Shown here: positions 1-52,612 of the stretch, piece after piece
How the letters are laid out: the number at the start of each line of letters is the position of its first letter
How positions within the stretch are numbered: the stretch's first letter is position 1
Assembly (NCBI GenBank): GCA_021432655.1
Contig: MU271498.1
Coordinates: forward strand, 1-52,612
Direction of reading: 5' to 3'
DNA: 52,612 nt
Source of the DNA: Atractiella rhizophila
Lineage: Eukaryota
Made by a program: the position numbers and the translations under genes
The notes under the pieces: model-generated
What the model saw: only the letters and a program-made list of their open reading frames with translations
The model's database searches: none
What the model was told of the DNA's origin: nothing

Positions 1-1272
1 GAGACAAGTAACATGAACCGACGAACTTGGGCTGTGGTAGTACCAGACGACGCAACCTTGCACAAGGTGTTCAACGGCCTTGTTGTACTTCGCGACCTCA
101 GCATCAACCTTGGGACCCCATGATGGAAGCTGGGTCTTGAGCAGCTCGTACTCCTTCACTCGCTGAGCAACCATATCGGTGAGCATATCCACGGCTGTTT
201 GCAGGTCGACGTCATGTTGAACCATGAGGATGACAACCAGATTCTGATAATCTCCATCTGCCTGCTCCTTGTTGAAAGAACAAAGATCGTTAGGCCAGGT
301 CATGATGTCATTTGTTGCATCCGCCATGGCCAGCATGATCGGATCATCGAAGACATATTCTGGTAAATCGAGGTCGATTGAGTATTCCACAACAGCTTTC
401 ACCAGATCTGAACCGATAGTTGCCCGTCGCATAAGGATGAATTCCTCGACAGAAGGAAACCGCTCGACGCTGCGGTTATGTGACTGCTGTACCTGAGCAC
501 CGGAGTGTTTGAGGTAAGCCTTGATGAAACGATCTATGCATCCCTGTGTTGCTGTTGTCCTCATACGCCGTAAAAGGCTGGGCGCGGCAAAATCTGAGCT
601 TCTAACAAGCAATGCACAAAAATGGAAAATACGAACTGGACAAGCATAGCGGCGTAAGGGTATTCTGGTTCCTCTGCATCGACATCGTACAGAACGCTGC
701 GCTGAATAGCATGTCCTGCAAATAGTAGCCCGTTGTCAGTTTTGTGTTCAAGCTCTAAAACCGGAGGTACTGACCGCTCTCCACTTCGTCCGGGCGACGC
801 TGAAGTTCTCCTTCGTCTGAAAGATCGTCAACCTGTGCCCAAATAAGTTCAATTTTTGGACTACCCGGCATCGAGAGGAACACCGACAGCGAAAGCGTAG
901 AAGAAGAACATTAAGCAGGTTTCAAGGTGTGTTAAGTCGGCATCAGGGAAGCTGAATTCAGCAAAGATGTCGAAACGGCCCTGATGGATGAACTTGTGGG
1001 TCGTCTTGGGATCGTATAGTACGAATCTTTAAGATTTTTCATCAAAAGGTGACAAAGGCAGCCAAGAAAACGAGAGAACGCACTGGGAAAACCACTCTAG
1101 CATCGATTTGTTGGCCTCCTCAATGTCTGGATTGCGTTTGAGCTCAAAGACGCGACCAGTGATGTCGCAAAGGTTCTGTGGAGTGGTCAACACCGCGCTC
1201 AATCGCTCGTTTCGAGGGAGATTGACTGACCTGGAGGATGAAGCTTGGGGGAAATTCAAGAGGGCAGTCCAT
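1..1272 (-). CDS. Class I (sesqui/mono)terpene synthase, multi-exon; 3' end lies beyond the left edge
   Basis: Manual splicing gives MDCPLEFPPSFILQ|NLCDITGRVFELKRNPDIEEANKSMLEWF...FAVDDLSDEGE (DDxxD, ~816-830)...TWPNDLCSFNKEQADGDYQNLV (NSE/DTE, ~263-293)...QGCVVWYYHSP|intron (the RY pair is expected next, off-window). TATAAA on the minus strand at ~1347-1352. Confidence 0.93.
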
Positions 1273-2591
1273 AGCTGAAGAGCAGTGTGGTAGTCTGGAG
1301 AAGTAGGGCAAGGTAAGATGGTGGAAAGCGAATGTCTGACGGGGTCTTTTATAGAACGGGATCCGTCATTTATAACTTCCGCAAACGCGCACATGTGCCT
1401 TATCGACGAGAATTAAGGTTTCGGTCTCGATCCGTTTCTAGTTCGTCAGGTTTTCCTGCGCGATTCCGAGACGTCGCCCCCATCGAAAAAGCACGGGGAG
1501 AATCATCGCGCGATGTCAATCTCAGCCGAGGTGCGATGGCCTGCACCAGTGACATCTCAACTCGGGATTCGTCAAACACGTGCATTTGACCTCGCGCAAA
1601 CTTTCGATCCATCAAACCCGAATGCAGGCGCCGAACGTGAAGCGCTCCCATGTTCTTCAATTAGAAACACTCGCGGCCACAGTGAGTAATTCGTCCCAGA
1701 CGCTGGTAACTTCAAGGAAATTTTGGGTGTCCAGAAAATGTGATGTAACGCGACGCGTTTGATCGTCTGGAAAGGGAGAAGCGTCGTGGATTCAGGTTAC
1801 GTCGGGTCCTGGAGTGCCTGGAGATTTAGCTGCGGGAGCTGAAGAGGTCCAGCTCCCGCATTCTAGACGACACGTAACTCCCACCAATTTCCAGTGCCAG
1901 GTTTAGATATGGGGATACCTCCATCAGCCGCCGCACACCAAAAAAAAAAGTACGAGCGGCAGCTGCTTTGGCTACTGATGCTTGCCAGCTCAATGCTCAA
2001 ATCAGAGATAGCCAATATCGATTGCAGACCGAGCAGAAGCAACGGCCCATGCTGAAGTCTCCTAGCGAGATTTCAATCCTAAACTTCAGAGTCCTTATCG
2101 ACCCTGCTCGATTATCTGGTAACCGGAAAGTCCTGCACACCTTCTACGAAGTCTAGCGTGAGGAGACAGCACGCTCTGCTTCGGTGGCCGAAGGAAGAGG
2201 AACGTGAAAAAGTCTAAAGCTGGCACACCCCATGAAAAATGTCAACTCCTGTCAGTCATATTTACCGTTGGAAAGACTTTGTAGACCAGCTCAGAAAATG
2301 TTAACAGCGGGTATTCGGAACCGACAGACGGAAGCATTTACAACATTGGCTTTAATAAAGAAACCTTAGTGACATTTCCTTAAACGTTAAATTCTGGAGT
2401 CCACATCGAAGCTTGTTGTTTTCGTCAACATTTCTGGTTCCTGTCTTGAAGTTCGAAGTAAATCGCGCTCTCAAGGAGGGGAATGACATCCCCACGCACC
2501 ACGTTGGCCTTCTGCAATAAGATTCTGCAGAAATTTCTTTGAGCGGTTTCCATTGGGGAAGTCAAGTCAGGATCGCGTTGGACAAGCTGTC

Positions 2592-3966
2592 ATGTCGCCT
2601 TACGGTGGCTCTGCTGTCGAGTTACCCACCCCTACTCACCCGCTATACCCTCGTTTTTATACCCTTCCAAAGAACGCGGGATTCATAACTGTCCTTCCTC
2701 TCGTCTATGCGGAGATTCCAGATCATGTCGTGGACCACCTGCATGCTCTCTTCAATGACATTGTCAGAGATGGCAGAACATACCCTCAAGAAGAAGAGCT
2801 GACAAGGCAGCAGTTTGTCGATTATTTCTTGTGTAAGCTTAATTCTTCAATCCTTCCGTTGGGTAGCTCTGTTGACCTAAATTGCGATCAGCTTACAACC
2901 TCTTCGTTGGCTTCTATTCGCCGATCAATCTTTACTTCACGGTTTCACATCCCCCGAGAAGGGATTCCTCGTGCGTCCCTTCACACCCACAGAGAAGATT
3001 CTCAGGCATACTAAATCTGTCACGGCAGCGCAACTGACCCGCTGGATGATGGCGTCCCGCTCGTCACTTCGCCTCCAATTTCACCCGGTTTCCTCTCACA
3101 CTATCTCAATTCCAACGTACCGCTCGAGGAAGTAATTGCAGGGATGTATTGTTAGTTTTTAAGCGACCAAAACAGGAAAAGCCCTAAGCCAGAGGTGTAG
3201 ATATCAAACCAAACTATCCAGGAAGAAGCAGTCACTGCTGCAACGGAGGGTTTATTGTGGACCCCCGTTGGCGTGGTAAAAGGTATATCCAATTTTATTA
3301 CATGATTATTTTACCTGTAGCTGATCGACTGGAAGGGTCGGAATCACCTTAGGGAAGAGTTATCTCTACTTTGCTCCACGATTAGGCTACAAGCACTCAG
3401 TATTCAACCTGGTCTACGTGTCAAATGTTGCGTCCATTCGTGTATGTCGTCTTATTCCCCTCCCTTCCGCATGCTCTTAACTATGGCCTCAGGTTTGGGA
3501 CCAACTCCAGTTCATACCATCTGGAATTATACCTAAAGCTGGCAGGCTGAAAACCGCTGACGGAAAAGGAGAGGAATACGTGGATGCCGTCGTGTACTGG
3601 CGCGAATTTGTCTCTCCGTATTTCGAACCCAAGAGGCAACGGGAGCTCAGTGGAACGACGACGAGTGACGTACTCAACGACAGTGATACGGAAGAAGAAG
3701 TGATATCGGAAAGCGAAGCGGACAGGAGGATGGGGTTGACCGATATGGGTCGGAGGAGAGAGCATTCCGCTGAATCCGATTTAGCAACGAAACTTCAAGG
3801 GCGAAGTATGAATGGACTACCAACTGGTGAAAAGATGGTCAGACGCCAAGGTTTGACTGAGATGGGACGGATCATCAGAGAGACCACTCAACCAGCTGCG
3901 GAGGAGGTGACGAAGATGCAGGCATTGAAGGACATGGGAAGAATTATCAAAAGACTCAGCGTATGA
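2592..3966 (+). CDS. GNAT acetyltransferase, SPT10/MPR1-like, multi-exon
   Basis: Motifs GRTYPQEEEL, YIKPNYPGRSSHCCNGGFIV, LGKSYLYFAPRLGYKHSVFNLVYVSNVASIR, WDQLQF..G.IPKAGRL joined across canonical introns; stop at 3964-3966. Confidence 0.9.
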
Positions 3967-4236
3967 GTTTCTGTGCACTTGTTTCGGAATGGTGGACATT
4001 AATCGGATTGATATCATCACCTGAGATATTGCTTTCTGTCAGCATAACTCAGTGTTTTCTCTTCATCGTAACCTCTCTGTGACCAACAAATGATTTCCTT
4101 CCATCCTTGATCAAAAATTTCATCACTGCAGTACTCGAATCTGTCATTTGTTCAATCGTATGTTGGTGAAAGGAATAGGATGTGGATATGGTCATTCCAA
4201 GATTAAACGCTATGTGGAGTACTTTTGGTCTAGCTC

Positions 4237-6326
4237 CTAAACCCTCCTCTCTGGTTCCAGTCCAAACTTCTCCTCTATCGCTCTCAGCTCTTCGAACTCT
4301 TCTCCCACATTCGCTGGACCTCTCGATTTCCTCAATCCCCTAGCAAGGCGAGCGATGTCCTTCACTTTCTCCGACAATCTGGTATCCTCCAACTGTCCAA
4401 ACTTCTCTTTAAATTCTCCAGCCATGTCCCCAACCTCTGTGTCAGGGAAAGTGATCTCTCTCGCCGCCAACAAATCCTCGTAACCGAAAGTGGGAGCGAT
4501 GAGCCCGAGCTGTTTCATTTGCTCGACCATAAAGTGCTCCGCGAAGGAAACGCCTGGCCGGAGCGTCGAATACGGGTTCTGCGCCGCATCATCGCCCCTG
4601 TCCGATCCTTGCATCACGTCGTCTTCGAAACCTCGAATGCCAGCCCGTCTAGCTTGATCGTACCAGTACATTTCTGCTGCAGGATGATTGGCACGGAAGT
4701 GCCTCCGCCTTCGCCACAGAAAGAGTCAGTTCAGTTCAGGGTTTCCTTGTCCGTGTGATATCAAAGAAAGTTGATACGCACTTGTCAATCTTTTTATTTT
4801 TACCCTCCTCCCCTGCTTTCCCCAGGATCCCAGCGATGAGCTCTATTCCCCTGGTGCTCTCTGCGTTTCCGACGATCGGCCACGTTACGCTCCTTAGGTC
4901 CCCATCCGTATCGACAATGCCAATCGTTGGGATTCCAGCCTGAGTCGCTTCCTTAGCTGCCCAACCCATCGTCTTCAGGGGCCCCATGAGCACGACGAGA
5001 GAAGGCTTAAAGTCCCACGCCGTGAACTTGAACTGCGAGCTCGCCAGCCTCGGTTTGAACGCCAACTCATGCTTTTCCACCTCTCCCTCCGCCAACTTCC
5101 CCAACACCTGCGCTGCGTCTCCTCCTTGACCATCGAACACCTTCTCGATCAGTTGTTTCGTCTTCGCTGGGTCCGTCGCAGCTTGCAGTTCCGCCTGCTT
5201 CTCCGGAGAGAGCATGGCGTCTCGAAGCGCCACGTTGAGTTTCGCAAAGAGGGCAACCCGTTCCCGATCGGTAAACCCGCCGAGTCTGGTCTCAAAGTAC
5301 TCCTTGGTGACGGCGAGCACACGCTTGAAAAGACGGGCCTCCGCCGCTCCCCCATTCTCGTCCGTGAGCGGCTGCTCGTCCTCGATGGGCACCGCGACCT
5401 CTTCCATGAACTCCTTCATCCCTGGGAACGGTCCAGGCCTTCCAAAATCCTCTGCGAGGAACGCTCGAGCGTCCTCTTTCTTCAAATTCGCCGTACGCAA
5501 TCCGCTATGCTCACTCTTTCCCAATACCATGCTTGTGTTGCTTAGACTGCCTCCTATCCACTTAGTGACTGAATATCCAGATCTTCCTAGCTTCTCGGCG
5601 GCATTTCGACAGGCGAGCTCCCTCCTCTTCTGGTCTAACGGATGCAAGCTCTTCCCACTGACAAAGAGGACGAGACCGTCATCTTCCACCACCTCACGCA
5701 CAACCATAGCAGCACGTCGGAGCTGAATGAGCGTTTGGCGGAGGTCGATGTATGGGTATTGACGGTGTCTGATACCGTAAATGGAGGTGTGGGCGAGACG
5801 ATTGGAGAGAGAGGACATGGAGTGTCCAAGGTGGAGTTGGGCCGCAACGAGGTGGGACAGAGTTATGGACTCTGCCGTCTGCGGATTGTGGAGCGACTTC
5901 CGCGACGCATAGGCAGTCTGCTTGCTCTGCGTTGATCCTTCCGGTTCCAGCGCATCCACTTATCCATCCGCAAATTTCATCACCCCTTTCGACTCCAAGG
6001 TAAAAGGCAGGAGCAAAGAACGTACAGACATTCCTATTCCACCTCCGTCCCCTCACAGCCTTCTTCAGCTCCTCCACCTCCTCTTTGATCTGCAAACTCT
6101 CCAACTGCTGTTTCATGAAACCCTCGTCCACCTGCCTTTCCATCTCGCTCTGAATCAAGTGCGGGGCGGCCACTCGCGCCTGGCGCAGCTCAGCGATGGT
6201 CAGGGGCGGCTTAGGCACTTCGTGGCCAGCAGTCGCAACGCTGGAGGTCGACGCCTCAGCCCGACAGCAGGTGGTGATGCTGAAGTCTCGCACGAGGCGT
6301 GGCCGCTTGCATATTCGAGCGTACAT
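4237..6326 (-). CDS. Mitochondrial ribosomal protein uS2m (MRP4-like)
   Basis: Arg-rich presequence MYARICKRPRL; S2 signatures LVAAQLHLGH, IYGIRH..YIDL.QTL..LRRA, KWIGGSLSN, AAKEATQAGIPTIGIVDTD, PIVGN; two introns near 5960-6027 and 4682-4779. Confidence 0.9.
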
Positions 6327-6499
6327 CGTCAGGCCGCCTCGGGTGTTGGAGGAGGGTAGAGCTGGAGCTAGAGAGCGAGAAATATCGCTAGGACGTGGAG
6401 TGCAAGCGAGTAACAAAATTGGAGGACAGCAAACTTTAGTTTGGCATGTCCATGTTCTTAGTTTTAATTTCGTTGTAATCGTAATCTGCTTTCCTTGGT

Positions 6500-9400
6500 A
6501 CTGAAATGAAACCACAAAGGCGATTATGCTGAAGTGTGCATGAAAGCACTCTGACACTCTGACGACAAGCTGGTGAAGTCTCCATGCTTGCACGGACCTC
6601 ATATGGTGGGAGGCGTTGGCATGTGGCTAGTTCACACGCTCCCTCAGGTTTCATCCTGACCGTATGCTCACGGTGAACGTAGACAAGTAAAAGGCAATCA
6701 GGAATTTTTGATGAGGTTTCTAGTGTCTGCACCGACGTTTCATCTTCCTTTCTGACAACCAGCGGGTAACATGTCAAGCCATCATGCCATGAGGCTTCAA
6801 TCCGACAACTTCCCAGTTGTCGCGTACTTACAACCGCTCACAAGAAGGACACTCGGTGCCACAACATGTATCATGACCGTACTCAGCACATAGACTCTGG
6901 CCTCCTTTTTTACGGATGGGGGTTAGTCAACGATATGCCATCGGTGCTATTTTCGATTGACAGTCCACTGCGCAGGGAGTTCATATCGAAAAGGACCGAG
7001 AGTTATCGTGCCCTTTGCCTATTGCGTTCTGATCTCCTGTTTCGGCATATGATAGACCTGCCTGGATCTTGGATTAAAAAAGCCCAGGCGGTCTGCGGCG
7101 ACTGAATGTTATCGTGTCGACGAAGGTCCTTCCTGTATTCTTTGTGGCCGGTTTCAGCTTGACGCATATATTTTTACACTGAAAGAAACCGTATTCAGGG
7201 ATGAGCTTCTTTCTATTGTCGGATGGTGCTCTATCTTCATATGAAGTGCGAACTCGCTTCCCCGAGCTGCGACCTGTCGTGAGAAGCTGACTTAGTGGAA
7301 CTCCGAAGATGAGTTGTGCCTTTGAAGTTAATGGTCTGGGTTGCAGAAAACCATTCAAGACGTGATGGGAACATTAATGGGAAATCCCTAATTGGAGCAT
7401 GCAAGACATGAGAAAATCGTTTTTGACGCGAGGACGGAAGGTTGGCAGAGGCCATGAAGCCTGTTCGGGAGATCGAATCGAAATTGAATGTTGGCAAGCT
7501 CGAAAAATGAAGAGAAGGAGGAGAAGCGGAAGATCGTTCTGAGTTTGTCCATTGTTTAGGCTTCCAAAAAAAAGACGAGCCAGAATTCCCTGTCCGCCAC
7601 TTATGTCCTGGGTTTTCGAAACATTTCCCTTGAATAGAAACTGCCACAGGAACAATGACTATTCTTTGACACAGAAAGGTTTCCAGAGACAGCTTACGCA
7701 CAAGCTCTCACTCGTTTTCCCGCTTTCTGCACCATCTGAGACTTGATAAATGAAAGTGTGTTTCTTTTTACCCACCCGTGTCTGATGCAAAAAGGGTAAT
7801 GCATGTCTCTCGTTCACATCCGACGAAGGAAACTATGACATAAGACCTTATCCAAACGTGGACGAAAGAGAGCTTCCAGAGCACTCCCTGTGGAAGCTTG
7901 ATGCTCTGGTCTCCTCAAGGATGTTATCTTCCTATACTTTGCAAATCTGGTTTATTCCTGGGGCTCACGGGAACGGCCATTGACTAAAAGAAGGATCTCT
8001 ACTCCTCATTATTAAGGAGGACTTTGGTTCGCGATTGAAACAACTGTTGACGATGCTGATACTTCCACAAAGCTGATCATGAGCTGCTGGCAGACTGGAC
8101 GCCGGCGATACCTGATGAAGGTCATCAGCATTTCCTTTCCCCTTTATCTTCAACTGGATGGCTCATCTGTTTTCTTGATGAACTTGACCACGTTACAAAG
8201 GTACAGTCAAAGAAGTTGCAAACGGATATCAATAGACATGTTACACCATAATGCGATTTTAAACGCGGCTTTCCAGGGAGTGACATAAGAAAATACACAA
8301 CAATGAAATATCGTTCCAAAAACCGTCTATTTCAGCGGCAAGAACGTCCGAACTGCTGTGTCGGAGGACTCATTCGCCATCTTGCCGGGACTGATATTCG
8401 GTTTTGCAACAACAGAATCGCTTTGCTCATCGTCCGAGATCAACACTACCTCCTTGTCTTGGTGCTCCGCCTTCGCAGCCAACAGTGGAGCCATCTCTGG
8501 CTTGTTCTCAGCCACTTGCAGTGCTGGAAGCGATTTCGACTTCGGATCCTTGATCACAGGCTGAATTGGTGGATTGGAAGAAGACGACGCAGGATTCTGC
8601 ATCAATGCGGGCGTAAGGGAGGTTTGATGGACAGTTTCCCCCTTGTCGGAGTGAAACAAAGTTTGATAATACCTGTCGCGTTGCTCCCATAGGAACCGGA
8701 TGACCTTGAACGGATCTTGTTGGAATGTGGGAGGAGCTGTCTGTGTCCTCCGTTCGTCCCAAGCCCAAACGTCAATTTTCTCATTTGCCGAAAAGAGGGT
8801 TGGGGGGAAAGACGTCGCCTCGCATATCTTTTCCTAATTCATAGAAACATATCAGTATCAGCATACTCTAGGTAAGAACCGACTCAGGCTGTCGACTCAC
8901 GATTCTTTCGGCTCTCCGAACCTCGTAAAACTCCCAAATCATATCCCCCAACGTGGCAATGAGCATCGAGATCTCGAGCGGCAGATCAATGCCAAGCGGA
9001 CTCCGACAGCCATCGAGGATGAGCTTGCAAAGGATGCCAATCGTCTGCAATATTTTCGCATTCTCCATTTTCAAGAACGCCGTCCGATACTGGTTCGTTA
9101 CGCTGTCTGGTGACTCACTCTGGTACAGTTTCCTCAACTCTTGAAGCTTCGAAGAAACCTGTCGCTGTGGTGATTGTGCTGGAACCAATGTGTTGGCGAC
9201 TTGTTTAGCCATCCAAGGTGTCGCCGTCTCACTCATAGCTTCAGTCGTCGCGCTTGTAGTGGCCGGGGGGAGACCGGGTGCGCCGGAACCAAATCCTGAG
9301 ACGGAGAACTGAGGGAGCCAACTCACATTTCCTGATGGCAAAGATGCAACAATTTGGTTACTCTGTGGAAGGGCTTGTTGGGGGAACGAAGTGAGTGTGG

Positions 9401-11486
9401 CTGTAGGAATACTGGATGTGAGGAAGGCACCCATCGTTGTTGACATCACGGAAGGGACGGTAGGGTTTGATAGATTAGTCGTCGGTGCAACATTGTTCAC
9501 CTGTTGAGCCATGAGAGTTATAAATTGAAGGACATCCGACATATCGACCTGTGCTGTCGGAGGTTTATCGGTAAGGTTGCTGGTAATATTACCACTGGCG
9601 GTTGGTAGGTGAGTTTGAGGCATGGACGGCTGGGCAGAAAGGATCGTTTGAGAGAATGGGGAGTATGAGATGGACTGTTGACCGTGCGATCCCTGATGTT
9701 GCTGACCTGTCGGAGGCAAAGAAGTTCGGAGATTTTGGTGTTGAGATGCCATCCCAGCAGGGAACGGAGGTTGAGAGAATCCTATCCCAGTCGCCTGATC
9801 TCCGCTCGTGGAGATGGTTTGGGCCGTCGATATCGATGGTTGTTGCATCCGACGCAACAGATCGCTGCTTTGCATCTCTGCCAATACATGAGCCTGCTCA
9901 TTTGTCCACCCAGTTTCTTTCAACCTCCAATCGAAAATTGCCTGCCGAGAGGGAGGTACTACTGCAGGTTGCGTGGGAAAGGCTTGGGACGCTTGGGACA
10001 TTAAGAGAGCCGCTTGGGAGGCATAATCTGTAGCAGATGTATTCGTATGTATGGTGTTTGCCATAGAGGCGTTTGGACGTTTTGATTGCACCTGATGGTT
10101 GGGGTTGGAGCTGGCCGGGTTTGAAGGTGCTGGTGGTCGGAAGCCCTGTGGACGGGATACTTGTGCTCGAGGAGGATTAAAGGTTGTTGACAGAGGAAGT
10201 CTGTTCGCGCCTGAAGTCAAGGACGAACCTCCTACATTAGTCACGATCCTAGCGGAGGAGCTGGGGGGAACCACCGAGTAAGGAGTCTGGGTTCGAATCG
10301 GCGGCTGTGATGTGACTACCGGAGGGCCAGCACGAAGCGATGTCGCAGCTCCTCGATGGGCAGATTTGGCGGCCTGAGCTCTAAGAGGTTGCGCACTTTT
10401 CGCAGCGGAAGGAATTGCAGAATTTGATTGGCGCGGCAATGGCTTTTGAGATTTAGATTGTGAGTGAAGAGTGTGAGGAACGTGTGGCCGGTTCGAAAGG
10501 AGAGTGGTTGAAGGATTCGGTTGTTGCTGAAGTACCTGAGATGATACTGACCCAGACACTGCTGCAGTGGTGAGCTCTGGGGCAACACTGTTGTTTGGTT
10601 GGAGCAGGACCGCCCCTACAAGACCGAGATTGGATTCCTTCTCCTTTTCTGCCACCTTCTCCTTCTCCTTCGCTCTGTTCTTAGCGTCCGCAGGGATGCA
10701 TCTCCACCCACCCGGTCTCGACACCAACTTCGTTCCCTCCTTCGCCCTCTTCGCAAGGTAACCTTTGGGAGTTGGGATCGGGTAACGGAGGACGACTGGT
10801 CTTTCGTTCTTCGTCATGGTAGGATATGCATCTGGATTAGGTATGTAAGACTTGTTGCGATCGTCTAAGAGAGACGGAAAGTCGACAGGGGGAGGAATGA
10901 GCCTTGTTCCGACACCGGAAAAATCTACTCCTGCTGGTTCATCTTCTGAAGCGTCCCACTCCCCTCTCTCCCTTCGTAGCTCCTCCTTCAAATTTCGCAT
11001 CACCTCATCGACGGACAACCCTACCCTCTCACTGGTCGTATTCGCGTCTATCGCCCACGCATCCTTCCTCACAACAGTATCCCAAGCAAACCTTTCCTTC
11101 TGCCCATGTTGAAAACCTCTCAATGCTTTCACAAGTCCATTATACGCCTCCAAGAACGTCGTTGCGCTCGTAACCGAGGACGAAGTCGAGACAGAGGAGC
11201 TAGTGGAAGGAGAAGGTTGTGGACGCCGATCGAGGTCGGAGGTTGTCTGCAGAGGCGGAGCTGGAAGCGGTGGGTCTGCCCTCCGCTCTGGGCTTGGAGA
11301 TTTTGAGGACCGTTTCCTCTTCCCCAACGCGCTGGGAGGCTGAACCCCCTCACCCGCAACGCTCGTGCTGGCCGCCAACATGTTCTCCTCCTGCGACACA
11401 AAGCCTTCATTCCCCTGCTAGCTGACTGCATAACAACTTACCAGTTGCGAGTCCGTCTGATCCCCTATCCACAGACTAGATTGCAT
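6500..11486 (-). CDS. Large low-complexity (S/P/Q/T-rich) protein, probably nuclear, with a possible C-terminal PHD-like Zn finger; 3' exon structure unresolved
   Basis: 843-aa open exon 8868-11399 with NLS-like KRKR; upstream mini-exon MQSSLWIGDQTDSQL|gtaagt; further minus-strand exon 8327-8659; exon ~6831-6897 reads SLCAEYGHDTCCGTECPSCER (C-x4-H-x2-C..C-x2-C). The 3' boundary is approximate and the distal exons could belong to a separate gene. Confidence 0.6.
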
Positions 11487-11992
11487 CCAGTACCAATCCT
11501 CCACACTCGGTAATGCCCTACGCGTAAGGATCCTAGGCTGAAATGCTCAAACAATGCTGGGTTCGTAAGGCGGTCACGTGAATTTCCGGCCTTCTTGCCC
11601 CAAACAACTCAAAACATCATCTTAATCTCGATATTCCGATCGGAAAGTTTCGGTTTGCTGAAGCAAGCATCGTTTGAACCTCCTTCATTAGCATTAACTT
11701 AGCTGACTCTGACAGAATGAGCGGAGACTTGAGAGCCTGAGCGGAGACCAGCTTTTCATCAGGCTTTTCATGAACCTCCTTGCTTGCTGATCCGGAAAAG
11801 GCCGGAGAGCAGCTGAGCTCGCCGGAAGAAACCGCCAAAGCCTTTCACGTGCGTCATTACCCCGCGTCCAGCACTCCGGCAATCCAGCTTCAAAAGGACC
11901 ACAGCATCGTCATACCTTTCAATCCCTGCCTTACCGCCTACAACCAGGTCGCCCGACAGAATCGAATCTATACCAGCAAGGATATTACGAAG

Positions 11993-13507
11993 ATGCCGCC
12001 GTCCAGCGACAAGGGAAACCAGAAGACGCCAATTGGCACCCATCTCGTAGCGGGAGGCATCGCTGGTCTCTCTGAGGCTTGCGTTTGTCACCCCCTCGAT
12101 ACCATTAAAGTCAGGATGCAACTCAGTAGAAGCGCGAGAGGGAAAGGAGTGAGTGCTTTCGTTCCCTACTTCGTTCAAGCTGTTCAGGAGCTCCGTGCGA
12201 GTTCGTCTTGCCAATCTTATCCTCGACCCAATGAGTACTCTGATATCATATATTTAATACTTCCCAGCTCGTCATACTATACAATCATCGATTGCGAGGG
12301 ATCATCAACCATTTTCGTCAATTTATCATCAAGTTCTACCATATCCTTTTCATTTTTCACTGAGCAATCATATACTGCTTCGTCCATTTTGTGCTTCTGA
12401 TCTGAGGAGCATGTCGGCAACGATGCTAACCTCTTCTGCAAAATAGATGAAACCCCGCTCTTTTCTCGCCACGGGAAAGATGATCGTTCAACGCGAGACA
12501 CCATTAGGGCTCTACAAAGGACTTGGAGCAGTAATTTCTGGAATAGTCCCAAAGATGGCGATCCGTTTCGCGTCCTTTGAACAGTACAAATCTCTTCTCG
12601 CTTCCAAAGAGACCGGGAAGACGACGCCTGCGGGGACATTTCTGGGTGCGTCTCTGCTTCCTTCTGATCCAAATAAAACGAGCTGATTTCATTTTCTTTG
12701 TGTTTGTGAAGCGGGTTTGGGGGCGGGAACGACGGAGGCCGTCCTGGTTGTGTGTCCGATGGAGGTCGTGAAGATTCGATTGCAGGCCCAACAGCATTCG
12801 ATGGCTGATCCGCTCGACATTCCGAAGTATAGAAACGCCGCACACGCCTTATATCTCATCTTGAAAGAAGAGGGAGTGAGGACGCTATACCGCGGAGTAG
12901 CGCTCACTGCTCTACGACAAGCTACCAACCAAGGTCTGTTCTTTCCTTCCTACCCTACTTAGACTCCAAAAGTGACGGATTTCGATCAACCAGCTGCAAA
13001 TTTCACGACCTACACTGAGCTCACACGGTTGTTGCGAAAATGGCAGCCTGAATATTCAAGAGCGGACGTCACCCTTCCTTCCTACCAAACTCTCCTCGCG
13101 GGCTTCATCTCGTTCGTTCTCTCCCTACTCCTGTATCCTCATCCTGATGATTATGGCGTCTCAGAGGAGCAGTGGGACCATTCACGAATGCCCCGATCGA
13201 CACGATCAAGACTCGGATACAGAAGGCGACCGCTCTTGCTGGCGAGACCGCTTGGACGAGGTTTCGAACAGTCACTGTGGACATGTTCAAGCAAGAAGGA
13301 CCGAGGGCTTTCTATAAGGGTATCACACCTCGAGTTGCACGAGTGGCACCTGGACAGGCAGTCGTGTTCGTCGTTTATGAGAAGGTGCGCCATGGAGCAT
13401 TTCCTTACATGTGAATTGGGTGTGCTGATGTAGATTTTTGGGTACAGATAAAGACTTGGATCGAACAGTTTAAGGAAGAGATTCGACATGAATACTCTGA
13501 GCCTTGA
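11993..13507 (+). CDS. SFC1: Mitochondrial succinate/fumarate carrier (MCF family)
   Basis: Three carrier signatures (HPLDTIKVRMQ, CPMEVVKIRLQ, APIDTIKTRIQ) plus SFC1/ACR1-like GIVPKMAIRFASFE, QQHSMADPLDIPKYRNAAHA, ALRQATNQ, ITPRVARVAPGQAV; ends IKTWIEQFKEEIRHEYSEP*. Confidence 0.92.
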
Positions 13508-13836
13508 AGAGTTAGACTCGCCTCGCATGGTTTTGATTGAATTGCAGGACGTTTCGTTTCGCATTTCAGACCTCCAAGTTGTACATTCATCATTTTATCT
13601 CACTTTCGGACGTAGATAGGTTCCCTGTTCACGGTCCTTCTGTACTCGGCATGCTGCAATGCAATAAAGAACTAACAAGAAAATCCTAACAAGTTCGATG
13701 ACGGTTCCACACGGATCAAACGAAACCGGTTTTCCAAGTTTTGTTATTTAACAATCTACGATCTATTCGCAATGGTTCTACGTATTCACAATGAGTGTCT
13801 GACAAAGGAGAGAATCGTGTTGAATAGTTGTCCATG

Positions 13837-15049
13837 TTACATCAAAAGCTTGACTGCCACAAAAATCAATAATCCATGGAAGTGCTTCTCCAGCCTGAGC
13901 GTTGAAGCAGCCGAATTTTCGTTGTCGATAGACGTCTGTGAGCCGCCAGTGCTAGATCCAGCAGAAGGTTGGACAGCTGGCGCGGTGTTGGCGGAAGCAG
14001 CCCCAGAAAAAGATTTCGACAAAAGCCAGTTGAAGTGGTCCTCGAAGAAGGGAACTTGTAGATATTCAGTATTATCCTAAAGTATTAAAACAAGAAAGAA
14101 GCGCGCGCACCATTGGCCATCTGATTGTGGGCCGGACTGATAGCAGGGTCTGGGCCGTCAATGATGGTAAGTACTGCCTTGGTCCCTCCTATGGCTTCGA
14201 TGAGATGCTGAGTCTGATTCGCCCGTCCCACGTTCGATGCTCCTTCGTAATCTTTAGTACCGGCATAATGTCTGAATGGGATATTGAGCAAAGGTCGGAA
14301 GTCGGTCGTATTATCTGGTTCGCCTGCAGAGAGTGCGACGGCTGCGAACGACGTAGGATAGGCAAGCGCCATTTTCCATCCATCACGCGCTCCTGGAAAC
14401 GGGGCGTATTTAACGCAGCACTACTTGTTGCGACAGACGCTCACCCATTGAATAACCTGTCAGGTAAACACGGTCTTCGTCATAATCGTAATTTTGCTGA
14501 ACGAAGTCGAGAACTGCTTTGACGCGTCCAAGGTCCCATTCTGGACTGAAGAGTCTTATCAGCAAGGCAGCATAAAAGAAAATCCAGGCTCCGCACACAG
14601 CTGGGTAAATGGTGTCGTTCGGATGAATAGGCAGGACGGTCAAGAACTCCTCAGCGACCAATTTCGACGCGGCCGTGATGTTTCCGTCATAGTATTCCTT
14701 GATCCGCCTACCCGGTCCATTGTAAGTCATCTTGACGTCCAACTCGCCAAAGTCGCCAACGGATCCAGCCCCTTTTTCGCCAGACGTCAGAATCAAGTGT
14801 GTAAGAAGAATACCGAGACGAACCATGAAGAAAGAGGTTTAGGGCTGGCTTCGCTGCAGGAGAGTCACCGGCAGGCTTCAAGACATTCTGTCATTCTGAA
14901 TGAGCAACATATTTCACTTGAAAGAACCGAAAGCGTACGAAATAGTATGCGTCTCCCAAATCGCTATGATGGATGAACGGTATCGACTGCGCTTCAGCAA
15001 AAGAGGAAACCAAGGAGGAGCAAAGAGCGATGATAGCAAAGAGCGTCAT
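13837..15049 (-). CDS. Secreted, possibly GPI-anchored alpha/beta hydrolase (esterase/peptidase-like)
   Basis: Signal peptide MTLFAIIALCSSLVSSFAEA; DEDRVYLTGYSMG nucleophile elbow; YPTSFAAVALSAG; AGTKD and H candidates for the triad; Ser/Thr/Ala-rich linker and hydrophobic C-terminus. Confidence 0.8.
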
Positions 15050-15700
15050 GGTGTTCAACGGTGGAGGCTTGTCATAAAAATGCTCCGAAGTAACTTGAAG
15101 CAGAGTGCTGTTTCCTCCTTAAACCCTGCCACAATTCCAGAATAAAGCTGGTGAAGGTGATGAAGACCAAGGTTTTGGGTGGCAAGAAAAATTCACGCCT
15201 CCCCGGAGTTTTGATCGACGGAGCCAAGAAGGAAACTATTCCAGTATTCTAGTGCAGCTTGATTATTTTGGGAACAGGTCTGTGACGACAACAATATTGC
15301 TTCCTTTCGCAGGCATTGTTGATGTGAGCTGGGAGACCCGAGCCTACGAAACTGAAGCTCCAGAAGCTCCAAACCACAAAGTTCAACTTCAACGCAAGAC
15401 CGTGTCGACAAAAAACTATTAATATAGGTCAGTGATAGTGTGGGGGGCAGAGAAGACACAATGTTCTAAGGCTCATCTTCGATTACATTCACCCTCCATT
15501 GCTTGGTCAGTTGCAGGTGCTGTCTGCTTGGGATCTCAGATTTCATCATGAAGAGAAGAAGAGTGCCGTCATGATTTTGCCATTCCATCGCTCCAGAATT
15601 AGCCCCCACAGAAGAGAAGTAGCTAAATGGATTACTCTGAAGGGTCGAAGATCCCCTTAAGGTTTTATTAGATACTGGTACATATATCCGGTCAACAATA

Positions 15701-15728
15701 CAATCGACAATCGACAATCGACAATCGA
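15701..15728. repeat. Short tandem repeat (CAATCGA)4
   Basis: caatcgacaatcgacaatcgacaatcga read directly. Confidence 0.85.
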
Positions 15729-16063
15729 GAGAACACGAACGTAATATTCCGCTTCGCATTATTTCGAATCAAGCAAACACCTTCTCCCTCCCATGCTCTC
15801 TTTTCCCGAATACCTTTCATGATAAACCTCAATTCTCCCAATCTCCCTTTTGTACATCATCTCAATAAAAACATATCTGTTGTCACGTCAGCCCATGGTT
15901 CAAAACCGAGATTGGTTGAGCTTCAGCAGACCACGAGTTTTGGTGATTAACCAACCAGTAGAGACCATACAGCAGAAGAGTTTGTTCCCCCATTTTGGAG
16001 CAGAGAGGATGGCCTCAACTTAGAAAAATGTCTTCATCATTCGGACAGTGGACTCCTCCCCAT

Positions 16064-17581
16064 TCACGGATCAGGATCCTTATTCAATACCAAGAATGAC
16101 GAGAGGACAGACCTCTTTTCCACGTTTATTTCTGTCTCAATATCGACTCTAACACCTCCATAACTGAGATGTAAATCCCCTTCTCTTCGCCTGCCTACAC
16201 TCTGAAGATGTACTTCTGGTGATTCAAGGACATCAGGCTTGTTAGCACTCCGGAACTTTGGAACTGTGTTAACACGTCCATGTGAACCACTTCGGCTACT
16301 ACTGCCTCCCTCTCGTGAGTTTGGACCCGAAGCAACAGTTCGAAGATGGAGAACAATGCGAGAAGCCATCATCGTTGTGAACGTCAGGGTAAGCGGGCAG
16401 TTCAAAGTCGGATTGAGTTCTTTAGGAATGCTGCGTTGCAGATATCCGTCAGTTCAAGGAGAAAGTTCGGCTAGGATAAGGTCACTACGAACGAGAAATA
16501 AACCACATTGACCAAATTACAAATCGATACGACGATGAAATAGAGGATGCCATCGCGCATGAAGGTCGAGATGAGGTGGGTAGGAGGCGCGTTTCGCCAT
16601 TGAGTAAGAAGTGGTCTTCAAATAAATGAGTAACCAGTCAGCTAGGGGTACGGCGACGGACACGAGCATGAATACTGTCGCTGTAGTGTCGTAAAGGAGA
16701 AGCGGGATCCTGTGAGTATTGTTAGCAATCTGATTCATATTTCGGTGGAGATACGAACCAATAGAGCCATATGTAGCTTGTGGAAATATCAGCTTTATTC
16801 ATGCTAGATGGATGTGAAGACGAATCACTGTTGACGCCCTCGAATAGAAATACATCCTCTCAAGCCGGGCAATCTAACCGAGGCGTCTGCATTTGTCGTC
16901 CGTAACATGATCAACGTGAAGACTTACAGACGCAATGCGTCGTCTTCAGCAAAGGACCAAATTTGAACAGCCGTTCCAACGAATGCAAATGATCCAAAGA
17001 AGTAGGCAATCCATTTACGACGGTTCCACACTACCCAAACTCTTGTACCAAGGAGGGAACTCGCAGTTCACTGCGTTCACATCATGTCAACCTATTTATC
17101 AATACACGGCTTGAGAGGAAGGGACTCACAAAAGAGAATCGTGGTAGCCAGAGGTTCCAGAATATGAACTCGGTTGCACGTTTTCAGGGTGAATTTGAAC
17201 CAGAGAAGACACATCGCCAGGACAAAAGTCAGGAGACCCCAGTAGCTGCACAATTCTGATTAGTCTTTCACTTACGGAGCGAACAAGAGAGGAGTGAGGC
17301 ATACCGATTGAAGAAGTATGAGACTTGAACTGGAGTCCAGCGTTCTGCCTTCCACATCGCCTTGTATTCGGCTGGGAAACTAAGGATAAAGTCCCAAGCA
17401 TAGATCGCAAAACAAGCTGTGCGTAATTTCTGCTAAGCTGGCTGGAGGACTCGGGAATACACAAACCAGTGAGATAGATACGACTGGCTGAAAGAACTCC
17501 TTCTAAATCTGCACGCTGAAGAGCGAGATCGAGCTGCTCTTGGACAGTGGGACTTGGACCCGCTGAAGCGGACGATGACAT
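16064..17581 (-). CDS. DUF6533-type multi-TM membrane protein, paralog 1
   Basis: EQLDLA...RIYLT|ACFAIYAWDFILSFPAEYKAMWK...FFNRY, EFLLGTRVWVVWNRRKW, LLLYDTTAT, TFMRDGILYF, LTLTFTTMMASRIVLHLR; same intron positions as paralogs 2 and 3. Last exon boundary uncertain. Confidence 0.85.
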
Positions 17582-17665
17582 TCTCCTTGGTTAATCTTGG
17601 TGCCAAGGAATTTTGTGAGGAAGACGGAAGTCCAAGCTGGGAGGCCAAGGAGCCAAGCACGCTCC

Positions 17666-17684
17666 TTTATAGGTCCTGTTTGAA
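17666..17684 (-). promoter_or_regulatory. Conserved TTCAAAC-N6-TATAAA core promoter of paralog 1
   Basis: Minus strand reads TTCAAACaggaccTATAAAG; same motif and spacing at 21421 and 24537. Confidence 0.65.
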
Positions 17685-19504
17685 TATAAATTATTCTAAA
17701 AGTCTTTCTTGCAAGATGAACACCATCGACCTTATTCTCGAAGTGCATCCCTCCAATCTTGGGCGTTCAAAGGTTGGGACGGAAGCTCTGGGAAAGTCTT
17801 GGCTTGCACATAAAATACGCGCTGAAGGACTCAGAAGGAAGACCCACCAATTGGGCTCCAGGGGACATCAATGGGTATCAACTAAGAGAACAACAAAATA
17901 ATTATACTTGTTCGAAGCCTTCCCTCATCATCTTCGGACGAGAGTATTGCTTCTGCTCACCGCAGACTTCTGCCGGAGTAAGCGCAAGATTCTCGGAACA
18001 AGACGACATCACGCCAGCTTCATCTCTTTCAAACTCGTTTCAGCAAAGCGTTTTCGCTCATTATATTCAGTTGCAGAGGACATTTGCAAGCAAGGCCATG
18101 TGATGCAATTCGAAGTACTGAGAACTGGATCAACTGTCTCTCCAGAAGGTTTCTCAGTCAAGGTCTGGAATGAGAAAGCAACGTTATTTTCGAAATCTTC
18201 TTGTCACAACAAACCGCAAAGCGTGGGTGCTCGCATTTGATTCATCAAAGTTTCAGGACAGCTTGGACTGCAAATGAGCCAGAAAGGTAATATACAATAT
18301 CAGCGTTTTCATACGCAATATGGGAAACAGCGCATTAAGAGAGCGAGTCGCCTAGGCGTTGGTCAGTCTCACATCTCCAGCAGAAATATCAGGAAGACGA
18401 GGTGCGTACAATTCAACTTCCCTTATTGCCAGTGGAAGGCAAAGACCAAATGAAATGGAGCCAGCTTGATATATAGTACCCGCCGTTGACGATCGTGAGC
18501 TTTTTTCAAAAATCATTGAGATCTCTACCCTAATCACCACATTCTCATCGCTCCAACCAATGTCACTGCTATCATGTATCATCCGAGGCCAGGAGTGCAG
18601 GTGCAGATTCCGTCTTCCGCCAGTTCTGTTCTGGTCGCTTTGGATTGATAACAAGTTTGAGCAGCACATTCAGCTATAAATAGAAAGGAATCGAGGGCAA
18701 GGCTAAGGATGTGCCAAGGGATGGGAATGATACGCAGATCCCTTCCCTTGGTGACAGAAATTATCGCAGTCAACAGGGGAGGTTGACGCAACGGAAAGGA
18801 GGATGAAAATCAATCCCTTACAAGTGGCGTATAACTTGCAGTAACCATACTTGTCAACACTCTCGTGCACCAGAGAGAGAACTAGACAAAAGCTTACATC
18901 TAATACTTGTCCAACCACAATCTGGCCGATGAGTTGATCAGAGTGCGAACGCGAGGAGGCATTTCTGCTCGTGCATGACTTTTTTTTTTTCCTTTTCTAG
19001 TTCCCCCGTCATCGTCGACTTCCCGCATTCGCCTGTTAGATGGCATCACATCAATGCGAAATAGACGGAAAGATCACAAACACGTGCTTCAGTCGATCTC
19101 AACTTCTCGGGGTTGCGTTGTCACTTCAACTTCTCATTCTGTGCGCGAGGAGCCGACGTGTCTATCAAACGAGAGACCGCATCATGGAGTTCTGCGACGC
19201 ATGTAACTTGCAGTCAAGCTTTATCGTCAGGAATATACAATCCTTTGTTCAGCTAAAGGACGTAAAAAAAGAAATGAGTGAATGGTAACAGAAAACAGGT
19301 TCTTCCAAACTTGGAAACCGACCCTGCCGATTTTCAAACCCAGGCAACCTTTCAAATATACCATTAACAACATCCCTAGATGTCGCGCCTGAGACAGCAA
19401 GCACGGACGGGCTGACCCCGTCACGTCACCCGCACCGTCACTGAACACGGGACACTGTCTGGAGACGAGACTGTCACGGCAAGAAAAGGTCCAGACGGAC
19501 GCGT

Positions 19505-20700
19505 TTGACGCTGAACACCCGTCCTTCAACATCATCCATAATTCTGTCCAGCACCCTCCGCACATCGCACTCCGCTGCCACGTTCTGGCCGCTAACTACT
19601 AATGCCGGCAACTCCAGGATTTTGGTTACAGTTGGTCGGAAAGGTGATTTGGTTGAGCCGGCGATGGAACTGTCCGTCAGCGGGACGCCACCTTGGAAGG
19701 TCATTCGCCAACTGAAAGGCGGAGAAGTAGGGATGATGTGTGTTCCTTCACTCCTGCAAACACTTCCCTCCGGACTTCGATTTCTGACGATATGTGGTTG
19801 CAGAACAACTTGTTAGTGCGCCGTCTTCCGTCCATCTTCTCTGGAATGGGATTGAAAAAGGAAGTGACAGTACATAGCACTCTCCTCACTCTCCCCACCG
19901 ACCTACGTCCTGACATACCAACTCAAACTGCTGACAACTGCTGTCTTTTCTTCCTTCTTCTTCTCGCACAGGCTGTCCCTGAGGAAATGGTTCGCTTTCT
20001 CCTCCTAGTCGTCGGCGTGGCTCTCGTCCAACTGGACGACGGTGCTGGAGGGAAGAGTGGATCGAGCAATGAAGGAGAGGACAAAGTACGCGGATTGCTT
20101 GCGATCGGAGCAGCGAGTGTGACGAGCGGCGTGGCCGGGGTGCTGGTTTGAGTGGTTGCTGAAACGCTCTCCTCCGGCTCCGGCAAAAGTGGATGGAACG
20201 AAGGAGAGAGAGGAACTTAGAAGGGGATGAAAAAAGATACGTTGTGGACTAAGAATGTCTCCCTCGCCTTGCCTTCCATCGCCTTTGCGGCCTCACCTCT
20301 CCTCGGCTCACCTACGAGTTTGTCGCTAGAAAATTTTTTTCTAGGCATGCTCCCCCGTCCTACCGTATTAGAAATAACTCTCACTCCTATGATAGCTTAT
20401 ACCCCACTTGTCTGGGGAGTCATTCTACTCCAATCCCTCGGCGGTATCCTCGTCTCCCTCGTCGTGCGCGACTTCTCAAGCGTCACCAAGGGCTTTGTGA
20501 CCTCAGGGTCGATCATATGTATGTTCTCCCTCTCCATGGTTCTTCTTCTATCTACTTTAAGCAGAGTACGCCACTCATTCATGACATGTGCAGTGACCAG
20601 TTCAGGTGGAATGTACCTTTAAGCCCTACGTCCAGGGCTCCGATGGTATTTTGGGGCAATGGCGGTGATCGGAGCGACAGGAGTGTGGAGCTTAGGGTAA
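19505..20700 (+). CDS. Nucleotide-sugar (UDP-galactose, SLC35A/Gms1-like) transporter; 5' structure unclear, possibly degenerate
   Basis: CVPSLL..QNNL, LLLVVGVALVQL, GLLAIGAASVTSGVAGV, LWTKNVSLA, YTPLVWGVILLQSLGGILVSLVV..SSVTKGFVTSGSII match the family pattern; start codon not identified. Confidence 0.72.
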
Positions 20701-21420
20701 AGAAAATTGAAAGCAGGGATACTACTATGGCATGGATGGCCTTGAGTAGACGCGTGTCCCATGGCTGGATCCTTACCATCTTCGCTTTCCCCTTGAGGAA
20801 AGCCGAGTAGTACGCACCACTCCTTCCAGATATGCATCTCAAAGAATGCGTTACTGATGGATAGTTTAGATGAACTGATCTGGCGAATGGTTGCTTCCTG
20901 CGATGGCGTATGAAAACGCTTGTTTTAACTTCTATATTCTAAAAAACTAGAATCTCTCCTTGAATTTATTAGGACTGAGGATCAATCCAGCTGACTATGC
21001 TCTCCATCTTGGAATGCAAAATTCATCAAAGCTGTCGCTCCTCATGATGTTGTTTCATTTGCTGGGGGTGCCCGTGCTCTCCGGTTCCGTTCTCACCTTC
21101 ACCTCAAATAAATATGAGCAAGAAATGCTGTGGTGACACGAGTCCCCATAAATCTGTTCCGAGAATGTTGCGATTATTCTCACCGAAGCGGGTACTGTAG
21201 AGGTAAAACAAAGCTCTCGTCCGAATAAACACGTGTGCAAGAAGGATTTACTTTTCGTTCGTTTCCTGCACCACTGTTGAACGGTGAGCGTTCAGTTCCC
21301 TTTGGTTCAACAGCTACCTTATTCTGAATTCGTCTTCTTCATCGCGGCGCGTATTGTTTATGTGCTAGGCCAAGAGCTGCCGAGAGTTTCAAGCAAGAAG
21401 AGCTTTCAGAACAGTCTACA

Positions 21421-21439
21421 TTCAAACAAGAGTTATAAA
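21421..21439 (+). promoter_or_regulatory. Conserved TTCAAAC-N6-TATAAA core promoter of paralog 2
   Basis: ttcaaacaagagttataaa ending ~60 bp before ATG 21501. Confidence 0.65.
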
Positions 21440-21500
21440 GCGGCCCAGCCTCTTTCCTTCTTAGCGGCTCTCCTCACGAGCTCCTTGGCACACAAGGGCC

Positions 21501-23097
21501 ATGTCATCATCAGATGATCCTACAAATGTTAATGTCGAAGAACAGCTCAATCTCGCTATGCGGCGTGCAGTTTTGGAGGAAGTCCTTTCTACGAGTCGTA
21601 TCTATCTCACAGGTTCGCGCTTTCCTCGCTCCGCAGCGGAACTTGACTAAACTGAGGGCAGCCTGCTTTGCGCTCTATGGCTGGGACTTTATCCTGACGT
21701 TCCCAAACGAATACCGTTCCATGTGGAAGGCGGGGAGGTGGACACCAGTCCGAGTCTCGTTCTTCTTCAATCGGTACGTTTCTCTCTTCGAATTTCACGT
21801 TACCAGAAGGCTCATGTAACAATTTTCGAAGCTACTGGGGTATCTTGACGTTCGTCCTGGCGATGTGCCTGCTCTGGTTCAAGTTCACGCCAAAAACGTG
21901 TGACAAGGTTCACATTCTCGAGCCTGTCGCCACCACCATTCTCTTTTGCGAGTCCACTCCTCGCAATACAATATAAAATGACTGACATAATATCGGTAAA
22001 GTGAACTGCGAGTTCCTCCTTGGTGCCAGAGTCTGGGTATTATGGAACCGTCGTGAATGGGTTGCTTATTTCTTTGCGATATTCGCCATTGGAGGCACCG
22101 CTATTCAAGTGTGGTCGTTTGCTGGGGACAAAACTTTGCCTTTGTAAGCATTCAGGTCACTAGGTCACGGGAAAGAAAATGCAGACGAGTGCTTTAGACT
22201 GCCGGGCTTGAGGGGGTGCATCTCTGTCAGAGGAGACCAAAAGTGATTTGTCTTCACCAATGTGGGAATAACCATGCTGATCCTTCTTACAGCTACATAT
22301 GGCTGTATTGGTTTGTGTCTCCTTCCAACTTAGGCATTACATTGATGAATGGAGGCTTAGGGTTCCGCTTCTCCTCTATGACACAACGGCAACGATATTC
22401 ATGCTCGTGTGCGTCACCTAAACTCCCGTCTGGCTGTCTGCTAAGTCCTCAAAAGTCCACTCATCACTCAGTCGCGTAACGCACCACTTACGCGCCTCCT
22501 CTCGACCTTTATGCGTGATGGAATCCTCTACTTCATCATAGTATCAATCTGCAACGTAGTCAACGTGGTTTACTTCTCGTTCGTAGTTCTTATTTCCAGT
22601 CAGGCTTTCTCTCATTAACCTGCATTTGCAACACAGCATCCCTGCAGAAGTCAATCCAACTTTGAACTCTCCGCTTACCCTCACATTCACACCGATAATG
22701 GCGTCCCGCATTGTACTGCACCTACGATCTGTCGCTTCTAATTCGAACTCGCGGGAGGGAGGTGCGAGCAGCCACAGTGGCTCTAATGGACGCAGTAATA
22801 CGGTTCCAAAATTTCGGTCTCTCAATAAACCTGATGTTCGAAAATCACCAGACTCGCATTCTCAGGGTATAGGGAGGGGGATACGAAGAGAGGGGGATCT
22901 ACATCTCAGTTATGGAGGTGTGAGAGTTGATGTTGAGACAGAAATAAACGTGGAAAAGAGGTCTGTTTGCCGCCCAATTTATATGTTTGATCTAGGATCC
23001 TAATAGGAAAGATAGACTTGAGGCTCGTGAGGATACGGAAGGTCAAGAGAGAGACTATCGTTCGTCAGATGATGCATATGCAATTGAGAAGAAATAA
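21501..23097 (+). CDS. DUF6533-type multi-TM membrane protein, paralog 2 (complete)
   Basis: MSSSDDPTNVNVEEQLNLA...ACFALYGWDFILTFPNEYRSMWK...FMRDGILYF...PLTLTFTPIMASRIVLHLR...VEKR|LEAREDTEGQERDYRSSDDAYAIEKK*. Confidence 0.88.
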
Positions 23098-24536
23098 CGC
23101 CAATGCCCGCTTACGCGGTATTGTCCAAGATCACACCCTGTCTCCGCCATCATTAGATTGGCGCACTACACATGACTTAACTACAAAGCTTAACCAGGAT
23201 GGGTTAATTGGAAGGTCATGTATCTTTTTCCAGTTTCTCGTGCGCGGGACACTTGAAGATATACTATCTAGATTCCTCAGTCGAGGCTGTAAGCATAGCA
23301 TTGTCTAGCAACGGCCGAACCATTTTCTCTTCTGCCTTTCTACGACAGGACTAGAAATCAAAAAGTTATATATATAATAGACAACCGACGGTTCGTGGTT
23401 GGGGAGAGGACGACGCGCACATTCTTCTTTCCTGTTCCTCTCGTTCCTTTCGCGAATCCAATATTAAAGGCAGTATTTCAATATGGCCTATCAACAGCTT
23501 ACTGCAGGCTCTCTCTCGAACCCTGCGAAAATGTACTTCAGCAAGCAACTTTCGAACCTCAGGTTATCAGGTAACCTCCATGTTGAAGGTCTGCTCTCTC
23601 TAATAGCTTGGATCCATGGTTAAAGCTATCTTTAGCTGTCAATGCAATATCTGGAACACACGATCTAAACAAAGGGCATAATTTCCTTCATGATGCAGCC
23701 ACGACACTACAGCGTGTGGCAAGCGGATGAGGTCCTGCAAGTCGTTAAGTTCGCGCTATCTCTCCCGGTCAACACCAACCCATTTTCGAAGGAAAGCAAT
23801 ACCGCATGGACTGGTTTGTCGCTAGACAAACCTTTTCGAGGTATTCTTACCTTTCTCTCTTGTAGGTCCTTGCAGTCGAGGTTGGAAACGCATAGGTTAT
23901 CCAACACTTATGGATACTTAAAGCGAATTACTGTCTAACTCATGACATTCCGGTGCAGCGTATGAAAACGCTTGTCCGATTATTGTATGTTCAGAACCAC
24001 TCTCTAGACGAAACAGAGTTCAATCCTCAGGCTGCGTGCAAGCAATCTAGGGTTTGTCTTCCATCATGAACCCCTTCTAGAGTCGTCTAAAGAGCTGATA
24101 GAGGATTGATTTAGGCATCAGCGTTTAAAACACAGTGCTTTGGGATCGTGATAAGTTTGCTCACAGATTCCGTCCTCCCAGTCGACGAAATATGAGAAAA
24201 TATGCTCTGTGGACAGGAGGTGACGCTGAAGGTCCTGTAATGTCGTTCCGAGAATGTTACGGTTATTCTCCACTGTCAGAAGGTCTACCAACGCAATGCA
24301 GAAGCAAATTTTCTCGCCCGACTATGGTGACAGAGCTATGGAAAGAAATATCCTTCATTCGTTCTCGCAGTTGAAACGTTAACCACCGTTGAGGTCCATC
24401 AAGTCCAATGGGTGGGTCTCCTTCTGACACTTGTATCCAGTGTTTTTCAATTTTTTTTATTTGCAAGGCCAAGGCTTTCTGAGAGCTTCATGGCAAGAAG
24501 AACGTTCAGAACAGAGCAACTTCAAACTTACAGTAA

Positions 24537-24555
24537 TTCAAACGCGACATATAAA
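24537..24555 (+). promoter_or_regulatory. Conserved TTCAAAC-N6-TATAAA core promoter of paralog 3
   Basis: ttcaaacgcgacatataaa upstream of ATG 24646. Confidence 0.65.
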
Positions 24556-24645
24556 AGCAGCAAAGCATCTTTGCCTCTTGGCCAGTCTTAGCTGGAGACT
24601 CCATATTCCTCCCAAATTTCCTGAGTACCTTGGCACTTGGCAGTC

Positions 24646-25703
24646 ATGTCCACCCCCACTGTCGAAGAACAGCTCGATCTCGCTAACCAACGAGCAGCTT
24701 TGGAAGAAGTCCTTTCAGCTAGTCGTGTCTATCTCACTGGCTCGTGCCTTCCTCCATCTCATGTGGGCTTAACCGAATGAGCGAACAGCTTGCTTTGCGA
24801 TCTATGGCTGGGACTTCATCCTCACTTTTCCAGGAGAATACAAGGCGATGTGGAAGGCTGAACGTTGGACGCCAGTCCGCCTCTCGTTCTTCTTCAATCG
24901 GTATTTTACAGCTCTCCAAGTTCGCCCAACAGAGGAAGACTCACCTCAGTATTCTGCAGCTACTGGGGCCTCCTGACTTTTGTTCTGGCGATGTGTCTTC
25001 TCTGGCTTGAATTTACCCCGAAAATGTGCAACAAGTTCCATATTCTCGAGCCTGCTGCCACGACCATTCTCTTTTGTGCGTCCGCCCATCTCAAACCACG
25101 GAGTTAAATAAGTATTGACAATCATGGGTGCAGTGAATTGCGAGTTTCTCCTCGGCACAAGAGTATGGGTAATGTGGAACCGTCGCAAATGGATCGCATA
25201 CTTCTTTGGGATATTTGCCATCGCTGGCACGGCTGTCCAGGTGCTGTCATTCGCTGAGGACGATACCCTGCGTTTGTACGTCTTCAAGGAAAACGAGACA
25301 CTTGTTGACCTGTGCTATAGACTACCTGGCTTGAGGGGTTGCATCTCGATCCGAGGACGCGACCAGTGATTCGTCTTCACGTCTATCTGGTATAAAAACT
25401 GACGTAATGTTTCGCGTAAAGCTACATATGGATTTATTGGTTCGTCGCGTGTTTCCATGATCAGACCGCTGATAATAACGACAGGGTCCCACTTCTGCTT
25501 TACGATACGACGGCGACGATTTTCATGCTCGTGTCAGCTAGATAAATTCCTCCCGACTTGTTCCTAACCTTTAACAGGCCACTCATCTCTCACTGGCGCG
25601 AAGCCCCTCCTACCCGCCTCATCTCAACCTTCTTGCGCGATGGCATCGCCTACTTCATCATCGTATCAATTTGCAATCTGGTTAACGTGGTTTACTTCTC
25701 GTT
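24646..25703 (+). CDS. DUF6533-type membrane protein, paralog 3, 5' part (interrupted in this assembly)
   Basis: MSTPTVEEQLDLA...ACFAIYGWDFILTFPGEYKAMWK...FLRDGIAYFIIVSICNLVNVVYF|gtt; forward similarity stops at 25703 and resumes at 36289. Confidence 0.85.
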
Positions 25704-28011
25704 ACTTGGAGCGACTCTGGAAGGAGGTCGTAATAGCACAACTACCATAACCTCTAGGTGAGACCTCACTTTAGCTGGTCTCAACGGACTCGACTAAAAC
25801 AGCGGACCTCTCGACTCTTCATCCCGAAGTAGAACAGTGCTTCTCTTAGACCCTCGCAGGGAGCCTCCTCAGGTACAGGCCGCCTACTTCTACTTACTAA
25901 CGGTCCAAAGGATACCACGTCTCGTGACGACGAGCAGGTTCAGCGCTGCACATGCTTTCGTCACTCTAAGAAAAGATCCTGTCGGTGTACAAGACAGAGT
26001 CGCGACTCCCGCATCAAGGTCACTTTACTCATGTACGTTTTCTCGCTTGGTGTGTCTTTGCCGCATCTCTACTAAGCGTCGTAGCATAAGGATTAAGTTG
26101 GTCAAGGTGTAAGGGTAGTCGCAGTAGAAAGTTCTGTAACTGGATCTACGGATCGGAACTAGGGCGGACTTTCGCATGCTTCTCTTCCTCCTGCTAACGT
26201 CTTTTAACAAGAAGGTTCGATACCTCACGACTAGCTTACGTCTATTTCGCGTCGCGGCATTGTTCTAAGCTTTCTGAGGGGTAAGTAGTGGTCTCCACTG
26301 CTCGTTCTCTCCTCCTAAGCGTCTCAGTGTCCTCTTTTAGATAGGACGGGGCGAGCTATCTAACCTGCTTACGTCGACAAGCTCTTAACAGTCGCACTTT
26401 GAAGAGCTTTCTCAGTTCTCTGACCTTCTCTTGTGACTTCGTGCCCGTAACGCGGACTTGTCATTTAGAAGTCCAAGTACGCGTCGCCGATGCTAGCTGG
26501 CACGGGACGATAAGTGTCTAGTCGTCTTCGTTCCGGCACCTGACGACTTACATCTTCATCTGCTAGCAAGCGGCATGAGAACTATTATCTCGGTATATTG
26601 AGAGCCCTGCCCGTACACCTGGCTCGTTAAGTTAACACGCTGCCGCGCATTACTATTGATGTATCTTCAATTGCTGACAGGACGTATGCCTCTTTCCAGA
26701 TCTTAAGTCGCTCTGTTATCTTGGCACGAGTTATACATCCTTTGCATAACCCTGTCTTATTGGACAGCTTTTACTCCACAGTAGTCTCACTGTCTTGCTT
26801 CTCTTCTGTAGGAAACGTTGTCGCGTACCAGCTGGTCAGGAGTGTGAAGAGGAAGCACGGTCATCTCTCGTAGCGGTGTTGGTTCGAGGAGCGGTACGTC
26901 GAGCAGTGTTGAGCGCCGAAGCTAGCGTCGGATAGACGGACGAAATAGGAGGGGAAGTGACGGGAAGAGAGATCGTAGTAGCAGGTCAACATCCTTGCTT
27001 TCGCCTTGCTGTCACTTCCCTGGTCAAAGCCTCTTCTCACATCAACAATTGTCAGACTCAACCCTACGATCCTACTACATCCACTCTACCTCTCGCTCCT
27101 TTCACGTTAGTAATGACACGGCGACAATAAGTTAAAAGATCGGAACCTCTATCTCCTCGTCGCGTGCCTATACAAACGTTAATCCCGGTCTTTAGCGTAT
27201 CGTGTGCTTTCTCTCTTTCCTTTGTATGTGCCGAATATAGGTTGGCACGCGTGGTATGCACAGTTTAAGCTGGGCTTTGTCTTGCTTATACAGCCATGTC
27301 CAGGTTACCGTTTACAGTATAGAACAAATGTTGGTACAGGCGTCTGTGTTCCCTTTCTAAATGTGGCGTCCCTATCGTGAATTTTGAATACGTCGCATAC
27401 CTGTCACACGCTCGGCAAGGCCAGTGCGGTTGGCGCAAAACGTTGCTTACTCGTTGTCTACTATCATAACCCGTTATGGACCCATTCTAGCTAGTCTAAA
27501 CTCACTTTTGACGTAGTAATAAAGAAGAAAGGTGGTCGTGGGAGTAGTCTGCGTGCTATTAGAGAGAGATCTGGAAGCCGTAGGAGGCGTCGGAGCTCAG
27601 ATAGAAAGGGACAATCCCCCTGGAAAGAGTGTTCCACCATCTGTCTGGAGAAAAGGTGCAAACAGAGGTGAAGTTGTAATTGGTAGTGTTGACGTAATGA
27701 TTGGACGTTGGGGGGGAGATAAGCGGAAGGATGTCACACTTACACACGTAGACCACCAAGCGCTTTTAGACCGGCCAATTTCGAGGATTTGAAACCTTGA
27801 CACAATTAAGCAGGTCTTCTCGGTGACGCCGACGACGGAGGAAGAGCACTCAAACTTGGTCCCCGTTGTCTGGCTTCTACCTCGTGCTAAGCTCTTCAGT
27901 ACTAGCAGCACTTACAGTCTCATTCGCCTGTCAAGTCTCAACCCAACTAAAGACAACCCTACGACATCATAGTGCAACCAAATCCTCTTAGAAACCGACT
28001 TCCACCAATGC
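25704..28011. repeat. Mirror (reversed, non-complemented) block, left part; probable assembly artefact
   Basis: Read backwards without complementing: 27708->26801 matches 36289-37213 nearly exactly; 28011->27709 is the missing 303 bp of paralog 3; 26800->25704 is a diverged version of ~37214-38300. Confidence 0.93.
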
Positions 28012-28269
28012 NNNNNNNNNNNNNNNNNNNNNNNNNNNNNNNNNNNNNNNNNNNNNNNNNNNNNNNNNNNNNNNNNNNNNNNNNNNNNNNNNNNNNNNNN
28101 NNNNNNNNNNNNNNNNNNNNNNNNNNNNNNNNNNNNNNNNNNNNNNNNNNNNNNNNNNNNNNNNNNNNNNNNNNNNNNNNNNNNNNNNNNNNNNNNNNNN
28201 NNNNNNNNNNNNNNNNNNNNNNNNNNNNNNNNNNNNNNNNNNNNNNNNNNNNNNNNNNNNNNNNNNNNN
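28012..28269. other. Assembly gap (258 N)
   Basis: Run of N. Confidence 0.99.
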
Positions 28270-31200
28270 ACGCTTCACAGTCGAACGCTTCACGGCTTCA
28301 ATGTTTCATTTTATTACGTCGAGAATGAAGCCACACACAGAGCTGAAGATTCATAATATGCTCCGAATGAATTTTTCAGCCTGTTCATAGATTTGATCAA
28401 AGCATGAACATCATACAGCTCATACACATCACTTCGAAGCATAACGTTGAAATAGACTCGGAGGTTCTCACCACGTCCTGCTGTCCATTGCTCTCCTCAG
28501 CGTACAGTACTTGATCTCACACATCGGATGGCTTAGCACTCCTTTCATGGTGGCTTTCATGGTTGCCCTAATACGAAATTGAGAACTCCGAGAGGGAACT
28601 GAAGTGAGCTCTTCCCAAACAGAAACAAACACTTGTTTACCATAGCCACCACGTAGCAGCGAGCGCTCCGCAGAGCTTTCCGATACTGCATAGGAGGGGA
28701 CATCTAACTTATTCTTCATCAGTCTACAAAATTTCTCAGCATTTCATAATGGATCAGCATTCCACCTCCTCCTTCCTCCGTCGCTCATCCCGTCCACCAG
28801 CCGCGGAATATCCCCAGGCATATCCCTTCAAACGTGCCCTAGCCTCAGCCTCAAAGAAGAAACGGGCAGGCAAGAGGGCCCCCGCGGACCTCCCGCCGTC
28901 CTCCTCCTTCTACGTCTCCTCCCTCCCCGGCCTCCCTGCCTCCTCTACACTCTCCATGTTCGCGGGCCACCTCTCCTCCGCTGCAACTTCCCCAACTTCT
29001 GCTTCAACAACGCCTGGAGACCCAAACCTTTTCTTTCTTTTGATGAAGAATAGACATATCGCTGATCGTCCCAGACTTATCATTTGGTTTAATGGTATGT
29101 GTTCTCTTCCAACTCTTTCAAAGCCAGGATTAGGGTAGAGGTGTTAATGTGTGCTTGTTTGGGCAACGAAAGGTGGCCCCGGATGCTCGTCCTTCGATGG
29201 TGCTATGATGGAGATTGGACCGTGGCGATTAAAAGGAGGGGAGCTGCGGGAAGTGGAAGGTGGATGGAACGAGTATGCAAACGTATTATTCGGTCCGTCC
29301 TCTCCTCGTTGAATGGTCTTATGGTGGACTTATCATGAAATGGATTGGACGGAAGTCGACCAACCTGCTGGCACGGGTTACTCAACCGTCAATACGGATG
29401 GATATGTTCATGAGTTGGGAGAGGTCGGAAGTCAGATGGTATCTTTCTTGAGGAGGTTCTACGACGTCTTCCCAGAGTATGAATACATGGAGGTGCGGTT
29501 CTCCCTCTTTACCAATAAAGTAAACATCTAACGCGTTACCTGTTGCTTTGTGATGATTGGTAGACATATTTAGCTGGAGAGAGCTACGCAGGCCAATACA
29601 TACCCTACATCGCCTCCTCCATCCTCTCCACCACTCTCGTCAATCCACCACTAAAAGGTCTCCTAATAGGCAACGGCTGGATCGATCCCGTCTCGCGTTC
29701 GTCTTCTCCCTCTTTCTTTGCTTCTCTGCACTCCACGATGTGAGGAAAGCCAACAAACGGCGGCTAGATAGAATACCCTGCATATCTAGACATGGCACTC
29801 GAGTCCTCACTCATCAAACGTGGAACGCAGGCGTTCAAGGACGTGGAAGGAGCGACGAAGAGGTGTAATGCGACGTTGGAGGCGATGGAACGTTCCGAAG
29901 GCGGGGTGAAGGTGCATGTTGGAGCTTGTGAGCGCATACTCAGTCTCATCACCGACAAAACGCTCCTAACGTACGTTTCCCTCCTACCCTTTCCCCTTTG
30001 CCCTCCGCACAATCGAAATCGAAATCACATTGAACGTTTGTTGACTGTTTTTGCCGCACAGGGTGAATGGCCAACAGGTCTGCGTGAACAACTACGACGT
30101 CCGTCTAACCGATTCATATCCCTCCTGCGGCATGAATTGGCCTCCAGACCTGACAGAGGTCACTCCTTACCTCTCTCGTGAAGACGTCAAGCAGGCGTTC
30201 CACGCGCAAAAGAAGCAAGGAAACTGGCATGAATGTGCTGGAGATGTGGGAGCGAACTTTTGGGCGTCGGAGAGCAAACCCGCAGTGGAACTTTTGCCGG
30301 CATTGTTGGAGAAGGTCGAGGTGTTGCTGTTTGCTGGAGACCAGGGTCTGTTTAGACCTTAAGTTCGTTTGATGAGACTGAGGGCAGATGTAGATTTGAT
30401 TTGTAATCATCGAGGGATAGAAGCTTTGATCGATCGTTTAACCTGGCAAGGAGTGAAGGGCTGGGGCGTACGCCTCCCTGTTCATCTTCACGACAGATAT
30501 AACCTGGGATTCTAGGACGCAGTAGCAGAAGATTGGTTCGTCTCCTCCGTCAAATCAGGCACCTGGACCCGCTCCCGAAATCTAACCTACGCCCTCGTCC
30601 ACGGTGCCTCCCACATGGTTCCATACGACGTTCCCCTCGTTGCACAAGACATGGTCCTCCGTTTCATGGGCGTCGACCTCCTCGCCGCCTCCGGCGAAGG
30701 CGGACGTGTACCCTCGCGCGTCGGAGACGAAGAGGTGGAGGCTGTCGTCGGACAGACGAGCTCGAATGTCGGCACGACGAAGGAGGAGGATGATGGCGGG
30801 ATGGGAGTCAAGGAGGAGGAGTATGCGAATGTCGGGTCGGCTGCTTTTATCATTTTGTTGTTGGGGGCTGGTGTCGCCATCTTTTGGTTCTTTCGCCGGA
30901 AGAGTCGCGGTGGCAGCGGAAGTGGTGGGAGGAAGGGGAAGATTGCCGTTGGTGGTGGAGGGAGGGAAGAGAGGGATAGGATGAGGAGCGCAGAAGAGGG
31001 GAGGGAACATGAACTTCAGATGTTGATGAGTGAGGGAGAGGTGTTTGCTGTCGGTGACGAGGAGGAGGATGGGGAAAGGGAGGATAAACGGAGGGAAGGG
31101 AAGGATTAATTGTCTGCTTTAGATTCATCATCGCATTAATTTGTTTTGGTATCATCTGCCTGCCTGGACTTGTAATGGATGGACTTTACTCTTTCGTTAA

Positions 31201-31498
31201 GTCACGTTGGTGTGTCGCGTCACAACCTACAGACGTGGCCATTACATGCATCCAATCATGCTGCACTCGGGAGCCGACTCAGGTGCACTGCTGGTACTCC
31301 CTTTACGTAAACTTGCACGGCACCAAACTTGCTGCACCGCCTTCGGACTAGAGCTCCGAAGTAGAAGCAGTTGCAACATAACAAAACGAAAGGCGGGTCG
31401 GGACATGAGAGTTCGATATGTCTAATCAAGCGGGACTCCAGAGCTTGGCACCTATAAAAAGGATTATCAGACCTAACCTTCACGGAGGTTGGGAAGAT
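28270..31498 (+). repeat. Direct near-identical duplicate of 38465-41746 (KEX1 locus), flanked by gaps
   Basis: Both begin acgcttcacagtcgaacg and end ggaggttgggaagat; they differ by scattered SNPs, one largely replaced intron and an 18-nt indel in the 3' flank. Confidence 0.95.
28749..31109 (+). CDS. KEX1: Pheromone-processing serine carboxypeptidase KEX1 (S10), copy A
   Basis: [76 protein letters not shown] helix and acidic tail; start codon uncertain. Confidence 0.9.
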
Positions 31499-31523
31499 NN
31501 NNNNNNNNNNNNNNNNNNNNNNN
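31499..31523. other. Assembly gap (25 N)
   Basis: Run of exactly 25 N. Confidence 0.99.
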
Positions 31524-34500
31524 TGGGGGGGAGATAAGCGGAAGGATGTCACACTTACACACGTAGACCACCAAGCGCTTTTAGACCGGCCAATTTCGAG
31601 GATTTGAAACCTTGACACAATTAAGCAGGTCTTCTCGGTGACGCCGACGACGGAGGAAGAGCACTCAAACTTGGTCCCCGTTGTCTGGCTTCTACCTCGT
31701 GCTAAGCTCTTCAGTACTAGCAGCACTTACAGTCTCATTCGCCTGTCAAGTCTCAACCCAACTAAAGACAACCCTACGACATCATAGTGCAACCAAATCC
31801 TCTTAGAAACCGACTTCCACCAATGCTTGCTCTTCATTTGGTGCAATTGGTCTAACGTTTAACTATGCTACTACTTCATCCGCTACGGTAGCGCGTTCTT
31901 CCAACTCTACTCCGCCCATCCTCCCCGAAGCGCGGTCACTCTCTACTCACCGGACAATTTCCAATCCTTGTTCAGCCCTCCTTAAATAGATCGACTGTGC
32001 TCGTACTTTTAGCAGCGGCAGCATAGCATTTCGTCTTCACCCTGGGACAGCAATAATAGTCGCCAGACTAGTACCTTTGTGCGCTGCTTGGTTATTTAGG
32101 TATACATCGAAATGCGCTTTGTAATGCAGTCAAAAATATGGTCTATCTGCACTTCTGCTTAGTGACCAGCGCAGGAGCCTAGCTCTACGTTGGGGAGTTC
32201 GGTCCATCAGATATCGTGTCCAGTTGTTCACAGAGCAAAAGGAACTTCTGCATGTTTGCGTCCCATAGCAGGAGTCGCTTACTGTCGTGGACCTGTCGGC
32301 ACGGTCGCTACCGTTTATAGGGTTTCTTCATACGCTAGGTAAACGCTGCCAAGGTGTAATGGGTATGAGAACACGGCTCCTCTTTGAGCGTTAAGTGACG
32401 TGGGTACTAACAGTTATGAATAAATTGAGGCACCAAACTCTACCCGCCTGCGTGTTTTCTCTTACCAGCACCGTCGTCCGAGCTCTTATACCTTGAACAA
32501 CGTGTAAAAGCCCCATTTAAGTTCGGTCTCTTCTGTGTAGCGGTCTTGTTTTCAGTCCTCCGGGGTCATCGACGTCTTATGACTCCACTCAGAAGGAGAC
32601 AACCCGCTTGAACCTCTCGACATTTTATGGCTAACTTCTTCTTGCTCTCCGCCTGACCGCAGGTTGCAAGTCGGAAGGTGTAGCGGAACATAAGAGGACC
32701 TTTTCACTCCTACTTCAGGGTCGGTATCTAGCGTTTCGTTCGACAAGCGAGTAAGCCAATTCGGGTGTACTCTACCTCCTTCCGTGCTCGGTCACTCTAT
32801 CTGTGCTGATCGACTTTCCTGAAGAAGGTTTCGACGAGCAACCAATCGCTCTAGCTCGACAAGAAGCTGTCACCCCCACCTGTACTGACGGTTCACGGTT
32901 CCATGAGTCCTTTAAACCCTCCTTATACCTCAGAGGTCGATTCTGACCGGTTCTCCGTTTCTACGAAACGACGAAAATATACAGCGCAAACTTAATGACA
33001 TTCAAACTTCAACGAGACAAGACTTGCAAGAAGAACGGTACTTCGAGAGTCTTTCGGAACCGGAACGTTTATTTTTTTTAACTTTTTGTGACCTATGTTC
33101 ACAGTCTTCCTCTGGGTGGGTAACCTGAACTACCTGGAGTTGCCACCAATTGCAAAGTTGACGCTCTTGCTTACTTCCTATAAAGATAGGTATCGAGACA
33201 GTGGTATCAGCCCGCTCTTTAAACGAAGACGTAACGCAACCATCTGGAAGACTGTCACCTCTTATTGGCATTGTAAGAGCCTTGCTGTAATGTCCTGGAA
33301 GTCGCAGTGGAGGACAGGTGTCTCGTATAAAAGAGTATAAAGCAGCTGACCCTCCTGCCTTAGACACTCGTTTGAATAGTGCTAGGGTTTCGTGACACAA
33401 AATTTGCGACTACGGATTTAGTTAGGAGATAGTCGAGAAATCTGCTGAGATCTTCCCCAAGTACTACCTTCTGTTTGGGATCTAACGAACGTGCGTCGGA
33501 CTCCTAACTTGAGACAAAGCAGATCTCTCACCAAGACTTGTATGTTATTAGCCTGTTCGCAAAAGTATGCGACGTGGCCTTACAGTACTCAATCTGTCAT
33601 TAAGCGAAATTCATAGGTATTCACAACCTATTGGATACGCAAAGGTTGGAGCTGACGTTCCTGGATGTTCTCTCTTTCCATTCTTATGGAGCTTTTCCAA
33701 ACAGATCGCTGTTTGGTCAGGTACGCCATAACGAAAGGAAGCTTTTACCCAACCACAACTGGCCCTCTCTATCGCGCTTGAATTGCTGAACGTCCTGGAG
33801 TAGGCGAACGGTGTGCGACATCACAGCACCGACGTAGTACTTCCTTTAATACGGGAAACAAATCTAGCGCACAAGGTCTATAACGTAACTGTCGATTTCT
33901 ATCGAAATTGGTACCTAGGTTCGATAATCTCTCTCGTCTGGAAGTTGTACCTCTAATGGACTATTGGACTCCAAGCTTTCAACGAACGACTTCATGTAAA
34001 AGCGTCCCAAGCTCTCTCTCGGACGTCATTCGACAACTATCCGGTATAACTTTATGACGGAAATTATAACCTAAGCGCTTTCCTTGCTCTCCTTGTCCTT
34101 TCTTCTTACACGCGCAGCAGGAGAGGGGTTGGTGCTTGGCAGCCAACAGATAATATATATATTGAAAAACTAAAGATCAGGACAGCATCTTTCCGTCTTC
34201 TCTTTTACCAAGCCGGCAACGATCTGTTACGATACGAATGTCGGAGCTGACTCCTTAGATCTATCATATAGAAGTTCACAGGGCGCGTGCTCTTTGACCT
34301 TTTTCTATGTACTGGAAGGTTAATTGGGTAGGGCCAATTCGAAACATCAATTCAGTACACATCACGCGGTTAGATTACTACCGCCTCTGTCCCACACTAG
34401 GACCTGTTATGGCGCATTCGCCCGTAACCGCAATAAAGAAGAGTTAACGTATACGTAGTAGACTGCTTGCTATCAGAGAGAGAACTGGAAGGCATAGGAG

Positions 34501-36288
34501 TGCTCGGAGTTCAGATAGAAAGGATAATCCTAGGATCTAGTTTGTATATTTAACCCGCCGTTTGTCTGGAGAAAAGGTGCAAATAAAGACAGAGTTGTAG
34601 TTGAGAGTGTGGAGGTATTGACTCTACATCTAGGGGGAGAGAAGCATAGGGGGAGGGATATGGTACTCTTACGCTCAGACCACTAAAAGCTTGTAGTCCA
34701 AATAACTCTCTGGCTTTAAAACCTTGGCATAATGACGCAGGTAATCTCGGTGACACCGACGAGCGTGGAGGGAGGGCGCTCAAGCTTAATCTTCGCTGTC
34801 TAGCATCCACGTCATGTTACGCCCTGCGGTAATAGCCACACTTACACTCCCATTCGCCTCTCAAGTTTCAACCTAACTGAAGACGTCCCTACGACACAAC
34901 GTTTACGTCCAATTACTCTCTTTCGGACTGACCTTTATTCTTGATGCTTGCTCTTCATTTGGTGCAACTGATGCAACGTCTAACTATGATACTACTTCAT
35001 CTCCTAAGGTAGTGCGTATTTCCAGCTCTCCTCCGCGCATTCACCACGCAATGCGCTGACTCACTACTCACCTGAAAACTCCTGAATCGTCTGTCGGTCT
35101 GCCCTCAAATCCACTGCGTGTGCTCGTACTTATAGCAACGGCAACACAGTATCTCCTCTTCGCCTTGGGATTCGGAGGTAAGTAGTTACATTACGGATTC
35201 AACCTTCCTCTGTGTTTGGTTATGTCGGTATACATCGACATTCTTCCTAGTCGTACCAATAAGGGTGTAACCACTTCTGTTTAGTGAAAACCAGAGGAGA
35301 CTGTCTCTACGTGGGGGAGTTCGGGCCGTCAGATTTCGTGAGCAGACGTAAAAGAAAGGGCACTGGATCACTGGACTTACGAATGTTTCCGTTTCAAAAC
35401 AGGGGTCGTTTGCTGGTGTGAACTTATCGCCACGGAGGTTACCGCTTATAGCGTTTCTTTATTCGTTGGGTAAGTGCTGCCAAGGTATTATGGGTCTGAG
35501 ACCGTGGTTCCTCCTTGAGCGTCAAGTGAAATGGCTATAATACAGTCAGTAAAAATATAACATAACGCTCCTCACCTGAGCGTTTTCTCTTACCACCACC
35601 GCTGTCCGAGCTCTTACACTTGGAACAGTGTGCAAAAACCGCACTTGAACTTGGTCTCGTCCGTGTAGCGGTCCTGCTTGCAGTTCTATGGGGTCATCGA
35701 AGCTTTTAACAATGTACTCGGAAGACCATTGCACTTTAAGCTTCTCTCTTTTGCATGGCTAACTTCTTCTTGCTCTGAGCCTGACCACAGGTGGAGGGGC
35801 GGAAGGTGTACCTTGCCATAAGCAAACCCTTGCAGTCCTATTTCAGGGTCGGTATCTCGCGTTTCGTCCGACGGGAGTCAAATCAGTTCAAGGCGACGCC
35901 TCGCTCCTTTCGCGCTTGGACACTCTATCTATGCTGAGCATCTTTCCTGAAGGAGGTTTTGACGTGCGGCGTATCGCTCTAACTCGACAAGAAGCTGTAA
36001 TTGTAAACATCCTAGTAGACTACTACTGTACCGGGAACACACGGTTCCTCGAGCACTCCTCTCGGCGATTCTTCCTTTCTCCGACCCGGCGAAATATTGA
36101 GAACAAACTTACATCTGACAAGACTTTCGAGAAGAACGAACTTTGAGAGCCGTCGAGAACCGGATCGTGTATTTGTTATGCGCGGGCGCTACTTCTTCTG
36201 CTTAAGTCTTATTCCATCGACAACTTGGTTTCCCTTGACTTGCGAGTGGCAAGTTGTCACCACGTCCTTTGCTTGCTTTTCATTTAGG
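31524..36288. repeat. Mirror (reversed, non-complemented) block, right part; probable assembly artefact
   Basis: 36288->31827 read backwards matches 21244-25703 almost base for base (coordinate sum 57532 to 57530); 31524-31826 is an exact repeat of 27709-28011. Confidence 0.95.
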
Positions 36289-36479
36289 TGCAGGTTAGTA
36301 ATGCAGTTGTGATGGTTAATGTTGAAGTGGAGACAAACGTGGAAAAGAGGTCTGTCTACCCCCTTGTGAGAAAGGTCCCCCTAACAGGGAAAGATAGACT
36401 CGAGGCTGCGGAGGATGCCGAAGGTCTAGAGAGAGATTATCGTGCGTCTGATGAGGGTGCTGGTGGAAAGAAGAAATAA
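36289..36479 (+). CDS. DUF6533-type membrane protein, paralog 3, 3' part
   Basis: QVSNAVVMVNVEVETNVEKR|intron|LEAAEDAEGLERDYRASDEGAGGKKK*, homologous to the tail of paralog 2. Confidence 0.85.
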
Positions 36480-36949
36480 TGATGCAGTTTTCACTCAAAT
36501 CTGATCGATCTTACCCAGGTATTGCCCAATACTATCATCTGTTGCTCATTCGTTGCAAAACCCGGTTGGCGTGACCGGAACGGCTCGCACACTGTCCATA
36601 CGCTGCATAAGTTTTAAGTGCTATCCCTGCGGTGTAAATCTTTCCCTTGTGTCTGCGGACATGGTTGTAAACAAGATATGACATTTGACATTGGACCTGT
36701 ACCGACATATTCGTTCTGTTTCGGGTCGAATTTGACACGTATGGTGCGCACGGTTGGATATAAGCCGTGTATGTTTCCTTTCTCTCTTTCGTGTGCTATG
36801 CGATTTCTGGCCCTAATTGCAAACATATCCGTGCGCTGCTCCTCTATCTCCAAGGCTAGAAAATTGAATAACAGCGGCACAGTAATGATTGCACTTTCCT
36901 CGCTCTCCATCTCACCTACATCATCCTAGCATCCCAACTCAGACTGTTA

Positions 36950-38250
36950 ACAACTACACTCTTCTCCGAAACTGGTCCCCTCACTGTCCGTTCCGCTTTC
37001 GTTCCTACAACTGGACGATGATGCTAGAGAGAAGGGCAGTGAAGGGGAGGATAAAGCAGGCAGATAGGCTGCGATCGAAGCCGCGAGTTGTGACGAGCTG
37101 CATGGCGAGGAGCTTAGTTGTTGCGATGCTCTCCCACTGGCACGAAGGAGAAAAGTAGATGGTGTACGGAAGAGGGAAAATCGACCATGCGCTGTTGCAA
37201 AGGATGTCTTCTCGCCTTGCATCGCCTGTGCGCACACCTCTTCTCCCCCAATGACTATTCAGTCCCTAGACATCTTTTTACAAGGCATGCTTCTCTTTCT
37301 CTCATGTATATGTAAGACCATTGACGTATGCTGAGGACAGGTGTTACCTTATATGTGGTGAGCGATTCTCATCGTCGGCTCCCTCGTAGTGCCCGACTTC
37401 CCGAGAGACGCCCGAGAGTTATCAAAGGCCTGTGAGCAATAATTCGATGCAAATTCGATGGTTTTCTGTACGAAATTCACGTCCTTGGTCTTGTCTCTAT
37501 TTATAGTAGAGTACGGCACTTCTATAAGCAAGCACCCAACATTTACTTTATACACCACGCCCTCGCTTCAGATGGTCTGTGAGAGTAGTGCGCGATTCGA
37601 TCGAGCAGACGCGGACATATCTTGATGATGTTCGAGCGGGAATAACAGCTGGATCATTCCTCTGCATGCCCGCCTTCGCCTTGGGTCTTTCGAGATCTTT
37701 CACGCTCATCAATTCGCGCAACAACACTGCATTCGTCCAATCTATCAGCGAGGCGGGTAGATTTTCTGCTGTAACACGGTCCATCCTCCTCTTTTGCGCT
37801 CAAGCGGGAATGAAGGAGGAGGCATCTAAGTAACATCTGTCTCCCTAACGCAACGCCTTCAATAGAATTTGAAGCACCCTTCGGGGAAAATCTTTATCAT
37901 CCTCCTCCATGTGTGCGTATTTCAGCTCTGCTTTCATTGTCCATATCTGACGATGACGCTGATGGGATAACTAGTTATTAGATAGTCCTGAAACCTCGGT
38001 TTCTGTTGGTTCGCTCTTTTCCATGGACAAAAGACAAATGCCTAAGCGTGAGACGACAGGAGAGGAGAGCCGGGAAGTCCAATGCCTCGTACACGACGCG
38101 ACTTGCACGACCAGAAGTGCTCTGCAACAGAGGAAAGGCAAGCATTCTGTAAGTCCTTTGCATCGCTCCGAATCACTCAGAGACCAGACCTCTACACGTT
38201 TAGCCTAATAGATTTTCAGCCTTCAGACTGTAGATCGTACTAGTACAGAG
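36950..38250. other. Unresolved coding-like region (orphan gene or pseudogene)
   Basis: Several 60-90 aa ORFs on both strands; differences from the mirrored diverged version often fall every third base, suggesting coding constraint. Strand and product not determined. Confidence 0.35.
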
Positions 38251-38943
38251 TACCATTAAACCGGCTTCTAAATAACAGCAAAACTCACTGCGGCGACAAA
38301 TAAGACACTTGAATGCCAAATCATGCGACGAAGCCGAACCACACACTGTAGATGCAAAGAAGACGAGAACGCATGGTTCACGCAATGGATGGGATCTTGT
38401 TGGAGGGCTCTAATAAATTAAAAACTGAATGTCAGTTGGTATCACCGTTGTTTGAAAAACTTTGACGCTTCACAGTCGAACGCTTCACGGCTTCAATATT
38501 TCATTTTATTACGTCGAGCATGAAGCAGCACACAGAGCTGAAGATTCATAGTATGCTCCGAATGAATTTTTCAGCCTATTCATAGATTTGATCAAAGCAT
38601 GAACATCATACAGCTCATACACATCACTTCGAAGCATAACGTTGAAATAGACTCGGAGGTTCTCACCACGTCCTGCTGTCCATTGCTCTCCTCAGCGTAC
38701 AGTACTTGATCTCACACATCGGATGGCTTAGCACTCCTTTCATGGTGGCTTTCATGGTTGCCCTAATACGAAATTGAGAACTCCGAGAGGGAACTGAAGT
38801 GAGCTCTTCCCAAACAGAAACAAACACTTGTTTACCATAGCCACCACGTAGCAGCGAGCGCTCGGCAGAGCTTTCCGGTACTGCATAGGAGGGGACATCT
38901 AACTTATTCTTCATCAGTCTACAAAATTTCTCAGCATTTCATA

Positions 38944-41339
38944 ATGGATCAGCATTCCACCTCCTCCTTCCTCCGTCGCTCATCCCGTCCACCAGCCGCG
39001 GAATATCCCCAGGCATATCCCTTCAAACGTGCCCTAGCCTCAGCCTCAAAGAAGAAACGGGCAGGCAAGAGGGCCCCCGCGGACCTCCCGCCGTCCTCCT
39101 CCTTCTACGTCTCCTCCCTCCCCGGCCTCCCTGCCTCCTCTACACTCTCCATGTTCGCAGGCCACCTCTCCTCCGCCGCAACTTCCCCAACTTCTGCTTC
39201 AACAACGCCTGGAGACCCAAACCTTTTCTTTCTTTTGATGAAGAATAGACATATCGCTGATCGTCCCAGACTTATCATTTGGTTTAATGGTATGTGTTCT
39301 CTTCCAACTCTTTCAAAGCCAGGATTAGGGTAGAGGTGTTAATGTGTGCTTGTTTGGGCAACGAAAGGTGGCCCCGGATGCTCGTCCTTCGATGGTGCTA
39401 TGATGGAGATTGGACCGTGGCGATTAAAAGGAGGGGAGCTGCGGGAAGTGGAAGGTGGATGGAACGAGTATGCAAATGTATTATTCGGTTCGTCCTCTCC
39501 TCATCTCCCTTTCTCTTCAGCTAAGGAATGCGTTGGTGTTGGTGTTGGTGTTGGCGGAATTGGAATGGATTGTAGTCGACCAACCGGCTGGCACGGGTTA
39601 CTCGACCGTTAATACGGATGGATATGTTCACGAGTTGGGAGAGGTCGGAAGTCAGATGGTGTCTTTCTTGAGGAGGTTCTACGACGTCTTCCCAGAGTAC
39701 GAATACATGGAGGTGCGGTTCTCCCTCCTTACCAATAAAGTAAACATCTCACACGTTACCTGTTGCTTCGTGATGGTCGGTAGACATATTTAGCTGGAGA
39801 GAGCTACGCCGGCCAATACATACCCTACATCGCCTCCTCCATCCTCTCCACCACTCTCGTCAATCCACCACTCAAAGGTCTCCTAATAGGCAATGGCTGG
39901 ATCGATCCCATCTCGCGTTCGTCTTCTCCCTCTTTCTTTGCTTCTCTGCACTCCACGATGTGAGGAAAGCCAACAAACGGCGGCTAGATAGAATACCCTG
40001 CATATCTAGACATGGCACTCGAGTCCTCACTCATCAAACGTGGAACGCAGGCGTTCAAGGACGTGGAAGGAGCGACGAAGAGGTGTAATGCGACGTTGGA
40101 GGCGATGGAACGTTCCGAAGGCGGGGTGAAGGTGCATGTTGGAGCTTGTGAGCGCATACTCAGTCTCATCACCGACAAAACGCTCCTAACGTACGTTTCC
40201 CTCCTACCCTTTCCCCTTTGCCCTCCGCACAATCGAAATCGAAATCACATTGAACGTTTGTTGACTGTTTTGGCCGCACAGGGTGAATGGCCAACAGGTC
40301 TGCGTGAACAACTACGACGTCCGTCTAACCGATTCATATCCCTCCTGCGGCATGAATTGGCCTCCAGACCTGACAGAGGTCACTCCTTACCTCTCTCGTG
40401 AAGACGTCAAGCAGGCGTTCCACGCGCAAAAGAAGCAAGGAAACTGGCATGAGTGTGCTGGAGATGTGGGAGCGAACTTTTGGGCGTCTGAGAGCAAACC
40501 CGCAGTGGAACTTTTGCCGGCTTTGCTGGAGAAGGTCGAGGTGTTGCTGTTCGCCGGAGACCAGGGTCTGTTTAGTCATTAAGTTTGTTTGGTGCGAGAC
40601 TGAGAGCAGATGCGGGGTGATAGATTTGATCTGTAATCATCGAGGGATAGAAGCTTTGATCGATCGTTTAACCTGGCAAGGAGTCAAAGGCTGGGGCGTA
40701 CGCCTCCCTCTTCTTCTTCACGACAGATCTAACCTGGGATTCTAGGACGCAGTAGCAGAAGATTGGTTCGTCTCCTCCGTCAAATCAGGCACCTGGACCC
40801 GCTCCCGAAATCTAACCTACGCCCTCGTCCACGGCGCCTCCCACATGGTTCCATACGACGTTCCCCTCGTTGCACAAGACATGGTCCTCCGTTTCATGGG
40901 CGTCGACCTCCTCGCCGCCTCCGGCGAAGGCGGACGTGTACCCTCGCGCGTCGGAGACGAAGAGGTGGAGGCTGTCGTCGGACAGACGAGCTCGAATGTT
41001 GGCACGACGAAGGAAGAGGATGAGGGCGGGATGGGAGTGAAGGAGGAGGAGTATGCGAATGTCGGGTCGGCTGCTTTTATCATTTTGTTGTTGGGGGCTG
41101 GTGTCGCCATCTTTTGGTTCTTTCGCCGGAAGAGTCGCGGTGGCAGCGGAAGTGGTGGGAGGAAGGGGAAGATTGCCGTTGGTGGTGGAGGGAGGGAAGA
41201 GAGGGATAGGATGAGGAGCGCAGAAGAGGGGAGGGAACATGAACTTCAGATGTTGATGAGTGAGGGAGAGGTGTTTGCTGTCGGTGACGAGGAGGAGGAT
41301 GGGGAAAGGGAGGATAAACGGAGGGAAGGGAAGGATTAA
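38944..41339 (+). CDS. KEX1: Pheromone-processing serine carboxypeptidase KEX1 (S10), copy B (in contiguous sequence)
   Basis: Same motifs as copy A (GESYAG, DLICN, HMVPYD, TM, acidic tail). Confidence 0.92.
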
Positions 41340-43958
41340 TTGTCTGCTTTAGATTCATCATCGCATTAATTTGTTTTGGTATCATCTGCCTGCCTGGACT
41401 TGTAATGGATGGACTTTACTCTTTCGTTAAGTCATGTTGGTGTGTCGCGTCACAACCTACAGACGTGGCCATTACATGCATCCAATCATGCTGCACTCAG
41501 GAGCCAACTCAGGTGCACTTCACTCAACACCAAAGCACCTGGTACTCCTTTTACGTAACGTTGCACGGCACCAAACTTGCTGCACCGCCTTCGGACTAGA
41601 GCTCCGAAGTAGAAGCAGTTGAAACATAACAAAACGAAAGGCGGGTCGGGACATGAGAGTTCGATATGTCTAATCAAGCGGGACTCCAGAGCTTGGCACC
41701 TATAAAAAGGATTATCAGACCTAACCTTCACGGAGGTTGGGAAGATCGTCAAAACCTACTTCCACTACGGTAGAATGACCAGCCTACACCTACGACGTTC
41801 CCTTGGCCGAAGAACTCTACACTCTACCCGTAACCTCGACCGAGATGAGACCTAATGCGCTGAGGAGAGATGGGGAGTTGTTCGAGGTGACTGTGTCACT
41901 AGGAGCCTAAGTGCATTCACATTTGAATGTTTCAGCAGCAACTAATATCAGGGTCTTACCTTTAGCCAGTCAAATCCTTATCCCTATAATCCCAACCCAT
42001 ATTTTGCTAACTTCGATGCCGGTCCGAGGGTTGCTATTGAACAGTCGGGGTTTGGGAGAACGCAGTTAAAGAGGGGTGTTTATCGGCAGCGTCAATCTTG
42101 ACTTGCGAAGACACTACTGAAAGCGAGCAAAAAAACTAGGTACGAATAGCCAAGGTTTGAGTCACGATGTGACAAAGGCGGTCGCATAAGAAACCTATAA
42201 CATAGTATCAGCCTTTCCTTCTCATTTGTTTACATAGCTGATCAGCTTGTTGTCTGTAGCTTGGAAACACCATCTTTCAGGCAATGACACATTCTCTGTC
42301 TCTTCATCCTCTCCCCTTCCTTCCCCGAGATGTCTCCTTCTCTTTCTTCCTTGCCCTGCCCGCAAGGGTTCAAGTGAGGACAGATTCCACTCCCTTCCGC
42401 TTCCGCGTCTACTCGATCCCCAAGCAAAACACTCTCTTTCTCCGCCCAACCCTCGATCGATTACTGTTGAGACAAAACGTGTTGACGACGATGGCGTGTC
42501 AGCAGCGCGGTCTGAAACCAGCCAGACTCAAGTGCGTGACATTTTCTTATAATCTCAGTATGGGCTCGAAAGCAACGTCGAAAGATGGTGCTTGCCTTGG
42601 CAATTCAAAGATAGATGATCATGCAAAAGTTGATTTTTCAGTGACAAAGCAAAGGATGAGAGCAAAACGGTGGAGATTGTGCATTAACCAGCAATCACCG
42701 ACCACCTCAAAAAGATCAAATAGCAGATATACAGATGCAGACGGAAGTGTCAACTTCGAGCACAGTTTAGATCACTGATAATTTCAAGGGTCGTCTTCAA
42801 AGTAGGAGATCTGGGAGTGCATTGTCGCAATCATCCTCAAACCGAGCTCAAAAGAGCGTTATGTTGAAAGAAATGTTCGAAAAGATCAACGCTTTGCACG
42901 GCGTACCATCAACCAAGCCTGCACGCCGCTTCCTCGCGTTCCAATGCAAACGAGGACTCACCACGAAAATATATGTATAGCTATGACGCTCATTCATCTC
43001 CTTTCCATCAGTGTCCATGAATTTAAACATGGTACTCCCTTAACACGGCGTGACATCCTCCCTAAGCCCTTCTCCCTGTTCTGATAACCGACTCTAGCAG
43101 TTGAGTCTGCAGGTCTGGGAGGGATGTTTAGGAAGGGATATGAGTGAAGCTGCTAGAATGGAATAAAGGGGGACGTCGTCGTTTTGACCGTTAGATGTCA
43201 AAGTGCAGCTGTGGGAAAGGAATGCGCACATGTTGTCGATCGCGTAAAACGCGTCCGCGCGCCTCAAACGCCACAGATCCATTGAACAGTAAAGCATGAC
43301 GTGAATACAACCTCCTTGAGCGTTTCAAAGGCGTCACATTGTTGGCTCGTATATAAGTGGGAAGGTAAAGAGGTGTTTATGAAAAAATCCCCCTTTTTTT
43401 GCGATTTTTACATTTTTTAGCAGACTCTCTTTGAAAAAGGGTGGGATCTTCTCGATATCTGATGCCATGATGTGGGTGGGCCTGCTGAGCCAAAATCTAA
43501 GCTGGTTGAGGCTCGAAGGTGAGACTTTCTGTTGATAGAAAGCATCATGGAGGGGATGTTGGGCATTGCATTTCTCCACTCCAGAAATGCCTGCCTTGTT
43601 GCTTCCTTTGCAAGTTCTCTCTTCTTAAACATTATCGCAATCTCATCAAAATTCAGAACGAATGTACTGAATGCTAGTCTACCTTTGACGTTACAATGTC
43701 ACCGCAAATGCCAGAGCAAATAGCGCTTCTGGTCTTCCTGTCAAGGTTGTATTCGACTAGGAAAGGGGCTTTAAACGAAGGCAACATTATAAACTTTATC
43801 ACGAAGTTGTGATCAAGAGACAGGTTCCGCAGACCTCAGTTCAACCACCAACGACGACTCTACCCAGACATTCCACACTTGCCGTTCTTGATTAGCTCTT
43901 TCTCGAGCCACTTCTTGCATACAAGCTACTTACAGCCTATTTAACCATTAAATCAAAC

Positions 43959-44946
43959 ATGGCTCGATACAACAACAACAACACGATGGCGCGTTCCGCT
44001 CCCTCTTTGAAGGAAATGAAGAAGTAAGTCATCTTTCTTTCCTCCTCCTCCTCTCTCTTTCGATCTATTCTGACGAGAATTCACGGGGAATAGAAGTTCG
44101 AAAGAGTCCTCGACGAAAATTGATTCGATGAAGACGTTGCACATCAAGGGTGCGAGGAAGGGAATGGACATGACTTCCCATCCCGCCACTGGTCGCGCCA
44201 CTCCTCCTACCTCTCTTCAAGGGAGCGCCAGAGGTCCCCGTCCCCGTCCTGGCTCCGAAATCATGTACGTCGCTCTTTTTACATTATCATGGGCTCGTCC
44301 GTTCATTCTTTCATCGCTGGTAGTGCTAGAAGGACCGGGGCTCCAACATCCTCGCCGTGAACTCTGATAACAGCCAGGAATCACACTCTGACATGGATTT
44401 GGCTGGAACGGTGAACGGGTTCGTTTTATTTCTCCTTTCCTTGGATCTCATCCCTGAGTCAAATGCTTTTCCGCTGGGACCAGTGTCAGAAATCTCGGTT
44501 CGAAAGTGCAAGTCATCCAATTACAGAAACTTGCTCCTTCGACGATGTTCGTATTCTCCCTCTTCTCCCACGTTCACTCCGGAGTCTCATACGCACACGC
44601 GTGGAACAGTTTCTGCGATTATCCCGGTTCAAACATTGAAGTCGCCCAACAGCAGATTCCTGCTCCTACGCCAATGTTCGTATTGATTTACTTCTTATAC
44701 CGCCAGCCCAGAGTCTCATACTTGTGCGGTTTGGACAGTTTCAGCAATCAATTTTATTGGAAAGTTGACGTCGTCGAACTTCAGCTTCCTCCTTCTCCAC
44801 CAGTGTGCGTAATTTATTTCTCACTGCCCTGTCTCCAATCGAGGGTCTAACGCGTCCGCCGTTGGGATAGCTCCGAAGATAAATTCGTTTCCAAAGTGGA
44901 AGTCGCCCAATTGCAAGTGTCTATGGGAGACGACGACTCCGAATAA
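43959..44946 (+). CDS. Orphan multi-exon gene/transcript with tandemly repeated exon-intron units
   Basis: ATG GCT CGA TAC... followed by regular donors (gtaagt, gtacgt, gttcgt x3, gtgcgt) and YAG acceptors. The frame appears to close early (~44360), so the coding status of the later exons is uncertain. Confidence 0.45.
44532..44918 (+). repeat. Degenerate tandem repeat, ~129-bp period, about 3 units
   Basis: gagtctcatac at 44582 and 44711; atgttcgtatt, acagtttc and gaagtcgcccaa recur. Confidence 0.8.
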
Positions 44947-45848
44947 TCAAGCCATCGAGATCCAAGTATGTTGAGGCTGTTTACCTCTTCACCTCTAGCA
45001 ATACGAATATTGACACTTATGATTTCGGATAGGGTAGCCCCTCCCTTTACCTTTTCACGGCCCATCCGTGGGAGAGGGCTACAATTTCAATCATTAAAGA
45101 GGCACACAAATCTCGAGCTTCTTTCGCCTACTTTCACGGCGACAAGTATCTCCATATACCTGTCTTCGACATGTCTCCGCCTCTTTGTTTTATTCATCTC
45201 GTTCTCGTTCTTCCTCGTTTCGTTTCCATCTTGTTCGCATTCTCAAACTCTTGCCTACAGTGCACAGTCTCAATTGCTTCTTGTTTGAGCTTCTGTCTGC
45301 ATCTGACATTCTCCTTCGGAGTGTCTCTTGGCTTCTTCTATTTCTTGTCCCCTCTGAAGTCTCGTCCACTGAATCTTACCTCCCTCTCCATCTTCTCCAT
45401 CTCCGAGTACCTTCTCGGCTCCCTCCCCACTTCTCCACTTAGTAGCTTCTCATGTCACATAGCTTGATCTCTCAGAGTTTTCTTCGCTATTTCTTCGTGT
45501 ATGCCAATTTGACAACAACAACTTGACTCGACCTTCTTGATTCGACAATTCGACTCAACTTTCTTGATTCATTTTGTTTGCTTCGGCATTTCTCACTTTT
45601 ATCGTCTCTATCGTCTCCTTTTTCGTTTTTTGTCGCTTGATTTCTTGTACATATAAGTTATAAACGACTGTTGTTGTGAAGAGTAGAAGAGCATAGTCGT
45701 TACAAGTAATCAAGCTATATTATATCAAACCTCTTGTCACAATGTCGGAACTTCATGGCCCGTTCGATGTTTCTGGAGAGCATGGACTCGACATCCATTA
45801 GGGGCGATCGAAAACTTTCAAAGGCAGATACGGCGAACAAAATCCTCA

Positions 45849-47193
45849 TTACTCTTTTTCCGTAGCATGAACAGACAGCAGAGCTTTATCTAAACGAGCG
45901 ACTTTCGCTTGGCCGGAGAGCCAGAACTTTGTGAGGGCGAACAAAGCTTTAGCTGCCTCTCTTCTTCCTTCCTGCGTCCCGAGTTCGTACTCCTCGCTTT
46001 GAATAAGGTAAACATATTGATCGGTAGGCAAGACTGGAGAGGTCCCCGTGGTTGCAGCCAGTAGAAGTTCTTGAGGGAAAAAGGCAACAGAAATGTGAAG
46101 GCGTGAAAAGGTCAAGCACAGGGCGTAAGCCTATTATTGTAAACAATGTCAATGTCTTAGATAGAACATATGAGTTGAGGGACACGAACCTCTTGGTCCT
46201 GCATTCCATATTGTTTCACATTAGCCGATATCTGAGAGAGCATTGTGCCGATTTCCTCCCCGTAATACTTTGGTGACGGTCCCACTAAGAGCTTAGGCGC
46301 TGAGGATGAAGGTGCCGACGGTCCATCACTACTGGTGGAGCTGATTCGTGATGGCATTCGGCTGCCAGTTGTGCCTTTTGAGAAAGGTGTAGAGTGCTGG
46401 ATATTCCTTCATTAGCTGAAGGCTAAAGCGGAGAAATCCGCACCTTTGAAATGAACGAAGCTATAGGCACTTCATCCTCAGAACTTCTTTCACATCCATT
46501 CCAGCAGACTTCGCGGTGCAGAGGGACCGTCCAGGCCACGCCTCCCAATTCAAAACTGCGTTCCTCCTTCGTTTCCCTGGTCATACTTATGTCCCGTATG
46601 TAAACAAATATCAGACAACAGCTGTGGAAGAACAAAACGTTGAGCGTACACGGACTCTGTGAACAAAGCTATCTTAGAGCTTTCTGCCAGAAGCTCGAAT
46701 ATCGGATCGGTCATGGCTGCTAGCAACGCCTCACCCTGGATGTCGTCCATTGAACTACTGCCAATTGACAAGGACAAGCCTTCTATGGCAGAGTCAAAGG
46801 CGTTGTCTTTGAGATCAATCTTCAATTTTGGATTCTCCAGTTGCTCCTGTGTGGGCCGCGAAAAATCGTCAACGTATTTCTGTTCGACTACCACGGTATC
46901 AAAAGAGGTCTATGCGGCATCGCAAACACTGCACCGTTTGTAAGATTAAAAAATTGAGAAGGGAGAATCCTTTGCAAAGGTATGCCGGATATTGGGACTA
47001 CGCGACACGCTTTGACATGCTCGTTGTTCCAATGGTCGACATTGGTGGAGCACTTTTTTCCAGAGTGCCTCCTAACAACGGGTAGTTCGCTCACTCGGCA
47101 AGAAGAATACTCAATAAAAAGAGGATTTTGAGCCACCTCTTTTTGAAGACTCATATCAAAGTGTAGATTACTTCTGTCCAGTATTGTTCCCAT
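45849..47193 (-). CDS. Hypothetical protein (multi-exon; possible PD-(D/E)XK-like C-terminus)
   Basis: Chain of minus-strand exon-like ORFs (MGTILDRS...; VVEQKYVDDF...; GEEIGTMLSQ; LHISVAFF...SEEYELGTQEGRREAAKALF*) separated by GT-AG introns. The fold assignment is a weak recollection and unverified. Confidence 0.6.
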
Positions 47194-47668
47194 CGTTGGA
47201 TGTGACTTGTTGTGGTTTGGGAAGCAGTCTATGATGATAGGCTTGTGTGAGAACACAGAGAGAGAATTGTTTTGGCATCTCGCGGAGACGAAGAACGTGC
47301 AGCTTTCACGTTTATGTATCAAAGAAGTTACGCCGCTTGCCCTTGTTCTGGCTGGACAAAGGAAGGAACGCTTCCGAATTTGGCAAGACCATCAACAACT
47401 CTTCATCATCGTTCATGTTCCTTGTAAGTTGCACAAGTAGGACACTTCTTAGTAAAGCGAAGCATACTTTAGTAGCCTGAGAAGCTTCACCGATGCATCA
47501 TCTTCCAGAATATCGTCGATTTAAGCATCAATAAGTTCATCTGCATGGTGAACAGAGAACCCATGTCACACCACATAGAGGTTTGTTTCTGCTGAATATG
47601 TATGAAAACACTCTGATGGAATTTCTCAACTATCGACTCGAAATGTACATGAATGACACTGAATAAAA

Positions 47669-49158
47669 TTACTTTTTGACATTTCCCACTTGTTCGATCC
47701 TCGCGACGTATTCTGGGAAGTTGCTCTTCAGATTCTCAATATATTTTTGCCTCGCGGCCACCTGGGCTGGATTGAGGTTGTTGTGATTGAGCGTGGCGTC
47801 GAGTTTTCCAGCCTGCAATGTCACAAATCAACTCTTCGCCGGATATTCTAACCCGTTGACTGAATCCGTACCTTTTCTAATAGTCGCCTAAACCATTCGC
47901 AGCACCTGACGAGGGGAACTTGCGCGCCAGTGAACCTGGGCAGCAAAGCATACTCTGATTCTCCCCTCAAAATATTTCGGACCATAACCTTTGTGACGTC
48001 GGCAGGTTGAAGGGTAGGGTTTACGCTTTATGCCCAAACCCGAAGATCAGCTCTAGTCAGTGTTTAGGAAGCAGAGAAGGCAAAGTACAATTGGTTGTCG
48101 CTGTCTGCGAGATTGGCTCCCATCTCTGTTTGCACCTTTCCGGGGGCAATAAGAGTGGTTCGAACGTTTGAAGCGTTGTACCTTTCACAAACTGTCAGGT
48201 TGAGAAGTAGAAAATGAGATAGCACGGTACGTTGCTACAAGCTCGATACGTAGCGTCTCATGAAGCGCCAATGTAGCGGCCTTCGAGCAAGAGTATTGCG
48301 AGAGTCCTGGAATGGACACGAAACCCGCCATCGAAGCGACAGTGATGATGTGGCCATGATTGATCTACTGCTTTATCAGCCAGCCAATAAAAACCTCGCT
48401 ATTGTTTGGCGGCTCACCTTGACTATGTGTGGGAGGAACTCTTTCAGGATCACCACGTTTCCAATGGTGTTGACACGGAGCGCGAATTCGTATTGGTCAA
48501 TCGTCGATTCAAGGATCGAAGATCCGACAGCGACTCCAGCATTGTTGACGATTATTGTAGGTTCTCCCACCTTGACTCCGGATGAGAAAGGCGAATGGAC
48601 TCGAGTAAGCAATTTGCGCACCTCGCTTCTGATACGCTCAGCAACCTCATGGACCATCTCTGGTTTCGTTACATCACACTTGTAATATTTCACTCCAGCT
48701 ATCGCCTCCGCATCAGCACAGTTACAGGAGAACTGAGGAGTGTGCCTACGTTGGGGATTCCTCACCTCTGCCAAATCGAGGACCACGATCCTTCTGGTAT
48801 GTTTCGAAATCCGCTCCACAAAGTCAGCTCCAATGCCGGTGCATCCACCTGTAACAAGGACCAAGTCCTTCCCGCCATCCTTTTCGAATCTGGCAGGGTC
48901 TCTCTTCGTCCCGCGATTCAAAGCGACAAAGTTGAGCCAGTCATGGACAGCTTTGACGAGCGCGAAGATTACGAGCGCCTTCACAGAATTCGGGGTACTC
49001 CTGAGGGCAGGCAGCAGCAGGTCTGATCGGAGGGACTCGAGGGACAGTGGCTTGGGCAAATTATTCGCGAGAGAAAGGAGTAGGACGAGGAGTCCTCCCT
49101 TGAGCGAGAATATGGAGGAACCTAAGAAAGAACCAAGAGTATCTATGTTGAACGGCAT
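47669..49158 (-). CDS. Short-chain dehydrogenase/reductase (RDH10/17beta-HSD11-like), N-terminal membrane anchor
   Basis: VLVTGGCTGIG (TGxxxGxG), YYKCDV, IVNNAGV, HIITVAS, YSCSK (YxxxK), HETLRIEL; stop at 47669-47671. Confidence 0.92.
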
Positions 49159-50110
49159 AATGTTGGAAGATTTGGAGTGAATCTGCTGGGGGAAATAGGG
49201 CGGTGAGGAGCGAATTTATGCGTTTTTATTACGTTTAAGTGTAAGTGTGACTTTGGACTGGATCAGTGTCCCGTGTCCCGCTTTCAAGACTATTTGCCGG
49301 TAAACCCGCATAAGAAGAAAGCGATTGCCGAATTACCCGACAGCCGGGACAAAAATAAGAAAGGCAAAAAAGGAAACCTCAGATCGAGATTCGAACTCGA
49401 GTTACGGGAAGATTTTAATCTCAAAATCCCGTGTGCTAACCAACTACACTATCCGAGGCTCTTGTTGTCATTGGTCCTTCCGTCCATCTCTCAAGGAACC
49501 TAGAGAATTGAGGAGAAGAGGACGGACAAGAAGCAGAAATTTGAGCATTCGTTCCAGCTTTTTGTTTGTAGGTTGAGTAGATGAAAATATGGTTGCTTTC
49601 AACCATTACAACAAGAAGTCTCCCCAAAAACGACCACTCGCGGATGATCCACGCTAATAGTGACACCTCTGTTGACTGCTACTTGATGCTCTCTGACTGG
49701 ATAGTGGAAAAGAATACGGGAAGAAAGAGGGAGCATGACTTTTTCACCCTGTCGTCTGAGGTGTTCTTGAGAACTCGAAATCAACAATAGCTGAAAGAGA
49801 GAAACTAATTCCTAATGGTCATTCGCTTTAACTAGCTTTGTCGTTTCCTTCTTTTCACTCCTGCATCTGCACTATTTCCAGTGTCTAATCATAGTGTCCC
49901 TGGAATTCAGCCACGACTCTCGCGAATAATTACAAGCAATTGCGGCAAGTTGTAACAAGAAGAATCCCCATGCCCTCACTTCTTCAAATGCGTATGGGTC
50001 AGACTTTGGGATGGCACGTAGTCCTAATCACTTCCTTGTTGATACATGGTTTTACAGAGCGGCATTAAAAATACTCATTATTATAGCAGCAGTAGATAGT
50101 AGCAAATGTG

Positions 50111-50731
50111 CTATCGTTTTTCTTCCTCTTCCAAAACTACGTCGCAAACATCTTAACTGCTCTTCTCCATTGACACCATAAGGAAAGACTCACGAGCGGT
50201 GAACCTCCTCACTGCCTCAGCTTCATCTAGCTCTTCCTCCTCCTTATCAACTGGAATTCCACTCCTCCCAACCAGAGCTTCCCACCAGCTCGTTGGCCGA
50301 TCCGCACTTCCCAACTTAAACAATGCTCCTCCGACAGTATCTCTCTTCTCCGACAAGTCCACTGCACGCAGCCGCCGCTCAACCTCCTCTGGCTCCATAG
50401 AACCGCTCTTAAAGGCATCCAGGAGGTCTTGGAGCGTCGAAACCTGAGCGCGATGGCGCTGCAGAGCATCCTCCCGTTCTTGCTCTTTTGCTGTCAGTTC
50501 TACGACGAGACCAGTGATCGTCGAGACAAGGATGATTGCTACAAAAGACGGGAAGTTCCATACAGGCTGATACCATGGCCGACGAGGTGGTGGTGGAGCT
50601 GTTGAGTAGCGTAGTCTTGAGGAGGGAAGTTGGACAAAGCGTTGTTTCGGTGCCCGTCGTGATTCCAGAGCAGTTCGCGAGATAAGAGAGCGAGTTGGTG
50701 AGTTGGCGTGGGGTAGGCGGAAATGAGGCAT
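50111..50731 (-). CDS. Hypothetical mitochondrial single-pass membrane protein
   Basis: Arg-rich presequence ending RYST, one TM (FVAIILVSTITGLVV), coiled-coil-like acidic tail; intron gtgagt near 50193, then EEKR*. Confidence 0.75.
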
Positions 50732-51299
50732 ATCCTAAGTAGCTAGCTCAGTGTACACCGTAGCACCTGGTTTGCACTCAAAGTGGAGAGCAGTTACAAC
50801 AAAATAAACTTCGGAGGTTTGTTCGTTACATTCTGCTAAAAAAAGTCGACACGACAAGACAGGACGAGACATTCAGTTTCAACGTCTGGGATCCCAGTCA
50901 CCTCCAATACGCAATTTCGACAAGTAAGCGTAGCAGTCATGAACACGTTGGTTGGAAGGTTGGCCATAAATGTGACGCGTAGGAGTGCCACACATAGCGC
51001 ACCTTTTTCTGCTGTGGGATGCCACTCGCTGCAGAGTGTCAAATGTCAGGTAAGTCTCACAGTCTTCTTCTTCTGAGAATCTCCTTGAAAATTCCTATGC
51101 TACAATCTATTTTGAGGCAGAAGATACATTTTAAACATGCCTACCGCTTGTTTTCATTGGCATTACCTCAGTTCTATGCCCGCGTTGCAGTCGCTTTACT
51201 TTTGTTTTATGTCATCATAGAGAATTTCTACATCCTCGATTGACCCATCTGTGCTCAAGCGGAGCATGCGGATTGAGCTCTTCTTCTTCTTGAGTGCCT

Positions 51300-52154
51300 A
51301 TGACAGGTCTCGTTAGTTCCTTTGCCTGTGTAGTGACAGTCCTGTACGTCTTCCCAGCGCTAACAACTACTTTTTCCATCCAGCGTCCAGTACGGACTTC
51401 AGGTGTTGGCCGAAGAAGCTCAATTCAAAGCCATCTTGGAATCCTCGGCTGTCGAAGATCATCTTCCTTCGCTCCCATCTCTCCCGAAGCTCAGGATAAC
51501 GGTCCTACCATTCCTAAACAGCCAACCTTCGTGGTATTGGAGGAAGCCGACCTATCCGATAGCATAAAGGAAGTTTCTGAGGTTTCCAGCACCGACCCAG
51601 AGCCAAGCGAATCAAGTTCATCCTCCTCTACCCCCACACCATGGTTCGTGGATACCTCATACCTACCTTCCTCCTCTCTCGCATCAAAGTCAATTCCAAC
51701 ACCACCCATCGCACTGCCTTCCAACCTCGAACCATTACACGACCAACTCTGCCGTTCCGCTTTCCTCGATTCTGAAAGTGTCGCTTTCACGAAGAAAGAT
51801 GGGGAGTGGCGTGCTATTGCCTGCATGAAAGAAGGGAGGGAAGGAGGGGTGAGAGCTGCAATCGGAGAAACAGCTGCTTGGGTGCGCTTTGTCTCTATCA
51901 AAAGCTCGAGGTGGCTTGTTAATGCTGAGAGGTAGATGCGCAAAAATCCTGAAGCTCCATACTCGAGGAACTTGCGAATCTCTGGTCTCGCTTCCCGGCG
52001 TGGAAGTGGTTCGACAGACTGGGCCATAATCGACACTGGTTACATGACCGTGCACATCATGACCGTCCGAGCTAGGATGTACTATGACCTTGACGGTTGG
52101 TCAGAACGCGCCACCGAAGAGGAGCGATTGGCATGGGACATTGATTATCAGTAG
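51300..52154 (+). CDS. RsfS/Iojap (MALSU1 / ATP25 N-domain-like) mitochondrial ribosome silencing-factor family protein
   Basis: C-terminal DWAIIDTGYMTVHIMTVRARMYYDLDGW matches the RsfS signature; PWFVD motif; intron ~51882-51935; start uncertain. Confidence 0.8.
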
Positions 52155-52311
52155 AGGTGTTTACAATTTTACTCTATGATATGGACATTCCACTGTGTAT
52201 AGATACCAGCATAAACATCTTTTAATCCCACAAAACAAACATCCGTTCACTGATTTTGTCCCCTTTTTCAAAGTTTACTTCCGATACCCTTGGAATGTAT
52301 ACACCAGAAGT

Positions 52312-52612
52312 CTACTCTGCCAAACCCAAGACTAAAGCAACTCGACACGGAACGTATACCTACGTCAGCTTCAGTTTCACTTCACGTGCAAGCCACCAGA
52401 CAACAAAGACGAACCCTCAAGCTGTTCTTCCTATCGTTCCAGGGTTCAGGGTTTGTGAAATACTCCCCATCCATCTTAATCCTGTCATGACCTCCGAACG
52501 CACGCTCGTCAGAGCAAAGCACAATCTTGAACTTTCCGGCCATCTCCACTCCTAGCTTGTAATCCACGAAGGACTGATATGGGTGGAAGTTGAAGATGAA
52601 CAGCAAGTTAGC
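52312..52612 (-). CDS. GLC3: 1,4-alpha-glucan (glycogen) branching enzyme, 3' end
   Basis: [32 protein letters not shown]...FGGHDRI...[29 protein letters not shown]. Confidence 0.93.

Follow-up and report, generated by a model that had tools for sequence, protein, structure and literature searches.

When genomes are heterozygous or dikaryotic, alleles left uncollapsed in the assembly lead to haplotig false duplications, which are ordinary direct copies and visible to BLAST. Natural mirror repeats are tens of bases in size with abutting arms, and single database entries (e.g., rRNA or ITS) are sometimes deposited reversed and non-complemented. The mirror repeats associated with H-DNA or triplexes are described as polypurine–polypyrimidine tracts (PMC9171763). 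As presented in its publication, PBJelly extends flanks into gaps that cannot be closed, takes 25 or more N as a gap, and produces "overfilled" gaps due to scaffolding errors (English et al., 2012; PMC3504050).

The locus studied here lies on contig MU271498.1 of Atractiella rhizophila (assembly GCA_021432655.1), of which positions 1 to 52,612 were analyzed as a whole and are referred to as the window. It contains 7073 b of mirrored text in two pieces, 25704–28011 (2308 b) and 31524–36288 (4765 b). We consider it highly probable that this text is a software artefact of a gapped draft scaffold and is absent from the DNA of the organism, most likely representing two reversed contig-end extensions around a misplaced allelic contig. 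The parts of the locus are as follows.

21244..25703, forward strand: A, the genuine, right-way-round counterpart of A'; covered by contigs of all three public runs; contig ends at 25703
~21533–23097, forward strand: DUF6533-family gene in A (PF20151, DUF6533, E 9.2e-14, in 21439–21816)
from ~24655, forward strand: second DUF6533-family gene in A, 5' part
25704..26900, no strand: mirrored distal B'; backwards, a diverged homologue of ~37100–38310, in which conserved islands alternate with divergent stretches; zero depth from 25891
26901..27708, no strand: mirrored proximal B'; backwards, 36289 to ~37090; zero depth
27709..28011, no strand: mirrored X', copy 1, adjoining an N run; in real DNA between 25703 and 36289; its reversal starts with the 30 letters found behind 25703 in run contigs
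28012..28269, no strand: scaffold gap, run of 258 N
28270..31498, forward strand: C', a small, normally oriented contig, 96% copy of C; serine carboxypeptidase (S10) gene with about seven short introns
31499..31523, no strand: scaffold gap, run of 25 N
31524..31826, no strand: mirrored X', copy 2, adjoining an N run; its reversal ends with the run-contig letters before 36289 (29/30)
31827..36288, no strand: mirrored A'; backwards, 21244–25703; zero depth at 31881–36073 in three of three runs
36289..38464, forward strand: B, genuine; 3' end of the X'-interrupted DUF6533-family gene to ~36479, then mostly non-coding; contig starts at 36289; covered by run contigs
38465..41746, forward strand: C, genuine serine carboxypeptidase (S10) region, counterpart of C'; PF00450 in four exon ORFs, 39343 to 41336

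BLAST of the window against its own reversed, uncomplemented text returned 24 HSPs forming 12 reciprocal pairs, and in all 12 pairs one member, never both, fell within the two mirrored pieces. An example given in an earlier note on this DNA, which reported the mirror, proved exact, 31827–31857 being identical to the letter-reversed 25673–25703. The two longer correspondences that it reported were reproduced as well: 36288→31827 matched 21244–25703 at 99.776% over 4463 columns (E = 0), and 27708→26801 matched 36289–37213 at 96.865% over 925 columns. Global alignment of the first pair gave 4453 matching columns among 4463, the differences being six substitutions and four single-base indels, the latter in short runs. 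Ordinary self-BLAST of the window (nine pairs listed) contained no direct or reverse-complement match between 31827–36288 and 21244–25703, in line with the expectation that standard BLAST would miss the relation; together with the near-exact reversed match, this absence identifies a true mirror copy and far exceeds chance. An inverted repeat or transposon relic is ruled out by the same lack of direct or reverse-complement matches between A and A'. Searches with Rfam and ARAGORN gave no match inside 25704–36288.

The earlier note had treated 25704–36288 as a single block with about 7 kb of mirror. The amount is right, but the mirrored text forms two pieces, and the middle, 28270–31498, is in self-BLAST an ordinary direct copy of 38465–41746 (96.07%, 3283 columns; 72 substitutions and 55 gap columns that concentrate at three spots). 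On one side, each mirrored piece runs seamlessly into a contig (25703/25704 and 36288/36289), and on the other it adjoins an N run; the window has N runs at 28012–28269 and 31499–31523 and nowhere else. The segments beside these runs, 27709–28011 and 31524–31826, are the same 303 b (X'), 100% identical in self-BLAST. Reversal of the whole block was rejected because C' would then be mirrored, although its S10 peptidase gene is normal and has GT..AG introns, and because A' would directly follow A, a join absent from all runs.

The two parts of B' differ in how closely they mirror the genuine sequence. Reversed 26901–27708 aligned to 36289 to ~37090 with 98–100 matches per 100 columns in the first eight bins, whereas 25704 to ~26900 mirrors 37100–38300 loosely, with 40–79 matches per 100 columns. 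Over 25704–26900 the reversed alignment had 866 matches and 211 substitutions with islands of identity, and distal B' ends about 150 b before the position corresponding to the start of C. Read noise as the cause of the 65–80% identity in this stretch is ruled out by the long exact islands and the 211 substitutions. Judged by these alignments, 25704 to ~26900 appears to be the mirror of a diverged version that has no right-way-round copy in the window. The description of the mirror as a copy of the flanking loci thus holds in that it reproduces the neighbors, but it also shows allelic differences and includes 1.2 kb of strong divergence. Because of these two features, the mirrored text would have come from independent data of a second allele or copy.

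Poor translation of the block in all six frames, which the earlier note had put forward as a sign of the mirror, is indeed seen; it is not discriminating, since genuine 21244–25703 also lacks any ORF of at least 150 aa because its genes have many introns. Direction could be read from k-mer statistics, using a model trained on 1–16000 and 41800 to the end, with the tested intervals held out. Among 52 one-kb intervals, the six lying fully in mirrored text scored −40.6 to −96.7, three straddling mirror limits scored 2.0, 2.3, and 17.8, and the remaining 43 scored +12.2 to +138.5. The most negative stretch was 25704–26900 (−121 per kb at k = 5), and A' scored −51 per kb at k = 5. Within the window, the test flags the mirrored pieces alone as backwards.

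Contigs (Logan) of three public runs from at most two samples were compared with the window; their sources are other individuals or a relative rather than the raw reads behind the assembly. X1 and X2 are DNA runs of sample S1, which differs from the window within the genuine flanks as well, and X3 is an RNA-like run of a relative ("organism B"). Zero coverage inside the mirror had been predicted, and bins 25891–27687 and 31881–36073 were empty in the contigs of all three runs, while all remaining bins were covered in X1 and X2 and, except for 27688–28286, in X3. Zero depth in contig data is no proof alone and was counted only together with loose ends and joints; contig depth has no copy-number meaning and was left out as evidence. 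The runs shared 0.41, 0.40, and 0.22 of the query words, the genuine part of the query being 55%, which is compatible with, and no proof of, the absence of mirrored words.

Immediately behind 25703 and immediately before 36289, run contigs part from the assembly. In X1 and X2, contigs extend 236 letters beyond 25703, the first 30 of which are the start of un-reversed X' (30/30), and run contigs extend 97 letters up to 36289, the last 30 of which are its end (29/30); this comparison comprises 30 letters per end, the middle of X' lying outside the DNA-contig comparison. The loose ends agree with the predicted join of 25703 to 36289 through about 303 b, and the order of the real locus is A-X'-B-C.

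In a spliced X3 contig, 25700 is followed directly by position 50 of un-reversed X'. The resulting intron is 52 b long, starts with GT and ends with AG, and exists only when X' is un-reversed. The DUF6533-family gene then becomes continuous across A, X', and B: in tblastn, the 138-aa exon ORF of the paralogue (22587–23000) matched un-reversed A+X'+B over 112 aa (66% identity, E 5.7e-35), the match crossing the X'/B join, and the window as written gave no such match. The assembly-artefact interpretation of the earlier note is thus supported by the loose ends, by the restored intron and exon, and by the absence of mirrored text from the run contigs.

The preferred sequence of events starts with a scaffolder that would have joined contig 1 (ending at 25703), the small 3.2-kb C', and contig 3 (from 36289 on). 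Of these, C' may be the second allele (haplotig) of 38465–41746, which is itself inside contig 3. A gap-closing step may then have added X'+B' (2308 b) to the right end of contig 1 and A'+X' (4765 b) to the left end of contig 3, with both strings written in reverse letter order and uncomplemented. Neither gap would have been closable, so that 258 N and 25 N were left. The leftward extension of 4.8 kb is long, which counts against two extensions. X' is present in both mirrored pieces, each copy beside its gap, and the real-DNA joins arise only if each piece is un-reversed in place. Un-reversing both in place turns the scaffold into A-X'-B'-gap-C'-gap-A'-X'-B-C, in which the added text would give the locus a second copy that is coherent but redundant. 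In the scaffold, 2308 + 258 N = 2566 b separate the end of A from C', as compared with 303 + 2176 = 2479 b in the genuine copy. We retain from the earlier note the reversed, uncomplemented writing of added sequence, but two separate in-place extensions fit better than one gap-spanning read because 258 N, a direct 3.2-kb copy, and 25 N stand between the two mirrored pieces, each of which has 303 b of its own beside its gap. That the pieces are contig-end extensions is suggested by this arrangement, and a reversal bug in a program may be responsible. We know of no program that writes extensions in reversed order. The literature searched, as far as its text was accessible, yielded no report of assemblies carrying reversed multi-kb segments or of a program writing them; among the matches listed, the wording "reversed but not complemented" concerned only synthetic control sequences and unrelated uses, and mirror repeats were only short natural ones.

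The added text is probably natural allelic sequence rather than read noise, because S1 shares at least six of the 10 A/A' differences, the C'/C differences are clustered, and B' keeps conserved islands. The letters carried by S1 are those at 22865, 23196, 23575, 23660, and 24343 and the 1-b deletion at 24309; the other four differences (23128 and three 1-b insertions) were absent among the variants listed. S1 is polymorphic, as letters of X1 and X2 differ at the same places and two X2 contigs disagree at 23384. Run contigs on C' were nearer to C at 16 of 24 listed places and unlike both C and C' at the other eight, so that, judged at these 24 places, C' itself was shown by none of the three runs. 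X3 contigs on C' are spliced with GT..AG joints. C' is most likely a second allele placed in a gap, and C', B', and A' together may represent the other allele and not a true duplication.

The alternative that survives best accepts the reversal artefact and adds a real tandem segmental duplication of about 10 kb, (A X' B' C')(A' X' B C), in which the scaffold order would be right after un-reversal and the units would be recent, with an intergenic part about 70% alike and genes 96–99.8% alike. Two units in perfect colinearity do result when the pieces are un-reversed in place, the gap before C' has a fitting size (2566 vs. 2479 b), and the strong divergence of B' over 1.2 kb together with 72 substitutions and clustered indels between C' and C is much for alleles, given that A and A' differ in 10 of 4463 columns. 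We nevertheless regard such a duplication as unlikely. S1 contigs ending at 31498, the end of C', continue as the sequence that follows C (41747 onward, 29/30) and not as A', and one contig passes from B (38100–38464) directly into C-like sequence; no duplication junction was seen in the contigs of the three runs, which are not of the assembled strain. Since S1 itself is polymorphic, two alleles are to be expected in the species. The residue of 25 N after a 4.8-kb extension also resembles the outcome described for an unreal (negative) gap in the PBJelly publication (PMC3504050). The run data, although from strains other than the source, weaken the case for a tandem duplication.

Less probable still is a single gap-spanning read or consensus (A'+X'+B') pasted in reverse between 25703 and 36289, with N-C'-N and a second X' inserted later. 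Reversed A'+X'+B' is colinear, and the window minus 27709–31523 leaves exactly that string between the contigs; however, two further events would be needed: a contig flanked by gaps would have to be inserted precisely at X', and X' would have to be duplicated. Two reversed extensions require neither event and also account for X' beside each gap and for the fit of 2308 + 258 to the distance of C'. Finally, the idea that chromosomes of the sequenced strain really carry the mirror copy, through a process beyond known templated polymerases, is so improbable that it can be set aside, its sole support being the database record as written. To our knowledge no templated polymerase gives a same-strand reversed, uncomplemented copy, and the limits of the mirror fall at contig ends and at N runs. 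Exactly at these limits, all three runs (two of DNA from one other sample, one RNA-like from a relative) part from the record and continue un-reversed. The k-mer statistics run backward, and a gene with its GT..AG intron is broken as written and restored when un-reversed.

Read as two reversed extensions around a misplaced contig, the locus would be an error of the database record, concealing a broken gene as well as a false duplication, and not a new kind of DNA, and it would matter for data quality rather than for biology. Letter-reversed text escapes BLAST, dot plots, and repeat finders and so persists in the public record. Annotation is damaged in three ways: the DUF6533-family gene is split between 25703 and 36289, a false duplication including a second serine carboxypeptidase gene is concealed, and 7 kb of meaningless sequence is offered to gene finders. 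If a pipeline step reversed its extensions, other gap edges of this assembly, or of assemblies made alike, may share the fault. The k-mer direction score finds reversed text even where there is no right-way-round copy and could be used to screen whole assemblies.

Compared with the systems known, the mirrored text shares with natural mirror repeats the same-strand symmetry in which the two arms are letter reversals of each other. It differs from them in that its arms are 4.46 kb long, of mixed, gene-bearing sequence, 6.1 kb apart, and absent from real DNA. The arms have a GC content of 0.46–0.52 with GC and AT skews near 0, and an H-DNA motif is rejected in view of this mixed composition and the long, distant arms. 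Similar to the database entries deposited in reverse, it shows the string-handling error of reversal without complement; unlike those whole, short records, it occupies several kb inside a scaffold and shows up only when reversed text is searched. As in the published description of PBJelly, new sequence stands at contig ends beside an N run, and the gap is shortened and not closed. As in the overfilled gaps described there, the added text repeats sequence from beyond the gap, the gap being a scaffolding error, and the residual run of exactly 25 N equals the gap minimum stated in that paper. Unlike the extensions in that description, the added strings here are in reverse letter order, and unlike a consensus with 15% error, they are of high quality and allelic; the program is not claimed to be PBJelly. 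With haplotigs the locus shares a short contig, C', 96% like a neighboring stretch and placed between gaps beside its counterpart, in a species that is polymorphic in an independent sample, and the natural polymorphism between copies that marks haplotigs was found in A/A', in C'/C, and in the islands of B'. Unlike haplotigs, letter reversal conceals two thirds of the redundant copy.

The window was reversed without complementing and compared with itself by BLAST, which returned 24 HSPs forming 12 reciprocal pairs, and in all 12 exactly one member lies inside 25704–28011 or 31524–36288. In the main pair, 36288 to 31827 matches 21244–25703 with 99.776% identity over 4463 columns, and in the second, 27708 to 26801 matches 36289–37213 with 96.865% identity over 925 columns. 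The mirror relation reported in the earlier note is thus borne out, and its 31-letter example is exact. Global alignment of the main pair matches 4453 of 4463 columns, with six substitutions and four one-base indels. Ordinary self-BLAST of the window (direct and reverse-complement) did not find the relation between 31827–36288 and 21244–25703. This is true mirror copying, and chance is excluded.

The block at 25704–36288 contains the two N runs of the window, 28012–28269 (258 N) and 31499–31523 (25 N), and no N stands at 25703/25704 or 36288/36289. By ordinary self-BLAST, 27709–28011 and 31524–31826 are 100% identical over 303 b (their reversal is called X′ here), and 28270–31498 is a direct 96.07% copy of 38465–41746. 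The N runs, the duplicated 303 b, and the direct copy divide the block into five parts. Here A (21244–25703), B (36289–38464), and C (38465–41746) are genuine stretches written the right way round, and A′, B′, and C′ are their counterparts inside the block.

Parts of the block
25704–28011, mirrored: reversal of X′ then B′
28012–28269, gap of 258 N
28270–31498, C′, direct copy
31499–31523, gap of 25 N
31524–36288, mirrored: reversal of A′ then X′

The mirrored text totals 7073 b and is meaningless as written. B′ has 98–100 matches per 100 columns against 36289 to ~37090, falling to 40–79 against 37100–38300; un-reversed, i.e., with its letter order restored in place, it ends ~150 b short of where C would begin. 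A ~100-b direct repeat (20029–20135 and 37008–37106, 74% identity) has a mirrored image at 26878–26990.

We scored the direction of the text as the log ratio of the frequency of a k-mer to that of its letter reversal, with the model trained on both strands of 1–16000 and 41800 to the end and the tested windows held out.

Direction scores of one-kb windows (k = 5)
Wholly mirrored, n = 6: −40.6 to −96.7
Straddling a limit, n = 3: 2.0, 2.3, 17.8
All others, n = 43: +12.2 to +138.5

C′ is genuine-like at +75 per kb. The diverged stretch 25704–26900 scores −121 per kb, which indicates genome-like sequence written backward and not noise. No reversed-looking text was detected elsewhere in the window by this score. 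The lowest positive value among genuine one-kb windows is that of 50001–51000 (+12.2, versus +25 to +138 elsewhere), which probably reflects composition, not reversal.

With 31827–41826 as the query (45% mirrored text, 55% genuine), three runs were retrieved, all from individuals other than the one assembled: X1 and X2, which share a sample (S1), and X3, from another organism, with shares of query words of 0.41, 0.40, and 0.22. Their Logan contigs were compared over 20500–38464. The lack of cover expected inside the mirror was found in these contigs of other individuals, depth being zero in bins 25891–27687 and 31881–36073 in all three runs; all other bins are covered in X1 and X2, and in X3 all except 27688–28286. 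Because the contigs come from other individuals, lack of cover is by itself no proof. The argument is carried by loose ends that coincide exactly with the mirror limits and by their un-reversed content. One contig each of X1 and X2 departs immediately after 25703 and carries 236 loose letters, those printed being the start of un-reversed X′ (30/30), and in all three runs contigs join precisely at 36289, preceded by 97 loose letters, those printed agreeing with the end of un-reversed X′ (29/30); the predicted join of 25703 to 36289 through ~303 b is thereby supported. X3 is spliced throughout (12 of the 14 skips listed are GT..AG) and therefore behaves like RNA. A contig of X3 departs at 25700 with loose letters matching position 50 of un-reversed X′, and the implied 52-b intron starts with GT and ends with AG only when X′ is un-reversed.

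The window is eukaryotic and intron-rich, and its ORF fragments have Pfam matches to ribosomal protein S2, mitochondrial carrier, nucleotide-sugar transporter, and short-chain dehydrogenase. Four exon ORFs in C encode serine carboxypeptidase S10 (PF00450). A contains a DUF6533 domain (PF20151, E 9.2e-14, 21439–21816). The papers found to mention DUF6533 all concern fungi, mostly Polyporales or other Agaricomycetes, which tentatively suggests that the source is fungal, probably basidiomycete. Three clustered paralogues, ~72–74% alike in DNA by self-BLAST, include one with this domain.

Paralogues
16107–17551, − strand, paralogue 1
21533–23097, + strand, paralogue 2
24655–25703, resuming ~36289–36297 to 36479, + strand, paralogue 3

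The block cuts paralogue 3 exactly. Its middle, matching 22582–22907 of paralogue 2, lies mirrored at 27518–27966 (reversed-window BLAST), and the gene is continuous only with the 303-b X′ un-reversed. Stop-to-stop ORFs of paralogue 2 were searched by tblastn against the window as written and an un-reversed version. The 138-aa exon ORF 22587–23000 has no match in the former, whereas in the latter it matches 112 aa (66% identity, E 5.7e-35) on the A end, un-reversed X′, and B start, spanning the X′/B join. The remaining six ORFs match both versions because they are located in genuine A or B. Spliced X3 contigs show GT..AG introns of 45–91 b in the carboxypeptidase and DUF6533-family genes (29093–30516 in C′; 22408–22637; 25075–25321; 36347–36396), positions that are usable for correct gene models. 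An unbroken 843-aa ORF at 8868–11399 (−), which matches no Pfam family (E ≤ 0.01), is unusual in that other genes of the window are split into short exons. An 85-b tRNA gene at 49375–49459 (−; Rfam RF00005, 53.4 bits) is called 'tRNA-???' by ARAGORN, with the anticodon unassigned, and could be intron-bearing or have a long variable arm.

Copying of the mirrored text from its neighbours is ruled out by the A′/A, C′/C, and B′ differences. Global alignment places 10 differences between A′ and A, and S1 has the A′ letter at at least six of them (22865, 23196, 23575, 23660, 24343, and a deletion at 24309). Between C′ and C there are 72 substitutions and 55 gap columns, and 93 of these 127 columns are concentrated in three 200-b spots; of the 24 places listed, the runs agree with C at 16 and with neither copy at 8, so S1 represents a third version. 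B′ shows exact-identity islands amid divergent stretches. X1 and X2 differ at several places (e.g., 20622, 22679, 23169) and at 23384 one X2 contig differs from another, which indicates two versions of 20500–38464 in the sampled individual. The overall pattern of differences is that of natural alleles.

Un-reversing both pieces in place gives A–X′–B′–N258–C′–N25–A′–X′–B–C, which explains why each X′ adjoins a gap and restores both joins of real DNA, with the intron and the exon. The distance between A and C′ then becomes 2308 + 258 = 2566 b; its genuine equivalent is 303 + 2176 = 2479 b. The mirror is almost certainly an artefact of reversal without complementing, as the earlier note held. A history of two extensions, with C′, B′, and A′ as a second allele, is likely. 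In that history, contig 1 (ending at 25703), the C′ contig, and contig 3 (starting at 36289) would have been joined in a scaffold, and a gap closer would then have lengthened contig 1 rightward and contig 3 leftward, both extensions being put down as reversed strings. Since C′ corresponds to a stretch within contig 3, the second gap would never have been real; the leftward extension would thus re-read A, fail to close the gap, and leave the 25-N remnant.

A real duplication beneath the artefact, which the strong divergence of B′ favors, is rather improbable: no duplication junction was found in the three runs, and the end of C′ continues as that of C does, contigs reaching 31498 going on with the text after C (41747 onward) at 29 of 30 letters. 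One contig each of X1 and X2 runs from 38100–38464 directly into C-like sequence. The single gap-spanning insert proposed in the earlier note, reversed and split afterwards by C′, requires two additional events and is very unlikely. Real mirror DNA goes against every test run and is extremely unlikely. The mirror is no real biological feature, and the real locus is A–X′–B–C; one DUF6533-family gene is wrongly split, and the additional carboxypeptidase gene is likely to be false. The finding is of value as a quality-control flag.

An inverted repeat or transposon relic is ruled out by ordinary self-BLAST. Natural mirror repeats are short, with abutting arms, and on this ground one is ruled out here. 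They are also described as polypurine–polypyrimidine tracts (PMC9171763), which likewise rules one out. The literature searched yielded no description of multi-kb reversed segments within assemblies, which does not show that there is none. PBJelly, as described, defines a gap as 25 or more N, lengthens flanks where gap closure fails, and yields 'overfilled' gaps from scaffolding errors (PMC3504050). This outcome class (unclosed extension, 'overfilled' gap) resembles the block here, without implying the identity of the program used, whereas reversal of added strings is not described there (PMC3504050). Two assembly faults already known, the overfilled gap and the uncollapsed allele, come together in the block with an error of string handling.
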